This document shows, piece by piece, positions 1 to 64,000 of a stretch of DNA of 64,000 nt. The translations under genes and the position numbers were made by a program. How positions within the stretch are numbered: the stretch's first letter is position 1; the number at the start of each line of letters is the position of its first letter. The notes beneath the pieces are model-generated. The model did not search any database, was not told the DNA's origin, and saw nothing but the letters and a program-made list of their open reading frames with translations. The DNA comes from Streptosporangium soli (GTDB taxonomy: Bacteria > Actinomycetota > Actinomycetes > Streptosporangiales > Streptosporangiaceae): positions 213,580 through 277,579 of the forward strand of contig JAKNTW010000009.1 in assembly GCA_022213955.1 (NCBI GenBank), given 5' to 3'.

Positions 1-186
1 GGGCGGCGGCGCGGGGGGCGCGGACCGTCGGGATGGACGTGCTGGGCGACAATCGCCGGGTGCTGGCGATGATCCGCAGAAGATGGCCGCAGGCGACCAC
101 ACGTGTGGCCTCGGGAACCGTCGAAATTGAGACCAGTTTCTAGAACCATCTCTGGTATTTGCGGAACAAGGTTCTACACCCTCACC

Positions 187-801
187 ATGGCTTTCGTGAA
201 GAGTGTCAAGAGCGGACGCGACGGCCGAACCCGGATCATCGAGGGAGCGCTGCGCAGGTTCGCCCAGGACGGCGTGTCTGCCACCACCCTGGCCAGCCTC
301 CGCGAGGAGAGCGGCGTCAGCGTCGGCAGTTTCTACCATCACTTCGCCAGCAAGGAGCACGTGTACGGCGTCCTGTACGCCGAGACCCTGGCGATGTACC
401 ACGAGGCGTTCCTCGAAGAGATCCGCCGCCACGAGAACGCCCGCGACGGCATCGAGGCGATCGTCGCCCTGCACATGTCCTGGTGCGGCCGGCATCCCGA
501 GCGTGCCCGCCTGCTGATCAGCGAACGCCCGCCCCGGCGTGAGGAGCCCGGCGGCACCGAGGTCCACGACGCCCGCCGCGCGTTCTTCCGCCAGGTCTCC
601 GACTGGTGGCGCCCGCACATGAAGGACGGCGTCCTCCAGCCGGTCCACCCGACCATGTGCTACGTGCTGTGGCTCGGCCCCGCCCAGGAGATGTGCCGCC
701 TCTGGTTCGCCAGCGCCCACCAGCCGACCCCCGAGGAGATCGTCGGTCTCGGCGAGGCCGCCTGGCAGAGCCTCCGCCAGCCCGACGCGCAGGAGCGCTA
801 G
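187..801 (+). CDS. TetR/AcrR family transcriptional regulator
   Basis: ORF 103..801 trimmed to ATG 187 (MAFVKS...). N-terminal HTH segment RIIEGALRRFAQDGVSATTLASLREESGVSVGSFYHHFASKEHV is typical of TetR. High GC3. Confidence 0.8.
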   Translation: MAFVKSVKSGRDGRTRIIEGALRRFAQDGVSATTLASLREESGVSVGSFYHHFASKEHVYGVLYAETLAMYHEAFLEEIRRHENARDGIEAIVALHMSWCGRHPERARLLISERPPRREEPGGTEVHDARRAFFRQVSDWWRPHMKDGVLQPVHPTMCYVLWLGPAQEMCRLWFASAHQPTPEEIVGLGEAAWQSLRQPDAQER

Positions 802-1178
802 GAGTCACCCGCGTACCGGCCGCGGATCAGGGGTGCGGGAAGCCGAGTCTCCGCGCAGGTGAAGCGGTGGTCGGGGACGCCGGTCGGCGAAAGCCGGGTG
901 GGCACCCGCCACGTCTTCTCGTCGAGTGAGATGTCCAGCCGCAGGATCTGGCGCTTACGGCGGAGCCCTGGCACCCGGAACCGGTCGTGCACGTCGAAAC
1001 GCCGCCGGCCAGGACACCCGAAGCCCAGTTCCCCGGGAAGGACCCGCAGGTCGTCGCGGTTTCCGCAGCGGGGGCAGGTCCAGGCGACGAGGTCGCGCCC
1101 CCGGTTGTAGTCGTGGCAGGCACGGAAGTACTCATCGGGGATGAAGCGCGAATCGCAGGCCAGGCAGGGAATCAACAT
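798..1178 (-). CDS. hypothetical zinc-ribbon protein (CLAC...CPRC cysteine pairs)
   Basis: 126-aa ORF with high GC3 and two CxxC pairs. Convergent 4-nt overlap with the TetR stop. AT-rich promoter region 1180-1300 is shared divergently with the methyltransferase. Confidence 0.45.
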   Translation of the reverse strand: MLIPCLACDSRFIPDEYFRACHDYNRGRDLVAWTCPRCGNRDDLRVLPGELGFGCPGRRRFDVHDRFRVPGLRRKRQILRLDISLDEKTWRVPTRLSPTGVPDHRFTCAETRLPAPLIRGRYAGDS

Positions 1179-1299
1179 TTATCAATCCGAACGCTAAGTA
1201 GTAACGACTGCGATCATGGCAAATTATCCCTTCTCGCTTGATTGCTACTTGCAGGGCGCCACGGCCGTTATGTAATCGTCCTGTGACGCAACGCGTCCG

Positions 1300-2751
1300 G
1301 TGCAGAATGGACCGGTGAACGTGCCTGCCGACCTCCTCGACCGCCTGCGTGACCGGCTCGTCGAGAGCGACTACTCCATCGACGGCGTGCGCGAGCGACT
1401 CGGCGACGTCGCCGCGACCGCGCTCGCCCGCGAGGAACTGGTGCCCGCCCTGCGCGCCACCCGCGACCGTGACGCGCTCGGCGTCCTGATCCGGTTGTGG
1501 TGGCTGGGCGTCCCGGTGCCCGCCGCCGACGTGCCGCTCGACGTCGCGAGGCTGGTCGAGACGGGCCTGCTCGTCGCCGAGGCCGACGGGGTCCGCGCCA
1601 CCGTCCACCTCCAGCCGTGGGAGACCGGCGGCTACGTCGTCTCCGACCGGAAGGTACGGCCGGGCGACCCCGCGCTCAGGCACGACCACGTCGTCGGCGC
1701 GGGCGGGGCCTCCGCCAACCTGGCGCAGCTCGTCTCCCGGCGGCCCGTCGAACGCGCCCTCGACCTCGGCACCGGGTGCGGCGTCCAGGTCCTCCACCTC
1801 GCCGGCCGGGCGGAGCGGATCGTCGCGACCGACGTGAACCCGCGCGCCGTCGAACTGGCCGGGCTGAGCTGGCGGCTGTCCGGCGTCGGCGACGTCGACG
1901 CCCGTGCGGGATCGATGTTCGAGCCGGTCGAGGGGGAGCGGTTCGACCTGGTGGTGTCCAACCCGCCGTTCGTGATCTCCCCACGTGAGCGGCTGACCTA
2001 TCGGGAATCCGGATTCGAGGCCGACGGGTTCTGCCGCGACCTGCTGCGGCTCGCGCCCCGGTACCTCGCCCCCGGCGGCCGGTGCCAGGTGCTCGCGAGC
2101 TGGCTGCACGTCAAGGGGGAGGACTGGCGCGACCGCGTCGGCGGCTGGCTGGCCGGATCCGGCTGCGACGGCTGGGCCGTCCAGCGCGAGGCGCAGGACC
2201 CCGCCGAGTACGTCGAGCTGTGGCTGAGAGACGCCGCCGAGCAGGGCACCCCCGCCTACCGGGAGCGCTACGACGAGTGGCTCGGCTGGCTGGAGTCGAT
2301 GGACGTGACCGGGATCGGCTTCGGCTGGATCACCCTGCACGATTCGGGCGCGCTCGACCCCGTGATCCGCGTCGAGGAGCTCACCCAGAAGGTCGAACTC
2401 CCCGTCGGCGGATACGTCGACGACGTGCTCGCCGCGATCGCGGCGGCCCACCGGGTGAGCGACGAGGAGCTGATGGCCGCCTGCCTGAGCGTTCCCGACG
2501 GGGTGCTGGAGGAGCGGATCGGGCCGCCGGGAGCCGACGACCCGGGCCAGATCGTGCTCCGCCAGATCCGCGGGCTCCGCCGTACGACATCGGTCGGGAC
2601 CGTTGAGGCGGCGCTGGCGGGGGTCTGCGACGGCGGGCTGCCGCTGCGGCCGTTGCTCGCCGCGATCGCCGAACTGACCGGCGAGGAGCCGTACGGCACG
2701 CCTCCGGAGTCGATCCGGGCCCTGGTCGCGGAGGGGTTTCTAGCGCTTTGA
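1300..2751 (+). CDS. class I SAM-dependent methyltransferase (NPPF-type, with long N-terminal extension)
   Basis: SAM-binding motif LDLGTGCGVQ and catalytic VVSNPPF motif in the 483-aa ORF. Start not refined. Confidence 0.8.
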   Translation: MQNGPVNVPADLLDRLRDRLVESDYSIDGVRERLGDVAATALAREELVPALRATRDRDALGVLIRLWWLGVPVPAADVPLDVARLVETGLLVAEADGVRATVHLQPWETGGYVVSDRKVRPGDPALRHDHVVGAGGASANLAQLVSRRPVERALDLGTGCGVQVLHLAGRAERIVATDVNPRAVELAGLSWRLSGVGDVDARAGSMFEPVEGERFDLVVSNPPFVISPRERLTYRESGFEADGFCRDLLRLAPRYLAPGGRCQVLASWLHVKGEDWRDRVGGWLAGSGCDGWAVQREAQDPAEYVELWLRDAAEQGTPAYRERYDEWLGWLESMDVTGIGFGWITLHDSGALDPVIRVEELTQKVELPVGGYVDDVLAAIAAAHRVSDEELMAACLSVPDGVLEERIGPPGADDPGQIVLRQIRGLRRTTSVGTVEAALAGVCDGGLPLRPLLAAIAELTGEEPYGTPPESIRALVAEGFLAL

Positions 2752-2905
2752 TCCGGCGTTGATCGGACGTTGAACCGGGAGCGGAAGGCTCTGACCATGG
2801 GTGCGGCCCCGGGGGGTTCGCGGTCGTGCCCAGTCCGGCCGGCCGTCGATGTGAGGCGGCTAGCCGTCGCGAGCCGCACCCCTTAACCGGGCCCCCTAGC
2901 GGAAC

Positions 2906-3625
2906 GTGATGGTCAGGCGGCCGGCCGGGCTACCACTCGAACGCGTAGGACGGTCCAGGTTGATCAATCACGTGCGCATGACACGCCTCGATGACGACCT
3001 GTTCGCCGGGCTCGACGTGTCGGCTCCCCACCTGGCCGAGGCCCAGGAGGATGCGTCAGTTCCCGGGCCGGCTGAGGTCCGGCAGGACGCGTCGGCTCCC
3101 GGCCTGGCCGAGGTCCGGCAGCACGGGTCGGCGTCTGGCTCGGCCGAGGCGTGGGAGGACATGGGGGGTATCGGGCGGGTTGAGGTGCGAGCGTCGGATT
3201 CCGGGCCGGCCGAGGTCCGGCAGCACGGGTCGGCGTCTGGCTCGGCCGAGGCGTGGGAGGACGTGGGGGGTATCGAGCGAATTGAGGTGCGAGCGTCGGA
3301 TTCCGGGCCGGCCGGGGTGCGGGAGGGTGGGTTGGTGTCTGGCTCGGCCGGGATGCGGGGTTTCGAGCTGGTTGAGGTGCGAGCGTCGGATTCCGGTGCG
3401 GCCGAGGTGCTGGAGGGTGGGCCGGGGTCCGGCTTGGGCGAGGTCCGGGGGGTGGACGAAGGGCGGGTGTCAGCGTTGGACCTGGTCGAGGTTCAGCAGG
3501 GCGCGGAGGTCCTCGGCCTCGGGGGCGCCGAGCCGGGAGAAGAGGTCGTGGGCGCGCCGGAGACAGTCGTTGCTCCTGTCCGTGCTGCCGAGGCCGGCGA
3601 GCGCGTGGCCGAGGACCGAGAGTGA
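2906..3625 (+). CDS. hypothetical acidic repeat protein (34-aa units VEVRASDSGPAEVRQHGSASGSAEAWEDxGGI)
   Basis: The + frame through the repeat array has higher GC3 than the proline-rich - frame. The last 155 nt run antisense to the SARP 3' end, so the true stop and extent are uncertain. Confidence 0.3.
   Translation: MMVRRPAGLPLERVGRSRLINHVRMTRLDDDLFAGLDVSAPHLAEAQEDASVPGPAEVRQDASAPGLAEVRQHGSASGSAEAWEDMGGIGRVEVRASDSGPAEVRQHGSASGSAEAWEDVGGIERIEVRASDSGPAGVREGGLVSGSAGMRGFELVEVRASDSGAAEVLEGGPGSGLGEVRGVDEGRVSALDLVEVQQGAEVLGLGGAEPGEEVVGAPETVVAPVRAAEAGERVAEDRE
3040..3470. repeat. tandem direct repeat array (~102-bp unit x ~3.5 plus ~36-bp sub-repeats)
   Basis: Near-identical units readable at 3107-3208, 3209-3310 and 3311-3400 (gccgaggtccggcagcacgggtcggcgtctggctcggccgaggcgtgggaggac...gaggtgcgagcgtcggattccgggccg). 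Lies immediately 3' of the SARP gene. Confidence 0.85.
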
Positions 3626-6424
3626 CAGGGCCTCGCCATAGGGGTGGCCGATCTCGCGGCTCACGGTGAGCGCCTGTTCGGCGTGGCGGATCGCGTCCTC
3701 GAAGCGGCCCGCGGCGATGAACGTCTGCGCCAGGCGGCAGCACACCCGTTGCTCCCAGACCCGCTGGTTGCTGGCGCGGAAGAAGGCCAGGCACTCGGCG
3801 TGGTGGTGGACGGCCTCGCTCAGGCGGCCCACCCGGGAGAGCACGATGCCCAGGTGGTAGCGGGCCCGGGCGGTGCCCGCGCCGCTGCCGATCTCCGTGA
3901 AGATCGCCAGTCCCTGCTCGGCGGCGGCGATGGCGTCGTCGGCGTGCCCGAGGCCCAGGTGGTCGCGCACCGAGTAGCTGAGCACCAGCGCCTCACCCGC
4001 CCGGGCGCCCATCTCCCGGTAGACCTTCGACGCCGCGTCGAACCAGGCCAGCGCCTCGTGGTGGCGCCGCCGGCGGCCGGCGACGACGGCCAGCGCGTTC
4101 ATGGTCTCGCCGGACACGATGCGCTCGCCGGTGGCCCCCGCGAGATCGAGCGACGCGCGGAACTCCGTCTCCGCGGCGAGGAGGTCGTCGGCGCCGAACA
4201 GCACCCGGCCCAGGACGTATCTGCTGCGGATCTCGCTCGGGATGTCGCCGATCCGCTGCGCGGCGGCCAGCAGCTCGGCGGTGCGCCGGTCGAACTCGCG
4301 CATGTGCGTGCCCGACTCCAGCAGCGGCTCCATCGCCAGCAGCAGGTCGGCGGCGGGCAGCAGCGGGCCGGTCACCCGCTCCGCCGCCTGGCCGATCGCC
4401 GCGAACAGCGCGTCGGCCTCCACGTCCAGCCACGCGACGGCCTCGTCGGCGGTGGCGAAGACGCGTCCGGTGCCGTTCACGGCCAGGCGGTCGGCGATCA
4501 GGCTGCCCTCGTAGGCCAGCCGGTGCGCCTCCTTCGCCGAGGCGAGGTAGAAGTCGAGCAGCCTGGCCAGCGCCTGCGCCCTGACCTCGGGATGCTCGGC
4601 GTGCTCCGCCTCCCGCCTGGCGAACAGCCGGAGCAGGTCGTGGAAGCGGTAGCGCCCCGGCGTGGGCGCCTCCAGCAGGCTCGCGTCGACCAGCGACTCC
4701 AGGATGTCCTCCGACTCCATCGTGCTCCTGGCGAGCACGGCCGAGGCCGCGGACAACGAGATGCCGGGCCCGCTGGGCAGCGACAACAGCCGGAACGCCC
4801 GCGCCTGGGCGGGATCGAGCTGGTTGTAGCCGAGCGCGAAGGTGGCGTCCACCGCGAGCGTGCCCACCTTCAGCTCGTCCAGCCGCCGCCGCTCGTCGGC
4901 CAGCCGGGGCACCAGCGAGGCGACGGTCCACGCGGGCCGCGCGGCCAGCCGCGCCGCCACGATGCGTACGGCCAGCGGCAGGAATCCGCAGGCGGCGACC
5001 ACGTCCATCGCCGGGGCGCGCTCGGCCGACACCCGCTCGGGCCCGGCGACGGCGGCGAACAGCGACAACGCCTCGTCCGGTTCCATCACGTCCAGGTCGA
5101 TCAGCCGGCCGGAGGGGAGGTCGGCCAGCTTCGTGCGGCTGGTCACGATCGCCGCGCTGCCGGGCGCGCCCGGCAGCAACGGGATCACCTGCGCCGCGTC
5201 GAAGGCGTTGTCGAGCAGCACCAGCATGCGGCGCTCGGCGAGCATGGAACGGTACAACGCCGACCGTTCGGCCACGCCTTCGGGGATGACGTCGGGCGGG
5301 ATGCCGAGAGCGCGCAGGAAGGCGCCGAGGGTGGAGCCGGGATCGGTCCGCTCGTCGCCGTGGCCGCGCAGGTCGGCGTAGAGCTGCCCGTCGGGGTAGA
5401 GATCGCCGGCGGCGTGCGCCACGTGCACGGCGAGCGTGGTCTTGCCGACGCCGCCGATCCCGCAGATGGCCGCGACCGGCACTCCCTCGCCTCCCAGGAT
5501 CGTCCGCAGCCGGTCGACGACCTGGCGGCGGCCGGTGAAGTCGCCCACCGCCGCGGGGAGCTGGGCCGGCCGGGGAAGCTCCTCCTCCTGCTCGGGTTCG
5601 GGCTCCTGCCGTACCGGCTCGGCGGGGACCGGGGTCGCGGCGAGGGCGGGGTCGGCGGCCAGGATGCGCCGGTGCAGGGTGGTCAGCTCGGTCCCCGGGT
5701 CGATGCCCAGCTCCTCGACCAGCGCCTGACGGGTGTCGGCGAAGACGGCGAGGGCGTCGGCCTGCCGTCCGCACCGGTAGTAGGCGAGCATGAGCTGGGC
5801 GCGCAGGCGCTCGCGCAGGGGGTGGTCGGCGGTGAGCGCGATCAGCTCGGAGACGATCTCGTTGTGCCTGCCGAGCCGCAGGTCGAGGTCCATCAGCGAC
5901 TCGACGACGTTCATCCGGCGCTCGGCGAGCCGGTCACGCTGGTGCTCGGCGTACGGCCCGACGGCTCCGGCCAGCGGTTCGCCGCCGCACAGCGCCAGCG
6001 CGTCACGCAGCAGCCGGGCCGCGTCGTACAACCGTTCGGCGCGCCTGGCGGTCTCCGCCCGCGCGATGTCCCGCTCGAACAGCGTCAGGTCGACCGCGTC
6101 CTCGGGCAGCCGCAGCGCGTAGCCCTTGCCGACCGAGGTGAGCAGCTCCGGCCGGGACCGCGGCGAACGGCCCGGCTCCAGTACGGCCCGCAGCCGGGAG
6201 ACGTAGGTGCGCAGCGCACCCAGCGCCCGCGGCGGCGCCTCCTCGCCCCAGATCGCGTCGATCATCTCCGTCGGGGTGACCGCCCTGCCCTCGCGGAGCA
6301 GCAACATCGCCAGGATGGAACGTTGCAGAGGAGTGCCCAGATCGAGTTCCCTGCCGTCCCGCCACGCCTGAACAGGCCCCAGCACGGCGAAGCGCAGGCC
6401 GTCTTCGCTGTCCCGAACAGCCAT
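3470..6424 (-). CDS. AfsR-like SARP family regulator (OmpR-type winged helix + BTAD + NB-ARC ATPase + TPR)
   Basis: ORF 3470..6538 trimmed to ATG at 6424 (MAVRDSEDGLRFAVLGPVQAWRDG...). Walker A GIGGVGKTTLA present. C-terminal TPR-like repeats. Architecture matches AfsR-type large SARPs. Confidence 0.9.
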   Translation of the reverse strand: MAVRDSEDGLRFAVLGPVQAWRDGRELDLGTPLQRSILAMLLLREGRAVTPTEMIDAIWGEEAPPRALGALRTYVSRLRAVLEPGRSPRSRPELLTSVGKGYALRLPEDAVDLTLFERDIARAETARRAERLYDAARLLRDALALCGGEPLAGAVGPYAEHQRDRLAERRMNVVESLMDLDLRLGRHNEIVSELIALTADHPLRERLRAQLMLAYYRCGRQADALAVFADTRQALVEELGIDPGTELTTLHRRILAADPALAATPVPAEPVRQEPEPEQEEELPRPAQLPAAVGDFTGRRQVVDRLRTILGGEGVPVAAICGIGGVGKTTLAVHVAHAAGDLYPDGQLYADLRGHGDERTDPGSTLGAFLRALGIPPDVIPEGVAERSALYRSMLAERRMLVLLDNAFDAAQVIPLLPGAPGSAAIVTSRTKLADLPSGRLIDLDVMEPDEALSLFAAVAGPERVSAERAPAMDVVAACGFLPLAVRIVAARLAARPAWTVASLVPRLADERRRLDELKVGTLAVDATFALGYNQLDPAQARAFRLLSLPSGPGISLSAASAVLARSTMESEDILESLVDASLLEAPTPGRYRFHDLLRLFARREAEHAEHPEVRAQALARLLDFYLASAKEAHRLAYEGSLIADRLAVNGTGRVFATADEAVAWLDVEADALFAAIGQAAERVTGPLLPAADLLLAMEPLLESGTHMREFDRRTAELLAAAQRIGDIPSEIRSRYVLGRVLFGADDLLAAETEFRASLDLAGATGERIVSGETMNALAVVAGRRRRHHEALAWFDAASKVYREMGARAGEALVLSYSVRDHLGLGHADDAIAAAEQGLAIFTEIGSGAGTARARYHLGIVLSRVGRLSEAVHHHAECLAFFRASNQRVWEQRVCCRLAQTFIAAGRFEDAIRHAEQALTVSREIGHPYGEALSLSVLGHALAGLGSTDRSNDCLRRAHDLFSRLGAPEAEDLRALLNLDQVQR

Positions 6425-6775
6425 TCCGGGGTTCTCCGACTCCGAGGAAAGTTTTATGACCAGATGATAGGTCCTTGAACGCTTACGCCAAAGGTAGGAG
6501 GCCGAACGTTGATCGGCTGTTGATCCTCCGTTGAACATGGGGGGACATGCTGAGACACATGAAAGGCGTGGCCCCGAGCCAAACGGGGGCGGCCATGCCT
6601 CCCTGATATTCCGGGGGCTCGCATCAACCGATGCGGGCCCCTTGTCGCGTGCCGTACAGCACGTTTATAGCGGGCTGCAGGCTGCCGTCAACAGTGTGTA
6701 AGCGGTGTGCAGGCGGCAGGGCCTATCAATGAGCCATCGCCCCGGCACTGGGGGAGTTTCCGAAGGAGAACCACG

Positions 6776-7303
6776 ATGCGCCGCACCACTCGCACCCTGC
6801 TCGGCCTCGCGGCCGTCAGCGCCACCGCCCTTGCCCTCGCCCTGCCCGCCTCGGCCGCCAGCGCGTCGACCGTCAGCGCCGGCGGTCCGTCCGCCACGAT
6901 CGGCACGGGCGGCCCGTCCGCCACGACCGTCGGCACCGGCGTGCGGGCCGACTTCGAGGACTTCTGGGGCTCGTACTACTCCAAGCGTTACAACGACGCC
7001 CGCGCCCGGGCCAGGGGCGAGGTGTCGACCAGCGGCAGCCGGGTCCACGTTGAGGGCCGGGTGTACGACAAGAACTCGCCGTGGTGGCTCTGCGGCTACG
7101 TCCAGGTGAAGTTCGAGGACGAGGACGGCGAGGAGGAGACCCGCGCCGCCAAGAAGTGCGGCTCCGACGGTTACCGCTCCTTCCGCTTCTCCGAGCGTCA
7201 CGTGGAGAACGTCCAGGTCCGGGTCTGCTACTGGAACGAGCGGACCGACTCCAAGAAGTACTGCGGCCGGTGGGACTACATCTACGAGGCCGACGAGTCG
7301 TAG
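6776..7303 (+). CDS. small secreted hypothetical protein
   Basis: RBS ggagaa precedes ATG 6776. Signal peptide MRRTTRTLLGLAAVSATALALALPASAASA. Four Cys in the C-terminal half. High GC3. Confidence 0.6.
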   Translation: MRRTTRTLLGLAAVSATALALALPASAASASTVSAGGPSATIGTGGPSATTVGTGVRADFEDFWGSYYSKRYNDARARARGEVSTSGSRVHVEGRVYDKNSPWWLCGYVQVKFEDEDGEEETRAAKKCGSDGYRSFRFSERHVENVQVRVCYWNERTDSKKYCGRWDYIYEADES

Positions 7304-7387
7304 CAGCCGGGGGACCACGTCCACCAGGATCGTGGCCACACACGCCGACGGCCCGCCCGGGAGATCCCGGGCGGGCCGTTCGACGTG

Positions 7388-8653
7388 TCAGCTGGCGACG
7401 AGCGAGGTGGAACGCGTCGAGCTCATCGCGGCCAGTGCCTCGCTGAGATGGTCGAGCGACGCCGAGATCCACGGCAACGCCAGTGGATCGCCGGACCGCA
7501 GAGCCGCCAGGCGCTGCTCGGCGGTCTCACCGTAGAGCAGGCTGGTGGCCACCCTGATCCGCAGCTCGGCCGGGTCGTCACCGAACGCGTGCCCGGGCAG
7601 CACGCCGACCCCGTGCCGTTCGAGCATCATCGCGGCCAGTTCCGCCGAGGTCGTCACGCGCAGCCGTTCCCGCAGACGCCCGAGGTCGGGATAGATGTAG
7701 AAGCCCCCCTTGGGCTCCGCGACCTCGGCCCCCGCAGCCGTGAACCGGGCGTGCGCGGCGCGCACCACGGTGCCGTGCAGGCGCCGGCTCATCGCCACCC
7801 GCTCGATGAGCTCGATCGGCTCGGTGAAGGCGTAGGCCGCCGCCTCCTGGACCGGCGCCGCCGGGCTCGACCAGATCTCGCTGGCCACCGCGAGCATCCG
7901 CGCGCGCAGGCCGTACTCGCCGTCGGGCAGCCGGGCCACCCCGATCCGCCAGCCGCCGAGCGCCAGGCTCTTGCTCAGTCCCGTGGTGATCACAGTGCGT
8001 TCGGGCGCCAGGTCGGCCGGGCTGAGAAAAGGGGTCGTCTGGTCGTGCACCAGGTCGCGGTAGATCTCGTCGGAGATGATCGTGAGATCGAGTTCCCTGG
8101 CGATCTCCACCAGGCTGCGGATCGTCTCCGGCGAGGCCAGGGTGCCCGACGGGTTGTCCGGAAGGGTGACGAGCAGCGAGCCGACCGTGCGGCCCCGCGC
8201 CCGGGCGCGCAACACCGCCGACCTGACCTGGCCGGGATCCGGCGCCCCTCCCTCGCCGGGGGGCGCGGGGACCAGGATGGGTCGGGCGCCGACGAGGTCC
8301 GCCTGCGCGGCGTAGCTCACCCAGCTCGGCATCGGGAGCACGATGTCGCCGCCGATCGCCAGCAGCAGGCCGTACAGCAGCGGCTTGCTGCCCGGTCCGC
8401 AAACCACCAGGTCGGGGTCGGTGGGCAGGCCGCGACGGCTCCAGTAGCCGGCTGCCGCGGTTCGCAGGTCGGCCGAGCCCGCGACCGGTCCGTAGCCGTT
8501 GCGCTCCGACGCCGCGATCAGTTGCCTGCGCAGGGCCGGGTGGACGGGTAGCCCGGCCTCGCCGAAGGCCAGGTTGAGCACCCTCTCCCCGGCGCGGCGT
8601 CTTCGTTCGATCTCCTCGTTCGCCGCCAAAGTGGCGGACAGGGTTACGTTCAT
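7388..8653 (-). CDS. PLP-dependent aminotransferase, class I/II
   Basis: 421-aa ORF. SKSLALGGWRIG segment contains the PLP-lysine context of fold-type I aminotransferases. Confidence 0.85.
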   Translation of the reverse strand: MNVTLSATLAANEEIERRRRAGERVLNLAFGEAGLPVHPALRRQLIAASERNGYGPVAGSADLRTAAAGYWSRRGLPTDPDLVVCGPGSKPLLYGLLLAIGGDIVLPMPSWVSYAAQADLVGARPILVPAPPGEGGAPDPGQVRSAVLRARARGRTVGSLLVTLPDNPSGTLASPETIRSLVEIARELDLTIISDEIYRDLVHDQTTPFLSPADLAPERTVITTGLSKSLALGGWRIGVARLPDGEYGLRARMLAVASEIWSSPAAPVQEAAAYAFTEPIELIERVAMSRRLHGTVVRAAHARFTAAGAEVAEPKGGFYIYPDLGRLRERLRVTTSAELAAMMLERHGVGVLPGHAFGDDPAELRIRVATSLLYGETAEQRLAALRSGDPLALPWISASLDHLSEALAAMSSTRSTSLVAS

Positions 8654-8751
8654 GGTGGTGCCTCCTGCTTATGCTCGGAACGTTCCCAGCGTGAAGGGGA
8701 TCAGGCATCACGGCAAGCGAGGCTTTTCGTGGGTAGGCGTAAGGAAGTCTG

Positions 8752-9693
8752 ATGCTCGATTTGCGGCGTTTAACGTTGATCTGCGAGTTCGCTCGCCGTG
8801 GCAGTATCGCCGCGACCGCCACCGCTCTCGGCTACAGTCCGTCCGCCGTCTCCCAGCAGCTCGTGGCGCTGGAACGGGAGGCCGGCACGGCACTGCTCGA
8901 CCGTACGGCCCGCAGCGCGGAACTCACCGACGCCGGGCGGCGGCTCGTCGAACACGCCGAACGGATCCTGTCCATGGTGGAGGCCGCGGAGAGCGACCTG
9001 TCCGCGCACGCGGCGACCCCGTCGGGCCGGGTCGTGATCACCGCCTTCCCCACCGCCGCGGTGGCCTTCGCACCCGCCCTCGCCCGCTCACTCCGCCGCC
9101 ACACCTCCCTGACCCTCCGCATGCGCCAGGGGCGGTCCGGGCGGGGGATGCGCGAGGTCGAGTCGGGCGAGGTGGACATCGCCCTGGTCGACGACTGGTA
9201 CGGCCGGGTGCTCGAACGCGGCTCCGGCACCCTGCGCGTCTTCCCCCTGCTGTACGACCCGCTGGTCCTGGTGGTGCCGCGCAAGCACCCGATGGCCGAT
9301 CCCGCCGTCCCGGTCGATCTGCGCACCCTCCGCGACGAGCCGTGGATGGCCACACCCGACGGCGAACCCTCCCGGCTCGCCGTCGACCGCCTGCTCGCCG
9401 ACGTCGGCGGCGCGCTTCCCGTCCCGTGGGAGTTCGAAGGGCTCGGCACGATCCTCGGCCTGGTCGCCAAGGGGATCGGCATCGCCGCCGTGCCCGCCCT
9501 CGCGCTCGCCTCCGGGGTGCGCGGCATCGTCGTCCGCGAGTTCCCCGGCGAGCCCTTCGGCCGCGAGATCCACGCCGTCGCCCGGGTCTCCAGCATCGAC
9601 CGCCCCTCGGTGTCGGTCACCCTGCGCGCGATGCACGTGGCCGCCCGGGTCCTGGCCGCCGACCTGTCCCCGCTGACCCTCGCGGCCCGTTGA
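8752..9693 (+). CDS. LysR family transcriptional regulator
   Basis: N-terminal HTH LDLRRLTLICEFARRGSIAATATALGYSPSAVSQQLVALE. Divergent from the aminotransferase, the classic LysR-target arrangement. Confidence 0.85.
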   Translation: MLDLRRLTLICEFARRGSIAATATALGYSPSAVSQQLVALEREAGTALLDRTARSAELTDAGRRLVEHAERILSMVEAAESDLSAHAATPSGRVVITAFPTAAVAFAPALARSLRRHTSLTLRMRQGRSGRGMREVESGEVDIALVDDWYGRVLERGSGTLRVFPLLYDPLVLVVPRKHPMADPAVPVDLRTLRDEPWMATPDGEPSRLAVDRLLADVGGALPVPWEFEGLGTILGLVAKGIGIAAVPALALASGVRGIVVREFPGEPFGREIHAVARVSSIDRPSVSVTLRAMHVAARVLAADLSPLTLAAR

Positions 9694-9763
9694 CGATCGT
9701 GTCGCGTAGATGTGCGCTGTCCGCCGTCGATCTGGCTGCATTTCCGCGGTGGGTGCCGGACAG

Positions 9764-10486
9764 ATGCGCGATCTGCGCCGCCGGTCCTCGCCGACCGCTA
9801 ACGTTTCCGCCGTGAGTCCCACATATGCGATCGAGCGTCTGCTCACCTCCGGCGGCCGGGCCAAGCTGGTGGCGGGGGTCGACGAGGTGGGCCGGGGGGC
9901 GTGGGCGGGGCCGGTCTCGGTCTGCGCGGTGGTGACCGATCTCTCCGATCCGCCCGCCGGGCTCACCGACTCCAAGCTCCTCACCCCCGCCCGCCGTACG
10001 GCGCTGGCACCCCTGGTGGACGCCTGGGCGGCGGGGATCGGCCACGGCGAGGCGAGCGCGGCCGAGATCGACGAGCTGGGCATGACCGAGGCCCTGCGCA
10101 GGGCGGCCAGACGTGCCCTCGAGGCCCTCCCCGTCCGCCCGGACGCCGTCATCCTCGACGGCAAGCACGACTACCTCGGCGCACCCTGGCCGGTCCGCTG
10201 CGAGATCAAGGGCGACCTGTCGTGCGTGTCGGTCGCGGCCGCGTCGGTGCTGGCGAAGGTACGGCGTGACGCCCACATGGCGACACTGGGCTTCGACGAG
10301 TACGGCTTCGCGGACAACGCCGGTTATCCCTCGCCGATCCATCAGGCGGCGCTCGCGGAGCACGGGCCGACCGAGCACCACCGGCTCTCCTGGTCCTACC
10401 TCGACGACCTGCCTCGATGGCGGCATCTCAAGCGGCATCGCGATCCGATGGCGGGCGAGGGACAGCTCGATCTCCTCGACCTGTAA
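9764..10486 (+). CDS. rnhB: ribonuclease HII
   Basis: Conserved [14 protein letters not shown] and DSKLLT motifs. Start chosen at ATG 9764; a GTG at 9812 is also possible. Confidence 0.8.
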
Positions 10487-10738
10487 CCTCTGGAAGATTC
10501 GTACGGTGCGGCGGAGGAGCTTGGAGACGTCACCCGCTCCAGTCGTCGCCGCGGAACAGCCGCATGATCTCGTCGGTGGACATCATGCCTTGGCCGCTGG
10601 AGTATGCGATCTTCAGCAATGAAGGTCGCAACTTGCCGGAATCTCGCGTAGTGACCGATCTGCGAGCGCTCGTCCCTCGGCGTGCGTCCGCGCGGGCCGG
10701 GAGGAGCCGTGGTGGTGCACGAGCATGGGAATCCGGGG

Positions 10739-11761
10739 ATGCGGGTCGGGGTGTTTCTGCTGGCGGCTCGGTTTCCGGGGATGGCGGCGGGAGAGGTGAT
10801 CGCGAACACGGTGGACGCCGTGGTGGCGGCGGAGGCGGCCGGGTTCGACGACGCGTGGATCGCCGAGCATCACTTCATGTCGTACGGCGTGTGCCCGTCG
10901 GCGGTGGCGTTGGCCGGCGTGGCGCTGGGCCGTACCAGCCGGATCGAGGTGGGGACGGCGGTGAGCGTGCTGTCGACGCAGCATCCGGTGGCGCTGGCGG
11001 AGCAGGCGGCGGTGCTGCACCACGCGTCCGGCGGGCGGTTCAGGCTGGGGGTCGGCAGGGGCGGGCCGTGGCTGGACCTGGAGGTGTTCGGGACCGGGAT
11101 CGAGCGGTTCGAGTACGGCTGGCGGGAGTCGCTCGACCTGCTCTGCGCGGCGTTGTCCGAACGGGCGGTGTCCGCGGACGGGAGGTTCTTCCGGTTCCGC
11201 GAGGTGGCGATGGTGCCGGGGGCGGCGGGGACGGGACTGCGGCCGGTCGTGGCGTGCACGTCGGAGAGCAGTGTGGCGCTGGCGGCGGAGCGGGGGCTGC
11301 CGATGTTGCTGGGGATGCACGTCGGCGATGAGGAGAAGGCCGCCATGATCGCCGACTATGCCCGGCAGGCCCAGGGGACCGGTCTGCGGGAGACGCGGCA
11401 TGTCGCGGCGGGGGTCGGGTTCGTGGGGGATACGACGGCGGAGGCCGTGCGGGAGCTGGCGGGGGCGATGCCGGCGTGGCTTGAGCCGGGATTGGCGGGT
11501 TACGTGCCGGTAGACGGGAGAGCACGGCCGAAGCGCGATATTTCGGCCTATGTCGAGATGCTCTGTCGTATCCACCCCGTCGGCTCGCCCGAGCACTGCG
11601 TGCGGACGATCGCCAGGACCGCTCGGCGGACGGGGGTGCGGCACCTGATCCTCATGGTGGAGGGTGCGGGCGATCACGCCCGCACCCTGGAGAACATCAC
11701 CAGACTCGGTGCCGAAGTGCTGCCCGCGTTACGTCAGCAGTCGACGAGCTCGGGCTCCTGA
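10739..11761 (+). CDS. LLM-class flavin-dependent oxidoreductase (luciferase-like monooxygenase)
   Basis: ORF 10682..11761 trimmed to MRVGVFLL. TIM-barrel LLM signature region AEHHFMSYGVCPS...GRFRLGVGRG. Confidence 0.8.
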   Translation: MRVGVFLLAARFPGMAAGEVIANTVDAVVAAEAAGFDDAWIAEHHFMSYGVCPSAVALAGVALGRTSRIEVGTAVSVLSTQHPVALAEQAAVLHHASGGRFRLGVGRGGPWLDLEVFGTGIERFEYGWRESLDLLCAALSERAVSADGRFFRFREVAMVPGAAGTGLRPVVACTSESSVALAAERGLPMLLGMHVGDEEKAAMIADYARQAQGTGLRETRHVAAGVGFVGDTTAEAVRELAGAMPAWLEPGLAGYVPVDGRARPKRDISAYVEMLCRIHPVGSPEHCVRTIARTARRTGVRHLILMVEGAGDHARTLENITRLGAEVLPALRQQSTSSGS

Positions 11762-12120
11762 TTGAGGATCTGCGACCTCGGGGTGACGAAGTCGCGCAGG
11801 GCCTCGGTGGCGGTCGGGTCGAACACGGCTACGCGGTGGCAGTTCTGGAAAGCCAGCCGCATCCCGAAGTGACGCTCCAGCGCGTTGCGCATGGCGTCGC
11901 TCGCCAGGCAACGCAGGAGCTGGCCGCGCGCGGCCTCGTCGGGGGGCGGGGTCTGGTTGTCCGCGAAGGCGGAGCCGGTCCTGTCGCGCTGTTCGACCAG
12001 CTCGCTGATCACCGACCAGGCGTAGGGCAGGGAGTTCCGGATGCAGGCGATGAACGCCGCATCGTCGACCTCACCCGTTCTGGCCTGGTCAAGAAGATCA
12101 TTGGGAACGGTCAGCGACAT
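11734..12120 (-). CDS. SCO5389-family conserved actinobacterial protein
   Basis: ORF trimmed to MSLTVPNDLL. Strong RBS GAGAGGAGA upstream. Family assignment from recalled similarity only. Confidence 0.55.
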   Translation of the reverse strand: MSLTVPNDLLDQARTGEVDDAAFIACIRNSLPYAWSVISELVEQRDRTGSAFADNQTPPPDEAARGQLLRCLASDAMRNALERHFGMRLAFQNCHRVAVFDPTATEALRDFVTPRSQILNQEPELVDC

Positions 12121-12186
12121 GCTGCTGTCTCCTCTCAAAGGGGATCACATTGACGCTAGGTGGGGGTAGGGGAACACTCCATATGG

Positions 12187-13152
12187 CTACGAAGCGACAG
12201 TCGTGTGTGCGGGGCCGTAGACGAAGTCGGGATCGATCTGCGCGGCGAGATCCTGGCCGGTGGCCCGGTTGGCCCACGCGTCGGCGTTGCGCAGGTGGAA
12301 CTCCACGGCCTGGTCGCCGAAGCGCGCCCAGTTCTTGGGCCGGTTGTCGAGGATCTTGAGCAGCATGGCCAGGGAGTCGGCGTTGGCCGGCTCCAGGTCG
12401 TCGAGGGCGAACGGCCTGCCCTGCTCCAGCGCCCGCACCGCCGGGCTGTGCTCGAACCAGGTGACCAGGTCGTCGCCGACGTGCCGGCGGAGGAAGGCGA
12501 GATCGTCGGGACCGTGCACCTTGTTGCCGACGACCGCGACCGGCACGCCGTGCTCGGCGGCGTAGTCACGGTACTGCCGGTAGACGCCGACGCCCTGGCG
12601 GGTCGGCTCGGCGACCAGGTAGGTCAGGTCGAAGCGGGTGAACAGCCCGGAGGCGAAGGAGTCGGCCCCCGCGGTCATGTCGACCACGACGTATTCGTCG
12701 GGACCGTCGAGCAGGTGGTTGAGGTAGAGCTCGACCGCGCCGACCTTGGAGTGATAGCAGGCCACACCGAGGTCGTCCTCGTTGAACGGCCCGGTGACCA
12801 TCAGCCAGGCCCCCTCCGGCGTGGTGGTGGCGAACCGGTCGTGGATCGGGTCGTCGCGCTCGCCGAGGTCGAGCAGGTTGGAGCCGCGGCCGGGCGGGGT
12901 CGTCTTGACCATGGCCGCGGCGGAGGTGATGCGCGGATTGTCGCCTCGCAGATATTCCTTGATCTCCGTGAGGTGGGCGCCCATCGGCGGGGGCAGCTCC
13001 GTGTCCTCAACGCCGAGGATCATGCCGAGATGCTGGTTGATGTCGGCGTCGATCGCGACGACGGGCCCGCCCTGGCTGGCCACGTATCTCGCGAACAACG
13101 CGGACAGAGTCGTTTTGCCGCTGCCGCCCTTGCCGACGAACGCTACCCTCAC
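12187..13152 (-). CDS. ParA/MinD/ArsA-type P-loop ATPase
   Basis: Deviant Walker A VAFVGKGGSGKTT near the N-terminus. Probable GTG start at 13152; an upstream ATG at 13182 is also possible. Confidence 0.7.
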   Translation of the reverse strand: MRVAFVGKGGSGKTTLSALFARYVASQGGPVVAIDADINQHLGMILGVEDTELPPPMGAHLTEIKEYLRGDNPRITSAAAMVKTTPPGRGSNLLDLGERDDPIHDRFATTTPEGAWLMVTGPFNEDDLGVACYHSKVGAVELYLNHLLDGPDEYVVVDMTAGADSFASGLFTRFDLTYLVAEPTRQGVGVYRQYRDYAAEHGVPVAVVGNKVHGPDDLAFLRRHVGDDLVTWFEHSPAVRALEQGRPFALDDLEPANADSLAMLLKILDNRPKNWARFGDQAVEFHLRNADAWANRATGQDLAAQIDPDFVYGPAHTTVAS

Positions 13153-13256
13153 GCCTCGATCCAATCTGATTATGAAAACCATTGCAACCCTGGAGGGCTC
13201 ATCATGCCACGGTCGCGAGGCGTTCCGCCGGGGTATGAGCGATCGGGGGGAACAAG

Positions 13257-13571
13257 ATGGCCTGGTTGGTGCTCTTCGTGTCGGGAATCCTGGAGACCGT
13301 CTGGGCCGTGGCCCTGGACAAATCCGAGGCGTTCTCCAAACCGCTGGCCACGACGGTCTTCGTGGTGGCGCTGATCCTGAGCATGATCGGTCTCGGCTGG
13401 GCGCTTCGCGACATTCCGGTCGGTACGGCGTACGCGATCTGGGTGGGCATCGGCGCCATCGGCACGGCAGTCGTCGGCATGGCCTGGCTCGGCGAGTCGG
13501 CCTCCCTGCCGAGGATCGCCTGCCTGCTGCTCGTGGTGGCCGGTGTGGTGGGACTGAAGATCTACCACTGA
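13257..13571 (+). CDS. sugE: SMR family quaternary-ammonium-compound efflux transporter (SugE/EmrE-like)
   Basis: 104 aa, four TM helices, conserved membrane-embedded Glu (ILETVWAV) characteristic of SMR proteins. Confidence 0.85.
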   Translation: MAWLVLFVSGILETVWAVALDKSEAFSKPLATTVFVVALILSMIGLGWALRDIPVGTAYAIWVGIGAIGTAVVGMAWLGESASLPRIACLLLVVAGVVGLKIYH

Positions 13572-13600
13572 CGCGGAGCGCTCGTCCCAGCCGTCAGGGC

Positions 13601-14914
13601 TTAGCAGGTTTCGTCGAGGGAGACGGGGGTGCTCCTGGCCGGGCTAGGTGTGGCGGCCGGCCGGGGGGCGGTCCCGTGGAGCGACTCGGCCGTCTTGCGC
13701 CTGATCAACGCATAGTCGGGGGTGGCCGGGTCGATCAGCGGGGGGACGAACTGGAGGCTCTTGATCTCCGAGTCGCGGACCCGCTGCGACAACTCGATCA
13801 GGCCGGGCAGCAGGCTCTGTGGGATGTCGGTGGACACCGCCTGCCTGGCGGCGCGGGCCAGCCGGTCGAAGCCGCTGAGCAGGGTCGCCGGTCCGGCCTG
13901 CCTCGCGACCGCGTTGAGCAGGCACTTCTGACGGGCCATCCGGACGTAGTCGCTGCTGTCGGTGCGTGACCTGCCGTACCAGAGGGCAGCCTCGCCGGAC
14001 AGCCTCCGGGTGCCCGCCGGGATCAGCCCTTCGCGACGCGAGCCGTACACGATGGGTTCCCTGACCTTCACCGTCACGCCGCCCATGGCGTCGATGATGT
14101 CGGCGAATCCCTTCATGTCGACCATCGCGTAGTAGTGGACGGGCAGGCCGAGGATGCCCGAGACGGTGTCCTTGAGTAGTTTCGGGCCGCGTTTGCCGGT
14201 GGGGGTGTGCGGGACCATCTCGGGGTGGTCCTCGGCGTACTGGAAGATCTCGTTGAGGATGCCGGGGGTCAGGGGAGGGTCGCCCGCGAAGCCGTACGGG
14301 AAGCGTCTCCTGGCGGGGCCGTCGGGCATCGGGACCCGTTCCAGGTTGCGGGGGAGTCCGAGCAGTACGGCTCTGCCGGTGCGGACCTCGATGGAGGCGA
14401 GGGTCACGCTGTCGGTGCGGATCCCTTCGCGGCCGGTGGCGGCGTCGGCGCCCAGCAGCAGGATGTTCACCCTGTCCTTGCCGCTCCACGGGTCGTGCGC
14501 GCGGCCGAACATGCCGGTGATGAGGTCGCCCGAGAGGTAGGCCACCCTGGCCGCGTGGACCGCAGGGACGATGACGAGCAGGCAGAGCGCGGCCGTCAGC
14601 AGACGGGTGACGGCGGCGGGCCGTACCAGGCGGTAGGAACAGATGATCACGGCGGCCCAGGCCAGGCCCAGCACGACCAGGCCCACGGCGAGCCCCGCCA
14701 GCCATCCCGGGCGTACGGCGAGCCCGAGCAGACGGGCGCGGTGGCCGGAGAGCATGACGACGCCGGCGCCCACCAGCGTCGCCTCGACCGCGAGCAGCAG
14801 CAGACCGGTCAGCCGGCGTCCCGTGACGAGATGGGCGAGCCCCCAGATCACCGCCGATCCGAACGTGAGCGCCGCGCTCGCCCCCAAGCCGAACCGGCCA
14901 CCACTCTCCGTCAC
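13601..14914 (-). CDS. LCP family protein (LytR-CpsA-Psr cell-wall glycopolymer transferase)
   Basis: N-terminal TM segments followed by an LCP domain (ILLLGADAATGREGIRTDSVTLASIE...YYAMVDMKGFADIIDAMGGVTV). Confidence 0.8.
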   Translation of the reverse strand: MTESGGRFGLGASAALTFGSAVIWGLAHLVTGRRLTGLLLLAVEATLVGAGVVMLSGHRARLLGLAVRPGWLAGLAVGLVVLGLAWAAVIICSYRLVRPAAVTRLLTAALCLLVIVPAVHAARVAYLSGDLITGMFGRAHDPWSGKDRVNILLLGADAATGREGIRTDSVTLASIEVRTGRAVLLGLPRNLERVPMPDGPARRRFPYGFAGDPPLTPGILNEIFQYAEDHPEMVPHTPTGKRGPKLLKDTVSGILGLPVHYYAMVDMKGFADIIDAMGGVTVKVREPIVYGSRREGLIPAGTRRLSGEAALWYGRSRTDSSDYVRMARQKCLLNAVARQAGPATLLSGFDRLARAARQAVSTDIPQSLLPGLIELSQRVRDSEIKSLQFVPPLIDPATPDYALIRRKTAESLHGTAPRPAATPSPARSTPVSLDETC

Positions 14915-14979
14915 TCACCACAGGTTAGTTACGTTTGCATCCATCCGGTGGCGACGCGCGGCAACCCCCCTGAACTGGG

Positions 14980-15903
14980 TCACCAGGTGGCGGCCCCGGT
15001 GAAGGAGGTGCCAGTCGGGTGATAACGCAGCGTGCTCATCGCCGCGGAGATGTCCAGCGTGCGCTCGACCGCCAGGTGACCGGCCGCGTAGCGGGTCAGG
15101 CGCGGCGGGCGGCTCACGCCGAGCAGCCGGTGAACGGTCTCGGCCATGGCTGCGACGGGGTGGACCAGGCCGGCGGGCAGATAGTACGGCTCGGCGGGCA
15201 CGTTCCGTTCCGCCAGGATCGCGCGCAGGGCGTCGTCCAGCACGACCGGCTCGGCGTCGGCCACGTTGAACACCCCGCGATCGACCGGGCCCGAGGCGGC
15301 CAGCAGGCAGGCGCGCACCAGGTTGTCCACCGAGGTCAGGCTGATCCGCTGGCGGCCGTCGCCCACCGCGAGCAGCCTGCGCCCGCGCACCGCGCCCAGC
15401 ACCCGGGGAAGCAGCGTGGTGTCGCCCTTGCCGTAGACCGCGTGCGGCCGCAGCACCACCGCCCGCCCCGCCACGACCCGCTCCGCCGCCGCCTTCGACG
15501 CCCCGTAGGCGTTGACGTATCTCCTGACCGGCGCCTCCTCCTCCCGCGCCCGGACCGTGGGCCGGAACGGGTCATAGACGCTGGCCGTGCTCACCTGCAC
15601 GAACCGCGCCCCAGGGAACCCGGCGGCCACATTACGCGTACCGGTCACGTTCGCCGCCCAGATCCCGCGCGGCGGCCCCCAGTCGGTGACGCTGCCCGCA
15701 CAGTGGATCACCGCCGCCACCTCGGGCAGCCGGTACGGCGCCGCCCGCGTGATGTCCCATGCCCGATATGGCGCCCCCGCCACGTGCCCGGCCGCCACCT
15801 GCGCCCGCCTGCCGTACGCGCGCACGTCCCACCCCGCGGCCACCGCCGCCCGGCACACCGCCCCGCCCACGAACCCCGAGGCCCCCGTGACCGCCACGAT
15901 CAC
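14980..15903 (-). CDS. NAD-dependent epimerase/dehydratase
   Basis: Rossmann motif IVAVTGASGFVGGAV. GTG start that overlaps the upstream mini-ORF stop (GTGA). Confidence 0.8.
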   Translation of the reverse strand: MIVAVTGASGFVGGAVCRAAVAAGWDVRAYGRRAQVAAGHVAGAPYRAWDITRAAPYRLPEVAAVIHCAGSVTDWGPPRGIWAANVTGTRNVAAGFPGARFVQVSTASVYDPFRPTVRAREEEAPVRRYVNAYGASKAAAERVVAGRAVVLRPHAVYGKGDTTLLPRVLGAVRGRRLLAVGDGRQRISLTSVDNLVRACLLAASGPVDRGVFNVADAEPVVLDDALRAILAERNVPAEPYYLPAGLVHPVAAMAETVHRLLGVSRPPRLTRYAAGHLAVERTLDISAAMSTLRYHPTGTSFTGAATW

Positions 15904-16151
15904 GGCGACACCGCGCTTGGGAGGCGCGATACCGCGCTTGGGAGGGTGGAGCGTCCGGGGTCGGTGGTCGCCCTGCCCTGGAGGGTGGTGCGTCCGGGGT
16001 CGGTGACGGTGGTTGCCCTGGTGTGGAGGGTTGTGCGTCCGGGGGTGGTCGTCGTGTTTTGGAGGGTGGTGCGTTCAGGGTCGGTGACGGTGGTCGCCTC
16101 AGCCTGGAGGGTGAGTTCGGGGAGGGCGCGGTGGCGGTCGGTGGCGGTCAT
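15900..16151 (-). other. junction-repeat mini-ORF (83 aa, Thr-rich 13-aa repeats ATTVTDPGRTTLQ) coupled between acyl-CoA ligase and epimerase
   Basis: ATG overlaps the acyl-CoA ligase stop (ATGA) and its TGA overlaps the epimerase GTG (GTGA). The repeats echo the ligase C-terminus RATVTR. Underlying DNA tandem repeats span 15905-16145. Confidence 0.3.
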
Positions 16152-17644
16152 CGTGTCACCGTCGCGCGGAGGGCGGCGCGGTCGAGTTTGTCGGCGCGGC
16201 CGGCGCGTGGGAAGGCGTCGAGTACGGCGATGCGGTCGGGAAGGGCGCCGGTGTCGACGAGCTCGGGAAGGGCCTTGCGAACGAGAGACTCCTCGAATCC
16301 CGCCTCGGGGACCAGCGCCAGCACGACCTCCTCGTCGCCGGTCGCCTCGTCGGCGAGGCCGATGATCGCCGCCTCCGCGACCCCGGGGAGCGCGGCGATG
16401 GCGGGCTCGTACAGCCCGGGATAGATGTTGACCCCGTCCCGCAGGATCATGTCCTTCTTCCGGCCGAGCAGCACCAGCCGGCCCTTGTCGTCGATCCGCA
16501 CCAGATCCCCGGTCGCGACCTCGTCGTGCGGCGGTTCGCCCAGGTAGCCACGGGCGAGGTGCGGCCCGGAGACGAACAGCTCGCCGTCGCCGGCCAGCCG
16601 TACTCCCACGTCCGGCAGCGGTGTGCCCAGCAGGTCGCCCTCCGGGTTGGCCAGTTTGTCCTCCGCGTCCGCGATCGCGATCGGCAGCGCCTCCGTCATC
16701 GCGTAGACCGAGAGCACCCGCACGTGCGGGCCCGCCGTGATCGCCCTGCGCAGCACGGCGGGCGGTGCGGGAGCCGCGCCCAGCAGCAGGTAGCGCAACG
16801 TGCCGGGCAGTTCGGGGGTCTTCCTCAGCAGGGCGTCCAGCCGGACCGGCACGCAGAAGGTGTGCGTCGCCCGCCGCTCGCCCAGTTCGGCCGTGAACCG
16901 TTCGGCCGCCCCGGGCAACGACCACGTCGCGCCCGCCGTCAACGCCGGCAGACCCAGCATGAGCTGGTCGGTGTGCACCACATCCCCGGCTCCCAGCGGA
17001 AACGCCTCCCCGAACAGCTGCGCTCCCCGAGCCAGCGACCCCCGCGTGTGCACCACCCCTTTGGGCGCCCCCGTGGTCCCCGAGGTGAACACCACCACCG
17101 CCGGGTCATCGGCCGAGCCTCCGACAACCGCCCGATCCCCGACGCCGGAACGGGGAAGAGCGGTGAGCCGGGTGGCGTGTCGGGGCACACCGGGGAGCCA
17201 GGGGCCGGTGTAGAGATGACGGGCGGAGATGGCGGCGAGCCGGGGGAGGACCAGGCCCCTGCGGCGGGCGAGGCGGCGAAGGGGGCCGCTCAACAGGTAC
17301 GCCGGTGATTCGGTGATCACCCAGCGAGGCCGGGCCGCCGCGAGACGCCCGGCGAAGACCTCGGGGGCCAGCCCCGGATCGGCCAGCATGAGCATCCCGC
17401 CCGCAGCCACCGCCCCCAGCGCGAGCACCACCGCGTCCGGCCCCGGTCGCACCGCGAACAACACGGCGTCCCCGGCGGATATCCCGCCGAGCGCGTCCCG
17501 CACGGCCAGGACCCGCCGGCCCAACTCCCGGTAGGTCAGCTCCCGCCCGCGCCCGTCGATGACCGCGACCGCCTCCGGAGTACGGCGAGCAGCCGCGAGT
17601 ACCCCCTCGACGAGGTCAAATGTTTCACGTGAATCATCGTGCAT
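16148..17644 (-). CDS. AMP-dependent acyl-CoA synthetase/ligase
   Basis: 498-aa ORF with AMP-binding motifs (TSGTTGAPKGV, GELFVSGPHLARGY). Start overlaps the P450 3' end by 11 nt. Confidence 0.85.
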   Translation of the reverse strand: MHDDSRETFDLVEGVLAAARRTPEAVAVIDGRGRELTYRELGRRVLAVRDALGGISAGDAVLFAVRPGPDAVVLALGAVAAGGMLMLADPGLAPEVFAGRLAAARPRWVITESPAYLLSGPLRRLARRRGLVLPRLAAISARHLYTGPWLPGVPRHATRLTALPRSGVGDRAVVGGSADDPAVVVFTSGTTGAPKGVVHTRGSLARGAQLFGEAFPLGAGDVVHTDQLMLGLPALTAGATWSLPGAAERFTAELGERRATHTFCVPVRLDALLRKTPELPGTLRYLLLGAAPAPPAVLRRAITAGPHVRVLSVYAMTEALPIAIADAEDKLANPEGDLLGTPLPDVGVRLAGDGELFVSGPHLARGYLGEPPHDEVATGDLVRIDDKGRLVLLGRKKDMILRDGVNIYPGLYEPAIAALPGVAEAAIIGLADEATGDEEVVLALVPEAGFEESLVRKALPELVDTGALPDRIAVLDAFPRAGRADKLDRAALRATVTR

Positions 17645-18764
17645 GGGCTATCCACAGCTGTGCGTACGTGGGAATGAGGACCCGGCGAGCGGCCCGCCGG
17701 GCGACGATCCGGGGCCGGTGCCGCAGGACGACCTCCGCCACCGCCCGGATCTCGGCCTGAGCGAGCGGGTAGCCGATGCAGAAGTGCGGCCCGGCCCCGA
17801 ACCACAGGTGGCGCACCTCGGCAGGATGCTTCCGGGCAGGGTCGAAGGGACCGTAGGCGCGGGCGCAGTTGTGCGTGACGATCACCACCCGATCGCCCGG
17901 CCGGACCTGCACCCGCCCCACCCGGCCGGGTGCGGCGACCGAGCGCAGCATCACCGGCGTCGGCGTGGTGAACCGCATCGCCTCGTCGATGGCCGTGTCC
18001 AGGTCGAATTCGCTCGTCCCGTGGTCGTGCAGGAGCGCGACCAGGCGGGGGACGAAGGTGGCGACGGTCTCCGTGCCGGTGAGGAAGAAGGCTCCGGCGG
18101 CTCCCCGGGCCTCGGCTTCGGACAGGCCGAGGGAGCGCATCCGGCCCATCACGGTGGTCTCGCCGCCCCGGTGGTACGCGGCGGACGCGATGTCGCCGAT
18201 GCGGTCGAGGACCGCGCGGGCGACGGCGACCTGCCGGTCTGCGAGCCGCCGCGAACGCAGCGACACCATCGACACCACCCGCTCACCATCGGCGAACAGC
18301 TCCCTGGCCGCCTTCTCCCCGACCTCCTCCAGCCCGATCAGCCGGCCGATCACCGCCCCTGCCATCAGCCGCATCGAGTCCACCAGATCGACCGTCTCGC
18401 CATCGGCCAGCCGTCGTGAGAGGTCGGCGAGCGGCTCGTTCAGAACATCGCGGACCAGCGGATCAACGGAGGCGGGGGCGAAGAGCGGGGCGAGCTTGCG
18501 CCGCAGCGCGAGGTGGGCCTCGCCTTCCATGTTGAGCAACACGGAGGGGCCGAGGACGGGCGTCCAGAGGTCACCAGGCGAGCCGGGGCCGTCCTTGCGG
18601 AACCGGTCGTCCGTCAGCACCGCCCGCGCCACGGCGGCGTCGTTGACCACCACGCCGAGGCCCGGCACCCGCACCACCGGCCCCAGCCGGGCCAGCAGCC
18701 GCACCAGCGGGTACGCGACCGGGTGCGCGGCCAGGTACAGCCGTGTCTCGTGGTTGGAGATCAT
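17634..18764 (-). CDS. cytochrome P450
   Basis: Heme-ligand loop FGAGPHFCIG. Start assigned to MISNHE at 18764; an in-frame upstream ATG at 18920 lies inside the repeat array. Confidence 0.85.
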   Translation of the reverse strand: MISNHETRLYLAAHPVAYPLVRLLARLGPVVRVPGLGVVVNDAAVARAVLTDDRFRKDGPGSPGDLWTPVLGPSVLLNMEGEAHLALRRKLAPLFAPASVDPLVRDVLNEPLADLSRRLADGETVDLVDSMRLMAGAVIGRLIGLEEVGEKAARELFADGERVVSMVSLRSRRLADRQVAVARAVLDRIGDIASAAYHRGGETTVMGRMRSLGLSEAEARGAAGAFFLTGTETVATFVPRLVALLHDHGTSEFDLDTAIDEAMRFTTPTPVMLRSVAAPGRVGRVQVRPGDRVVIVTHNCARAYGPFDPARKHPAEVRHLWFGAGPHFCIGYPLAQAEIRAVAEVVLRHRPRIVARRAARRVLIPTYAQLWIAHAR

Positions 18765-18835
18765 CGCACCGCCGCCCCGGGCCAGGGCGGCAGCCGCTCG
18801 GCCGGGTACGGCTGTGCCTCGTGGTCCGCGATCAT
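18761..18835 (-). other. mini-ORF (24 aa) MIADHEAQPYPAERLPPWPGAAVR (repeat copy 3)
   Basis: ATGA overlap with the previous mini-ORF stop. Its own TGA overlaps the P450 ATG at 18764. Confidence 0.3.
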
Positions 18836-18999
18836 CGCACCGCCCTGGGCCGGGGCGGCAGCCGTACGGCCGGGTACGTGGCCGGGTGCGGCTGTGTCTC
18901 GTGGTCCGCGACCATTGCAACCGCCGCCCTGGGCCGGGCCGGTAGCCGTATGGCCGGGTACGTGATCGGGTGCGGCTGTGTCTCGTGGTTCGCGATCAT
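18832..18999 (-). other. mini-ORF (55 aa) MIANHETQPHPITYPAIRLPARPRAAVAMVADHETQPHPATYPAVRLPPRPRAVR (fused repeat copies 1+2)
   Basis: ATG overlaps the GT2 stop (ATGA). Its TGA overlaps the next mini-ORF ATG. Matches the tail of ORF 18832..19044. Confidence 0.3.
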
Positions 19000-19727
19000 C
19001 GCACGTCGATGACGTCGGGGCGGTAGTGGTGGTCGGCGTACCACGCGAGGGTGCCGACCAGGCCATAGGCGCGCAGCCGGCGCACGGAGCCGAAGACGAC
19101 GACGTCCCGCCGGGTGGCGTAGGCGGGGGTGAGCCGGCGGACGGCGTTGACCAGCGCGCGGTCCTCGTGCAGCTCCTCGATCGCGGTCCGGGGAAAGCCG
19201 CCCGCGCGCTCGTACAGGGAGGTGGTGATCGCCATGGTCGCACCGGGCATCATGACGTACGGCCCGCGATAGGCGGGATCGCGGTTGCCCGGCCGGAACC
19301 GGCCGAACAGCGCGGCCACCTCCACGACGAAGGGGATCAGCCGCCGCTCCCAGAACTTCAGCGGGAACTCGTCGGTCCGGGGCCGCAGTTGCCCGCCGAC
19401 CATCTCCAGCCCGTCGGCGAACCCCCGCCGGAGGTTGCGCACCCAGTCGTGGCGCGGCAGGCAGTCGGCGTCGGTCCTGGCCAGGTGGGTGGCCCCGGCC
19501 GCGATGGCGTGCCGCATGCCGGTGTCGGCAGCCGCGCCGGTGCCCTTGCGCGGCTCCCCGACCACCCGGACGCCGTGCCGCCGGGCGATGTCCGCCGTGC
19601 CGTCGGTGCTGTCGTTGTCCACCACCAGCAGCGTGAAGTCCTGGTCATCCTGTGCGGCGAGTGCGCGCAGCGTGCCCTCGATCCCGGCCGCCTCGTTGTA
19701 GGCGGGGACGATCACCCAGAGGTCCAT
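18996..19727 (-). CDS. family 2 glycosyltransferase
   Basis: ORF 18996..20120 trimmed to MDLWVIVPAYNEAAGIEGTLRAL...LLVVDNDSTDGT (GT-A fold, DxD). Its ATG overlaps the KAS III stop. Confidence 0.8.
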   Translation of the reverse strand: MDLWVIVPAYNEAAGIEGTLRALAAQDDQDFTLLVVDNDSTDGTADIARRHGVRVVGEPRKGTGAAADTGMRHAIAAGATHLARTDADCLPRHDWVRNLRRGFADGLEMVGGQLRPRTDEFPLKFWERRLIPFVVEVAALFGRFRPGNRDPAYRGPYVMMPGATMAITTSLYERAGGFPRTAIEELHEDRALVNAVRRLTPAYATRRDVVVFGSVRRLRAYGLVGTLAWYADHHYRPDVIDVR

Positions 19728-20686
19728 CACATCTCCGCCAGCATGACGCCCATGCTGATCCCGCCGCCGAGCCCGAGCATCGCGACCCGGTCGCCGGGCG
19801 ACCAGCCGCCGAGCGAGAGTTGCAGGGGCAGTGTGGCCGAGGCGCAGTTCCCGTGGTCGGGCAGGGTGACCACGAGCCGGTCGTCGGGGAGGTCGAGCAC
19901 TCCGGTCAGGAAGCGCAGGTACGGCATGGCCACCTGGTGGACGGCGACGACGGCGAAGTCGTCCCAGCCCAGGCCGGTGTGTTTGAGGGCGTTGAGGAAC
20001 AGGTCGGGGCCGACGAGTTCGAAGGCGGCCTTCATCCGGCGGCCGTCGCCCTTGAAGTAGGAGTACTCGGGGTCGCGGGGGTGGGCGGAGCCGCCGCCGG
20101 GGAGGGTGCCGACGCCCCACGCCGTACTATCTGCCGAAAAATCGCGGTAAAACACTCCGCGGCGGGCGTCCGCCGTCAGCAGCACCGCCGCCCCCGCGTC
20201 CGACAACGTGTAGCCCGCGAACGATTCGACGAACTGCGCCCGGTCGCTGACCTGCCAGCGGACCGCACGGGAGGGCATCTCGCCCGAGCACACCAGCACC
20301 CGGCGGTGCCCCCCGGTGCGGATCAGCGCCTCGGCCACCTGAATGCCGTTGAGCACGCTGTTGCACGCGTTCTTCACGTCGAACACCGGGCACGACAGCC
20401 CGAGCTTGGCCGACACGATGTGCGCGGTCGCGGGCTCGACCATGTCCTGCGAGGCCGAGGCGAAGATCAGCAGGTCGATCCCGTCGAGGTCCAGTTTCCT
20501 GGCCGCCGAGACGGCCAGGTCGGAGGCCTGCTGATCGTCGTCCGCCACGTGTCGCCACTGGATCCCGGTCATCCGCTCGACGATTCCCGCAGGCGGAACG
20601 TATCCCCGGATCCCCTTCTCCACCTGCGCACTGCTGAGCGTACGGCCAGGCAGAAACGTAGCGACGCCCGAAATGCGGGCCTTCAT
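19727..20686 (-). CDS. 3-oxoacyl-ACP synthase III (FabH-like) family protein
   Basis: Catalytic Cys in VKNACNSVLNG. His/Asn region HQVAMP...DHGNCASATLPL. 319 aa. Confidence 0.85.
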   Translation of the reverse strand: MKARISGVATFLPGRTLSSAQVEKGIRGYVPPAGIVERMTGIQWRHVADDDQQASDLAVSAARKLDLDGIDLLIFASASQDMVEPATAHIVSAKLGLSCPVFDVKNACNSVLNGIQVAEALIRTGGHRRVLVCSGEMPSRAVRWQVSDRAQFVESFAGYTLSDAGAAVLLTADARRGVFYRDFSADSTAWGVGTLPGGGSAHPRDPEYSYFKGDGRRMKAAFELVGPDLFLNALKHTGLGWDDFAVVAVHQVAMPYLRFLTGVLDLPDDRLVVTLPDHGNCASATLPLQLSLGGWSPGDRVAMLGLGGGISMGVMLAEM

Positions 20687-20772
20687 CCAACCCCCAGCTA
20701 GTAGGTCCTATTACCCGCGCAATGTAATGAACACGAGTTGCAACCTACTTGCCAAGGGACGGCACGGCCAGG

Positions 20773-22203
20773 TCAGGCCCGAGCCTCGGTGTTGCCGGCC
20801 TCCCAGTGGGTGTGGAAGGAGCCGTCCTCGTCGACCCGCCGGTAAGTGTGCGCGCCGAAGAAGTCGCGCTGGGCCTGGGTGAGCGCCGCCGGGAGCCGCT
20901 CGGCGCGCAGCGCGTCGTAGTAGGCGAGCGCCGAGCTGAACCCCGGCGCGGGGATGCCGAGCCGGGCGGAGGTCGCCACGACCTCGCGCCAGGCGTCCTG
21001 CCCGTCGGCGAGCGCCTCGGTGAAGTGGTCGTCGGTCAGCAGCGTCGGCGTCGAGGGATCGGCCTCGTACGCGCCCCGGATCCGGTCGAGGAACTTCGCC
21101 CTGATGATGCAGCCGCCCCGCCAGATCGTCGCCATCGCCCCGGCGTCGATGTCCCAGCCGTACTCCTTGCTGCCGGCCTGGATCTGGTTGAACCCCTGGG
21201 CGTACGCGATGATCTTCGAGGCGTAGAGCGCCTTCTCCACGTCGTCGGGTGAGACCGGGCTGCCCGCCGTACCCGTGCGGGCCGGGCCGGGCAGGCCGCG
21301 GCCGGCGCGGCGGAGGTCGGCGTGCCCCGACACCGAACGGGCGAAGACGGCCTCGGCGATCCCGCTGACCGGCACCCCGAGGTCGAGCGCGATCTGCACG
21401 GTCCAGCGGCCGGTGCCCTTCTGCTCCGCCTGGTCCAGGATGACGTCGACGAACGGCTTGCCCGTCTTGGCGTCGGTGTGTGCGAGCACCTCGGCGGTGA
21501 TCTCGATGAGATAGGAGCCGAGCCGGCCGGAGTTCCAGTCGGTGAAGACGTCGGCGATCTCGGCGGGAGTCAGCCCCGCGCCATGCCTGAGCAGGTCATA
21601 CGCCTCCGCGATGAGCTGCATGTCGGCGTACTCGATGCCGTTGTGCACCATCTTGACGAAGTGGCCGGCGCCGTCCGGGCCGACGTGGGTGCAGCACGGC
21701 GTGCCGTCCACCTTCGCCGAGATGCTCTCCAGCAGCGGCCCGAGCGCCTGGTAGGACTCCACCGAGCCGCCCGGCATGATGCTCGGGCCGTTCAGCGCGC
21801 CCTCCTCGCCGCCCGAGATCCCGGTGCCGACGAAGTGCAGGCCACGCTCGCGCAGCGCCGCCTCCCGCCTGCGGGTGTCGGCGAAGTGCGCGTTGCCGCC
21901 GTCGACGATCATGTCGCCGGGTTCGAGCAGCGGCGCGAACTCCTCGATCACCGCGTCGGTCGGCGCCCCCGCCTTGACCATGATGACCAGTCTGCGCGGC
22001 CGTTCCAGCGAGGCCACGAACTCCTCGGCGGTCTCGGCCGCCACGAACGTGCCCTCGTGTCCGAACTCCTCGACCAGGGCCTTGGTCTTGGCCGTGGTCC
22101 GGTTGTGCACCGCCACCGTGTGACCGTGCCTGGCGAAGTTCCTGGCCAGGTTGCGGCCCATGACCGCCAGGCCGGTGACCCCGATGACTGCCTTATCCGT
22201 CAT
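20773..22203 (-). CDS. gnd: NADP-dependent 6-phosphogluconate dehydrogenase (decarboxylating)
   Basis: Trimmed to MTDKAVIGVTGLAVMGRNLARN with RBS ggatggag. Strongly conserved 6PGDH sequence throughout. Confidence 0.9.
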   Translation of the reverse strand: MTDKAVIGVTGLAVMGRNLARNFARHGHTVAVHNRTTAKTKALVEEFGHEGTFVAAETAEEFVASLERPRRLVIMVKAGAPTDAVIEEFAPLLEPGDMIVDGGNAHFADTRRREAALRERGLHFVGTGISGGEEGALNGPSIMPGGSVESYQALGPLLESISAKVDGTPCCTHVGPDGAGHFVKMVHNGIEYADMQLIAEAYDLLRHGAGLTPAEIADVFTDWNSGRLGSYLIEITAEVLAHTDAKTGKPFVDVILDQAEQKGTGRWTVQIALDLGVPVSGIAEAVFARSVSGHADLRRAGRGLPGPARTGTAGSPVSPDDVEKALYASKIIAYAQGFNQIQAGSKEYGWDIDAGAMATIWRGGCIIRAKFLDRIRGAYEADPSTPTLLTDDHFTEALADGQDAWREVVATSARLGIPAPGFSSALAYYDALRAERLPAALTQAQRDFFGAHTYRRVDEDGSFHTHWEAGNTEARA

Positions 22204-22279
22204 GATCTGCTCCATCCGCACGCCGTCTGGACTTCAATCCTCTCGCTTATGGTGATACGGCGTGGCGGGCGGGCACGGC

Positions 22280-23380
22280 TCAGCCCGCTGCCAGGTCCAG
22301 GACCACCTTGACGTCGCCGGGATCGGGCTCGAACGCCTCGTGTGCCCGGGCCAGCGGGATCCGGCGTGTGATCAGGTGTTCCAGCCAGGATCGGTCGGCC
22401 GCCGCCAGCGCCTGCGCGGCCAGCTCGTAGTGCCGGAGGTTGGCGTTGACCGAACCGAAGACCACGTCGTTCTCCAGTACGATCTCGCGGTTGATCGCTC
22501 CCGCGTCCACCTGGAGGCGGCGTCCCGGCGCGGAGACCCCGGTCAGGCAGACGATGCCCGCCGAGGCGGTGTTCTCCACGGCGTCGAACACGATCGGGCC
22601 GACCCCGGTGGCCTCGATGATGATGTCCGGTTTGGTGTCTCCGACCGCCTCGGGGACCGACCCCTTGTGGTAGACGCCGCCCAGCTCGCGGACGAGATCC
22701 GGCTTGATGCCGCCGCTGACGCGGTCGAGGACGTGCACCTCAAGCCCGCGCTGCCTGCCCATCAGCGCGGCCAGCAGCCCGATCGGGCCGGCCCCGGTCA
22801 CCAGCACCCGTTCGGGCTGGAACCACGCCCGCGAGCCGATCCGCTCGATGTGGTCCCACGCCTTGGCGAGTACGGTCGCCGGCTCCATCAGCACCCCCAC
22901 CCGCTCCAGGCCCGGGTCGAGCTTCACCGCGTAGGCGGGCTCCACGGTCCACCGCTCGCTGCCGTAGCCCTGGATCGCCTTGATCCCGCGCTCGGTGTAG
23001 CGGCCGTTGCGGCACATGTCGAACTCGCCCCGCGCGCACGCCGGGCACGGGACCGGGTCCGGCCTGCGCACCACCCCGACGACGAGGTCACCCGGCGCGA
23101 ACGCCGACCCTTCGGGAGCCTGGGCCACCCGGCCGAGTGACTCGTGTCCGAGGATCAGCCGATCCTCGCCCGGGGGCGCCCAGCCGTACTCCGCCGCGGC
23201 GATCTCCCTGTCGGTCCCGCAGATGCCCAGGGCCAGGCCGTCGACGAGCAGCTCGCCCTCGCGCGGGACCGGATCGGGCACCTCCTCGACCCGCAACGAA
23301 CCCTGCTCACCGGGTCTCACCGTCAGTGCGCGCAACGTCCCCACCCCCTCGCAGGACGAATACCCCCTGAAGAAGGCCAT
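22280..23380 (-). CDS. zinc-dependent glucose 1-dehydrogenase-like MDR family dehydrogenase
   Basis: GHESLG zinc motif and a Cys cluster CPACARGEFDMC. Rossmann VLVTGAGPIGLL. The start may lie ~14 codons downstream at a TTG (MRALTVRPGE...). Confidence 0.75.
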   Translation of the reverse strand: MAFFRGYSSCEGVGTLRALTVRPGEQGSLRVEEVPDPVPREGELLVDGLALGICGTDREIAAAEYGWAPPGEDRLILGHESLGRVAQAPEGSAFAPGDLVVGVVRRPDPVPCPACARGEFDMCRNGRYTERGIKAIQGYGSERWTVEPAYAVKLDPGLERVGVLMEPATVLAKAWDHIERIGSRAWFQPERVLVTGAGPIGLLAALMGRQRGLEVHVLDRVSGGIKPDLVRELGGVYHKGSVPEAVGDTKPDIIIEATGVGPIVFDAVENTASAGIVCLTGVSAPGRRLQVDAGAINREIVLENDVVFGSVNANLRHYELAAQALAAADRSWLEHLITRRIPLARAHEAFEPDPGDVKVVLDLAAG

Positions 23381-23804
23381 TAGCCCAAGTTCGTGAACGC
23401 GTGACGGCTCCCCCCGGCATCGGTGCCACGCCCGAGCCGCCAAGCCCGGAAGATCCCGTGAACGCGCGCCGTCCCTGACGAAGATCGTCGAACGGCTCTG
23501 GTCAGGATCGGGTAGTACGGGCCGCTGGAACCGTCTCCTGCCGATGCCCGGCTTCGATGATCAGGCATCCGCCGGCAGGTCGCCGCACCACGTGATCACC
23601 GTCTGGGCGCCTCCACCGGTCAGCATGTCGGACGCCCCCTCGCCGCTGTGATTTGTGCCTATTTGGGTGGGTGGCACCTGCGTGGAAGCCCAACACCTGA
23701 GATACTGCAGGTAGTGGCCTCCGGGTCACTACGGCCATCCACGCAGCCGCGTCCCTCAGGAGGGCCATGTACAACGCCCGTCACCGAAGCAGCCTGCGCA
23801 GACC

Positions 23805-24425
23805 ATGAAGGATCACGCCGCCACCCGAGGCCGAGATGTAACGCTCGCCCTTACTTACGCCTGCAGTGTCCACGCCCACGAGATGGTGTTCGGACGCCGG
23901 CCCGAGGCCACTCTGCTGGAACGGGGCACATCCTGGGAGCCCCGGTTCGTCAGCCGTAAGCAGGAAGTCGTGGAGATGTACTCCCGGCTGCTCCTCGTCC
24001 GCCTGCGCGCCCGCGTCGACCGCCTCGCCGCGCTGGAGGTCGAGTGCCTCCGCCGGGCCTCCCTCGCGTCGCTGCCGCACGTCGTGTTCGCCGTCGCGCG
24101 CGGTACCGTGTCCGGCCGCAACTTCTCCGGGGTCCTGCGCGACGCGTCGTGGATCCTCTCTCCCATGCGGCGCCGCCAGTTCCGCCGCACCCACATCATC
24201 GCCGCCGACCTGGCCGCCGCCGCCCGCGCCACCGTCATGGCGGCCGGTGCGGCCAACGACCCGGTCACCCGTACCCGGCTCCTCGCGGCCACCCGCTACC
24301 AGGCCGCCCGCGACGCCCTCGACCTCTCCCTCGGCGACCCCTCCCTCGCCGGTCCCCCCGACCGCCTCCTCGCCGAGCTCAACTGGCTCGACACCCACCT
24401 CCCACCCCGCGAAGGCAGATCCTGA
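23805..24425 (+). CDS. hypothetical protein
   Basis: 206-aa ORF with very high GC3. Competing antisense ORFs are compositionally poorer. No recognisable domain. Confidence 0.5.
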   Translation: MKDHAATRGRDVTLALTYACSVHAHEMVFGRRPEATLLERGTSWEPRFVSRKQEVVEMYSRLLLVRLRARVDRLAALEVECLRRASLASLPHVVFAVARGTVSGRNFSGVLRDASWILSPMRRRQFRRTHIIAADLAAAARATVMAAGAANDPVTRTRLLAATRYQAARDALDLSLGDPSLAGPPDRLLAELNWLDTHLPPREGRS

Positions 24426-24567
24426 CCTCCTCCACCGGGTTCTGAGTCAGGGTCGGTTCTCCGCCGATCGTGGGGGTGGCAGGCTGTGCTGCCCGGGATG
24501 AAACTTTCAACTTTTCCTCGTCAGGTAGTCCAACTCATTTCCGTCAGGTAAACTTGCCAGCAAATCA

Positions 24568-24581
24568 TGGGAGCGCTCCCA
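24568..24581. promoter_or_regulatory. CebR operator (perfect 14-bp palindrome TGGGAGCGCTCCCA)
   Basis: Exact match to the Streptomyces CebR box, about 45 bp upstream of the LPMO start codon. Confidence 0.55.
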
Positions 24582-24622
24582 CTGTCCGGTAATCCCCCAC
24601 CCGGAAAGATGGAGACCGCACG

Positions 24623-25291
24623 ATGCACCATCATCACGTCAGAAACACCCCCCGTTGGGCGCTGCGTGCCCTGGCCCTGCTGTCGGCGGCCATGCTCGTC
24701 CTGATTCCCCTGGCCGACACCGCCACCGCGCACGGCTCGATCATCAACCCGGCGTCCCGCAACTACGGTTGCTGGAACCGCTGGGGCAGCGACTTCCAGA
24801 ACCCCACCATGGCGCAGCAGGACCCGATGTGCTGGCAGGCATGGCAGGACAACCCGAACGCCATGTGGAACTGGAACGGGCTCTACCGCAACAACGTCGG
24901 CGGCAACCATCAGGCGGCGATCCCGAACGGCCAGCTGTGCAGCGCCGGCCGGACCGAAGGCGGTCGCTACAACTCCCTGGACACCGTGGGCCTGTGGAAG
25001 ACGACGAACATCGGCACCAACTTCTCCGTGAACCTGTGGGACCAGGCCCTCCACGGCGCCGACTACTTCCGCGTCTACGTCACCCGGCAGGGCTTCAACC
25101 CCGCCACCCAGTCGCTGGGCTGGAACAACCTGGAGCTGGTCCGCGAGACCGGCAGATATGCCCCCACCCAGAACATCTCGATCGCCGCCAGTGCCCCGGG
25201 ACGCAGCGGACGCCACATCGTCTATACGATCTGGCAGGCCTCGCACATGGACCAGTCGTTCTACTTCTGCAGCGACGTGATCTTCAGCTGA
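24623..25291 (+). CDS. lytic polysaccharide monooxygenase, family AA10
   Basis: Signal peptide ends ...TATA|HGSIINP, giving an N-terminal His1 on the mature protein. AA10 signatures (NYGCWN, GxxQxC). No CBM. Confidence 0.9.
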   Translation: MHHHHVRNTPRWALRALALLSAAMLVLIPLADTATAHGSIINPASRNYGCWNRWGSDFQNPTMAQQDPMCWQAWQDNPNAMWNWNGLYRNNVGGNHQAAIPNGQLCSAGRTEGGRYNSLDTVGLWKTTNIGTNFSVNLWDQALHGADYFRVYVTRQGFNPATQSLGWNNLELVRETGRYAPTQNISIAASAPGRSGRHIVYTIWQASHMDQSFYFCSDVIFS

Positions 25292-25435
25292 GCCGCTGAG
25301 CCGTACGTCGCCGACCCCGCCGGATGCCGAGGGCGTCCGGCGGAGCCGTCCCGGGCCCGGCCGGGAGCCGGGTGGCGCGGGTCGTCATGCGGCCCCGGGA
25401 GATGCGGCCCGGGGCGATGGGATCGATGGCGGAGG

Positions 25436-25843
25436 CTACTGGAGGGGCGGGAAGACCGCGCCGGTGGCGGCCGTCATGAGGCACTGGTTGGAGAACTGCT
25501 GCCGGTAGAAGACCGGACGGCCGAACCAGTAGCCCTCCATGGTGGCCTCGACCGGGTCGTAGATCCGGGGGCACGGGTTCGGGTCGGGCTCGCGCTCTTC
25601 GAGATAGCCGTCGACGGCGTACAGATCGGCGCACGCCGCCCAGGGGTTCGGGTGGCTGCCGTCGTCCGGGCCGCAGGTCAGGGTCCAGTGGTTGTAATCC
25701 CCGGACAATCCCACCACCGTGAGCTCCAGCCGGCTCGCCGCCGTCTGGGCCTGCGCCGGGGCGGCTGAGGCTAACGCGGTGAGGGCCAGTGCGGCGGCGG
25801 TGACGGCGGCGGCGCGACGGGCGAACAGGCTGACTGCGAGCAT
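25436..25843 (-). CDS. subtilisin inhibitor-like (SSI) family protease inhibitor
   Basis: Trimmed to MLAVSLF with RBS gaaggagggg. Signal peptide. Two conserved disulfide Cys pairs (LTCGP...AACADL; NPCP...QC). Confidence 0.85.
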   Translation of the reverse strand: MLAVSLFARRAAAVTAAALALTALASAAPAQAQTAASRLELTVVGLSGDYNHWTLTCGPDDGSHPNPWAACADLYAVDGYLEEREPDPNPCPRIYDPVEATMEGYWFGRPVFYRQQFSNQCLMTAATGAVFPPLQ

Positions 25844-25865
25844 GGAGCCCCTCCTTCTGGCGGAC

Positions 25866-25895
25866 ACTTTAAGTAATCAAGCTACTACTTAAAGT
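25866..25895. promoter_or_regulatory. perfect 10-bp inverted repeat ACTTTAAGTA-N10-TACTTAAAGT in an AT-rich island upstream of the SSI gene (candidate operator)
   Basis: Located 20-50 bp upstream of the SSI start. The region 25868-26070 is unusually AT-rich for this genome. Confidence 0.4.
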
Positions 25896-25949
25896 TGTCC
25901 CGAGTGGAGAATTCTCTGTAAGAGCCATCGGCCTGAATTCAGTGGCCCG

Positions 25950-25990
25950 GCTTATATAAATAAATGCGGCCCGACACCCCGAACGGGGAG
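25950..25990 (-). terminator. candidate intrinsic terminator for the flotillin/ATPase operon
   Basis: Hairpin ccccgttcgggg followed on the - strand by auuuauuuauau. The stem is short, so confidence is low. Confidence 0.25.
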
Positions 25991-26073
25991 TATTCGACGA
26001 ATAGGCGCTCCACTGATTCGACAACGTCGAGTCGCTTTACCGGCCGATCAATACGAACGGACGCCGGAGGCGA

Positions 26074-29000
26074 TCACTCGCCGTGGGCGGGGTGGTTCGA
26101 GGCGGCTCGGGTGATGGCGGTCTCCACGGCGGCCACCCGGTCGGCCACCAGGCCGAGGGCGCCGACGGCCCGGGTCATCGGGTCGTCCTCGGCGCCGCCC
26201 AGGGCCTGGGCGCGGAGGTGGCCGGCCTTGACCTCGGCCCATCGGGCGGCCTGGGCGGGGGTGAGGGCGCCGCGGAGTTCGGCGAGTTTGAGGAGGTTGG
26301 CCTCGGCGCCCGTGGTCAGGGTCTGGGCCTCGCCCAGATAGTGATCGTCGATCAGGGCTTCGAGTTCGGCGTCGTTCATCACGGGGACGATCCGCTCGGC
26401 CAGCTTGTTCATGTTGCGGTAGGAGCCCTGGAGCTGGAAGCGGGGCTCCATCCTGGCGGAGTCGGCCTGGGCGGCCGAGGCGATGTAGGCGCGGTTGTTG
26501 GCGAGCACGACCCGCTGCACCCGGAGGACCTTGCGCAGGACGGACAGGACCTGCTCCAGCTCGACCGTGGAGTAGGGGTGGGCGAGCTGGTCGGGGCGCA
26601 CCGAGTCGTCGCCCGCGGCGAGCCGTACGAGGCGGTCGATGTCGCCTCGGTCCCGGGTCGAGAGGGGGGCCAGGACCGGGTTGGAGGTGAGGGCGTTCTC
26701 CACGTAGCTGAGGGCGAAGACGTCGTCCCGGCCGGAGAGCACGTCGCCGAGGTTCCAGACGTCGGCGCGGTTGGCGAGCATGTCGGGGATCTGGAAGCGC
26801 CGGCCGGCCTCGGTGTAGGGGTTGCCCGCCATGCAGACGGCGAAGCGCTTGCCGCGCAGGTCGTAGGTGCGGGTGCCGCCGTCCCACACGCCCTCCATCC
26901 GGCGCTGGGCGTCGCAGAGGGAGATGAACTTCTGCAGCAACTCGGGGGAGGTGTGCTGGATGTCGTCGAGGTAGAGCAGCACGTTGTTGCCCATCTCCAG
27001 GGCGAAGGAGATCTTCTCGATCTCCTGGCGTGCGGTCGCGTTGGGGGCGTCCGCGGGATCGACGGAGGTGACGTCGTGGCCGAGGGCGGGGCCGTTGATC
27101 TTGACGAACACCAGGCCGAGACGGTTGGCGACGTACTCCATGAGCGTGGTCTTGCCGTATCCCGGGGGTGAGATGAGCAGCAGCAGGCCCATCTGGTCCG
27201 TCCGCTTGGCGTCACCCGCCGCGCCGAGCTGTTTGGCCAGGTTGTCGCCGATCAGCGGGAGGTAGACCTCGTCGAGGAGGCGGTTGCGGACGAAGGCGCT
27301 CATCACCTTCGGCTGGTACTCGGGCAGCCGGAGCCGTTGTCGCTCCGCGTTCACCAGGGCGGTGCGCCGCCGCTGGTAGCCGCGGTAGGCGGGGATCCGT
27401 TCCGTCCGGAAGACGCGGGTTCTGGCGAGGGTCTCGTCCAGGCGGAGGTCCAGGGCGCGTTCGTTGATCCGGGGATGCGCGCCGAGGAGCCCTTCGACGG
27501 TCGTCTCCAGGGTCGCCGCGGAGTCGTGGCGGGGAAGGTCGCCGCACAGCTGCAGGGCGACCGCTTCGGGCAGTTCCGCGGATCCCGCGTCGAACGAGCC
27601 GAGCCACGCCTCCGCGAGCTGACGGCGCGCGCCGAGATCGTCGCCGAGCGCCCGCAGGTCGTCCTCGTACTCCTCGATCCGGCCGGCGCCGAGGGACTTC
27701 CGGAACCGCTCCAGCAGATCCCTGGCCGCCGCGCTGGTGACGAAGCCGCCCGGGGTGGCCAGCTCCTCCGCCAGATACTCGCCCGCCAGCGGGGTCTCCA
27801 CCCGGAGGAAGCCGGTGACGGCCGCGGCCAACTCGGCGTGCAGGGCGGCCAGGGCGGAGGTGGGGCCGAACGTGGCGCGGGCGCGGGCGAGCGAGGCGGC
27901 CCGGGTGGCCCATGCCGTACGGCGGGCCTCGTCTGTGCCGTGCGCCCAGAAGAGCTGGGCGGCGGCGCGGGCCGACGGCGGGTAACGCAGCAGGCCGGCG
28001 GTGGCGTGCAGGCGGAGCAGCGCGTCGAGGATCGCGGCGGCGTCGTGGTCGTGGACGCCACGTTCGTAGCCCTCGTCGTACCGGCTCCCGGCGGCGGCTC
28101 GCACGATCTCCAGCAGCCCGTTCTCGGTCACCGCCGCCTCGTGCAGCGCGTCGAGGCCGAGCCCGGCTCCTGTCCCCGCGCCTGTCCCTGCGCCGGACCC
28201 GGCTCCTGACCCCGCGCCGGATTCGGCCTCGGCGAGGATCGCGGCGGCGAGGTGTTCGGCGCGGTAGACGGCGGCGGTCTCCGAGACGAGGAGCTGATCC
28301 CAGAAGGGACGGGTCTCCTCGAAGGTCGCGTCGCGGACCGGGGCGCGGTAGTCGGTGCCGGTGATCGCGTAGACCATCGTGCCGTCGTGGGGGACCAGGG
28401 TCAGGTCGATCGACTGGGTGTTGACCGCGAAGTGGTGCCGGCCGAGCCGGATGGTCTCGCCGCCCGCGCCGTACAGGTCGAGGCGGTCCCGGAGGGTACG
28501 GCCCGCCTCCTGGCGGGCGGCCTTGACGCGGCCTTCGAGCTCCTCGGCGCGGACCTGGTCGCCCAGCTCGCGCAGTTCCGCGGCGACCGAGTGGAGCTTG
28601 GCCACCATCGGGTCGGCCGCGAAGTAGGTGTTGACGTCGTCGAGCGACCCCAGGGTGGCGATCCTGCGCCGCACGCTGCCCAGGATGCGGTCGGCGGAGT
28701 CGGCGAGGCGGTCCGCACGGCGGGCCCGATCGTCGAGCAACGCCTGCTTGCGGGAGGAGAACGCCTCGTAGACGTCCTCCCGCTTGGTGGTCAGCTCGGC
28801 GAGGAACTCGTCGAACTCGGTGAACCGGGACTCCAGGTTCTCCAGTTGCAGGAGCAGCCGGCCGAGCTGGTCGTCGCAGCGGTCGGGGGTGTCGGCGACG
28901 GCGAGGGCGCCGGTCACGGCCTGGCCGATCAGCGCGAACTCGGCGGCGAACCCGGCGCGGCCCTCGACGGCCAGCAGTTCTCTGCGGCGGGCGTCCACGG

Positions 29001-30999
29001 TGGCCCTGGCGCGGTTCACGCCGCCGAGGACCTCGCCGACGCGTTCGAGGATGGCTGTGCGCACGGTGGCGTCGGCGATGTCCAGGGTGCCGACGACCTC
29101 GGTGACGATCTCCAGGCCCTCGGCCTGCTCGGCGAGCCGCTCCCGCACGGGCCCGGCCCCGGCGACGTTGACGATGGCCTCAGCCTGGGCGAGCAGCCCG
29201 TCGACCTCGGTGTGGTAGCCGGTGAAGGCGTCCTCGCCCTGCAGGAACGCGACCGCCCGCTGCCCGGTGGACGTCACCTCGTCCGCCAGCGAGGAGGCGA
29301 GCGCGTCGATCGCGGCCAGGTCGACGTAGCGCAGCTCGCGGAGGGTCACCAGGCGGCCCTGGGCCCGGCGCAGTTCGGCGAGCCTGCGCACCCAGGCGTC
29401 CGCCGAGCGCGGTGTCTCGCCGCGCGCCTGCCGCACCAGGGAGGTGACCTGCGCGGCGGCCTCCTCCAGGGCGGCGGCGGCCTGGGCGGTGAGCGACTGG
29501 ACCTTCTCGAACTCGTCGAGGACCTGCTCGGCGGTCGCCCGCACCGCGGCGAGCGGATCGCGCAGCTCGTGCTCCGCCAGCCAGTGGTAGGAGTCGGACA
29601 CCCGGGCGCAGGCCGCGATCAGCGCCTCGAACACCGGCACGGACGGCGCCATCTCGCCGACCATCCTGGCCACCGACAGGCACTCGGAGATGCCGCGCAC
29701 CAACTCGGCGTTGCCGACGCGTTCCAGCGGGCCGGTGCCGACGGGCTGGGCGGCGGCGTAGACGTCGGAGAGGTACGGCGTCTGCCAGACCTGCATGGGA
29801 TGGACCCGGGTCGGCTCCTCGGAGACCGCCCGGAAGACGACCAGCGTGCCGTCGTCGAACAGCGAGTAGCCGTGGCACGGGATCGGCGTGGCGACCTCCT
29901 TGCGGATCACGTTGTACGGCAGCAGCAGCGTGCGCCCCTCGGCCCTGGCGTGGAAGACGTAGAGCACGTCCTCGCCGTTGGCGGACCGGATGACCCGCTC
30001 GAACTCCAGGCTGGCCACGTCGGTGTCGAAGGTCTTGGCGACGCCGGTGGACAGGTAGTAGCCGTCCGGGAAGATGATCCCCTGGTCCTCGGGGAGCCGC
30101 TGGCACGCCTGCCCGATGCCGTCCAGCCGTACGACGGCCTTGGTCCTGGTGTTGAAGACCAGGTGGCGCCATTCGGTCTCGTTGTAGGGGCGGATCCGCA
30201 GCAGGATCAGCGGGCCGACCCTCGCGTGGTGCACGTCGGCGTCGGCGAGGCTCTGCAGCGGTTCGGCGACCGGCTCGCGGTAGACGCCCTCGCCGGTCTC
30301 CGTGTTGTTCTCGATCTTGATGGTGAGGTCGCCGCCGACGGTCTCCACGAACAGCTCGCCGGCGATGGAGATGTGCGGGTGGCGGCCGAGCACGTGGTCG
30401 TCGCGGGTGGTCTCGGTCCACTCGAAGTCGTGTGTGGGCGGGAAGACGTGGTCGCGTTCGCCGCGGTTGTCGACGTAGGAGACCGAGCCGTCGGTGGCGA
30501 CCCGCCAGCGCAGCACCCGGATGTCCTTCGGGCCGGTCTGGAAGATCGCCAGCAGCAGGCCGTCGAGCCGGCGCAGCTGCAACAGCCGGGTCTCCCGGTA
30601 GTAGCGGTACAGCTCGGAGAAGTCGCGCTCGAACTGCGGGTCGTGCAGCAGTCCGGGCAGGTCGCCGTCGCCGTCGAAGCTGAAGGCGTCGCCGTCCCGG
30701 GTGAACCGGTGCAGCGAGAAGACGTCGTCGGTCGTCGTCTCCGGCTTCAGCCCGATGAACACGTTGTAGCCGAACAGCATGAGCCCGCCGACGGAGACGA
30801 TGTCGCGGGGCACGCAGTTGTGCTCGGTGCGGATCCGCTCGGTGCCGACCAGCCGCAGCTCGGCGCCGCCGAAGACGTCGAGCCTGCGGGCGTTGAGCGC
30901 CTCGGCCCGCTCGGACAGCTCCGTGGCCTGCTCGGCCAGCCGGGCCCGGAGCACCTCGTAGGTGCCGGCGTCGAGCCCGGCGTCGGGTGCGGCCGTCAC
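26074..30999 (-). CDS. giant (1641 aa) multidomain AAA+ ATPase of unknown function, flotillin-associated
   Basis: GTG start overlaps the flotillin stop (GTGA). Walker A ISPPGYGKTTLMEY near 27150-27165. Internal (GSGAGS/GTGAG) linker. Long coiled-coil/helical middle region and a beta-rich N-terminal ~450 aa. Confidence 0.85.
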   Translation of the reverse strand: MTAAPDAGLDAGTYEVLRARLAEQATELSERAEALNARRLDVFGGAELRLVGTERIRTEHNCVPRDIVSVGGLMLFGYNVFIGLKPETTTDDVFSLHRFTRDGDAFSFDGDGDLPGLLHDPQFERDFSELYRYYRETRLLQLRRLDGLLLAIFQTGPKDIRVLRWRVATDGSVSYVDNRGERDHVFPPTHDFEWTETTRDDHVLGRHPHISIAGELFVETVGGDLTIKIENNTETGEGVYREPVAEPLQSLADADVHHARVGPLILLRIRPYNETEWRHLVFNTRTKAVVRLDGIGQACQRLPEDQGIIFPDGYYLSTGVAKTFDTDVASLEFERVIRSANGEDVLYVFHARAEGRTLLLPYNVIRKEVATPIPCHGYSLFDDGTLVVFRAVSEEPTRVHPMQVWQTPYLSDVYAAAQPVGTGPLERVGNAELVRGISECLSVARMVGEMAPSVPVFEALIAACARVSDSYHWLAEHELRDPLAAVRATAEQVLDEFEKVQSLTAQAAAALEEAAAQVTSLVRQARGETPRSADAWVRRLAELRRAQGRLVTLRELRYVDLAAIDALASSLADEVTSTGQRAVAFLQGEDAFTGYHTEVDGLLAQAEAIVNVAGAGPVRERLAEQAEGLEIVTEVVGTLDIADATVRTAILERVGEVLGGVNRARATVDARRRELLAVEGRAGFAAEFALIGQAVTGALAVADTPDRCDDQLGRLLLQLENLESRFTEFDEFLAELTTKREDVYEAFSSRKQALLDDRARRADRLADSADRILGSVRRRIATLGSLDDVNTYFAADPMVAKLHSVAAELRELGDQVRAEELEGRVKAARQEAGRTLRDRLDLYGAGGETIRLGRHHFAVNTQSIDLTLVPHDGTMVYAITGTDYRAPVRDATFEETRPFWDQLLVSETAAVYRAEHLAAAILAEAESGAGSGAGSGAGTGAGTGAGLGLDALHEAAVTENGLLEIVRAAAGSRYDEGYERGVHDHDAAAILDALLRLHATAGLLRYPPSARAAAQLFWAHGTDEARRTAWATRAASLARARATFGPTSALAALHAELAAAVTGFLRVETPLAGEYLAEELATPGGFVTSAAARDLLERFRKSLGAGRIEEYEDDLRALGDDLGARRQLAEAWLGSFDAGSAELPEAVALQLCGDLPRHDSAATLETTVEGLLGAHPRINERALDLRLDETLARTRVFRTERIPAYRGYQRRRTALVNAERQRLRLPEYQPKVMSAFVRNRLLDEVYLPLIGDNLAKQLGAAGDAKRTDQMGLLLLISPPGYGKTTLMEYVANRLGLVFVKINGPALGHDVTSVDPADAPNATARQEIEKISFALEMGNNVLLYLDDIQHTSPELLQKFISLCDAQRRMEGVWDGGTRTYDLRGKRFAVCMAGNPYTEAGRRFQIPDMLANRADVWNLGDVLSGRDDVFALSYVENALTSNPVLAPLSTRDRGDIDRLVRLAAGDDSVRPDQLAHPYSTVELEQVLSVLRKVLRVQRVVLANNRAYIASAAQADSARMEPRFQLQGSYRNMNKLAERIVPVMNDAELEALIDDHYLGEAQTLTTGAEANLLKLAELRGALTPAQAARWAEVKAGHLRAQALGGAEDDPMTRAVGALGLVADRVAAVETAITRAASNHPAHGE

Positions 31000-33005
31000 T
31001 GCTTCGCGGCGGTCAGCGCGGCGACGGGCGACTCGGCGACGCCGAGATGCTGTGCGGTCTCCAGAAGCTGCCGCATCTTGTCCTCGTCGGGCCCGCCCGC
31101 CTTGATCAGCTTGACCAGCAGCGCGGACAGCGTCAGGTCGCGCACCCCGGCGGAGTCCACCGACCGCAGCAGCTGGGCCAGGTCCGCGCCCAGGTGCGCG
31201 TCCCCGTTGAGGTACGGCTTGGCCAGGGCGCCGGCGACGTCGGAGTGCTGGATGAAGCCGTCGACGCTCTTCCCGGCGGAGATGGAGTTCACCAGCCGGT
31301 CGAAGAAGATGCCGTCCCCGCCGACGATGTCGATCTTGGCCTTCTCCAGCCCGGTGGCCAGCACGGTGGCCTGCGCCTGGGCCACGTCCCGCCGTACGTT
31401 GACCTCGGCGAGCCTGATCTCCTTCTCCGCGTCCAGCCGGAGGCGGTACTCCTCGTGGGTGCGGGTGGCGTCGTCGAGCGCGGCCATCGCGGCGGCCTTC
31501 TCGGTGAGGCCCTCGGCCTCCGCCTTGAGCTTCTCGCCGATCGCGGCGGCGGCGACCAGTGCCTTCTCCCGCTCGACGACGGCCTCGGCCCTGCCGACCC
31601 GCTCGATGGCCACCGCGTCGCGCTCGCGGACCTGCACCTCGGCCAGGCCGGTCGCCGCGGCCTCCGCCTGGGCGCCCTCGGCGAGCCTGATCTTCGCGCG
31701 GGTGTCCAGCTCGGCGGCCTGCTGGCGGGCCTCGGCGAGGACCAGTGCCTCACGCGCCTTGTGCTTGGCCGACGTCTCCGCGGCCTCGGCCGCCTTGATG
31801 TCCTTGACCAGGCCCTCCTGCGCCTCGGCCTCGGCCTGGATCACGATGGCCTGGCGGGTGCGCTCGGCCTCCTCGACGACCCGCAGGCGCTTGATGTTCT
31901 CCTCCTGCTCGGCGACCGTCTTCTCCACGGCGATCCGCTCGCGGATCACCTCGGCGATCGACCGCTTCTCCCCTTCGAGCTCCTTGTCCTTGGAGATCCG
32001 GGACAGCTCGGTCTCGCGTTCCCTGGAGATGACCTCCAGCATCCGGTCCTTTTCGATCCGCTCGGTCTCGATCGCGATGACCCGCTCGCGGTTCTTCTCC
32101 GCGACGGCGATCTCCCTGGCCTGGTTCTCCTGCTGGATGCCGAGCTGCTCGTCGGTGCGGAGGTCGGCCGCGCGCGCCTTGAGCCGCTCCTCGGCCCTGA
32201 CCTTGGCGGTCTCGGCCTCCTCGCGGGCCCGCATGGTCTCGATCTCGCGCTTCTGCTTGGTCTCGGCGTCGGCCTGCCGCCGTTCCAGCTCCAGGATGGC
32301 CTCCCTCGCGTCGACGTTCTGGCGGGTGATCTCCTTCTCCTCGTGGCGGCGGAACTCGTTGGTGCGGACGTTCTCGCTCGCGGTGAGTTCGGTGATCTTG
32401 CGGATGCCCTGCGCGTCGAGGATGTTGGCGGGGTCGAGCTGTGACATCGGGGTCTGCTCGAGGAAGTCGATCGCCGCGTCCTCAAGGCTGTAGCCGTTGA
32501 GGTCGGTGCCGATGACCCGGATGATCTGGTCGCGGAACTCGTCGCGCTGGGTGTAGAGGTCGACGAAGTCGAGCTGCTTGCCGACGGTCTTCAGCGCCTC
32601 GGAGAACTTCGCGTTGAACAGCTCCTGCAGCGTCGACTCGTCGCTGGCCCTGGCGGTGCCGATGGCCTGGGCCACCTTGATCACGTCCTCCACGGTCTTG
32701 TTGACCCGGACGAAGAAGGTGATGCGGATGTCGGCCCTGATGTTGTCCTTGCAGATCAGTCCCTCGTGGCCGGACCGGTTGATCTCGATTGTCTTGACCG
32801 AGATGTCCATGATCTCGGCCCGGTGCACCACCGGCAACACGATCTTCCCGGTGAACGTCACGTCCACCTTGTTGACCTTCGAGACGATCAGCGCCTTACC
32901 TTGTTCGACTTTGCGGAACAGGCGGCTGATCACGAACAGCAGGCCGATGACGATGATGAGGACGACGGCGAGCAGAATGCCGAACCCGGTGGAGATGACG
33001 TCCAT
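30996..33005 (-). CDS. flotillin/SPFH (band 7) family protein, YqiK-like
   Basis: N-terminal TM segment plus SPFH domain, then a long E/A/R-rich coiled coil typical of bacterial flotillins. 669 aa. Confidence 0.9.
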   Translation of the reverse strand: MDVISTGFGILLAVVLIIVIGLLFVISRLFRKVEQGKALIVSKVNKVDVTFTGKIVLPVVHRAEIMDISVKTIEINRSGHEGLICKDNIRADIRITFFVRVNKTVEDVIKVAQAIGTARASDESTLQELFNAKFSEALKTVGKQLDFVDLYTQRDEFRDQIIRVIGTDLNGYSLEDAAIDFLEQTPMSQLDPANILDAQGIRKITELTASENVRTNEFRRHEEKEITRQNVDAREAILELERRQADAETKQKREIETMRAREEAETAKVRAEERLKARAADLRTDEQLGIQQENQAREIAVAEKNRERVIAIETERIEKDRMLEVISRERETELSRISKDKELEGEKRSIAEVIRERIAVEKTVAEQEENIKRLRVVEEAERTRQAIVIQAEAEAQEGLVKDIKAAEAAETSAKHKAREALVLAEARQQAAELDTRAKIRLAEGAQAEAAATGLAEVQVRERDAVAIERVGRAEAVVEREKALVAAAAIGEKLKAEAEGLTEKAAAMAALDDATRTHEEYRLRLDAEKEIRLAEVNVRRDVAQAQATVLATGLEKAKIDIVGGDGIFFDRLVNSISAGKSVDGFIQHSDVAGALAKPYLNGDAHLGADLAQLLRSVDSAGVRDLTLSALLVKLIKAGGPDEDKMRQLLETAQHLGVAESPVAALTAAKQ

Positions 33006-33014
33006 CAGAGGTCC

Positions 33015-33617
33015 TTAGGTGGAAGGTCGGTGAGGATCGAGCGCGGCGTCGTACGGCATGACCCAGAAGTACTCGCCGTCGGCGTGGTAATCGAAGATCA
33101 GGGCGCTGCTGCCGGCACTCAGCGGGTCCGTGCCGTTCTGGCGGACCTGGATCACGGCGGAGGAGCCGTCCGCGGCGGTGACCTCGGCCTGGCCGAAGTC
33201 GGCGCTGACGCTGCGCGTCCTGATGACGCACATCCGGCCGATGAAGTCGTTGCGGGAGGGCGGCTGTTCCTCGGGGAGCAGGCGGCGCACCGGGAGCACC
33301 AGGAGACGGGTGCCCAGCCAGGCGACCAGCAGGGCGACGGCGAGCACGGCGAGCCGCGCCGGGGTGCCGTCGGTGAACGCGCCGCCCGCGAGGCTGGTGA
33401 ACCAGGCCAGCGCGACCATCAGCGACAGCACGACGGTGACCGGCATCCCACCGATTCCGAGCCCGGTCAGGAGCCCCGAGGGCCCGTCGTCGGGATCGAG
33501 CGCGTCCAGTCCCAGTCCGCCTGCGAGCACCAGCACCCAGTAGCCGATGACGACCAGCAGGAGAAAGCTAAACAGAACGGTCGGGAACTCGAGCGTGGCG
33601 TCGAGAAACTCCCCCAT
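33015..33617 (-). CDS. NfeD-like/YqiJ-type membrane protein with C-terminal OB-fold
   Basis: Three or four TM helices followed by a beta domain (FIGRMCVIRTRSVSADFGQAEV). Positioned as the usual upstream partner of flotillin. Confidence 0.75.
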   Translation of the reverse strand: MGEFLDATLEFPTVLFSFLLLVVIGYWVLVLAGGLGLDALDPDDGPSGLLTGLGIGGMPVTVVLSLMVALAWFTSLAGGAFTDGTPARLAVLAVALLVAWLGTRLLVLPVRRLLPEEQPPSRNDFIGRMCVIRTRSVSADFGQAEVTAADGSSAVIQVRQNGTDPLSAGSSALIFDYHADGEYFWVMPYDAALDPHRPST

Positions 33618-33688
33618 CGAAATACGTCGTCCTCCCCGCTACCGCCCGGCCGTGGCCCCCCAAGGCCAGAGCTAGTAGTTGATCGCGA

Positions 33689-33717
33689 AATATAGCGGGA
33701 TAAAGCACGACATTCAA
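33689..33717 (-). promoter_or_regulatory. sigma70/HrdB-like promoter TTGAAT-17-TATATT for the nfeD-flotillin-ATPase operon
   Basis: Read on the - strand: TTGAATgtcgtgctttatcccgcTATATT, about 70 nt upstream of the nfeD start. Sits in an AT-rich intergenic region. Confidence 0.4.
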
Positions 33718-33825
33718 TGACTTGGTGAGCTATTACGCATACTCAAGCCGCCCGAAGATCGCAGTAAACCCGACCTGGTCAGGCACCCGCCGCCCCTTCG
33801 CCGCCGATATGACGGGCCGACGCCC

Positions 33826-35301
33826 CTACCCGCGTCTGATCGGACGGCCGGGCATCGCCGACAACACCAGCTCACCGTCGCGGACGACCGGCTCGCCCCC
33901 GACGAACACGTGGGCATACCCCGTGGAGGGCAGCGTGCTCGCCTCGTACGTCGCCCGGTCGCCGACCGCACCCGGGTCGAAGACGACCAGGTCGGCGTCG
34001 CATCCGGCCTGCAGTCTGCCCTTACGGCGCATCGCGGGCACCGACGGCTCCAGCACCCGGGCCGCCAGCAGCCCGCACCGGGCGACGGCGTCGAGCAGGG
34101 TCAACGCCTCGGTCTCCCTGACATAGCGGCGCAGGACCTTGGAGAACGTGCCCGCCGTACGGGGATGGGTGACGGCCGTGGCGGGCAGCGGCCAGGCCGT
34201 CTCGTCGGGCTCGCCGGCCGTCCAGGTCAGCGGCATGGCGTCGGAACCGATCACCGTGCTCTCCGCGAGCAGGGCGCGGTCGAGGAAGGCCAGGTCGGCG
34301 GGTGACTCCTCGTCGAGGGTGTGGATGAAGACGAGGCCGCCCGGGTCGGCCGCCCTGATCTCCTCCAGCCGTGCGGCGTCGGCCGGCCGCTCGCCGGTGC
34401 GCGCGTAGACGAGCGCGCTCGGCCCGATGCCCAGGGCGTGCAGCCGGTCGGCGGCCAGGAAATGGGCCCCGATGCCGGTCATGCCCGCGCCGTAGGGGTA
34501 CGCCTCCGTGGTGACCCGGCCGCCCTCGGCGCGGACCCGGTCGACGAGCGAGAGGACCCGGTCGACCTGACGGACCGAGGTGCTGTTGATGTGGCAATAG
34601 TGCATGTGGGCGCCGGTCTCCGCGGCGGCGCGCACCAACTCCTGCGCCCCGTCGATCGGCACCCCCGGCACCCCCTCGACCAGCGGGCGGGCATGGGTGT
34701 AGGTCGGCACCCCCGCCGCGGCGGCGAGCGCGGCCACCGCGAGGTACTCGGCCGGGTCGACCTCGGGGGCGTAGCCCATCAGGACGCCGATGCCCAGCGC
34801 GCCGTCGGCCAGTTCGGCGCGCAGCAGGGCGAGCAGGGCGTCCAGCTCGCGGGCGCTCGCCGGGGCCTGCCAGGCGCGGGCCGAGATGTGGCCGAGCGCC
34901 CCCGTGAAGCCGCCGCCGGGGGCGATGCCCGCCACGGCGGACATCCGCGCCTGGGTCCAGGAGGCGGAGAAGCCGTAGTTGAGCGGCCTGCCCTCGGCCG
35001 CGGCCCTGCCGTACGCCTTGGCCACCGGGATGACGCCGGCCTCCAGCTCCAGCACGGTGGTGACGCCGTCGAGCGCCTGGAGGCGGTGCCCGGCCACGGT
35101 GTCGGAGTGGCTGTGCAGGTCGATCCAGCCGGGAGCGACGGCGAGACCGGTGACGTCGAGGACGCGGCGTCCGGCCAGCGGCTCGGCGGAGACAGCGGTG
35201 ATGACTCCCGCGCTGATCCCGACGTCCGCGACGGCGTCGAGGCCGGTCTCGGGGTCGAGTGCCCGGCCACCGCGGAGGACCAGGTCGGGCATGTCGGCCA
35301 C
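33826..35301 (-). CDS. N-acyl-D-amino-acid deacylase (D-aminoacylase) family amidohydrolase
   Basis: Metal-binding HSHSD motif (GWIDLHSHSD). 491-aa amidohydrolase-fold protein. Confidence 0.85.
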   Translation of the reverse strand: MADMPDLVLRGGRALDPETGLDAVADVGISAGVITAVSAEPLAGRRVLDVTGLAVAPGWIDLHSHSDTVAGHRLQALDGVTTVLELEAGVIPVAKAYGRAAAEGRPLNYGFSASWTQARMSAVAGIAPGGGFTGALGHISARAWQAPASARELDALLALLRAELADGALGIGVLMGYAPEVDPAEYLAVAALAAAAGVPTYTHARPLVEGVPGVPIDGAQELVRAAAETGAHMHYCHINSTSVRQVDRVLSLVDRVRAEGGRVTTEAYPYGAGMTGIGAHFLAADRLHALGIGPSALVYARTGERPADAARLEEIRAADPGGLVFIHTLDEESPADLAFLDRALLAESTVIGSDAMPLTWTAGEPDETAWPLPATAVTHPRTAGTFSKVLRRYVRETEALTLLDAVARCGLLAARVLEPSVPAMRRKGRLQAGCDADLVVFDPGAVGDRATYEASTLPSTGYAHVFVGGEPVVRDGELVLSAMPGRPIRRG

Positions 35302-35389
35302 AGCCGCCTCCTCAGGTGCGCACGTGCACTCGCGATCATAGCCGTGCCGGGGTAGGAACGAGATGACTCGATGACGAGGAGGCCCGGCG

Positions 35390-37423
35390 ATGGCGCCGTT
35401 GCGAAGCTATGTCTCTGGCTCCTGGCACACTCCCGCGGACGGCGGCGAATCGCTGCTCGACGCGGTCACCGGCGAGGAGGTCGCGCGGATCTCCACCGGC
35501 GGCGTCGACTTCGCCGCCGCGCTCGACCACGGCCGCAGGACCGGCGGGCCCGCACTGCGCGAGCTCACCTTCCACCAGCGGGCCGCCCTGCTGAAGGCGC
35601 TGGCCTCGCACCTTCGCGAGCACCGCGAGGAGCTCTACCAACTCTCGCTGCGCACCGGGGCGACCCTCGGCGACGCCCGGTTCGACGTCGACGGCGGCCT
35701 CGGCGTGCTGTTCTCCTACGCGAGCAAAGGCCGCCGCGAACTGCCGAACGACACCGTCCTCCTCGACGGCGAGGTGGAGCGGCTCGGCAAGGGCGGTTCC
35801 TTCGTCGCCCAGCACCTGTGCACGCCGCTGCGGGGCGTCGCCGTGCAGATCAACGCCTTCAACTTCCCCGTCTGGGGGCCGCTGGAGAAGTTCGCGCCCG
35901 CGTTCCTCGCCGGGGTGCCCTCGCTGGTCAAACCGGCCCGCCAGACCGCCTATCTCACCGCCCGGCTGGTGGAGCTGATCGTGGACAGCGGGCTGCTCCC
36001 CGAAGGGGCCCTGCAACTCGTGTGCACCGGTCCGGGAGACCTCCTCGACCATCTGACCGAGCAGGACCTCGTCTCCTTCACCGGTTCCGCGGCGACCGCG
36101 GCCAGGCTGCGCGCCCACCCCGCCGTGGTGGCCCGCTCGGTCCGGTTCAACGCCGAGGCCGACTCGCTGAACTGCTCGATCCTCGGCCCGGACGCCCTGG
36201 CCGGCAGCCCCGAGTTCGAGCTCTACGTCAAGCAGCTCGTGACGGAGATGACCGTCAAGGCGGGCCAGAAGTGCACCGCGATCAGGCGCGCGCTGGTCCC
36301 CGCCGCCCTGCTCGACGACGTGGCCCTGGCCGTGGCCGACCGGCTCGCCAAGGTGACGATCGGCGACCCCGCCGACCCCGACGTCCGGATGGGCGCGCTC
36401 GCCAGCCTCGCCCAGCGCGAGGAGGTCCGCCGCTCCGTCGCCGCGCTGCGCCGCGCCGGCGGCGTCGTGTACGGCGACCCCGACCGGGTCGAGGTGACCG
36501 GAGCCGACCCCGTGCGCGGCGCGTTCATCTCTCCCGTGCTGCTCCGCGTCGATGACCCGGGCCGCGTCGAACCGCACGAGGTGGAGGCGTTCGGGCCGGT
36601 CAGCACACTGATCCCGTACGACACGGCGGAGCAGGCGATCGCGCTGGCGGCGCGCGGGCAGGGCAGTCTGGTGGGCTCGGTGGTGACCGGCGACCCGAAG
36701 TTCGCCCGCGAGGTGGTGCTGGGCGTCGCGCCGTGGCACGGGCGGCTGCTGGTGCTCGACGCCGAGGCGGCGGCCGAGTCGACCGGGCACGGTTCGCCGC
36801 TCCCCGCGCTGGTGCACGGTGGCCCCGGCCGGGCCGGCGGCGGCGAGGAACTCGGCGGGATCCGCGGGGTCCTGCACCACATGCGGCGCACCGCCGTACA
36901 GGGGAGTCCGGCGATGCTCGCGTCGGTGACCGGGCGGTGGGTGCCGGGTGCGCCCCGCGCGGTCACCGTGACGCACCCGTTCCGCATGCACCTGGAGGAA
37001 CTGCGGCCGGGCGACACGGTCATCGCCGGTCCCCGGCCGGTCACCCTGGCCGACATCGACCACTTCGCCGACTTCACCGGCGACACCTTCTACGCCCACA
37101 TGGACGAGGAGGCGGCCAGGGCCAACCCGTTCTTCGACGGGCGGGTGGCGCACGGCTACCTGGTGGTGTCACTGGCGGCGGGCATGTTCGTGGACCCCGA
37201 CCCCGGCCCCGTGCTGGCCAACTACGGCCTGGAGAACCTCCGCTTCCTCACCCCCGTCTACCCGGGCGACGAACTGACCGTCACGCTCACCGCCAAGCAC
37301 ATCGACCCGCGCGAGGGCGCGCCGTACGGAGAGGTCCGCTGGGACACCGACGTCACCAAGCAGGACGGCTCCTCGGTCGCGAAGTACGACGTCCTCACCC
37401 TCGTCGCGAAACTGACCCCCTGA
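35390..37423 (+). CDS. paaZ: bifunctional aldehyde dehydrogenase / MaoC-like enoyl-CoA hydratase (PaaZ-type)
   Basis: N-terminal ALDH domain (GQKCTAIRRALVP, catalytic Cys) fused to a C-terminal hot-dog hydratase domain. 677 aa. Confidence 0.85.
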   Translation: MAPLRSYVSGSWHTPADGGESLLDAVTGEEVARISTGGVDFAAALDHGRRTGGPALRELTFHQRAALLKALASHLREHREELYQLSLRTGATLGDARFDVDGGLGVLFSYASKGRRELPNDTVLLDGEVERLGKGGSFVAQHLCTPLRGVAVQINAFNFPVWGPLEKFAPAFLAGVPSLVKPARQTAYLTARLVELIVDSGLLPEGALQLVCTGPGDLLDHLTEQDLVSFTGSAATAARLRAHPAVVARSVRFNAEADSLNCSILGPDALAGSPEFELYVKQLVTEMTVKAGQKCTAIRRALVPAALLDDVALAVADRLAKVTIGDPADPDVRMGALASLAQREEVRRSVAALRRAGGVVYGDPDRVEVTGADPVRGAFISPVLLRVDDPGRVEPHEVEAFGPVSTLIPYDTAEQAIALAARGQGSLVGSVVTGDPKFAREVVLGVAPWHGRLLVLDAEAAAESTGHGSPLPALVHGGPGRAGGGEELGGIRGVLHHMRRTAVQGSPAMLASVTGRWVPGAPRAVTVTHPFRMHLEELRPGDTVIAGPRPVTLADIDHFADFTGDTFYAHMDEEAARANPFFDGRVAHGYLVVSLAAGMFVDPDPGPVLANYGLENLRFLTPVYPGDELTVTLTAKHIDPREGAPYGEVRWDTDVTKQDGSSVAKYDVLTLVAKLTP

Positions 37424-37765
37424 CCACGCCCGCGCTCGGGCGGCTTGCCATACCCGCCGCTTGTTGCGTGCCGTACCTGCCCGTACGGCAAGCCACCCCG
37501 GCGCCCCGCGCCGCCCGTGGTGCGGTCCGTCGGGTCACGCCGCTCCAGCAGCGGTGGCGAGCCGCCGTCACGGCGTGCCTTGACGTGGGTTCTTCGGTAC
37601 GTCCGAAGGGCTTGAACCTGCCGCCACGAGGGGTCGGGTGTCCGGGGCCGGGGTGTGGTGTGGGCCCCGGCCGGGCCGGTGGTGTCGGCCCGGCCGGGGT
37701 GTTCGGTGGCGGCCGGTGATGGTGTCGGGGAACGTCAGGGGGCGGTCACGGGGCTCAGGGGGCGG

Positions 37766-40492
37766 TTACGGGGCTCGGAGGTAGGCCACGCCGAAGGCGG
37801 AGTCGGCGGGGGTGCCCTCCGGGGAGTGGCAGTAGACGTCCACGGTCAGCTGCGGTGGGGCGCTGTAGGAGTTGAAAACGCCCAGGTGGCAGTACTGGCC
37901 GGGGGTGTTGGTGGTGACCTGGGCGCTGTCGATCGGCTTGCCGATGCCGGTGTGGACGACCCGGTACCACCCCTTCGCCAGCCGGGTGACTGTCGGGGAT
38001 CCGCCGTCGCTGCTGTAGGAGCGGCGTTGGTCGATCACCGGGCCGGCCGGGTCGCCGGTGGTCGTGACGTAGGCGGCGGGCGCCGACGGGTCGCGGTGAA
38101 GTCCCCGGCCCTGCACGTAGGAGAGCACCCAGGGGGAGTCGACGCGCCGCGCCGTGGATTCCCCGCTCACGGCGTAACAGCCGACGGCCACCTCCAGGGT
38201 GTCACCGGCGACGGTCGTGCCCTCCGGGTGACAGCGGGCCGGCCCGCCCGAGCCGTACGGCGTGACCTGCGGGTAGCCGCTGTCCTCGGTGAACGCGGCG
38301 CCTTTGAGGACGACCTTGTAACGGCCCGGACCCTCGTGGCGGACGTGGTTGACCTGGCCGGCGGAGTTGTAGGTGCCGTCGTTGCGCACGGGGGTGAGGC
38401 TGCCGGTTCCGCCGGGCGGGTTGTAGCGGACCGTGGCGTACGGCGTGTCGCCCGGGGCGGCCGGCGCGGCGAAGAACACGGTGAACCACCAGTCGATCGG
38501 TGCCCCGGTGTGGTCGAAGCACCGCACGCGGATCACCTCGTCCGGTACGGCGGGCTCCTGACCGGCCACCGCGCACGTCCGCCCCCGATAGGTCGTGCGA
38601 TACGCCGTCACGTGCGCCACTCCGGTCGCGGAGGCGATGTCGGGCAGCCGGACGGTGTACTCGCCGGTGCCCGTATGGGTCACCGTCGCCCGGTGTGCGG
38701 CGTTGGCGGGGTCACGCCGTCCGGTGGTCCACTGGAAGGTGGCGTCCAGCGCGGTCTCGGCGCCCAGCGGGGCGGTCGCCTTGTCCATGTAGGCGAAACC
38801 CCAGCGGGGAGTGGCCGACGCGGTGGGCGCGGCCGCCGCCACCATGGCGTCGATCAGCTCCGCGACGACGCGCTTGCCCTGCTCCTCGGTGAGTCCCGGC
38901 TCCGGGGCGCTCGGCGGCGGGCTGCCGGCGTCGGGGGAGACGCCGACCCGGAAGGTGATGTTCTCCCAGTCGTCCGAGCCGGTCAACGGCGTGCTGTCAG
39001 GCTCGGTGCCGCCCAGCAGGTTGACGGAGACCTCGCGGGTGGGATCGGGATCCGGGACGCCGGCGGAACTCCAGTTCCAGTCGAGGCCGCGCCTGGCGTC
39101 GCCGACGCGCAGGACGCGAGCCGGGTCCCGCCACGCCGCCGTCAGGCCGGTACTCGCCCCGATGCCCGCACTCTCCACGAGCCGCGTCATCTGGAGATCG
39201 TCCAGTTTCTCGCGCGAGTAGTCGATGGCGCTCACCGCCTCCGCCGTCTCCACCCAGGAGTCCTCGGCGGTGTCGCCGGGCATGTCGCGCAGGGCGGCCA
39301 GCCAGGCGCTGTAGTCGGGCAGGCCGGTGAGCTGGTACTGGTAGCTCAGGACGGACAAGTAGTTCGGCTTGTAGTTGGTGTTGTCGCCGCCGCCGTGCAG
39401 GAGACCGAGCGCGTGTCCCAGTTCGTGGACGAAGGTGCCGCTCTGCGTTCGGTCGGTGATCTCGTCCCAGGCTCCCAGGGACACGATGAAGTCGATCGCG
39501 TAGCCGTCCACGGGGGCGTAGCCGCTGCTGGTGGACTCGTCGTGCTTGTATCCCCAGAGGTTGTAGAAGAACAGGTTCTGCCGGTGCGGCGGGAAGTGGG
39601 CCGCCCGGTGCCGGTCGAAGCCGGTCCGCCCGTCCTCCCCCTGCTCGCGCAGTGGCCGCCGGCGCTCGGCGGGGGTGACCGGGATGGCGTCCGAGAGGTC
39701 GACCAGCAGTTGGATGCCGGGCTCGGGCCTGGGGCCGTACGGGCACTGTGCCGCCGCGTTGACCGGCGCGTTGTCGAACATGTGGCGCGCCTCGTCCATC
39801 GCGGTCGCCGACGGCCGGTCGGACGCGGTCCCGTCGTCGAGCCAGTCGATCTCGACGGCCGTCGTCTTCCGGCACGGGTCCGCGGCCCGGTCGGGGAGCC
39901 AGGTGTCGAGCGTGCCGTCCGCCCGCCGGATGCCGAAGAGTTCCACCCGGTCGGTCAGGCCGTCCCCGTCGGTGTCGGGATCCGGCCGGCCCTCGTTGGT
40001 GTTCCACGACTGGTCGGTGTTCTTGTAGAAGCGGTGCAGCGGTTCGGCGGGGTCCGGGGAGGCTCGGTCGTAGTACACGGCTCCGGTGTCACGGTCGGTG
40101 ACGCGCAGCGCCTGCAGGTTCCAGTTGTCCGCCGAGATATCGGGCTTGGTCGTCTCGTGGGTGAATGTGAAGCCGTCGAGCAGGTGCCTCGCCGGCACGC
40201 ACGGCGTCAGGTGGGTGTCCCAGGTGAAGGTGGCGTTCCGGGTGTCGCCCGTGCCTCCCCGGTGGAAGGGCTGGGGCGTGGCGTCGGGTGTGCCGTCGCC
40301 GTCCCCGTCCTCGAAGAGGAGGGTTCCGCCGCCGAAGGTGATCCTCTCGGTGGACGTGTCGTGCAGGCCGTCGTCGCCGGTGGTGACGGTGAACGTCACC
40401 CGGCACACCTCGCCGGCGGCGGCCCGCGCGGGACCGGCCGGAACGGCCGACACCCCCGCCACCGTGAGTGCCGCCAGGAGGACGAGGGCCAT
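37766..40492 (-). CDS. secreted zinc metalloprotease (HExxH), multidomain, ~900 aa
   Basis: Signal peptide. VHELGHALGLLHGG zinc site. Long C-terminal beta-rich region with repeated Cys-containing modules. An alternative upstream start exists at 40582. Confidence 0.8.
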   Translation of the reverse strand: MALVLLAALTVAGVSAVPAGPARAAAGEVCRVTFTVTTGDDGLHDTSTERITFGGGTLLFEDGDGDGTPDATPQPFHRGGTGDTRNATFTWDTHLTPCVPARHLLDGFTFTHETTKPDISADNWNLQALRVTDRDTGAVYYDRASPDPAEPLHRFYKNTDQSWNTNEGRPDPDTDGDGLTDRVELFGIRRADGTLDTWLPDRAADPCRKTTAVEIDWLDDGTASDRPSATAMDEARHMFDNAPVNAAAQCPYGPRPEPGIQLLVDLSDAIPVTPAERRRPLREQGEDGRTGFDRHRAAHFPPHRQNLFFYNLWGYKHDESTSSGYAPVDGYAIDFIVSLGAWDEITDRTQSGTFVHELGHALGLLHGGGDNTNYKPNYLSVLSYQYQLTGLPDYSAWLAALRDMPGDTAEDSWVETAEAVSAIDYSREKLDDLQMTRLVESAGIGASTGLTAAWRDPARVLRVGDARRGLDWNWSSAGVPDPDPTREVSVNLLGGTEPDSTPLTGSDDWENITFRVGVSPDAGSPPPSAPEPGLTEEQGKRVVAELIDAMVAAAAPTASATPRWGFAYMDKATAPLGAETALDATFQWTTGRRDPANAAHRATVTHTGTGEYTVRLPDIASATGVAHVTAYRTTYRGRTCAVAGQEPAVPDEVIRVRCFDHTGAPIDWWFTVFFAAPAAPGDTPYATVRYNPPGGTGSLTPVRNDGTYNSAGQVNHVRHEGPGRYKVVLKGAAFTEDSGYPQVTPYGSGGPARCHPEGTTVAGDTLEVAVGCYAVSGESTARRVDSPWVLSYVQGRGLHRDPSAPAAYVTTTGDPAGPVIDQRRSYSSDGGSPTVTRLAKGWYRVVHTGIGKPIDSAQVTTNTPGQYCHLGVFNSYSAPPQLTVDVYCHSPEGTPADSAFGVAYLRAP

Positions 40493-40884
40493 CAGCGCGG
40501 GCAGCCGCCGGCCGCGGGTACGGCTCCGCGGTCCGGGGCCGCGCGTGGGCCCGCTGTGATCTTCGTCGGTCGCTGATCGCAATTCGGCTCCCTCTTTCGA
40601 ATGAGTCGCAGGTCTGGCCGATGTCAGGTCGACGGTGGGGCAGCGCTGCGATGCCGGACAACGAATCGCGAATCATCCGTACAAGTCCGGACACGACATC
40701 CGGGCCTTTCCGGCCTTCCGGGCGCTCCTGGCCTGTAACTATTCGTGGTCTGTCGACGACGTACAGGTGTGCCGGCCTGTCGTCGCCCCCGCCTCGCCCT
40801 GAGCCGGTGCCCCACGACACCCGGGCGGGGCGCGTCCCCGCGTGACCTCCACCCGCCGGCCCGGACGCCCTGACAGGAACTCAT

Positions 40885-41712
40885 GTGACCTCTGCCGGAA
40901 CGACCCAATCCCCCTCGGCCGCACGCCAGACCGCCGCGCTAACGGCGCTGGGCGTGGTCGCGGACGTGGCGGCGCTCGCCCAGCTCCTGGTCAGCGGCCC
41001 GCAGATGGGCATCCTCGTCGCGGGGGTGCTGGCGGCGCTGTCGGGCATCGGCGGGCTGATCCGGCGGTTCGGCGAGCCGATCGGCCCCGGCGCCCTCGTC
41101 ATGGCGGCCCTCATCGCCATCGGGGCGGGCACGGCGGGAGTGTCCGCCGAGCGGCTCCTGAGCGATCAGGCCGCGCTCGGTCCGGCCTCGCAGAGCCGTA
41201 CCCTCGCCCCCGGGCCCTCGGGACCGGTCGCCTCCGAGCCCGTTGCCGGTGACACCGGGAGTACGGGCCCGTCGAGTGCCGCGCTCCCCAGCCCGTCGCC
41301 GTCCGCCTCGGTCGCTCCCGACGACGGGGCGAAGGGGACGCCTGCGCCCGCCCGCGGAGCGGTCGTCAACCAGGGCAGGGCCGTGCTCGTGGACCTCGAC
41401 TACCTGGATCTGGAAGGCGGCGTGATCAGCGAGGTGAACGACGCCGCCGACATCACCTACAACGCTCCTTACAAGGAGATATGGACCAAGGGCGGTGGGG
41501 CGCTGTGGATCACCCCGTTCTCCGGCGAGCCCAGCATGGCCCAATGCGAGGATCGGCTGCGCTCGCGGCACTACGGGAGCGTGTCCGTCGAACAGGGCGG
41601 CTGGTTCTGCGTGGAGACGGCCCAGAAGAACATCGGCGCGGGGCAGTTCGTCAAGGCCGCCGAGCGGGACGGAGAAGAGCTGACCCTCGCGTACATCGTC
41701 TGGCGACGATGA
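40885..41712 (+). CDS. hypothetical membrane-anchored protein (TM segment + Ala/Pro/Ser-rich linker + C-terminal domain)
   Basis: GTG start per the ORF track. High GC3. No recognisable domain. Confidence 0.5.
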   Translation: MTSAGTTQSPSAARQTAALTALGVVADVAALAQLLVSGPQMGILVAGVLAALSGIGGLIRRFGEPIGPGALVMAALIAIGAGTAGVSAERLLSDQAALGPASQSRTLAPGPSGPVASEPVAGDTGSTGPSSAALPSPSPSASVAPDDGAKGTPAPARGAVVNQGRAVLVDLDYLDLEGGVISEVNDAADITYNAPYKEIWTKGGGALWITPFSGEPSMAQCEDRLRSRHYGSVSVEQGGWFCVETAQKNIGAGQFVKAAERDGEELTLAYIVWRR

Positions 41713-41929
41713 CCCTCCCGCCCGGCGAGGGGCGGGCGGGAAGGCGAGCCGCCGGCGCGAACCTCATCCAGCGCCGCGCGCCAACGCCCGACCTCGGCGT
41801 CACGGAGGGCAGATCGTCCCGCCGGGCGGGACATGATCCTCGCCCGGCCAGTGCGGTGTCCACTTCGCCGGGGTCCAAGCGGCTCCGACCTCGGCTCCTG
41901 GAGCCGGTGAAACGTTGCTGGACACCGCG

Positions 41930-42583
41930 CTAGCGGCGTGCGCGCGCGGGTTTGGCCGGCTCGGCCTTCTTGGGGACCCAGCGTTCGCCGAGTTCCGCAG
42001 ATGTCGGTGGCGGGCCCGGTAACGAGTCCGTCGGGGTGACGCGCAGGGAGTCGAGGATCAGGGCGAGGTAGCGGTGGCGGAGCTGGACGATTCGCTCGGG
42101 GTCCTCGACCCGGATGGCGGTGAGCTGCTCGAAGAGCATGGACAGGTCGGCCACCTCCAGGTCGGGGCGGATGACGCCGGCGGCCATGGTGCGTTCGAAG
42201 AGCCGCACGGTCAGCTCCGCGGCCCTCTCGGACTCGCGGGTCAGCTCCTCGGTCGGGGTGAAGGTGCCCGCCAGCCGCTGGGTCAGCGAGTGGGTGTCGG
42301 CGTCGGTCACCCCTCGCATGAAGCCGGCGAAGGCGGACCACGGCTCACCCTCGTCGGCCAGCGCGGTCTCCAGTTCGGCGATGTAGTCGTGCAGGCCGTC
42401 CAGGCAGAGCTTCCTGAGCAGTTCCTCCTTGCTGGCGTAGCGCCGGTAGAGCGCGCTGATGCCGACTCCGGCGTGCTCGGCGACCGCCGCGATGGGAGCA
42501 CCGGGATCGGCGACGAACACCGCCCGGGCGGATGCGAGGATCACCTCGTCGTTGCGGGCCGCCTGAGCCTGCCGCCCGCTCAT
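41930..42583 (-). CDS. TetR/AcrR family transcriptional regulator
   Basis: HTH VILASARAVFVADPGAPIAAVAEHAGVGISALYRRYASKEELL. Trimmed to the Met at 42583. Confidence 0.75.
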   Translation of the reverse strand: MSGRQAQAARNDEVILASARAVFVADPGAPIAAVAEHAGVGISALYRRYASKEELLRKLCLDGLHDYIAELETALADEGEPWSAFAGFMRGVTDADTHSLTQRLAGTFTPTEELTRESERAAELTVRLFERTMAAGVIRPDLEVADLSMLFEQLTAIRVEDPERIVQLRHRYLALILDSLRVTPTDSLPGPPPTSAELGERWVPKKAEPAKPARARR

Positions 42584-42676
42584 TGATGCTGTCACGTGAT
42601 CCACGCTACATCAGAACAAATCATTCCGTTCTGCTGTACCCCTACTTTCTCGATCCCGCGAGTGCCGGCGGGCGAC

Positions 42677-45490
42677 TCAACTGGACAGGGCGGGCAGGGG
42701 CTGTTCGGTCCAGATGCATTTGCCGTCGGCAGTGAAGCGGGTGCCCCAGCGCTGTGAGAGGGCGGCGACGAGCTGGAGGCCGCGGCCGCCTTCGTCGGTT
42801 TCCGCGGCGCGGCGGATCCTGGGCGTGGTCTGGCTGCCGTCGGAGACCTCGCACACGAGGGTGCGGCTGCGCAGCAACCGGAGCCGGAGCGGGCCCTTGG
42901 CGTGGCGGACGACGTTGCCGACCAGCTCACTGGCCACCAGTTCGGTGGTCATCACCAGGTCTTCCAGGTGCCAGTGGGCGAGTTGCTCGCGTACATGCCC
43001 GCGGGCCTCACCGGCGGCGATGGGGTCGTCGGGCAGCGACCAGGAAGCGATGTTCTCGGCGGCCAGCCGGTGCGCACGGGTGATGAGCAGCGCGGCGTCG
43101 TCGGCTATCGGTTGGTGCGCGCCGGGCAGCATGGCGCCGGTCACGGCGTCACACAGGTGATCCAGCTCACTCCTGTGATGATCGGAGAGGAGCCGAGTCA
43201 GCTCGGCCATGCCGTCGTCCAAGTCACGGGTGGGCGACTCGACCAGGCCGTCGGTGTAGAGCACGAAGAGGGCTCGGTCCGGCAGGTGGAGCTCGGCCGT
43301 GGTGAAAGGCGGCTCGGCGGCGCCCAGCGGCGGGTCGGGAGTCGTTCGCGGGACTCGTACCGTGCCGTCGGGGTGGACGATGGCGGGTGGGGGGTGTCCG
43401 GCGCTGACGAAGGCGCACTCGCCGGTGGTGGGGTCGTACACGGCGTACAGGCAGGTGACGTAGGTGTCCTCGCCGAGGCCGTTGACCAGGTCGTTGAGGT
43501 GAGCGAGGAGTTCGTCGGGCGGCAGTTCGAGGTCCGCGAGGGCGCGCACGGCCGTGCGCAGGCGGCCCATGGTGGCGGCCTGGGACAGGCCGTGGCCCAT
43601 GACGTCGCCGATGACCAGGGCAACCCGCTCCGCGGAGAGCGGGATGATGTCGTACCAGTCTCCGCCAAGTTCGGTGCCGCGGGCCGGCAGGTAGCGGGCG
43701 GCTGCGGTGATGCTGGGCAGGGACGGCAGGTCGCGGGGCAGGAGCAGGCGTTGCAGCTCCTGGGCGCGCATGTGTTCCGCGTCGTACATGCGGGCCCGCG
43801 CCAGGGCCTGCGCGATCAGGCCGCTGAACGCCGTGAGCAGCGTGCGCTCTTCGCCGGTGAACCGGCGCGGAAGGTCGAAGGAGATCACGCAACAGCCCCT
43901 GGGGTGTCCGGGGACCACCAGCGGGAGCAGTACCCAGGCGTTCATGCCCGAGTCGGCCATGAGGGTGTCGGTGTCCGGGCATCGCGCATGGTCTTCGATG
44001 AAGGCGGGCAGGCCAGTCTGGAGCACGTCGGTGAGGATGGAATGGTCGGTGGCCCTGCATTGCTCGATGCGGCCGAGAACGTCGGGCGGGTAGCCTACGG
44101 CTCCCACGACGTGCAGGCGGTCGTGCTCAACAGTGACGATCACCAGGCCGGCGGCGGCGAAGAGCGGCAGAACCCGCTTGGTGATGACCCGCACCATGTC
44201 TTCGGCGGTCACCGCCTCGCTGAGGGTGGAGGTCAGCTCTTGAATCCAGGCGGCCCGTTCCGCGGCGGCGTGCTCAGCGGCGATGCGCTCCGCGTCGCGG
44301 ATTCGCTTCTCGGTGAAGTCCGCGAGGTAGAGGGTCAGGCCGTCCGGCACCGGCACCAGGCGCACGTGGTACCACCGCTGGTCGGTCGGCCACCGCACGT
44401 CGAAGCTGGCGGGCGCCCGCTCGGCGGCGGCTCGAAAGCACCGTGACCGCAGGTCGGGCACATCGCCCGCGGGCAGGTCCCACAGCACCCGGCCGTGCAG
44501 GTCGCTGGATCCCAGGAGGCGTTCGGCGCCGAGATTGACGAAGATGATCTGCCAGTCGCGGTCCACCGCGAGAAAGGCGTCGCTCATGTACTGCAGCGCC
44601 CGGCCGGCCGACTCCCTTGCAAGACGGCTCTCGGTGGTGTCCCAGACCGTGCCGACCATGCGTACCGGCTCACCGTCCGCGTCCAGGATGAGGCAGCCCC
44701 GCGCGTGCATCCAGCCCGTGGTGCCGTCGGGGCGGCGGGCGCGGTACTCGACCTCATAGAGGCTCTTGGCGCGAATGGCCTCCTCGGTCGCGGCCATCAC
44801 CCTGGGCAGGTCCTGCGGGTGGACGATGTTCACCCAAGTGTCGATGGTGTAGGGGGCGGTGCCGGGGTCGATACCCATCATGGTCAGAGCGGGTTCGTCC
44901 CATTGCAGGTCGCCGGTCCGGATGTTCCAGTCCCAGGATCCGACTTTGACCGCTTTCAACGCCTGCTGGAGATGGGAGTCGGCCTGCCAGAGGCGGGGCG
45001 TGCCGCCCGGCTCCGGGGTGGTGGTCTCGAGTCGTTCGGAAAGCCAGAAGGCCAATGACCGGAGGAAGGCCTGCCGGTCGCCCGATAGTTCGGCGGGCCC
45101 GTCGGTCAGGACGGACATGACGCCAAGGGACGCGTCGGAGCCGTCGAGCGGGACGGCCGTCAGCATCACCGTGCGGGACGGGCCGGCGGCGAGCGGGACG
45201 GGGCGGCAGGTAAGTGCCCTGGCGTCCAGCGCGTGGGAGATCACCTCGCGGACGTCGCCGCCGGTATGCAGCTCCGCCGGGGGCAGTCCGGAGGCGACCA
45301 CCAGGCGCAGCTCACAGCTGCCGGTGGGACCGCGCCAATGCACCATCCCGCTCAGCGCGTGCACATCGGCGAGCGCCTGGTCCAGCGCGTACTGCAGGAC
45401 CTCAATGTCGCTGAGCCCGGCGCACGCGACCGCGAGTATGCGAAGCCGTTCCTCTTCCGAGGCGGCAGCGGAGGTTTCTTTCGTCCCCAT
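42677..45490 (-). CDS. multi-sensor PAS/GAF SpoIIE-type PP2C phosphatase with C-terminal HATPase_c (RsbW-like) domain
   Basis: PP2C segment GGDWYDIIPLSAERVALVIGDVMGHGLSQAATMGRL. Two GAF-like domains and a PAS domain upstream. C-terminal anti-sigma-kinase-like ATPase ELVGNVVRHAKGPL. Confidence 0.85.
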   Translation of the reverse strand: MGTKETSAAASEEERLRILAVACAGLSDIEVLQYALDQALADVHALSGMVHWRGPTGSCELRLVVASGLPPAELHTGGDVREVISHALDARALTCRPVPLAAGPSRTVMLTAVPLDGSDASLGVMSVLTDGPAELSGDRQAFLRSLAFWLSERLETTTPEPGGTPRLWQADSHLQQALKAVKVGSWDWNIRTGDLQWDEPALTMMGIDPGTAPYTIDTWVNIVHPQDLPRVMAATEEAIRAKSLYEVEYRARRPDGTTGWMHARGCLILDADGEPVRMVGTVWDTTESRLARESAGRALQYMSDAFLAVDRDWQIIFVNLGAERLLGSSDLHGRVLWDLPAGDVPDLRSRCFRAAAERAPASFDVRWPTDQRWYHVRLVPVPDGLTLYLADFTEKRIRDAERIAAEHAAAERAAWIQELTSTLSEAVTAEDMVRVITKRVLPLFAAAGLVIVTVEHDRLHVVGAVGYPPDVLGRIEQCRATDHSILTDVLQTGLPAFIEDHARCPDTDTLMADSGMNAWVLLPLVVPGHPRGCCVISFDLPRRFTGEERTLLTAFSGLIAQALARARMYDAEHMRAQELQRLLLPRDLPSLPSITAAARYLPARGTELGGDWYDIIPLSAERVALVIGDVMGHGLSQAATMGRLRTAVRALADLELPPDELLAHLNDLVNGLGEDTYVTCLYAVYDPTTGECAFVSAGHPPPAIVHPDGTVRVPRTTPDPPLGAAEPPFTTAELHLPDRALFVLYTDGLVESPTRDLDDGMAELTRLLSDHHRSELDHLCDAVTGAMLPGAHQPIADDAALLITRAHRLAAENIASWSLPDDPIAAGEARGHVREQLAHWHLEDLVMTTELVASELVGNVVRHAKGPLRLRLLRSRTLVCEVSDGSQTTPRIRRAAETDEGGRGLQLVAALSQRWGTRFTADGKCIWTEQPLPALSS

Positions 45491-45600
45491 CACATCGCCC
45501 CCTCCTCACGTTACCCCGGTGCCTGACCGGCTCCTACGGGCGATCGGCGGACCAGGCACAGCGCCGTCGGCGGCAAGGTCGAGGCCGACGGCGCCGCAGA

Positions 45601-46947
45601 CTACGCGTCCACCGGAACCGGTGAGGCCGCCTGGCCGGTGCGGGCGGAGGTGACGAAGCGCGGCGCGATCAGCACCCCCAGCAAGCCCATGACCAGGGCG
45701 AACAGGAAGGCCGCCCAGTAACCTGAGCCGATCGCGGTGAACAGTGCGCCGGTGACGGCCACCGCCACCACGGAGAACACCGACTCGCCGACCTGCAACG
45801 CCGAGCTGTTGACCCCCTGTTCGCCGGGACCCGACAGCTCAAGGGTGAGCACCGACAGGGTCGGATAGATCAGGCCCATGCCGAAGCCGCTCACGATCCA
45901 CGCCGGATAGGCCAGCGCCATCGGCACCGCGTCGAACGTCACGGCGCCCATCAGCACGAACCCCAGGGCGAGCAGCGCCATGCCGCCGCGGACGTTCACC
46001 ATCCGGCTGAACACCTCGCGCCCCTGCAGCCAGGAGGCCAGTGACCAGGTCAGCGCCCCGCCGGTGAGCGCCAGCCCGGCCGTGATCGACGACATGCCGC
46101 GCTCGTTGATGAGCATGAGCGGGACCAGGATCTCGCTCGCGAAGAACGCGCCCGTCGCCAGGCCGCGCAGGGCCACCACGGCCGGCAGTCCGCGGGCCGC
46201 GCGGAGGGTGCCGGCCGGCAGCAGGCGGGGCAGCGCCACGACGAGGATCACGAAGCCGATGAGCAGCAGGGGAAGCCGGCCGTCGCTGCCGTACTGCATC
46301 AGACCGGCGCCGACGGCGGTCACCGCCGCCCACACGACCTTGACGCCCAGCCCCGGCGCGGGCGCCGCCTGTCCGCCCCGGATCGGCTTGCCCGCCAGGC
46401 CGCGCCACATCACCAGCGCGGCGGGCACGGTCAGCAGCGGGACGCCGAGGAAGACCCAGCGCCAGCCGATCGTGTCGACAACGGCTCCGACCAGCGCCGG
46501 ACCGGCCATCGAGGGCACCACCCAGGCGGTGGCGAACAACGAGAAGATCTTCGGATGCAGCTCCTCGGCGTACACCCGGGCCACCACCACGTACAGCGCC
46601 ACCTGCACCAGCGCACCGCCGAACCCCTGCACCAGGCGGCCGGCGATGAGCATCTCCATGCTGGTCGCACTTCCCGCCAGCAACAGCCCGACGACGAAGC
46701 TCGCCACACCGACCCACAGCGGCGCGGACGGCCCGCGCAGGTCGGACCACCGCCCGCCCAGCACCGTGCCGATGACCGCCGCGGCCATCGCCCCGCTGAA
46801 CGCGAGGCCGTACAGTTCGAGGCCCCCCAACTCCTTGGCCACGACCGGCATCGCGATCGCCACGGCCATGTACTCCAGGGCGACCAGCGAGATCATCGCG
46901 ATCAGCCCCGCAGTCAGCCCCTTGTTCGTCAGACTCTTCTCCGTCAT
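45601..46947 (-). CDS. MFS transporter (drug:H+ antiporter-like)
   Basis: About 14 predicted TM helices with MFS motifs (GRWSDLRG). Trimmed to MTEKSL. Confidence 0.85.
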   Translation of the reverse strand: MTEKSLTNKGLTAGLIAMISLVALEYMAVAIAMPVVAKELGGLELYGLAFSGAMAAAVIGTVLGGRWSDLRGPSAPLWVGVASFVVGLLLAGSATSMEMLIAGRLVQGFGGALVQVALYVVVARVYAEELHPKIFSLFATAWVVPSMAGPALVGAVVDTIGWRWVFLGVPLLTVPAALVMWRGLAGKPIRGGQAAPAPGLGVKVVWAAVTAVGAGLMQYGSDGRLPLLLIGFVILVVALPRLLPAGTLRAARGLPAVVALRGLATGAFFASEILVPLMLINERGMSSITAGLALTGGALTWSLASWLQGREVFSRMVNVRGGMALLALGFVLMGAVTFDAVPMALAYPAWIVSGFGMGLIYPTLSVLTLELSGPGEQGVNSSALQVGESVFSVVAVAVTGALFTAIGSGYWAAFLFALVMGLLGVLIAPRFVTSARTGQAASPVPVDA

Positions 46948-47111
46948 GCTCACGACGCTATTGACGGCCACCGCCGAGCACATCGGGGGATGGTCTCATC
47001 CCTCTAGGACCTAGGTCCTCAGCCTCCCGACGTACGGCGGCGCGCTCCCGCACTCGACGACGGCTCACCGAACCGTCCGGCCGACGGCTTCGCGTGCGGG
47101 TGATCCACCCA

Positions 47112-47492
47112 TCAGGCGTCGAAGCGGCGGCGGGAGGCTTCGATGTCGACGAGGTACCGGCTGGTCCAGTCGCACATTCCATTGACCGTCGCTCGCAGGG
47201 CCTGGCCCGGCTCGGTGAGGGTGTAGTCGACCCGCGGCGGCACGGTGGGGTGCACGGTCCGCTCGACCAGGCCGTTGCGCTCCAGCATGCGCAGATTCTG
47301 GGTGAGCATCTTGTGGCTGATGCCCTCGACCTCATTCCGCAACTCGGTGAAGCGCAGGGTGCGTTCACCGAGGAACTCGATGATCAGAAACGCCCACTTG
47401 TTGGCGACGTCCGAGAAGATCTCCCGCGCCAGAGAGTCCGCGCGCGTGAGGTCCGCGTCCTCGGGCGAGCCCTTGAACTGCTTGGTCACCAT
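47112..47492 (-). CDS. HxlR family winged-helix transcriptional regulator
   Basis: FSDVANKWAFLIIEFL...TLRFTELRNEVEGISHKMLTQNLRMLERNGLV is the HxlR signature. Confidence 0.8.
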   Translation of the reverse strand: MVTKQFKGSPEDADLTRADSLAREIFSDVANKWAFLIIEFLGERTLRFTELRNEVEGISHKMLTQNLRMLERNGLVERTVHPTVPPRVDYTLTEPGQALRATVNGMCDWTSRYLVDIEASRRRFDA

Positions 47493-47613
47493 AAGGTTCT
47501 CCAGTCACTGGAAAGTGCGTTCTTCCACGTCAGCGGCCACTCTCCTATGGTTCCTGAGTAACCACAAGAGAGCATAAGTAGCCCACGGGCTCATGACGAA
47601 GGAGGCGGGCAGC

Positions 47614-48021
47614 ATGGCCATCACTCTGGTGAACCCCAGTGGACTGCCGGAAATCGATGCGTACCGGCAGGTGTCCATCGCGACCGGGTCGAAGCTGGTC
47701 TTCATCGCCGGGCAGGTCGCCTGGGATGCCAAGGGGGTCACGGTCGGCGAAGGTGACCTCGCCGCTCAGGTCGAGCAGTGCTACCTCAACATCGGCACTG
47801 CCCTGGCCGGGGTCGGCGGCTCCTTCGACGACGTGGCGAAACTAACCGTCTACGTCGTCGACTGGACCCCCGACAAGATGCCCCTGTTCCTGGAGGGGGT
47901 CACTCGGGCGGCCGCGAAGCTAGGCGTCACCCCGGTCCCGCCGGGCACGCTGCTGGGTGTTGCGGCACTGGACGTACCCGGCCATCTGGTTGAGGTCGAG
48001 GCCACCGCGATCATCGACTGA
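47614..48021 (+). CDS. RidA/YjgF family protein
   Basis: RBS gaaggagg. Conserved YjgF C-terminal region and size (~135 aa). Confidence 0.85.
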   Translation: MAITLVNPSGLPEIDAYRQVSIATGSKLVFIAGQVAWDAKGVTVGEGDLAAQVEQCYLNIGTALAGVGGSFDDVAKLTVYVVDWTPDKMPLFLEGVTRAAAKLGVTPVPPGTLLGVAALDVPGHLVEVEATAIID

Positions 48022-48028
48022 ACGGGTG

Positions 48029-49243
48029 TCAGGTGGGGTTCAGTTCGTCGGCGCGGAGGGCCAGGAGGACGTCGGCGCGGACCAGGTCGGCGGGGGTTTC
48101 TGCGTTGAGGAGGCGGGTGATGCGGCGGACCCGGTAGGTGACCGTGTTCTCGTGGACGGCCAGCAGGCGGGCGGTGGTGCGGGTGGAGAGGCCGCTGGTC
48201 AGGAACACCCGTAGCGTTTCCACCAGGGCGGGGCTGCCGCGCAGCGGGGTGAGGATGGAGTCGGTGAGCCGACGCGCGTCGAGCGGGTTGCCGATGAGGA
48301 GCACCTCGGGGATGACGTTCTCGAACGGCACCACCACCCGGTCGGCCCTCATCCGCAGGCCGGCTTCGAGGGCGGAGAGCGCCTCCTTGCATGAGGCGCC
48401 CGCCTCGCCGAGCCGGGGCCGGGGCTCGCCGAGGCCGACGATGAGCCGGGCGGGCATGCCGGGCCTGCGGGCGGCACGGGTGAACGCTTCGCCGATGCCG
48501 GGCGCGTCGGCGAACACGAGCAGCAGGGTCGAGCCCTTGCCGCCGACCAGCAGCCGGGAGGGAAGACGCGGCCTGACGGCTTCGAGGAGCATCCCCTGGG
48601 TGCGGGTGAGGGCCAGCGGGCTGGTCTCCTCGGGCATCCCGATGGCGGCGGCGCGGTGCGGGACCTGGGCGCGGACGCCGACCAGCCGGGCGCGTTCCTC
48701 GACGTCTCCCGGGTCGAGGGGTTCGCCGCCGGCCAGCCGGGAGACGAGGTCGGTGGCGATCTGGTCGAGGTGCCCGGCCGCCTCGGAGCGGGTCTGCCGG
48801 TAGGCGTCGGTGGACGCCTCGATCAGCACGTCCGTGCTCGTGGCCAGGCGGTGCGACAGCTCGATGAGGGTCTTGGTCGGAAGGGGCGGGCCGACGGTGG
48901 CGAGCCGCTCCAGGAGCAGTCGTTCGGCCGCGTGCCAGGAGGCGACCACCGCCTCGACGGGCACCCCCTGGATGGCCCGCCGCTGGCCCAGCGCCGCCGC
49001 CGGGTCGAGCTCCGACCCGCGCGGACCGCGGCGTTCGGCGACGGAGGCGAGCAGGACGCGCAGGTTGGGCGCGACCACGCCGGCGAGGTCCATCACGTCC
49101 ATCCGGGCGTGGTCGTAGCCGGGCAGGTTCTGCCAGACGGCGGCGACCAGGCTGGTGGCGAGGTCGTCGACCTGGGGGAGCAGGAGACCTACCCTTTGTG
49201 GCAGATCCACAAAGAACCTCCCCTCATATTCCAGTCGGTCCAC
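48029..49243 (-). CDS. PucR/CdaR family transcriptional regulator
   Basis: C-terminal PucR-type HTH (TTARLLAVHENTVTYRVRRITRLL). GTG start per the ORF track. Confidence 0.75.
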   Translation of the reverse strand: MDRLEYEGRFFVDLPQRVGLLLPQVDDLATSLVAAVWQNLPGYDHARMDVMDLAGVVAPNLRVLLASVAERRGPRGSELDPAAALGQRRAIQGVPVEAVVASWHAAERLLLERLATVGPPLPTKTLIELSHRLATSTDVLIEASTDAYRQTRSEAAGHLDQIATDLVSRLAGGEPLDPGDVEERARLVGVRAQVPHRAAAIGMPEETSPLALTRTQGMLLEAVRPRLPSRLLVGGKGSTLLLVFADAPGIGEAFTRAARRPGMPARLIVGLGEPRPRLGEAGASCKEALSALEAGLRMRADRVVVPFENVIPEVLLIGNPLDARRLTDSILTPLRGSPALVETLRVFLTSGLSTRTTARLLAVHENTVTYRVRRITRLLNAETPADLVRADVLLALRADELNPT

Positions 49244-49308
49244 GTAGAGGGATCGAGAAGTGCTGACTGACTATGGAATATCACAGGTCAGATGAGGAGA
49301 GGACCCTC

Positions 49309-50646
49309 ATGAGTTCACAGGTCGCGCCCCCGGCGGAACGGGACACGCTCGCCACCGACCTTGACGATCACGCCCTCGAACCGGTCCCGACGAACCGCCG
49401 CAAGTCGCTGCTCCAGATGATCATTGTGCAGATCGGCTGGAACATCAGCGTCAGCAGCTTCCTGGTCGGCGGCGTGGTGGGCGGCGGCAGTTCCTTCGGG
49501 GCGGGCATCGCCGCCATCCTCGTCGGCAACCTGGTGCTGGTCGTGGTCTCGACCTTGGTCGGGCTGGTGGGCTACCGGACCGGGCTGTCGAGTTATCTGG
49601 CCGCCCGGGCGGTCTTCGGGCGGCACGGCGCGGTCGTCGTCTCGCTGCTGCTCGGCCTGCTCGCCATGGGGTTCATCGGGGTACTGATGGACACCTGGGG
49701 CGGTGCGGTGAACAAGCTGCTCCCGGCGATCCCCTCGTGGGTGTTCGTGCTGGCCTTCGCCCTGGCCATCACCTCCACGGCGATCTTCGGAATCAAGGGG
49801 CTCGCCAGGTTCTCCGCGATCGCCGTGCCCATCGAGATCGGCATCGCGCTGGTCGCCCTCTTCAAGATCGGCGGTATGGAGGGCGGCTTCGCCGAAGTCA
49901 TCGCACACACCCCCGCCGTGCCGATCGGGTTCGGCGCCGCCGTCGGAGCGGTGATCGCGACCTGGGTCACCGGAGCGGCGCTGGTCGGCGACGTGACCAG
50001 ATACGCCAGCCGCCCGCGCGATGTGATCATCTCCAGCTTCTGCGGCTTCGTCGCCGGCGCGGGCGTCTTCGAGACCATCTCCATGGTCTCCGCGATGAAG
50101 GTCGCCAACAGCAACTTCGTGCTGGTCATGCAGGGACTCGGGCTGCTCGCCCCGGCCGCGGTGATGCTGGTCCTCGCACTGTGGAACACCGCGGACAACA
50201 ACCTCTACTCCGCGTCGCTGGCCTTCACCAACGCCTCCAACACACTGGGCGCGCGGATCGGCAAGCCGGTGTGGACGATCGTCTCCATCGTGATCGCCGT
50301 GCTCGTGGCCTTCGCCGGGCTGGCAGACTCCTTCCTCGTCTTCCTGAACATCGTCGCGCTCGTCGCACCGCCGTTCGCCGGCGTCCTCATCGCGCACTTC
50401 TGGGTGCTGGCCCGCCACAGCTCGGGCACGGAACTCCTCCGCTCCGCGCCTGCCGTACGGGTCGAGGCCCTGGTCGCGTGGGCGCTGGCGGCGGTGCTCT
50501 CGAAGGTGACCGACGTGCTGCTGACCGACGCGATCGAGGGACTGGTGTACGGCTTCGTGTGCTACGCGCTGCTCGGCTGGGTGCTGAAGAGGATCAAACC
50601 GATGGGCGCGCCGGAGCCGGCCGTACCGGAAAGGGATGAGTCATGA
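49309..50646 (+). CDS. NCS1 family nucleobase/hydantoin-type cation symporter
   Basis: Strong RBS gaggagagg before ATG 49309. Twelve TM helices. NCS1 N-terminal signature (NRRKSLLQMIIVQIGWNIS). Confidence 0.8.
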   Translation: MSSQVAPPAERDTLATDLDDHALEPVPTNRRKSLLQMIIVQIGWNISVSSFLVGGVVGGGSSFGAGIAAILVGNLVLVVVSTLVGLVGYRTGLSSYLAARAVFGRHGAVVVSLLLGLLAMGFIGVLMDTWGGAVNKLLPAIPSWVFVLAFALAITSTAIFGIKGLARFSAIAVPIEIGIALVALFKIGGMEGGFAEVIAHTPAVPIGFGAAVGAVIATWVTGAALVGDVTRYASRPRDVIISSFCGFVAGAGVFETISMVSAMKVANSNFVLVMQGLGLLAPAAVMLVLALWNTADNNLYSASLAFTNASNTLGARIGKPVWTIVSIVIAVLVAFAGLADSFLVFLNIVALVAPPFAGVLIAHFWVLARHSSGTELLRSAPAVRVEALVAWALAAVLSKVTDVLLTDAIEGLVYGFVCYALLGWVLKRIKPMGAPEPAVPERDES

Positions 50647-51656
50647 GATTCGGCCTTGGAGTGCCGACGGGGACCGAAGGATTGATGTACCCGGTCCCCT
50701 ACGCCGACATCGGCCAGGCCGTACGGCTGGCGGTCGAGGCGGAGCGGCTGGGCTTCGACTCGGTGTGGGCCAACGATCACGTGTCGACCCAGGCGTACGT
50801 GCGGGAGGAGTTCGAGACTCCGCCGCGCTTCTACGACCCGTTCGGTTATCTCAGCTATGTCGCGGCGATCACCAGCAGGATCCGGCTGGCCACGGCGATC
50901 ATGGTGCTGCCGTTCCGCAACCCGGTGGTGGCCGCCAAGCAGGCCGCCACGCTCGACCAGCTCTCCGGCGGCCGGGCCGTGCTCGGGGTGGGCATCGGCG
51001 CCTACCGCGAGGAGTACGAGGCGATGAACCCCGGGCGTCCGCTGCACCGGGGCGAGCACGCGGCGGAGGCCATCCAGGCGTTGCAGGCGCTCTTCACCCG
51101 GCGGCGCGCGAGTTTCCACGGACGCTGGGTCGACTTCCACGACGTGGAGTCGTACCCCAAGCCGATGCAGCCGACGTTGCCGATCCTGTCGGGCGGCAAC
51201 GCGCCGGGGTCGCGCACCCGGGCCGCGCTGTACGCGGACGGCTGGCTGCCCGCCTGCCTCACCCCCGGGGAGGTGGCCGACGGCATCGCCGCGATCGGCG
51301 ACCGGGCCACCGCCGCGCGCGGCGGCCTGCCCCCGGGATTCGAGGTTGCTTTGCAGGTGGCCGTGTGCGTCGCGCCCACCATGGAAGAGGCGTGGCGCAG
51401 GTTCCGGGCCTCGCAGATCCACAACCACCTCGTCTCGCTGTCCGGCTCGACGCTGAAGGACCAGGGTGTGGAGGATCTGGCCCGCCGCAACCTCATCGGC
51501 ACCCCGGAGAGCGTGGCCGAACAGGTGGCGGCCTACCGGGCGGCCGGCGTCGACACCATGGCCGGGCTGCTGTTCGCGGCCAACACGGTGGAGGAGACGG
51601 TCGACGCGATGGCCGAGTTCAGCGAGACGATCATTGGCAGGGAGACGATCGGATGA
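50643..51656 (+). CDS. LLM-class F420/flavin-dependent oxidoreductase
   Basis: ATGA overlap with the permease stop. LLM TIM-barrel signature (WANDHVS, GGRAVLGVGIG). Confidence 0.85.
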   Translation: MRFGLGVPTGTEGLMYPVPYADIGQAVRLAVEAERLGFDSVWANDHVSTQAYVREEFETPPRFYDPFGYLSYVAAITSRIRLATAIMVLPFRNPVVAAKQAATLDQLSGGRAVLGVGIGAYREEYEAMNPGRPLHRGEHAAEAIQALQALFTRRRASFHGRWVDFHDVESYPKPMQPTLPILSGGNAPGSRTRAALYADGWLPACLTPGEVADGIAAIGDRATAARGGLPPGFEVALQVAVCVAPTMEEAWRRFRASQIHNHLVSLSGSTLKDQGVEDLARRNLIGTPESVAEQVAAYRAAGVDTMAGLLFAANTVEETVDAMAEFSETIIGRETIG

Positions 51657-51730
51657 CAGCGGGTCTGCGGGGTCCGGCCGGGTGGCGGCTGGGCGGCGAG
51701 ACGATCAGCGACGGGGAGACGATCGGATGA
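51653..51730 (+). other. junction-duplication mini-ORF (25 aa) MTAGLRGPAGWRLGGETISDGETIG
   Basis: ATG overlaps the LLM stop and its TGA overlaps the M24 ATG. Its C-terminus ETIG copies the LLM C-terminus (gagacgatcggatgac duplicated). Confidence 0.25.
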
Positions 51731-52935
51731 CCGTGGATCTGCGGGAACTCGCCGGGCAACGGCTGGGACGGCTGCGCGAGGCGTTGGCCGGGGCGCCCTT
51801 CGACGCCGTGATCCTCACCACGCCGGAGAGCATCCTCTACGCCACGGGGTACCGTTCCGTGGCCGGGCCGTTGTTCCGCGCGCACCGGATGGCCGCGCTG
51901 GTGACCGGGGACGACTGCTGGCTCGTCTGCCCCGCCGCCGACACGGCCCCGGCCGCCGACGCCGGGATGCCGGAGGACCGGCTGGTGCCCTTCGGCCGGT
52001 TCTACTTCGAGTCGGCCCTGGGCTCCCCGCTCACCGACATGTCCGACCGGCACCCGGACCTCCCGGCCGCGCTGGCGACCGCCGTCGGATTCGCCGGGCG
52101 AGGGCTGCGCTACGGCATCGAAGGACTCGCGGCCGATCCGCTTCTCGGCACGGCTGCGGGCTCGTCCGCGGGCTCGCCGGGCCGTACGTCCGCCGAGGGC
52201 TCGGCCGGTGCGGCCGTGGACGCGACGCAGTGGATGACCGCGTTGCGCGGTCCGAAGCTGCCCGGTGAGGTGGCGCTGCTCAGGCACGCGGCCCGGCTCG
52301 CCGAGGCGGGCGTGAACGCCGCGCTCGACGCCGCCGGACCGGGGATCACCGAGCAGGAACTGGCCGGCGTCGTCGCCGCGACCATGGTCGCCGAAGGTGG
52401 GGAGCCGCGGTTCGTGGTGGCCACGACCGGCCCGCGGTCGGCGCTCGCCGACGCCCACCCGACAGGCAGGACGTGGCAGCCCGGCGAACTGGCCAGGTTC
52501 GACGTGGGATGCCTCTACGGCGGCTACTACTCCGACATCGGCCGCACCGCCGTACTGGGCGGGCCCGACCACCGGCAGACCAGCCGGTACGCCGCGATCC
52601 TCGACGGTCTGGACGAGCAGATCGCGCTGGCCAAGCCGGGGGTCACCGCCGAGGAGCTGTTCGAGATCGCGATGGAGACCGTGCGGCGGGGCGGGATCGC
52701 CCCCTACCGGCGGCAGCACTGCGGGCACGGCATCGGGCTGTCCATCTACGAGCAGCCGATCATCGCGCCGGGGACCGCGACGGCGCTCGAAGAGGGCATG
52801 ACATTCTGCTTCGAGACGCCGTACTACGAGATCGGATGGGGCGGGATGATGGTCGAGGACACCCTGGTGGTGACCGCCGACGGCGTCGATTTGTTCACCC
52901 ACTCCCCGCGCGCCCTGCCGGTGGTGCCCGCATGA
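51727..52935 (+). CDS. M24 family metallohydrolase (creatinase/Xaa-Pro aminopeptidase/ectoine-hydrolase-like)
   Basis: Pita-bread fold metal ligands (DVGCLYGGYYSDIGRT, HGIGLSIYEQP, FCFE). ORF 51466..52935 trimmed to MTVDLREL. Confidence 0.85.
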   Translation: MTVDLRELAGQRLGRLREALAGAPFDAVILTTPESILYATGYRSVAGPLFRAHRMAALVTGDDCWLVCPAADTAPAADAGMPEDRLVPFGRFYFESALGSPLTDMSDRHPDLPAALATAVGFAGRGLRYGIEGLAADPLLGTAAGSSAGSPGRTSAEGSAGAAVDATQWMTALRGPKLPGEVALLRHAARLAEAGVNAALDAAGPGITEQELAGVVAATMVAEGGEPRFVVATTGPRSALADAHPTGRTWQPGELARFDVGCLYGGYYSDIGRTAVLGGPDHRQTSRYAAILDGLDEQIALAKPGVTAEELFEIAMETVRRGGIAPYRRQHCGHGIGLSIYEQPIIAPGTATALEEGMTFCFETPYYEIGWGGMMVEDTLVVTADGVDLFTHSPRALPVVPA

Positions 52936-54179
52936 GTCACTACCTCGGCCGCCTGGCCTGCCTGCGCTGCGCCGCCGCGTACGCGGACCCGAGCGTGGAG
53001 CTGCTCGGCCGCGGCTGCCCGGCGTGCGAACGCGACGGCGTGCCCGCCAACGTCCTGCCCGAGTACGCCATTCCCGCCACCGGCGTGCTGCCCGTGTCGC
53101 AGGGCGAGCCGGGGCTCTTCCGCCACCGGTCGCTGCTGCCGCTGGACCCCGCCACCCCCGCGGTCAGCCTCGGCGAAGGCGACACGCCGCTGGTGTCCCT
53201 CCCGCGTACGGCGGAGCGCCTGGGGCTGGCGGCCGTCCACGTCAAGGACGAGACCCGCAACCCGACCTGGTCGTACAAGGACCGGCTGGCTTCGGTGGCC
53301 CTGACGAAGGCCGTCGAGCTGGGCGCTCCCGCCGTGGTCGTGGCGAGCACCGGCAACCACGGTGCGGCGGTCGCCGCGTACGCGGCCCGTGCGGGGGTGC
53401 GCTGCGTGGTGCTCACGGTCGCCTCCGTGCCCGACACGATGAAGACGTTGATGCAGGTCTACGGCGCCGACGTGGTGGCGCTCAAGCAGCCCCCCGACCG
53501 CTGGCGGCTGATGCGGCAGCTCGTGGAGGAGCGCGGCTGGCTGCCGATGTCGGGGCACGCCGCCCCGCCGGTGGGTTCCATCGGCTACGGCGTCGACGGC
53601 TACAAGACGATCTCCTACGAGATCGTCGCGGAACTCGGCCGGGTGCCCGACTTCGTGGTGGTCCCCGTCGCCTACGCCGACGGCCTCGCCGGGATCTGGC
53701 GCGGCTTCGCCGACCTGGTCGCGCTCGGCGTCGCCGACCGGATGCCCAAGCTGGTGGCCGCCGAGCCGTTCGGGCCGCTCGCGGGCGCGCTCGCCGCGGG
53801 CGCGGAGGTGGCGGGGCCGGTGCCGATCACCCCGTCGGTCGCCTTCTCCATCGCCTCGCCGTTCGGCACCTACCAGGGGCTGGCCGCGCTGCGCGCCACC
53901 GGCGGACGCGCCGTGGGCGTGCCCGACGACGACCGCATCCTCGACGCCCAGCGCCGCCTCGGCCGGGAGGCGGGACTCTATCTGGAGGCCTCGTCGGTGA
54001 CCACACTGCTCGCGCTCGAAGAACTCGTCGCCGAGGGCGCCGTGCCGCCCGGCGCGACCACGGTCCTGATCGGCTCCTCCACCGGTCTGAAGGACGTCGG
54101 CGCCACCGCGGGCACGCTCCGGCCGGTCCCGGTCGTGGAGCCGACGCCCGCCGCGCTGGATCGGGCGTTGCAGGCGTGA
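52932..54179 (+). CDS. threonine-synthase-like PLP-dependent enzyme (fold-type II) with N-terminal Cys4 zinc-ribbon
   Basis: PLP-Lys in NPTWSYKDRLA. Gly-rich loop ASTGNHGAA. N-terminal CLRC...CPAC motif. ATGA coupling to the M24 gene. Confidence 0.8.
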   Translation: MSHYLGRLACLRCAAAYADPSVELLGRGCPACERDGVPANVLPEYAIPATGVLPVSQGEPGLFRHRSLLPLDPATPAVSLGEGDTPLVSLPRTAERLGLAAVHVKDETRNPTWSYKDRLASVALTKAVELGAPAVVVASTGNHGAAVAAYAARAGVRCVVLTVASVPDTMKTLMQVYGADVVALKQPPDRWRLMRQLVEERGWLPMSGHAAPPVGSIGYGVDGYKTISYEIVAELGRVPDFVVVPVAYADGLAGIWRGFADLVALGVADRMPKLVAAEPFGPLAGALAAGAEVAGPVPITPSVAFSIASPFGTYQGLAALRATGGRAVGVPDDDRILDAQRRLGREAGLYLEASSVTTLLALEELVAEGAVPPGATTVLIGSSTGLKDVGATAGTLRPVPVVEPTPAALDRALQA

Positions 54180-55129
54180 AGCTCGCGTTCTCGATCTCCG
54201 GCCAACGGCACGCGGGCTCCGCCGTACGGGTGGCGAGGCAGGCGGAGGAGGCGGGGTACGACACCGTCTGGGTGACGGAGGACTACTGCGAGCGGGGGGC
54301 GTTCGCGCTCGCCGGGGCGATCGCGGCGGCCACCGAACGGGTGCGCGTCGGGATCGGCGTGGTCAACCCGTGGACGAGGCATCCGGCGCTGATCGCGATG
54401 GAACTGGCCGCCCTGGAGGAGATCAGCGAGGGACGGGCCGTCCTCGGGCTGGGCGCGAGCAACCCCCGGTGGATGACCGACCGGCTCGGCATCCCCTTCG
54501 AGAAGCCGATCGGGCGGCTGACCGAGGCGGTCGACGTGGTCCGCGCGTTCCTGACCGGCGAGGAGGTGCGCTTCGACGGCGAGCACTTCCAGATCGCCGC
54601 CGGGCTAGCGTTCACCCCGCCGCGCACCAGGCCGCCGATCGTGCTCGGCGTCAAGGGCCCGCGTGCGGTGGCCATGGCCGCCGGTCGCGCCGACGGCCTG
54701 CTGCTGTCGATCCTGTCGTCGCCGCCGTACGTCGCCTCGGTGCGTGAGCGGGTCGGTCCGGCGATGGAGCTCGCGGCGTACGTCGCGCTGTCGGTCGACC
54801 CGGACGTGTCCCTCGCGCGAGACCGGGTGCGGCCCATGGTGGCGACCTATCTCGGCGTGCACGGCGAACACGAGATCACCCGTACGGCCGGGCTGGCCGC
54901 GGAGTTGTGCGCCGCCTTCCGGGAGGGCTGGCTGGCGGGCAGCCCGCGGGTGGACCTCGTCGACGACGACCTGGTGGACCTGTTCACCGTCGCCGGCACG
55001 TCCGGCGACGCCGCCCGTTCGTTGTCCCGGCTCGCCGAGGCGGGCCTGGACGTGGCCGTCGTACGCGACGATCCGGGCGGTGACGTCGAGGAGTTGTTGC
55101 GGCTTACTCGTCGCCTAGTGCCCGCATGA
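54176..55129 (+). CDS. LLM-class F420-dependent oxidoreductase
   Basis: GTGA coupling to the upstream gene. LLM signature (WVTEDY, GRAVLGLGAS). Confidence 0.8.
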   Translation: MKLAFSISGQRHAGSAVRVARQAEEAGYDTVWVTEDYCERGAFALAGAIAAATERVRVGIGVVNPWTRHPALIAMELAALEEISEGRAVLGLGASNPRWMTDRLGIPFEKPIGRLTEAVDVVRAFLTGEEVRFDGEHFQIAAGLAFTPPRTRPPIVLGVKGPRAVAMAAGRADGLLLSILSSPPYVASVRERVGPAMELAAYVALSVDPDVSLARDRVRPMVATYLGVHGEHEITRTAGLAAELCAAFREGWLAGSPRVDLVDDDLVDLFTVAGTSGDAARSLSRLAEAGLDVAVVRDDPGGDVEELLRLTRRLVPA

Positions 55130-56003
55130 TCTGCGGCTGGGTGTTGACCCGCCGGGTCGGCCCGCGCCACATGTCGATCGCGTCGGGCTCCGCCGGGTCC
55201 CAGTAGCGCGGTTGCCACGCCGCCTCGTCGGTGATCAGCCGCACGCCGTAGGAGTATTCGTAGGTGAGGCCCTCCGGTCCCTTGAAATAGAGGAAGATCG
55301 CGGTCGACTGGGGGTGCCTGCCGGGGCCCATCTCGATCTCGACGCCCTGCTCCTGCAGGAAATGCCAGTTGCGCATGACGTCGTCGATCGAGTCGACCTG
55401 GAAGTTGATGTGGCACAGGCCCGGTGAGCTGCCCTTGAAGAAGGCCAGCTTGTGGTGGACGGGGTCGATGCGCATCAGGCACGCCCAGTCGCCGATCCAG
55501 TCGGAGGCCCTGGCGTTGAACATGGTGGACCAGAACCGGTGGGCCTCGCGCACGTCGGCGGCGTCGAGGCAGAGATGGCCGAACTCGGTGATGCCCGACG
55601 GCCGGCCGTGCCGCATCGGACGTCGCACCTTGACCTGGTCGATCACCAGGTCGATGCGGTTGCCGAAGGGATCGTCGAAGGCGATGAAGTCGCGGACCCT
55701 GCGCGACCTGGCCTGCTCCGGGGTGCCCCGGGCGACCTTGACGCCGGAGAGCTCCAGCTCGTTCTCGGCGCGTTCGAGTGCGTGTTCGTCAGCGAGGACG
55801 AAGGCGGAGGACAGCACGCCCGAGCAGCCTTCGACGAAGGCCAGGCAGTGGTGGCGGTCGTCGGCGCGCAGATAGGCGACGCCCTCCTCCTCCCCGGCCG
55901 GTTCCATGCCGACGATGTCGACAGCGAACCGCACAGCGGCGGGTAAGTCACCGGCCCCCGAACGGACATATGCGATATCGAGGAGATCGATCACATCACG
56001 CAT
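55104..56003 (-). CDS. extradiol ring-cleavage dioxygenase (two-domain VOC/glyoxalase superfamily, catechol 2,3-dioxygenase-like)
   Basis: Tandem VOC modules with metal-ligand His/Glu (HLCL, HHKLAF, LTYEYSYG). Convergent 26-nt overlap with the preceding LLM gene. Confidence 0.8.
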   Translation of the reverse strand: MRDVIDLLDIAYVRSGAGDLPAAVRFAVDIVGMEPAGEEEGVAYLRADDRHHCLAFVEGCSGVLSSAFVLADEHALERAENELELSGVKVARGTPEQARSRRVRDFIAFDDPFGNRIDLVIDQVKVRRPMRHGRPSGITEFGHLCLDAADVREAHRFWSTMFNARASDWIGDWACLMRIDPVHHKLAFFKGSSPGLCHINFQVDSIDDVMRNWHFLQEQGVEIEMGPGRHPQSTAIFLYFKGPEGLTYEYSYGVRLITDEAAWQPRYWDPAEPDAIDMWRGPTRRVNTQPQIMRALGDE

Positions 56004-56127
56004 TCAACATCCGATTCAGGAGTCCCGCCAGTCCCAAGTTTCGGCGAGCCTGGCGGAGGCGGCGCCGGGACCGTGCTTAGGATCTTGTGGTTCGGGTCGT
56101 GCGCTGGGGGAGCGTGGTGATCTCAGG

Positions 56128-58956
56128 GTGCTTGTTGCCGTGCTCGCGCACTTCGTGGCGGCCGTGGTCGCGCCGGTCGCGGTGCGGCGGCTGGGAGCAC
56201 GGGCGTTCTGGCTGATCGCGGCGGTCCCCGCGGCCGTGACCGGGTGGGCGGTGGTGACCCGCGGGTCGCGGACCGAGGTGTTCTCCTGGGTTCCCGGCTA
56301 CCAGCTCGACCTGGCCTTCCGGATGGACGCGCTCGCGCTGCTGATGGTGGTCGTGGTCGCGGGCGTGGGCGCGCTGGTCCTCGTCTACTGCGGCGGCTAC
56401 TTCAACTCCGGCGACGTCGGACTACCGGGTTTCGCCGGGATGTTCGTCGCGTTCGCGGGGGCGATGCTCGGCCTGGTCCTGGCCGACGACCTCGTCCTGC
56501 TCTACGTCTTCTGGGAACTGACCACCGTCTTCTCCTACCTGCTGATCGGCTTTCACGCGGAGGAGCGCAACAGCAGGCGCGCGGCGATGACCGCGATCGT
56601 GGTCACCACCTTCGGCGGGCTGGCCATGCTGGTCGGACTGATCATGATCGGGCTGGCCGCCGGCACCTTCCGGATCTCCGAGATCATCGCGAGGCCGCCC
56701 TCGGGCGCCACGGTGACCGCCGGGCTGGTGCTCGTGCTGGTGGGCGCGTTGTCGAAGTCGGCGCTGATCCCCTTCCACTTCTGGCTGCCGGGTGCGATGG
56801 CGGCTCCCACCCCGGTCAGCGCCTATCTGCACGCGGCGGCGATGGTGAAGGCCGGCGTCTACCTGGTGGCCAGGCTCTCGCCGGCTTTCGCCGACGTCTC
56901 CCCCTGGCGGACGATCACCGTGGTGTTCGGGCTGGCCACCATGATCATCGGGGGCTGGCGGGCCATGCGGCAGTACGACCTGAAGCTGCTGCTCGCCTTC
57001 GGCACCGTCAGCCAGCTCGGTTTCCTCGTCGTCATGGTCGGCGTGGGCACCTGGGCCGCCGCGCTGGCCGGCGTCTACACGCTGCTCACGCACGCCGCCT
57101 TCAAGGCCGCGTCGTTCATGGTCGTGGGCATCATCGACCACGGCACCGGCACCCGCGACCTGCGCAAACTGAGCGGGCTGCGGTCGGCCGCGCCGGTCAC
57201 CTGTGTGTGCGGGGTGATCGCCGCCGCGTCGATGGCGGGGCTGCCGCCACTCGGCGGATTCGTCAGCAAGGAGGCCGACTTCGCGGCCTTCACCGACGAT
57301 CCGGTCGTGCTCGCCGTACTGGTGCTGGGGTCGATCCTCACCGTCGCCTACAGCGCCCGCTTCGTGTGGGGGGCGTTCGCCGTCAAACCGGGCAGGGAGC
57401 CGACGGTGATGCACGGGCCGGGGGTGTCCCTGTCGGCGCCGGTGGTCGTGCTGACGGTGGCGACGGTGCTGCTCGGCCTGGCGGCGCCGGTGTTCGACCC
57501 GATCGTGGCCAGATACGCGAACGCCTATCCGCCGGGCCCCGACGACGAGCACCTCGCCCTGTGGCACGGCTTCACCCTGCCGCTGGGACTGTCGGCGCTG
57601 GTCCTCCTGGCGGGCGCGGCGCTCTTCGTCGCCCGGGGCGCGGTCTCGCGGGTCCAGGCGGTCCTGCACCCGCACCTCGACGCCGAACGGACCTACCGGC
57701 TGATCATGCACGGCCTGGATCGCGCCGCCGACCAGGCCACCCGCTTCACCCAGCGCGGCTCGCTGCCCGTCTACCTGCGCTTCATCCTGTTCGCGCTGCT
57801 CATGATGCCCGGCAGCGCGCTGCTGGCCGGGCTGCCCTGGGGCGGTGCCGTACGGCTGTGGGACGTGCCGGCCGAGGCCGTGGTCGCGGGCCTGATCTGC
57901 GTCGCCGCCCTCGCCACCGTGAACCAGACGTGGCGGCTCGCCGCGGTCATGTGCGCGGGCGTGACCGGGGTGGGCACGGCCACCATGTTCGTCCTGCACG
58001 GGGCCCCCGACCTGGGGCTGACCCAGTTCCTCACCGAGACGGTGACCCTGGTGGCCTTCGTCCTGGTGCTGCGCAGGCTGCCGCCGAAGTTCGTCGAACG
58101 GCAGGTCGAGGGCATCCGCCGGCTCAACGCGGTGTTCGCCGCCGCCGTGGGCCTGCTGGTGGCGGGCATGGCCTACGTCGCCGTCAACGCCCGTACGGCA
58201 CCGCCCGCCTCCGCAGGCTACCCGGAGGCCGCCATCGAGGCCGGCGGCCACAACATCGTCAACATCGGCCTGGTGGACCTGCGCGCCTGGGACACCATGG
58301 GAGAGAGCTCGGTGCTGCTCATCGCGGCGGCCGGGGTGATCGGCCTGATCTACCTGCGGCGCACGCCGACCATGCCGCGCGCGGGGGAGAGCTCGGGCGA
58401 GGTGTGGGCGCGGCCGGGCGTCCCCTCCTTCGAGGAGCCGGAGGCCGCCCGCCCGGCCGCGACCTGGCTGCGGGGCAGCGAGACGCTGTCCGCCGAACGG
58501 CGGTCGATCGTCTTCGAGGTGACCGCCTGGACGGTCTTCCATCCGATGCTGGTCCTCTCGCTGTTCCTGCTGTTCAGCGGGCACGGCACGCCGGGCGGCG
58601 GATTCGCGGCGGGACTGGTCGCGGGGCTCGCGCTGACCATGCGCTACCTGGCCGGGGGCCGCTACGAACTGGCGGACGCGCTGCCGCTCGGGCCGGGAGT
58701 GTGCCAGGGCGCCGGGCTGACGGTCATCACGGTCACCGGGCTGACCGGGCTGCTGATCTCCGGCGAGGTGTTCAGGGAGACGGTGCTCGACTGGCGCCTG
58801 CCGGTGCTCGGCGAGATCCACTTCCCCACCTCGACGATCTTCGACATCGGCGTCTACCTGGTGGTCATCGGCGTCGTCCTCGACTTCCTGCGCGCGATGG
58901 GCGGCGAGCTGGACCGGCAGGTCGAGGAGGAGGGCGAGGAGGTGATCACCGCGTGA
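56128..58956 (+). CDS. mrpA: Na+(K+)/H+ antiporter subunit A (MrpA/MnhA with fused MrpB-like C-terminal domain)
   Basis: GTG start chosen at 56128 (VLVAVLAHF...). Complex-I NuoL-like helices (WLPGAMAAPTPVSAYLHAAAMVKAG). C-terminal MrpB-like module. Confidence 0.85.
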   Translation: MLVAVLAHFVAAVVAPVAVRRLGARAFWLIAAVPAAVTGWAVVTRGSRTEVFSWVPGYQLDLAFRMDALALLMVVVVAGVGALVLVYCGGYFNSGDVGLPGFAGMFVAFAGAMLGLVLADDLVLLYVFWELTTVFSYLLIGFHAEERNSRRAAMTAIVVTTFGGLAMLVGLIMIGLAAGTFRISEIIARPPSGATVTAGLVLVLVGALSKSALIPFHFWLPGAMAAPTPVSAYLHAAAMVKAGVYLVARLSPAFADVSPWRTITVVFGLATMIIGGWRAMRQYDLKLLLAFGTVSQLGFLVVMVGVGTWAAALAGVYTLLTHAAFKAASFMVVGIIDHGTGTRDLRKLSGLRSAAPVTCVCGVIAAASMAGLPPLGGFVSKEADFAAFTDDPVVLAVLVLGSILTVAYSARFVWGAFAVKPGREPTVMHGPGVSLSAPVVVLTVATVLLGLAAPVFDPIVARYANAYPPGPDDEHLALWHGFTLPLGLSALVLLAGAALFVARGAVSRVQAVLHPHLDAERTYRLIMHGLDRAADQATRFTQRGSLPVYLRFILFALLMMPGSALLAGLPWGGAVRLWDVPAEAVVAGLICVAALATVNQTWRLAAVMCAGVTGVGTATMFVLHGAPDLGLTQFLTETVTLVAFVLVLRRLPPKFVERQVEGIRRLNAVFAAAVGLLVAGMAYVAVNARTAPPASAGYPEAAIEAGGHNIVNIGLVDLRAWDTMGESSVLLIAAAGVIGLIYLRRTPTMPRAGESSGEVWARPGVPSFEEPEAARPAATWLRGSETLSAERRSIVFEVTAWTVFHPMLVLSLFLLFSGHGTPGGGFAAGLVAGLALTMRYLAGGRYELADALPLGPGVCQGAGLTVITVTGLTGLLISGEVFRETVLDWRLPVLGEIHFPTSTIFDIGVYLVVIGVVLDFLRAMGGELDRQVEEEGEEVITA

Positions 58957-59540
58957 CCGGGCCCAACGTGATCCTGTTGGCCACGGTGACCGTGCTGGTG
59001 GCGACCGGGGTGTTCCTGATGCTGGAACGCAGCCTCACCAGGATCATCGTGGGCGTGATCCTGCTCGGCAACGGGGTGAACCTGTTCATCCTGGCCGCCG
59101 GGGGCCCGACGGGGAGGCCGCCCCTCCTCGGGTTCTCGTCCGTGTCCGCGATCAGTGACCCGCTGCCCCAGATCATGATCCTCACCGCGATCGTGATCAC
59201 CCTGGCGCTCGTCGCGTTCCTGCTGGCCCTGGCCCATCGCAGCCGGCAGCTCACCGGCGACGACGAGGTACGCGACGACGAGGAGGACCGCAGGGTCATC
59301 GCCAGGGTCGAGCGCGAACTGGCCAGGGATCGCCTGCGCGAGCAGGCCGAGCGGGTCCGCAGGATCCAGGCCGAGGAGGGCCGCCGCGCGGGCTGGCGGG
59401 CGTGGCGCGGGCTGCGCAGCACGGCACGCGGCGAGCGCAGGGACTTCCGCCGCCGGATGCGCGAGGAATGGGAACGCCAGATGGCCGCCGACGACCCGGA
59501 ACGGGCGATGGACACCACGATGGGCGAGGACGTGCAGTGA
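58953..59540 (+). CDS. mrpC: Na+/H+ antiporter subunit C (MrpC/NuoK-like) with ~80-aa charged C-terminal extension
   Basis: GTGA overlap with mrpA. NuoK-like three-TM core VILLATVTVLVATGVFLML...LGNGVNLFIL. Its stop is duplicated downstream. Confidence 0.8.
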   Translation: MTGPNVILLATVTVLVATGVFLMLERSLTRIIVGVILLGNGVNLFILAAGGPTGRPPLLGFSSVSAISDPLPQIMILTAIVITLALVAFLLALAHRSRQLTGDDEVRDDEEDRRVIARVERELARDRLREQAERVRRIQAEEGRRAGWRAWRGLRSTARGERRDFRRRMREEWERQMAADDPERAMDTTMGEDVQ

Positions 59541-59673
59541 ACGACGTCCGGGGGGTCGACGCCGTTCGTGGGCGGCGCGGTGTGGTGCGCGGCGGCCGAG
59601 AGGTCTGCATGAGGACGGGCGAGGGTGTGGGCGGCGGCCGGGCGATCGACACGGCGATGGGCGGGGGCGTGCG
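59541..59673. repeat. duplicated mrpC/mrpD junction (spacer)
   Basis: cgatgggcgaggacgtgcagtgaacgacgtc (true mrpC end) recurs as cgatgggcgggggcgtgcggtgaacaacgtc immediately before mrpD. An in-frame mini-ORF ...TAMGGGVR* is coupled to mrpD by GTGA. Read positions in this stretch may be off by 1 relative to the ORF track. Confidence 0.7.
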
Positions 59674-61218
59674 GTGAACAACGTCCTCGTGCCGTTGCCC
59701 GTCGTGCTGCCGTTGCTCGCGGCCGGGGTACGGCTCGCCCTCGGGCCCCGGATCACCCGGGTCCAGCGTGGCATCTCCGTCGCTGTCCTGCTGTCGATCG
59801 TGGTCATCGCCGCCGTGCTCGTCTACCAGACCGACAGGTACGGCCCGCAGACCATGGACCCGGGCGGCTGGCCCGCCCCGATCGGCGTCATGCTGGTCGT
59901 CGACCGTCTGTCGGCGCTGATCCTGCTGGTGTCGAGCGTGATCGTCCTCGCTGTGATCGTCTACGCCATCGGGCAGGGAGCCGCCGACAACGACGAGGTC
60001 ACCCCGCTGGCGATCTTCCACCCGGCCTATCTCATCCTGGTCGCCGGAGTCGCCGACACCTTCATGGCGGGCGACCTGTTCAACCTCTATGTCGGCTTCG
60101 AGATCCTGCTGACCGCGAGCTACGTCCTGATCACCATCGGGGGCACGGGCGCGCGGGTGCGCGCGGGGATGACCTACATCGTGGTCAGCCTGCTCTCCTC
60201 GGTGGTCTTCCTGCTGGCCATCGGGCTCTGCTACGCCGCGACCGGCACCCTCACCATGGCCCAGCTCGCCGTACGGCTCGACGCGTTGCCCGACGATGTT
60301 CGCCTGGTGCTCCAGCTGGCGCTGCTCGTCGGGTTCGGCATCAAGGCGGCCGTCTTCCCGTTGTCGGCGTGGCTGCCCGACAGTTATCCGACCACGCCCG
60401 CGCCGATCACCGCGCTCTTCGCGGGGCTGCTGACCAAGGTCGGCGTCTACGCGATGATCCGTACCCAGACGCTGCTCTTCCCCGGCTCGAACCTGACCAC
60501 GTTGCTGCTGGTCGCGGCGGCCCTCACCATGCTCGTCGGGATACTCGGCGCGGTCGCGCAGACCGACATCAAGCGGCTGCTGTCGTTCACGCTGGTCAGT
60601 CACATCGGCTTCATGGTCTTCGGCATCGGCCTCGCCTCGCGGGCCGGGCTGGCCGGGGCGATCTTCTACGTCGCCCACCACATCACCGTGCAGACCACGC
60701 TCTTCCTGGTCACCGGCCTGGTGGAACGGCGTGGCGGCAGCACCTCGATCGAACGGCTGGGCGGGCTGGCCCGGTTGTCGCCGCTGCTGGCGGTGCTGTT
60801 CTTCATCCCGGCGATGAACCTGGCGGGGATACCGCCGCTGTCCGGGTTCCTGGGCAAGCTCGGCCTGCTGCGCGCCGGGGTCGAGGCGGGCACCCCGCTG
60901 GCGTACACGCTGGTCGGGGTGTCGGTGCTGACCAGCCTGCTGACCCTGTACGCCGTCTGCTGGGTGTGGAACCGCGCCTTCTGGGGCGACCGGAGCAAGG
61001 TGCCCGAACCCGGTCAGATCATCCGGACGCGCGAAGGGCTCGGCGGGACGGCCATCGTGGCCGCCGCCTACCCGGGATCGATGGCGGGCACCACCCTGGC
61101 GCTGGTCGGGTTCGCCACCGCCTTCACCGTGGTCGCCGGACCACTGGTGACCTACACCGACCGGGCCGCCGCCGAACTCCTCGAACGCACCCCCTACGTG
61201 ACGGCGGTGCTGCCGTGA
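59674..61218 (+). CDS. mrpD: Na+/H+ antiporter subunit D (MrpD/NuoN-like)
   Basis: 514 aa, 14 TM helices. Conserved GFGIKAAVFPLSAWLPD and HIGF motifs. Confidence 0.9.
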   Translation: MNNVLVPLPVVLPLLAAGVRLALGPRITRVQRGISVAVLLSIVVIAAVLVYQTDRYGPQTMDPGGWPAPIGVMLVVDRLSALILLVSSVIVLAVIVYAIGQGAADNDEVTPLAIFHPAYLILVAGVADTFMAGDLFNLYVGFEILLTASYVLITIGGTGARVRAGMTYIVVSLLSSVVFLLAIGLCYAATGTLTMAQLAVRLDALPDDVRLVLQLALLVGFGIKAAVFPLSAWLPDSYPTTPAPITALFAGLLTKVGVYAMIRTQTLLFPGSNLTTLLLVAAALTMLVGILGAVAQTDIKRLLSFTLVSHIGFMVFGIGLASRAGLAGAIFYVAHHITVQTTLFLVTGLVERRGGSTSIERLGGLARLSPLLAVLFFIPAMNLAGIPPLSGFLGKLGLLRAGVEAGTPLAYTLVGVSVLTSLLTLYAVCWVWNRAFWGDRSKVPEPGQIIRTREGLGGTAIVAAAYPGSMAGTTLALVGFATAFTVVAGPLVTYTDRAAAELLERTPYVTAVLP

Positions 61219-61354
61219 GAGCGCCGGCAGTTCATCGGCCGGACGGGTCAGCGGGCCGCCGGGCGGGCGGTGGTGTCGCCATGATGGCCGGGCAGTCCAC
61301 CGGCCTGGCGTCAGGGGTCGCCGGTGCGCCGTGCGGAGTGACGGCGGTGCTGCC
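61219..61354. repeat. duplicated mrpD/mrpE junction with 25-aa mini-ORF MMAGQSTGLASGVAGAPCGVTAVLP (61281..61358)
   Basis: gtgacggcggtgctgccgtga (the mrpD end VTAVLP*) is repeated at 61333-61358. The mini-ORF ends VTAVLP* with its TGA overlapping the mrpE GTG. Confidence 0.7.
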
Positions 61355-61858
61355 GTGAGGCCCGCGCCGATCATCGGTCTGGCGGCGATCTGGGTGCTGA
61401 TGTGGGGCAACCTGTCCGTCGCCAACGTGCTGTCCGGGGTGCTGGTCGCCGTGCTCATCACCTGGCTGACCCGGCTGCCGAGGGTCGGCGGCGACGCGCG
61501 GATCGCGCCGTGGGGGTGCGTGCGGCTGCTGGGATGGTTCCTGGCCGACATGGTGATCTCCAGTTCGCGCGTCGCCTGGCAGGCCGTACGGCCCGGCCCG
61601 CCGCCCGTCTGCGCGGTGATCGCGGTGACCCTGCGGAGCCGTAGCGACCTCACCATGACGGTCACGGCGCTGACCCTCTCCGCGGTGCCCGGCAGCCTCG
61701 TGGTGGAGGTCAGGAGGTCGGCGGGCATCCTCTACCTGCACGTACTCGGGGTGGACCGCGAGCACGACCTGGAGCACACCCGCCTGGGCGTGCTGGCTCT
61801 GGAGGCCCGCGTGATCCGTGCGATCGGGAGCGGTGAGGAGAGAGGGAGGCTCACGTGA
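61355..61858 (+). CDS. mrpE: Na+/H+ antiporter subunit E (MrpE)
   Basis: GTG start (VRPAPIIGLAAIWVLMWGNLSVANVLSG...). About 167 aa with two or three TM helices, consistent with the MrpE family. Confidence 0.75.
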   Translation: MRPAPIIGLAAIWVLMWGNLSVANVLSGVLVAVLITWLTRLPRVGGDARIAPWGCVRLLGWFLADMVISSSRVAWQAVRPGPPPVCAVIAVTLRSRSDLTMTVTALTLSAVPGSLVVEVRRSAGILYLHVLGVDREHDLEHTRLGVLALEARVIRAIGSGEERGRLT

Positions 61859-61893
61859 TCGGGCGCGGCGAGGAGAGAGGGAGGCTCACGTGA
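61855..61893 (+). other. junction-duplication mini-ORF (12 aa) VIGRGEERGRLT
   Basis: gaggagagagggaggctcacgtga occurs twice (61838-61861 and 61870-61893). The mini-ORF has GTGA overlaps at both ends. Confidence 0.25.
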
Positions 61894-62153
61894 CCGTCGT
61901 CGTGCTCATCGCCGGCGCAATGCTCGGCGTGGCGGCGACCCTGACGCTGATCCGGCTGATCGCCGGGCCGTCCCGCCTGGACAGGGCCGTGGCGTTCGAC
62001 GTGCTCATCGCCATCACCGTGGTGGGGATCGGGATGGAGGCGGCCTACAACCGGCACACCGCCACGCTGCCGATCCTGATGGTCGTATCGATCATCGGGT
62101 TCGTCGGCTCGGTGGCCGTGGCGCGGTTCGCGGCGCGGAGGAACAGTGAGTGA
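61890..62153 (+). CDS. mrpF: Na+/H+ antiporter subunit F (MrpF)
   Basis: GTG start with RBS gaggagagagggagg. 87 aa, three TM helices (VTVVVLIAGAMLGVAATLTLIRLIAGPSRLDRAVAFDVL). Confidence 0.75.
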   Translation: MTVVVLIAGAMLGVAATLTLIRLIAGPSRLDRAVAFDVLIAITVVGIGMEAAYNRHTATLPILMVVSIIGFVGSVAVARFAARRNSE

Positions 62154-62475
62154 CGTCGTCGTCGGGACGCTGCTGATGGTCGGAGGCGTGTTCTCGCTCA
62201 CCGCCGGGATCGGCCTGCTGCGCTTCCCCGACCTGCTCTCGCGCCTGCACACCGGGGCCAAACCGCAGCTCATCGGGCTGGTGGCGACGCTGGTGGCGAT
62301 CGGGGTGAGCACGGGCGCGGCTCTCGACTACGGCATCCTCGCCCTGATCGCCATATTTCAGATCATGACGGCCCCGGTCGCCGCCCACATGGTCGGCCGC
62401 GCCGCCTACCGCGCCGGCAAGGTCCGCGAGGACCTCCTCATCACCGACGAACTCAGCCGCGACCTGGCCGACTGA
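62146..62475 (+). CDS. mrpG: Na+/H+ antiporter subunit G (MrpG)
   Basis: 8-nt overlap with mrpF. MnhG signature LHTGAKPQLIGL. 109 aa. Confidence 0.8.
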   Translation: MSDVVVGTLLMVGGVFSLTAGIGLLRFPDLLSRLHTGAKPQLIGLVATLVAIGVSTGAALDYGILALIAIFQIMTAPVAAHMVGRAAYRAGKVREDLLITDELSRDLAD

Positions 62476-62551
62476 CCGACTGACCGGAGCCCGTACGGCA
62501 CGCCACGGCGCCTCCCGCCGTTGCCGCCCCCGTCGGAGTCCCAGCGTGACT

Positions 62552-62586
62552 GCGGCACCGGCCGGGTCCATTGCGGCCGGTGCCGC
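62552..62586. terminator. bidirectional hairpin terminator candidate (12-bp GC stem GCGGCACCGGCC / GGCCGGTGCCGC, 11-nt loop)
   Basis: Sits between the convergent mrpG and lectin genes. No U-tract, as is usual for high-GC actinomycetes. Confidence 0.45.
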
Positions 62587-62600
62587 TCGCGCACCGCGGG

Positions 62601-63200
62601 TTACACGGCCAGGAAGTACCACAACTGCTGGCCGGCGTACTCGTTGCAGGTCCACTGCTGGATGTTGGCGCCGTTGTGGGTCCAGCCATGGTCGACGTCC
62701 AGGCACTTGCCGCTGTTCCTGTTCTCCAGGAAGTAGAAGGTGTTCCACCACGCGTCGGTGTAGGCGTACTTCCAGCGCCACATCTGCTGTGGAACGTTGA
62801 CGCAGGTCCACTGCTGGACGTTGGCGCCGTCGTGGGTCAGCGCACGATCGACGTCCAGGCACTTGCCGCTGTGCTGGGCGCGGATGAAGAACCACTCGCT
62901 GCCGGGCGTCACCCGTAGGTACTGCCAACGCTGCTGGGGCACGTTGACGCAGGCCCACTGCTTCACGTTCGCGCCGTCGTGGGTGTAGGCGTTGTCGACA
63001 TCCACGCACGTTTCCGGCGCCGGGAAACGCCGGTGGATCTCGAACAGGTACGACCAGGTATCCGCCGTCTGCCCACTCCTCGCCACGGCGCCGGCGGCCG
63101 GCGGAGCCGGCGACCACACGGGCACGGCGAGAGACAGGAGCATGACCACGGTCAGCAGCCCACGGCGACCACTCCATCGATGATTCAAGTCATTGCGCAC
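62601..63200 (-). CDS. secreted ricin-B (beta-trefoil) lectin domain protein
   Basis: Signal peptide. Three QxW repeats (GANVKQWACVNVPQQRWQY, GANVQQWTCVNVPQQMWRW, GANIQQWTCNEYAGQQLWYF). Confidence 0.8.
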   Translation of the reverse strand: MRNDLNHRWSGRRGLLTVVMLLSLAVPVWSPAPPAAGAVARSGQTADTWSYLFEIHRRFPAPETCVDVDNAYTHDGANVKQWACVNVPQQRWQYLRVTPGSEWFFIRAQHSGKCLDVDRALTHDGANVQQWTCVNVPQQMWRWKYAYTDAWWNTFYFLENRNSGKCLDVDHGWTHNGANIQQWTCNEYAGQQLWYFLAV

Positions 63201-63348
63201 GACACGCTCCCTACGACGTCCTTGCCGACCCTTGAAGGCTGCCCCTCGGGAACATTCCGGGCATGAGTAACCCCCTACTCGGATGGGCGTAGGGGGTTGA
63301 CGAGCATGCGGCGCGACCTGATCACTAAGACGCAGGAGTCGCCCACCC

Positions 63349-63672
63349 CTAAGTCGACACCCCTTGCGCCTGGGGCGTGGCCAGGGCGTCGAGCAGGCCG
63401 GGGAACGCCTGGTCCATCTCGGCGCGGCGCAGGGCGTTCATCCGCGAGGTTCCGACGTAGTACTGCCGGATCAGGCCCGCCTCGCGCAGCACCTTGAAGT
63501 GGTGGGTGGCGGTGGACTTGCTGACAGAGATGTCGAAAGCGCCGCAGGTGATGTCCTCGCAGGCGGTGTCGAGCTGGATGACGATGCTCCGGCGTACCGG
63601 ATCGACGAGAGCCTCCAGCACCTGCTGGAGGTTGAACTTCGACACCTCAGGGTGCGACGGCGTACGGTCCAT
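63349..63672 (-). CDS. ArsR/SmtB family metalloregulator-like transcriptional regulator
   Basis: HTH VSKSTATHHFKVLREAGLI. Metal-site-like Cys pair CEDITCGAFD. 107 aa. Confidence 0.8.
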   Translation of the reverse strand: MDRTPSHPEVSKFNLQQVLEALVDPVRRSIVIQLDTACEDITCGAFDISVSKSTATHHFKVLREAGLIRQYYVGTSRMNALRRAEMDQAFPGLLDALATPQAQGVST

Positions 63673-63762
63673 GGCCTCATAGTACGACAGCCATCAAAGT
63701 TTGACGGCGGTCGTACTTCTGTGTCACCGTAGGCCCAGTTCCCAGCGAGTGAAGGACGGTGG

Positions 63763-64000
63763 CATGGCAAGGACTGTGCGGTTCCACGAGATCGGCGGAC
63801 CCGAGGTGATGCGGCTGGAGGACCTGGAGCCAGGTGAGCCGGGACCGGGCGAAGTGCGGATCCGGGTAGACGCGATCGGTGTCAACAGGGCCGAGGCACT
63901 GTTCCGGAGCGGCCAGTACATCGAGTCGGTCAAGCAACTGCCCGCCAGGCTCGGCTCCGAGGCCGCCGGCGTGATCGAGGCGGTCGGCCCCGAGGTGACC
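63763..64000 (+). CDS. NADPH:quinone oxidoreductase / zinc-type MDR dehydrogenase (5' partial, runs off window)
   Basis: RBS aaggacgg before the ATG. N-terminal GroES-like region MARTVRFHEIGGPEVMRLEDLEPGEPGPGEVRIRV. Divergent from ArsR. Confidence 0.7.

Follow-up and report, generated by a model that had tools for sequence, protein, structure and literature searches.

Ectoine catabolism involves the M24 hydrolase EutD/DoeA, the deacetylase EutE/DoeB, the PLP enzyme EutB and the OCD-like protein EutC, and putative PucR-linked clusters are described in Gram-positive bacteria (PMC13188858). The gene module analysed here likewise combines an M24 hydrolase with a fold-type-II PLP enzyme and an imine-reductase-type partner (an OCD protein in a Dactylosporangium variant), shares PucR with the Gram-positive versions, and has an M20 gene beside some clusters. 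However, it holds no orthologues of the ectoine enzymes, scoring far below the DoeA, DoeA2, EutB, EutC and DoeB2 cut-offs; its PLP enzyme has the threonine synthase (ThrC) fold whereas EutB is threonine-dehydratase-like, its importers differ, and it carries two F420-type luciferase-like oxidoreductases (LLM1 and LLM2). The M24B prolidase PepQ of P. furiosus (PDB 1pv9) is the closest solved catalytic domain to the module hydrolase, and many module versions include a Dpp-type ABC importer, but a plain dipeptidase needs no coupled PLP enzyme and two F420 oxidoreductases.

ThrC (EC 4.2.3.1) shares with the module PLP enzyme its fold, the lysine of the S-x-K-D-R motif and an N-terminal zinc ribbon, the last as in PRK08197-type ThrCs, whereas the module gene stands in a catabolic operon and its presumed phosphate-binding motifs are replaced throughout the clade. 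The B. subtilis PucR purine/allantoin regulon and NCS1-dependent hydantoin use (PucI, Mhp1/Hyu) also join a PucR regulator, an NCS1 importer, a metallohydrolase and a PLP enzyme in the catabolism of nitrogen compounds. In contrast to these systems, the operon of Streptosporangium soli has no allantoinase, allantoate amidohydrolase, hydantoinase or carbamoylase, its permease is CodB-like rather than PucI/Mhp1-like (25.9 bits on the allantoin permease model), and NCS1 is dispensable in most module versions. Mer structures in the PDB match LLM2 along its full length (2.6e-42), and the LLM family to which LLM1 is assigned carries the label F420-dependent, but both proteins fall below the Mer equivalog cut-offs.

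We analysed a 64,000-nt stretch of S. soli DNA (GCA_022213955.1, JAKNTW010000009.1, 213,580-277,579, forward strand), hereafter the window, with the cluster at positions 48029-56003 (Table 1). The listed open reading frames were all located at their coordinates, GC3 frame analysis backed their coding status, and Pfam and NCBIfam confirmed every family assignment made in the sequence-only reading. The results demonstrated that the operon consists of five genes, encoding the NCS1 permease, LLM1, the M24 hydrolase, the PLP enzyme and LLM2, and that, under a divergent PucR regulator, translational coupling links the permease and the four enzymes, in line with the earlier proposal of a coupled catabolic operon for the import and breakdown of a small compound. 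The chained reading frames are joined by five 4-nt overlaps, namely ATGA at 50643, 51653, 51727 and 52932 and GTGA at 54176. Six chained genes had been counted previously; the chain of overlaps itself stands, but only five of the genes are real, the other being a 25-codon frame (51653-51730) produced by duplication of the LLM1/M24 junction. This frame lies inside the 74-bp repeat and joins C-terminal LLM1 sequence to N-terminal M24 sequence, and reading the sequence directly showed both ATGA couplings to be kept despite the duplication. It was not found in the 14 orthologous loci compared, where the LLM1 stop overlaps the M24 start or, in three Spongiactinospora loci, precedes it by a few bases, and we therefore rejected it as a sixth gene.

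Table 1. Features of the S. soli cluster, in window coordinates.
Feature	Position	Strand	Evidence or remark
PucR-family transcriptional regulator	48029..49210	-	Pfam HTH_30 2.8e-12, GGDEF_2 4.7e-11
Perfect palindrome TTGTGGCAGATCCACAA, candidate PucR operator	49196..49212		Overlaps regulator start codon
Divergent control region PucR/permease	49211..49308		Orthologous intergenic regions compared side by side
CodB-like NCS1 permease, importer	49309..50646	+	Pfam Transp_cyt_pur 8.7e-23
LLM1, luciferase-like oxidoreductase, TIGR03619 (Rv2161c) family labelled F420-dependent	50643..51656	+	TIGR03619 210.5 bits vs cut-off 166.9
Tandem duplication of LLM1-stop/M24-start junction, 74 bp	51622..51772	+	TRF period 74, 2.0 copies, 80% matches
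M24 'pita-bread' metallohydrolase with Creatinase/Prolidase N-terminal domain	51727..52935	+	Peptidase_M24 2.6e-48, Creatinase_N 9.4e-09
Threonine-synthase-fold PLP enzyme with N-terminal 4-Cys zinc ribbon	52932..54179	+	PALP 6.5e-62
LLM2, Mer-like (F420-type) luciferase-like oxidoreductase	54176..55129	+	Bac_luciferase 1e-56
Two-domain VOC extradiol dioxygenase	55104..56003	converges on LLM2	Pfam/NCBIfam

The regulator has the C-terminal HTH_30 (46.7 bits, cut-off 27) and GGDEF-like middle domain (43.4 bits, cut-off 24.5) of the PucR family, and RsbRD_N was also found in its orthologues. Its longest reading frame extends to 49243; the start is most likely the GTG at 49210, since GGAGG lies six nucleotides upstream of it and codons 1-19 of the long frame are rich in A/T-ending codons. 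The palindrome at the start codon is unique in the window, with 0 occurrences expected from shuffles. Almost every divergent PucR/NCS1 locus carries TGTG-N7-CACA at the 5' end of PucR. Of 36 copies counted across 1.46 Mb of related loci, nearly all sit at a PucR 5' end, maintained by rare A/T-ending codons in host genomes with a GC3 of about 0.93. These observations mark it as a candidate PucR operator. Conserved boxes in the control region comprised a CTTCCGG-like element, CCACGTAG, and GACTATGGAATATCACAGG at 49271-49289, and a ribosome-binding site, GAGGAGAGG, precedes the permease; between 49211 and 49308, neither a sigma-70 consensus site nor an Rfam match was found.

Conservation of the cluster was assessed in 80 species genomes with a homologue of the PLP enzyme, within 6 kb of the PLP gene. 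LLM1 and M24 were each present in 71 of the 80 loci, the Mer-like LLM in 65, PucR in 43 and NCS1 in 27, so the co-conservation that the sequence-only reading had proposed to check was observed. The core of LLM1, M24 and PLP genes plus the Mer-like LLM travels as a unit among Actinomycetota and into other phyla, and the module was present in soil and marine MAGs. The six-gene unit of S. soli recurs between unrelated flanks in Spirilliplanes and Pseudonocardia, and the M24 and PLP genes are adjacent, even in a Rhodococcus plasmid variant without LLMs. The extradiol dioxygenase does converge on the 3' end of the operon, as noted before, with a 26-bp tail-to-tail overlap (55104-55129), but its membership of the cluster did not hold: tblastn gave no match in 87 related loci, and none of the 80 species loci carried it within 6 kb of the PLP gene. 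As syntenic Spongiactinospora loci pass from LLM2 directly to mrpA, the dioxygenase is a lineage-specific insertion outside the conserved unit.

No characterised pathway matching this gene set was found in the literature searched, which agrees with the failure of the sequence-only reading to match it to one, and LLM1 was the sole operon enzyme to reach an NCBIfam cut-off. The nearest solved relatives of LLM1 are FMN-dependent dimethylsulfone and alkanesulfonate monooxygenases (2.8e-19 to 1e-12). LLM2 scored 182 and 160 bits on the NCBIfam Mer models, under their cut-offs, and its best matches were all Mer or F420 subfamilies. In Clostridia variants, the PLP-LLM2 pair is followed by CofE (PF01996, 1.9e-76), an F420:NADP oxidoreductase-like gene and an ECF S-component. 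A predicted F420 dependence of the LLMs is supported by three lines of evidence, which include the TIGR03619 score above its cut-off and the CofE and F420:NADP oxidoreductase-like neighbours in Clostridia. Tetrahydromethanopterin is not expected in bacteria carrying the module.

The M24 enzyme had been described as creatinase-type, a label that proved misleading. Creatinase is a metal-independent M24 amidinohydrolase that has lost the metal ligands. The module enzyme retains all five (D259, D270, H334, E363 and E377, invariant in 51/51 orthologues), which align with what we take to be D209, D220, H284, E313 and E327 of P. furiosus prolidase; it shares only the Creatinase_N domain with creatinase and was therefore rejected as one. 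Its top PDB match, and nearest solved relative, was the P. furiosus Xaa-Pro dipeptidase (4.4e-35), although it scored 124.8 bits on the PepQ model against a cut-off of 630, and the position of the prolidase His in the HxxGHGxGLxxHE motif is Tyr341 in 51/51 orthologues. Because the whole clade carries this replacement, its chemistry may differ from peptide hydrolysis. DoeA structures matched along the full length, N-domain included (residues 7-397, 1e-14). Assignment as the ectoine hydrolase DoeA/EutD was rejected, as the equivalog cut-offs were missed (TIGR02993, 67.9 vs 613; NF038259, 99 vs 575) and the deacetylase DoeB/EutE was absent from the window and most related loci.

The AF2 model of the PLP enzyme (pLDDT 90.2) gave bacterial ThrCs as its top 13 PDB matches in Foldseek (probability 1.00, TM about 0.82 on the target), and HMM comparison with four ThrC structures gave E-values of 3.6e-57 to 4.3e-53. 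The catalytic lysine, K116 in NPTWSYKDR, was invariant in a 13-sequence alignment. Among 120 homologues, NPTWSYKDR occurred in 108, (S/T)TGNHGAA in 119 and P-x-A-Y-(A/G)-D-G in more than 100, where true ThrCs have NPTGSFKDR, TGNTSAA and PVGNAGN, together with NPxRxEGQKT; the aligned solved ThrCs of B. subtilis and M. tuberculosis retain the canonical motifs. In nearly all 120, NPxRxEGQKT has become NP(F/Y)G(V/I)(D/E)GYK, with Gly in place of Arg, GNAGN has become AY(A/G)DG, and TGNTSAA has become TGNHGAA. From the ThrC structures of T. thermophilus and B. subtilis, we take the phosphate of O-phosphohomoserine to be bound by the Arg in NPxRxEGQKT, together with the GNAGN loop and TGNT(S). Fold and lysine fit threonine synthase, but these presumed phosphate-pocket motifs are replaced and all ThrC cut-offs were missed (PRK08197, 208.4/303; TIGR00260, 128.9/167.1; PRK05638, 164.6/421), and this identity was therefore rejected. 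On EutB models the enzyme reached about 51-56 bits against cut-offs of 413. RidA genes adjoin the module in loci L066 and L082 and in the window. Motif replacement, the ThrC fold and the nearby RidA genes together make elimination chemistry plausible for this enzyme. On a Mycobacterium plasmid, a solitary paralogue bearing the clade motifs has a heavy-metal P-type ATPase, an HMA protein and DUF305 as neighbours.

The permease scored 81.3 on its Pfam family (cut-off 23.5) and matched the cytosine permease structure 7qoa (2.6e-32). Its best NCBIfam match was the cytosine permease PRK11017, at 200.6 bits under a cut-off of 326, and it was thus rejected as a CodB equivalog. In loci other than the 27 with NCS1, Dpp/Opp peptide-type ABC, Liv-type ABC or MFS importers stand instead, and nickel/metallophore binders are among the relatives of the Dpp/Nik-type binding proteins. 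Two loci of a single genus, Dactylosporangium, showed replacement of the hydrolase and LLM2. M24 is absent there and an Amidohydro_1 enzyme takes its place in the cluster, with NF051886 'Xaa-Pro dipeptidase' as its top match by far (266 bits) and weak matches to HutI, dihydropyrimidinase and allantoinase. An OCD/mu-crystallin protein follows the PLP gene in place of LLM2 (L052), with Pyr2C/Pip2C reductase as its best match (232 bits) and 164 bits on the EutC model; because its OCD-family scores spread over many functions, from 232 to 135 bits, the label 'ketimine reductase' is not specific. The importer swaps and the Dactylosporangium hydrolase point to a peptide-like or imino-acid amide at least as much as to a heterocycle.

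In our preferred reading, to which we give a probability of about 0.4, the cassette imports and breaks down a small nitrogen-rich amide, with the amide or amidine bond most likely at an imino-acid-like nitrogen. After import, LLM1 would perform an F420-linked redox step on the substrate. The binuclear M24 enzyme would then cut a prolidase-type amide bond and release a free alpha-amino acid; the five retained ligands, and the Xaa-Pro dipeptidase-like enzyme that stands in for M24 in Dactylosporangium, suggest a prolidase-like hydrolase. The PLP enzyme, in which Trp, His, Tyr and Asp have taken the place of the presumed phosphate pocket, would carry out beta- or gamma-elimination (or replacement) to an enamine, imine or 2-oxo acid. 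LLM2, as a Mer-like F420H2-dependent enzyme, would reduce the resulting, possibly cyclic, imine, a role suggested by its resemblance to Mer and by the Pyr2C/Pip2C reductase-like protein in its place in Dactylosporangium. Ordinary amino acids or oxo-acids and ammonia would be the end products. We infer the roles of the two LLMs and the order of the steps from the arrangement of the genes, their likeness to known families and the replacements in Dactylosporangium. The FMN-dependent relatives of LLM1 and Tyr341 of M24 argue against the scheme, and NCS1 importers are not known to have peptide substrates, which also counts against it.

An alternative in which a small N-heterocycle (pyrimidine, hydantoin, creatinine or dihydroorotate-like) is reduced and its ring opened is essentially what the sequence-only reading had envisaged, and we consider it unlikely, if still worth weighing. 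F420H2 would then serve LLM1 in reducing the ring, opening of the cyclic amide would fall to M24 in the manner of a dihydropyrimidinase or hydantoinase, and the amino acid so formed would pass to the PLP enzyme and LLM2 for processing. The CodB-like permease and the PucR regulator agree with this, the gene order (reduce, hydrolyse, PLP, reduce) resembles reductive pyrimidine catabolism, and the Dactylosporangium amidohydrolase has its weak HutI, dihydropyrimidinase and allantoinase matches. In Acidimicrobiia and gammaproteobacterial versions the core also lies amid xanthine-dehydrogenase-like CoxLMS, DUF917 and hydantoinase-A/caprolactamase-like genes, but such neighbours are missing from the actinomycete form in the window. 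DUF917 proteins are distant relatives of thiohydantoin desulfurase. The importer and a breakdown role of the earlier claim stand, but its heterocycle part rests mainly on NCS1, which accompanies only 27 of the 80 loci and for which Dpp-type, Liv-type and MFS importers substitute elsewhere. Both hydrolases score best against Xaa-Pro dipeptidases, and ureido or carbamoyl products would present a blocked amine that the PLP enzyme presumably could not use, with no decarbamoylase in the operon. A cyclic amide or amidine may nevertheless be ring-opened.

It appears improbable that the module is an F420-dependent, non-orthologous pathway for ectoine, hydroxyectoine or a related imino acid with a cyclic amidine. 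Here M24 would take the EutD/DoeA role, the PLP enzyme that of EutB, and LLM2 or the OCD protein that of EutC, and the known pathway does unite these three enzyme types (PMC13188858). The full-length DoeA match, the EutC score of the Dactylosporangium OCD protein and the M20 enzyme adjoining some clusters (56 bits on the DoeB2 model) fit, as do the PucR linkage and M20 amidohydrolase of putative Gram-positive ectoine clusters (PMC13188858) and the soil and marine MAGs, expected for a widespread osmolyte. Against this, the DoeA and EutB cut-offs were missed by far, most versions carry no deacetylase, aminotransferase or semialdehyde dehydrogenase and no known ectoine importer, and the known chemistry leaves two F420 enzymes without a function.

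Very little speaks for a role in scavenging sulfur or nitrogen, with the LLMs acting as FMNH2-dependent, SsuD/SfnG-like monooxygenases on an organosulfur amino-acid derivative, as in the B. subtilis ytmI-ytnM S-methylcysteine system. The monooxygenase relatives of LLM1, the M20 aminoacylase of some versions and a PLP fold common to cysteine and cysteate synthases accord with it, but the operon has no flavin reductase, LLM1 exceeds an F420-family cut-off, LLM2 is Mer-like, the Clostridia variants carry CofE and F420:NADP oxidoreductase-like genes, and the regulator is of PucR rather than sulfur-starvation type. Biosynthesis or salvage, with ThrC-like gamma- or beta-replacement turning an imported precursor into a metal-binding compound or an unusual amino acid, is hardly credible: ThrC-fold enzymes do perform replacements, the plasmid paralogue lies beside heavy-metal genes and Dpp/Nik-type binding proteins also import metallophores, but the operon has an importer and a substrate-type regulator, a hydrolase gene precedes the PLP gene in tight coupling with it, and no exporter, ligase, synthetase or other biosynthetic partner occurred in any module architecture seen.

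Uptake and breakdown of a nitrogen-rich amide is thus the reading that we prefer. The cassette is probably induced by its substrate, and the target of the operon is probably a small amide-containing amino-acid derivative.

The module consists of a divergent PucR-family regulator and an operon of five genes, encoding an NCS1 permease, a luciferase-like oxidoreductase (LLM1), an M24 metallohydrolase, a PLP enzyme of the threonine-synthase (ThrC) fold and a second luciferase-like oxidoreductase (LLM2). Real reading frames were chosen by third-codon-position GC, which is usable here because the DNA is ~71% G+C, and the family calls of the sequence-only reading were all upheld by Pfam and NCBIfam. 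That reading had also described six chained genes. The coupling was borne out, since every operon junction is an ATGA or GTGA overlap, but the genes number five. The remaining ORF, of 25 codons, lies inside a tandem repeat that covers the LLM1-stop/M24-start junction with both ATGA overlaps kept; its N-terminus is copied from the M24 start and its C-terminus from the LLM1 end. Neither the ORF nor the duplication was found in 14 orthologous loci compared, including four other Streptosporangium genomes. Because the ORF is chimeric and lacking in these loci, we regard it as a by-product of the duplication. In the 14 loci the LLM1 stop overlaps the M24 start, except in three Spongiactinospora loci, where it lies a few bases before it.

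Positions of the module genes, control elements and neighbouring features in the window
Feature	Position	Strand	Basis or remark
DUF3686 protein and two nearby ORFs	26074-31749, 37766-40672, 40846-41712		
HxlR and RidA-family divergent pair	47112-48021		ends 8 bp from PucR stop
PucR-family regulator	48029-49243 (ORF extent)	minus	Pfam/NCBIfam
Palindrome, candidate operator	49196-49212		
Box 5' of permease	49271-49289		
NCS1 permease	49309-50646	plus	Pfam/NCBIfam
LLM1	50643-51656	plus	Pfam/NCBIfam
74-bp tandem repeat	51622-51772		2.0 copies, 80% identity
25-codon ORF	51653-51730		inside the repeat
M24 hydrolase	51727-52935	plus	Pfam/NCBIfam
Insertion in M24	about 52140-52185		~14 residues
PLP enzyme	52932-54179	plus	Pfam/NCBIfam
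LLM2	54176-55129	plus	Pfam/NCBIfam
Extradiol dioxygenase, two-domain	55104-56003	convergent on operon	tail-to-tail overlap with LLM2, 26 bp

A degenerate-pattern scan for relatives of the PLP enzyme, with one genome per species, returned 349 places, and the best 80 of these were examined. The PLP gene had LLM1 and M24 each within 6 kb in 71/80 loci, a Mer-like LLM in 65/80, PucR in 43/80 and NCS1 in 27/80, which substantiates the co-conservation of the set in other genomes. Carriers include soil actinomycetes as well as marine Acidimicrobiia, Rokubacteria and Clostridia, and several arrangements were seen.

Arrangements of the module in related genomes
Arrangement	Genomes	Remark
PucR divergent from NCS1-LLM1-M24-PLP-LLM2 (window type)	Streptosporangiales, Micromonosporales, Jiangella, Pseudonocardia, Phytoactinopolyspora, Nitriliruptoraceae	flanks unrelated
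Dpp/Opp-type ABC importer, then LLM1-M24-PLP-LLM2; PucR convergent	Cellulomonas, Nocardioides, Dactylosporangium, Microbacteriaceae	
Dpp ABC importer, SnoaL proteins, another Mer-like LLM, then LLM1-M24-PLP	Acidimicrobiia and gammaproteobacterial MAGs	neighbours include SDRs, 2-hydroxyacid dehydrogenases, DUF917, CoxLMS and hydantoinase-A-like genes
PLP-LLM2-LLM1-M24, then Liv-type ABC importer	Rokubacteria	
YheO-type regulator, M24-PLP-LLM2, F420:NADP oxidoreductase-like gene, ECF S-component, CofE, HAD phosphatase	Clostridia MAGs	
LysR divergent from MFS-M24-PLP-PrpD-like-GDH-like	Rhodococcus plasmid	

Of the pairings observed, the most constant is M24 with PLP behind it, as the sole pair to persist in the Rhodococcus plasmid, where both LLMs are missing; LLM1 is nevertheless as frequent as M24, and in the Dactylosporangium loci LLM1-PLP is retained without M24. 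The plasmid search yielded variants of the module, none with an annotated pathway, and a PDB search with the Dpp-type binding protein returned generic peptide, nickel and opine binders, giving no ligand clue. In a Euzebyaceae MAG (L075, 130-10221), two paralogous LLM/PLP/M24 sets stand side by side, which suggests that the module diversified for related substrates.

The extradiol dioxygenase, listed with the cluster in the sequence-only reading, does not belong to the module: among the best 80 of 349 loci, none (0/80) had the dioxygenase, RidA or HxlR gene in the 6 kb around PLP. The Spongiactinospora loci are syntenic with the window (TetR upstream; mrpA, mrpD and mrpE downstream) and lack the dioxygenase, LLM2 being followed directly by mrpA, which marks it as a lineage-specific insertion at the 3' edge of the operon. 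In the window, the dioxygenase is an orphan with LLM2 on one side and the mrp antiporter operon on the other. The HxlR/RidA pair was likewise ruled out as part of the conserved unit, having no orthologous matches in related loci; in Gordonia (L066, 11782-12198) and Nocardioides (L082, 13709-14278) the module does adjoin RidA genes, but unrelated ones. Elsewhere in the window, DUF3686 ('ATPase involved in DNA repair'), DUF7902 and AAA domains occur together in one protein of 1,891 residues. Near it are two ORFs (968 and 288 residues), both well supported and neither with a match in Pfam.

The PLP enzyme, 100% identical to an NCBI protein entry for Streptosporangium soli, has the ThrC-type fold (AF2 model, pLDDT 90.2; top fold matches, bacterial ThrCs) and contains the catalytic Lys and a 4-Cys zinc ribbon. 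It fell under every ThrC equivalog cut-off, and four ThrC motifs are replaced throughout its clade: NPTGSFKDR by NPTWSYKDR, TGNTSAA by TGNHGAA, NPxRxEGQKT by NP(F/Y)G(V/I)(D/E)GYK and PVGNAGN by P-x-AY(A/G)DG. The canonical motifs are retained in the aligned solved ThrCs of B. subtilis and M. tuberculosis. The missed cut-offs and replaced motifs rule out a true ThrC. From ThrC structures, we take these motifs to form the pocket for the substrate phosphate; the Trp, His, Tyr and Asp found in their place point to a different, non-phosphorylated substrate. A lone paralogue with the same clade motifs, without M24 or LLM, occurs on Mycobacterium plasmid NZ_AP025525.1 (L088, 8926-10176); there a heavy-metal P-type ATPase and an HMA-domain gene immediately precede it, and a DUF305 gene follows. 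The PLP gene also stands alone in mycobacterial loci L055, L056, L068, L074 and L086. The literature on 'threonine synthase-like' proteins returned only mammalian THNSL papers.

Xaa-Pro dipeptidases are the closest relatives of the M24 catalytic domain (4.4e-35), and DoeA was the sole full-length match (1e-14); by score, M24 appears to be an orthologue of neither DoeA nor PepQ. None of the five metal ligands varies among the 51 orthologues, which overturns the earlier creatinase-like label and marks M24 as a predicted metallohydrolase, not a creatinase. The His of prolidase is Tyr at the aligned position in 51/51 orthologues. A PDB search with the N-terminal domain alone gave no match. In the S. 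soli protein, the linker leading into the catalytic domain has a Ser/Ala/Gly-rich insertion (SSAGSPGRTSAEGS) that was found in none of the M24 orthologues aligned.

LLM1 exceeded the cut-off for TIGR03619, a family that carries an F420-dependent label, and its nearest solved structures are FMN monooxygenases; the alignment of LLM2 with Mer spans the full length. Papers that mention Rv2161c, the protein for which the TIGR03619 family is also named, have their focus elsewhere, and we know of no function assigned to it. In two Clostridia MAGs (L060, 385-5900; L084, 7050-13400), the low-GC module is followed by an ECF-type S-component, a homologue of CofE (F420 glutamyl ligase) and a HAD phosphatase, with an F420:NADP oxidoreductase-like gene after the module in L060 and a YheO-type regulator upstream in L084. 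These neighbours hint at F420 salvage in a Clostridia lineage. Because LLM1 passes TIGR03619, LLM2 is Mer-like and CofE and F420:NADP oxidoreductase-like genes lie 3' in Clostridia, the LLMs are likely to use F420.

A perfect palindrome, TTGTGGCAGATCCACAA, occurs once in the window, where none is expected by chance. Its general form, TGTG-N7-CACA, lies at the PucR 5' end in nearly all loci with the divergent PucR|NCS1 layout and was counted 36 times across 1.46 Mb of DNA from related loci, nearly always at that position. It is kept across several actinobacterial orders through A/T-ending codons, otherwise rare in these genomes, and includes a GTG that has GGAGG six nt upstream. From its position, the rare-codon upkeep and the GTG with its GGAGG, we infer that PucR starts at the GTG at 49210, overlapped by the palindrome as a candidate autoregulatory operator. 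A second box, GACTATGGAATATCACAGG, is common to Streptosporangiaceae loci. Its internal ATG matches the permease reading frame in certain genera but not in others. The box is therefore conserved as DNA and does not encode a longer permease N-terminus; it may act as promoter or second operator. Sigma-70 consensus promoter and terminator scans gave no match, and an Rfam search revealed no riboswitch, leader or other element.

Natural replacements bear on the chemistry. Two Dactylosporangium loci lack M24 and carry an Amidohydro_1 enzyme in the cluster (best match by far NF051886, 'Xaa-Pro dipeptidase', 266 bits); they also lack LLM2 and carry an OCD/mu-crystallin protein 3' of the PLP gene (best match Pyr2C/Pip2C reductase, 232 bits). 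Some module versions add an M20 aminoacylase, and RidA genes adjoin the module in two other genomes and in the window. Together these observations suggest prolidase-type amide hydrolysis, PLP elimination to an enamine or imine, and imine reduction. The best explanation, at a probability of roughly 40%, is that a compound would be imported and undergo an F420-linked step by LLM1, M24 would cleave an amide and expose a free alpha-amino acid, the ThrC-fold enzyme would carry out beta- or gamma-elimination, and LLM2 would reduce the imine with F420H2.

Reductive opening of a heterocycle, close to the N-heterocycle or cyclic-amide idea of the sequence-only reading, is the next candidate and an unlikely one. 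A 2026 survey described putative PucR-linked ectoine clusters in Gram-positives, with M24, EutB, EutC and M20 (PMC13188858); these share a theme with the module, but the module proteins are not orthologues, and an ectoine-type pathway analogous to Eut/Doe is distinctly doubtful. Sulfur scavenging by flavin monooxygenases and a biosynthetic role are both highly improbable.

All parts of the module come from known families, and a regulated catabolic operon is an ordinary kind of system. In the literature searched, we found no description of the gene combination, the phosphate-free ThrC clade or its fixed pairing with an M24 hydrolase. Searches combining threonine synthase, creatinase, luciferase-like, cytosine permease, F420, M24 and PucR came back empty, in agreement with the earlier failure to match a known pathway. 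Literature on S-methyl thiohydantoin desulfurase yielded nothing either, and that on diketopiperazine catabolism nothing relevant. Bolder and rather unlikely as a whole is the proposal of an unrecognised F420-dependent catabolic pathway in which a phosphate-independent ThrC-fold beta/gamma-lyase, a new reaction class, would be obligatorily paired with a prolidase-like M24 and break down a nitrogen compound that is abundant in the environment; one example would be an alternative actinobacterial route for ectoine/hydroxyectoine or another cyclic imino-acid amide or amidine.

The module is widespread, with PLP relatives at 349 places and the four-enzyme core (LLM1, M24, PLP enzyme and Mer-like LLM) in most of the best 80 examined, yet its enzymes can be named to family level only. 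The PLP clade is routinely mis-annotated as 'threonine synthase', which matters for amino-acid-biosynthesis predictions in these genomes. F420 gains a likely role in the catabolism of a nitrogen compound, and the conserved palindrome, compact operon and natural variants (importer swapped, M24 replaced by an amidohydrolase, LLM2 by an OCD protein) make the system directly testable.

Follow-up and report, generated by a model that had tools for sequence, protein, structure and literature searches.

Duplicated stop/start junctions and bridging open reading frames in the mrp operon of Streptosporangium soli

Three successive gene junctions in the mrp operon of Streptosporangium soli (mrpC/mrpD, mrpD/mrpE, and mrpE/mrpF) each occur twice, and the resulting spacers of 34 to 139 nucleotides (nt) contain short open reading frames (ORFs) with a GTGA overlap at both ends. 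These "relay ORFs" probably keep neighboring genes translationally linked. The explanation that we favor, with moderate confidence, is that they arose by short, nontargeted tandem duplications that survived only in the frame that preserves coupling. All positions refer to the window, the 64,000-nt stretch of the genome that was analyzed.

The operon encodes an Mrp (Mnh/Pha) cation/proton antiporter, with its genes in the order A/B, C, D, E, F, G, as in relatives. All genes lie on the forward strand. The first, mrpA, is a fused A/B gene (942 amino acids [aa], 56128 to 58956) whose frame is open to 58956 from a presumed GTG start at 56128; its relatives are 936 to 970 aa long, and their products match Proton_antipo_M, MbhD, MbhE, and MnhB. 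It is followed by mrpC (195 aa, 58953 to 59540; Pfam PF00420, E = 7e-20), which is an exact match to NCBI protein MCG5215782.1, and by mrpD (514 aa, 59674 to 61218), which carries PF00361 and is 100% identical to an NCBI protein entitled [quoted passage not shown] The remaining genes are mrpE (167 aa, 61355 to 61858; Pfam MNHE, E = 7e-33, match from residue 7; MCG5215785.1), mrpF (87 aa, 61890 to 62153; Pfam MrpF_PhaF; MCG5215786.1), and mrpG (62146 to 62475; Pfam PhaG_MnhG_YufB). The boundaries used for MrpC, MrpD, MrpE, and MrpF agree with the NCBI proteins, and the translated N terminus of MrpD (VNNVLVPLPVVLP) is the same as that in the actinobacterial locus L081. Neither the mrpA/mrpC junction, a single GTGA overlap (58953 to 58956), nor the mrpF/mrpG junction, an overlap of 8 nt, is duplicated.

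At the C/D junction, positions 59502 to 59549 recur at 59639 to 59686 (41 of 48 nt). The initial annotation had noted that the mrpC stop context recurs, and it does, although at a spacing of 137 nt rather than 130 nt. In the first copy, mrpC terminates (GTGA, 59537 to 59540); in the second, as had also been claimed, lies the GTG of mrpD at 59674, in agreement with the NCBI protein. Between them runs a relay ORF of 46 aa (59537 to 59677, forward strand; VNDV to RAIDTAMGGGVR), whose GTG overlaps the mrpC stop and whose TGA overlaps the mrpD start. Its beginning resembles that of MrpD (VNNV), and its end resembles that of MrpC (RAMDTTMGEDVQ). It contains a 42-nt in-frame repeat (59585 to 59668) and is annotated by NCBI as hypothetical protein MCG5215783.1.

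The D/E copies (61198 to 61219 and 61338 to 61359) are identical over all 22 nt and are spaced 140 nt apart, and mrpD ends in the first of them (GTGA, 61215 to 61218). This recurrence was recognized initially, but at 61333 to 61358. The relay ORF is 47 aa long (61215 to 61358, forward strand; VRAPA to GVTAVLP) and overlaps both the mrpD stop and the mrpE start. Its last six residues are those of the MrpD C terminus, and its exact sequence was not found in the protein collection. A 25-aa ORF beginning with MMAG had been described here; it exists and is coupled to mrpE, but it is the 3' portion, in the same frame, of the 47-aa ORF, which has an internal ATGA at 61281.

At the E/F junction, the copies are head to tail (61822 to 61856 and 61857 to 61891; 33 of 35 nt), forming a tandem repeat with a period of 35 nt and a TRF score of 130. 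The first copy holds the end of mrpE (GTGA, 61855 to 61858), the breakpoint shows a 2-nt "GA" microhomology, and GGGAGG is situated 8 nt upstream of the GTG in both copies. As originally described, this forward-strand duplication (two 35-nt units, 61822 to 61893) contains a 12-aa ORF (61855 to 61893; VIGRGEERGRLT). Each of the three overlaps has thus been replaced by a spacer and an ORF coupled to the genes on either side, as was proposed from the first reading of the sequence; all three of the small ORFs then listed exist, but two of them, now 46 and 47 aa long, had been delimited too short.

These repeats are not chance similarities, because a census of local direct repeats (spacing, 12 to 400 nt; score, at least 18) returned 21 segments for the window, compared with none for five Markov-1 randomizations, and because the alignment scores of the junction contexts (22 to 32.5) exceed those of all 406 cross-locus background pairs (maximum, 17). 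Errors of assembly or polishing might leave identical copies, such as those at D/E, but they are extremely improbable as the source: the other copies diverge (41/48, 33/35, and about 80%), unlike the products of collapse or expansion, and the same architecture is present in independent assemblies of other taxa. The extent of duplication differs among junctions. The contention that all three were duplicated is correct in that each occurs twice, but at C/D and D/E duplication is demonstrable only over 48 and 22 nt. When the C/D and D/E interiors were compared with their flanks, similarity was not significant (P = 0.2 to 0.98), except in one test (P of about 0.012) that reflects weak similarity between the D/E interior and mrpD (61009 to 61116). 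On the alignments, a simple tandem-duplication history is established only for E/F and for two other loci in the window (51622 to 51772 and 18728 to 19004; see below). Rfam scans gave no match, and scans of the spacers for promoters and terminators gave no signals. An interpretation of the spacers as structured RNA was rejected, with RNA folding z-scores of -0.5 to 1.2.

The spacings of the mrp repeats (137, 140, and 35 nt) are all 2 mod 3, as are those of 74, 80, and 71 nt elsewhere in the window; the sole spacing that is in frame, 84 nt, falls within a relay ORF. A spacing of 2 mod 3 places the start codon of the first copy in frame with the stop codon of the second, and the chains are unbroken at all six bridged junctions of the window, for which the chance is roughly (1/3)^6. 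Across the window census, periods that are not multiples of 3 are situated at junctions and are 2 mod 3, with one exception in a convergent intergenic region, a tally that leaves out offsets of 68, 164, and 235 nt (the last two being sums) within a four-copy cluster. Where the period is divisible by 3, the repeat belongs to a coding region, a relay ORF, or a noncoding array (3014 to 3480). The earlier suggestion that these duplications were tolerated through preservation of coupling fits the frame evidence. The relay ORFs have also retained a coding-like GC3 (0.85).

According to the explanation favored here, the 4-nt overlaps of mrpC/D, D/E, and E/F would have been spanned by short tandem duplications, with lengths from 35 nt up to about 140 nt. 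Both genes would stay intact, with the upstream one ending in the first copy and the downstream one beginning in the second, and a length of 2 mod 3 alone would turn the spacer into a relay ORF, carrying the first residues of the downstream gene at its start and the last residues of the upstream gene at its end. A ribosome terminating on the upstream gene would reinitiate on the relay ORF, presumably translating it, and would then stop at the TGA overlapping the real start codon and reinitiate there. Termination-reinitiation coupling requires overlaps or very short distances (PMC10666635, PMC6728339); by such relays, the coupling of antiporter subunits, which we infer to be the selected property, would outlive a gap of 34 to 139 nt. 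The other frames would be harmful: one would add an N-terminal extension to the downstream membrane protein, and in the remaining frame ribosomes would pass the downstream start site out of frame. Because constraint on relay ORFs would be limited to their frame and their two ends, their interiors would decay and would grow by in-frame repeats, the probable history of the C/D and D/E interiors.

Nor is the process confined to mrp, in line with the broader process originally envisaged: the same 64 kb contain two further duplicated junctions and one more relay ORF. On the forward strand, an ATGA junction is duplicated at 51622 to 51772 (period, 74 nt; about 80% identity) between genes for a luciferase-like monooxygenase (50640 to 51656) and an M24 peptidase (51727 to 52935), yielding a relay ORF of 25 aa (51653 to 51730). 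On the reverse strand, the junction between GT2 glycosyltransferase and P450 genes is present in four copies (18728 to 19004), with ATG codons at 18999, 18915, 18835, and 18764, copy spacings of 84 nt, in frame, and of 80 and 71 nt, each 2 mod 3, and two relay ORFs in series (18999 to 18832, 55 aa; 18835 to 18761, 23 aa). Also on the reverse strand, a relay ORF of 83 aa (15900 to 16151) extends from an ATGA at the upstream stop to a GTGA at the downstream start between genes for an AMP-binding enzyme and an epimerase; it contains in-frame repeats of 21, 39, and 81 nt and shows no recognizable junction copy.

When loci from other actinobacteria (1.58 Mb) were put through the same junction scan, only one true case emerged; these loci had all been selected for their mrp operons and so do not form a random genomic background. 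Among the other hits of the repeat scan, L099 is a CRISPR array, and those in L001 and L018 (the latter repeated by the hit L044) fall on the strand opposite to mrp; all were discarded as false positives. Tandem arrays number 9.4 per 100 kb in the window and 2.3 per 100 kb in the other, mrp-centered loci. This difference, the "GA" microhomology at the E/F breakpoint, and the position of 5 of about 10 local-repeat loci at gene junctions, which make up only about 1% of the window, could suggest that nonhomologous end joining or microhomology-mediated repair or slippage prefers stop/start overlaps in this genome. Such targeting seems quite unlikely. The same enrichment is predicted if intragenic frame-breaking duplications are selected against and if constrained junction copies stay recognizable for longer; moreover, the breakpoints have no motif in common, and the frame rule indicates selection, not mutation. 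Nothing, then, shows the mechanism aimed at stop/start overlaps that had been put forward initially, and untargeted duplication with a selective filter fits equally well.

Comparison with relatives indicates that 4-nt overlaps are ancestral, as the initial annotation supposed: loci L081 to L086 carry single GTGA or ATGA junctions, and relatives whose MrpD is 81 to 83% identical show one NTGA overlap per junction at C/D, D/E, and E/F. In each duplicate, the part that is conserved lies just upstream of the start codon and is nearly invariant across genera, with 30 of 30 nt identical between the window and the orthologous locus L082 at C/D (including the mrpC 3' end) and 14 of 15 nt identical between the window and L086 at D/E. 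The closest relative compared at the DNA level has an MrpD 83% identical, and a scan of GTDB genomes provided relatives at 68% identity or less only. In the nearest relative (P0002; MrpD, 87% identical), the D/E spacing, derived from gene coordinates alone, is 110 nt, again 2 mod 3.

A total of 468 mrp junctions, from 166 other actinobacterial loci and the window (167 sequences), were surveyed by an approach anchored on homology. A generic search for ORFs coupled at both ends was swamped by antisense shadow ORFs and the genuine MrpF gene, and the same causes made a generic NTGA...NTGA frame test too noisy. Direct overlaps account for about 90% of junctions at C/D (141 of 157) and at E/F (141 of 154). 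Spacers of at least 19 nt whose downstream gene lies in a different frame from the overlapping start are bridged in 21 of 21 cases (representing roughly 15 independent events when related loci are grouped by judgment) by one or two ORFs overlapping the stop and the start; unbridged spacers reach 11 nt at most. In other genomes, most of the ORFs that form such bridges lack junction similarity, as assessed by in-register comparisons only, because at spacings below 52 nt the two contexts physically overlap and their scores are spurious. One locus, L141, has the same 35-nt element twice, at C/D and at E/F.

Some of these features would also be expected of neutral debris, that is, of real duplications followed by independent downstream initiation, in which case the 2-mod-3 spacings would reflect chance or the removal of harmful frames. 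In each second copy, a G-rich, Shine-Dalgarno-like motif still precedes the start codon, and the downstream genes could initiate by themselves; likewise, the frame bias could come from the avoidance of harmful frames, not from selection for coupling. An open frame is easily obtained at 71% GC (the chance for 46 codons is about 0.4), the peptides are rich in Gly and Arg and unconserved between taxa, and most bridging ORFs elsewhere lack junction similarity. Neutrality is nevertheless an unlikely account: all 21 of the long out-of-frame mrp spacers are bridged and none is naked, and the start codons of first copies and the stop codons of second copies have been kept even where the interior has decayed.

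The closest known parallel to this architecture is the mycobacterial interspersed repetitive unit (MIRU), reported by Supply et al. in 1997 as described in PMC12548453 and PMC3184786. MIRUs are 40 to 100 bp long, lie between operon genes, and contain an ORF whose ends overlap the flanking stop and start codons (-4 spacing) (PMC12548453, PMC3184786); these ORFs are thought to couple genes by termination-reinitiation, avoiding polar effects (PMC12548453). The spacers examined here are similarly short, lie between presumably cotranscribed genes, and contain an ORF overlapping both neighbors, and the senX3-regX3 MIRU unit of 77 bp (PMC9392950) is 2 mod 3, like the units here. Insertion of a MIRU-like mobile element at NTGA sites would accord with the entry of MIRUs at start codons with a -4-coupled ORF (PMC12548453, PMC3184786), with the L141 element, and with C/D and D/E interiors that are otherwise unexplained, but it is highly improbable. 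In blastn comparisons within the 64-kb window, each spacer matches its own flanks only, whereas MIRUs are dispersed and share a consensus; the ends of the relay ORFs copy local genes; and the mrp flanks are duplicated over 48, 22, and 35 nt (22 to 74 nt across the window), whereas the repeat at a MIRU insertion site is only a tetranucleotide. The host, too, is a Streptosporangium and not a Mycobacterium. Because no consensus is common to them, the window spacers are not MIRU elements, although they appear to work in a MIRU-like manner.

Two other systems bear comparison. The locus-specific variable-number tandem repeats (VNTR/ETR type) at operon junctions of Mycobacterium tuberculosis, of which VNTR3239 (rnc-fpg; PMC2734929) is one, are likewise local tandem repeats that fill a stop-to-start gap in an actinobacterial host. 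Head-to-tail copies derived from their own locus are clear at E/F, 51622 to 51772, and 18728 to 19004, and at C/D and D/E the junction-proximal part alone is recognizable. However, the M. tuberculosis units of 55 and 79 bp are 1 mod 3, and no relay ORF figures in the account of them in PMC2734929. What defines a VNTR, moreover, is polymorphism in copy number. Termination-reinitiation at ATGA or TGATG overlaps also underlies an engineered form, the bicistronic design (PMC6728339, PMC10666635, PMC12548453), in which, as would apply to relay ORFs with their NTGA overlaps at both ends, a short ORF brings ribosomes to the next start. Here, in contrast, the leader ORF is natural, derives from a duplicated junction, lies within an operon, and is sometimes one of two in series.

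An operon may thus shed its compact 4-nt overlaps and yet keep translational coupling, with the duplicated junction turning into a relay ORF. The explanation favored here predicts that insertions at NTGA overlaps will have lengths of 2 mod 3 and that long spacers in operons encoding complexes will always be bridged; the second of these predictions held without exception among the 167 mrp sequences. MCG5215783.1 and other small "hypothetical proteins" of its kind are then likely by-products, not genes. A more speculative and rather doubtful extension is that a raised rate of junction duplication in this lineage keeps making relay ORFs and is a possible source of MIRU-like dispersed elements, of which the 35-nt unit at two junctions of L141 would, given that origin, be an example; in that case, any insertion tolerated at a 4-nt gene overlap would be expected to obey 2 mod 3 as a general rule. 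Duplication of a gene junction would, in any event, offer a simple local origin for MIRU-type architecture.

Three consecutive junctions of the mrp (Na+/H+ antiporter) operon are each present twice, and repeat analysis recovered all three of the repeats reported in the initial annotation. On the plus strand, the C/D junction at 59502-59549 recurs at 59639-59686 (41/48 nt, spacing 137), the D/E junction at 61198-61219 recurs at 61338-61359 (22/22 nt, spacing 140), and the E/F copies at 61822-61856 and 61857-61891 (33/35 nt) lie head-to-tail. The E/F duplication is clean, with GTGA regenerated by a 2-nt GA microhomology. A census of local direct repeats returned 21 segments in the window, as opposed to 0 in five Markov-1 randomisations. 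The boundaries of the operon's genes, all on the plus strand, agree exactly with NCBI proteins, and C, E, F, and G are backed by Pfam: mrpA/B (about 56128-58956), mrpC (58953-59540), mrpD (59674-61218), mrpE (61355-61858), mrpF (61890-62153), and mrpG (62146-62475). The A/C junction is an ordinary GTGA overlap, and F and G overlap by 8 nt. The NCBI entry [quoted passage not shown] matches the window's MrpD at 100% identity, and one protein of the operon is additionally recorded as S. soli. MrpC bears a strongly charged (Arg/Glu/Asp-rich) C-terminal extension of ~85 aa (59250-59540); its length of 195 aa is kept in the closest relatives (comparison loci L081-L086), and in other actinobacteria the tail contains in-frame tandem repeats, such as the 21-nt units of L068.

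When an NTGA overlap undergoes a duplication of length p, the start in copy 1 (with the upstream stop) is in frame with the stop in copy 2 (with the downstream start) only if p = 2 mod 3, and the mrp spacings of 137, 140, and 35 are all 2 mod 3. Each spacer is accordingly spanned by a relay ORF overlapping the upstream stop and the downstream start, at 59537-59677 (C/D, 46 aa), 61215-61358 (D/E, 47 aa), and 61855-61893 (E/F, 12 aa), all on the plus strand. The first residues of each resemble those of the downstream gene (VNDV/VNNV, VRAPA/VRPAP, and VI/VT, respectively), and the last resemble those of the upstream gene (RAIDTAMGGGVR versus RAMDTTMGEDVQ at C/D, VTAVLP at D/E, and GEERGRLT at E/F, each preceding the stop). 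GC3 stays at 0.85 in the relay ORFs. The C/D ORF is a 46-aa hypothetical protein in NCBI (MCG5215783.1/WP_238498254.1) and a singleton cluster in a collection of 15 billion proteins; the 47-aa D/E sequence is absent from the collection searched, and NCBI accession numbering has no slot for the D/E or E/F ORF. The spacers have no match in Rfam, contain neither promoter nor terminator signals, and show nothing unusual in RNA folding; a structured-RNA role was rejected.

The proposal that these junctions were ancestrally 4-nt overlaps is borne out by relatives with MrpD 81 to 83% identical (Spongiactinospora L081, Logan contigs L082-84, and Thermocatellispora L085/86), whose DNA has a single GTGA/ATGA at C/D and E/F. 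At D/E, L082-L086 have a direct GTGA overlap, and L081 has instead a 7-aa bridging ORF with a spacing of 20. In the window, copy 1 matches the end of the orthologous upstream gene, and copy 2 runs into the orthologous downstream start. A tblastn-anchored survey of 468 mrp junctions in 167 sequences found direct -4 or -1 overlaps at 141/157 C/D and 141/154 E/F junctions, and most D/E junctions are likewise in the direct-overlap frame. That the D/E copy is perfect over 22 nt fits with both copies being strongly constrained; a 15-nt stretch there is 14/15 identical to Thermocatellispora, and the equivalent C/D stretch is 30/30 identical to L082. The D/E spacing is 110 in the nearest relative, P0002 (known by gene coordinates, MrpD 87% identical), and 20 in L081, both 2 mod 3, so the D/E gap may be older than the other two. 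The C/D and D/E spacer interiors have no significant similarity to their flanks. The C/D spacer holds an in-frame internal 42-nt repeat, which suggests growth through in-frame expansion; its 59564-59595 segment matches the 5' end of an epimerase gene (15843-15874, minus strand; 32 nt, 87.5%, blastn E = 1e-5), a similarity that could be due to chance in GC-rich sequence or to templated filler. The D/E spacer (61278-61296) contains an ATGA and then TGGCCGGGC, which resembles the true Spongiactinospora mrpE start gccATGAAGATGGCCGGGC (L081, 7558-7580); this may be either coincidence or the remnant of a previous, older junction.

Junction duplication is not confined to mrp, as the initial annotation had anticipated: three further junctions in the window are bridged, two with recognizable copies. 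The ATGA junction of a luciferase-like monooxygenase and an M24 peptidase is duplicated with period 74 (relay ORF, 25 aa), and a minus-strand GT2 glycosyltransferase/P450 junction is present in four copies (spacings 84, 80, and 71), yielding relay ORFs of 55 and 23 aa in series. At the third, which has no recognizable junction copy, an 83-aa ORF with in-frame internal repeats begins at the ATGA where an AMP-binding enzyme gene stops and ends at the GTGA where an epimerase gene starts. With offsets 68, 164, and 235 inside the four-copy cluster set aside, periods in the window that are not multiples of 3 are all 2 mod 3 and located at junctions, with the single exception of a 20-nt repeat between convergent genes; multiple-of-3 periods fall within coding regions, relay ORFs, or a non-coding array at 3014-3480. 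This exception corresponds to short tandem repeats of 20 to 23 nt at 37646-37776, between convergent genes ending at 37423 and 37766. The large imperfect array at 3014-3480 (units of 102, 90, and 36 nt, 75 to 90% identity) has no convincing coding frame and occupies the space between two convergent genes, one ending at 2751 and the other large and regulator-like (3470-6538, minus strand). A single minus-strand ORF (62601-63200) contains repeats of 147 and 156 nt that keep its frame (62646-62984), consistent with a protein made of repeated domains of ~50 aa.

Scanning for duplicated junctions found five sites in the 64-kb window versus one true case, L141, in 166 other actinobacterial loci (1.58 Mb). 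The density of tandem arrays with periods of at least 25 is 9.4 per 100 kb for the window versus 2.3 for the other loci, where most arrays close to mrp junctions consist of in-frame repeats inside protein tails. Bridged mrp junctions amount to 3/3 in the window versus 18/465 elsewhere. At 29 surveyed junctions, the downstream gene and the overlapping start are in different frames; one or two ORFs that overlap both stop and start bridge 21 of these, representing about 15 independent events by our own grouping of related loci. The remainder are chiefly 6-nt spacers or longer direct overlaps (-8 and -17), with an assembly variant in one case (L085). All long spacers in the mrp survey are bridged; the longest without a bridge measure 5 to 11 nt. 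In a comparison of junction contexts, recognizable copies were limited to the window and the unit repeat of L141.

This distant metagenomic actinobacterium, L141, carries one 35-nt ATGA-to-ATGA element at both C/D (5954-5989, once) and E/F (8177-8247, twice), encoding MSGQRAAKADRA and MSCERGAKADRA, each followed by a stop, and it looks like a dispersed intercistronic unit of the mycobacterial interspersed repetitive unit (MIRU) type. G/A-rich spacers related to this element occur in L072 and L130. MIRUs are reported to insert at start codons, carry a -4-coupled ORF, and have tetranucleotide direct repeats (PMC12548453, PMC3184786); that of senX3-regX3 is 77 bp (PMC9392950), 2 mod 3 like the mrp spacings. 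Unlike MIRUs, the window spacers have duplicated ends of 22 to 74 nt and, within the 64 kb, match only their own flanks; they thus appear MIRU-like in function but not members of a family of that kind.

The finding of the initial annotation is real and its interpretation largely correct. For termination-reinitiation coupling, neighboring genes must overlap or lie very close together (PMC10666635, PMC6728339). We favor untargeted duplication combined with a filter: short tandem duplications would arise across stop/start overlaps without targeting, and would survive where termination-reinitiation coupling is kept.
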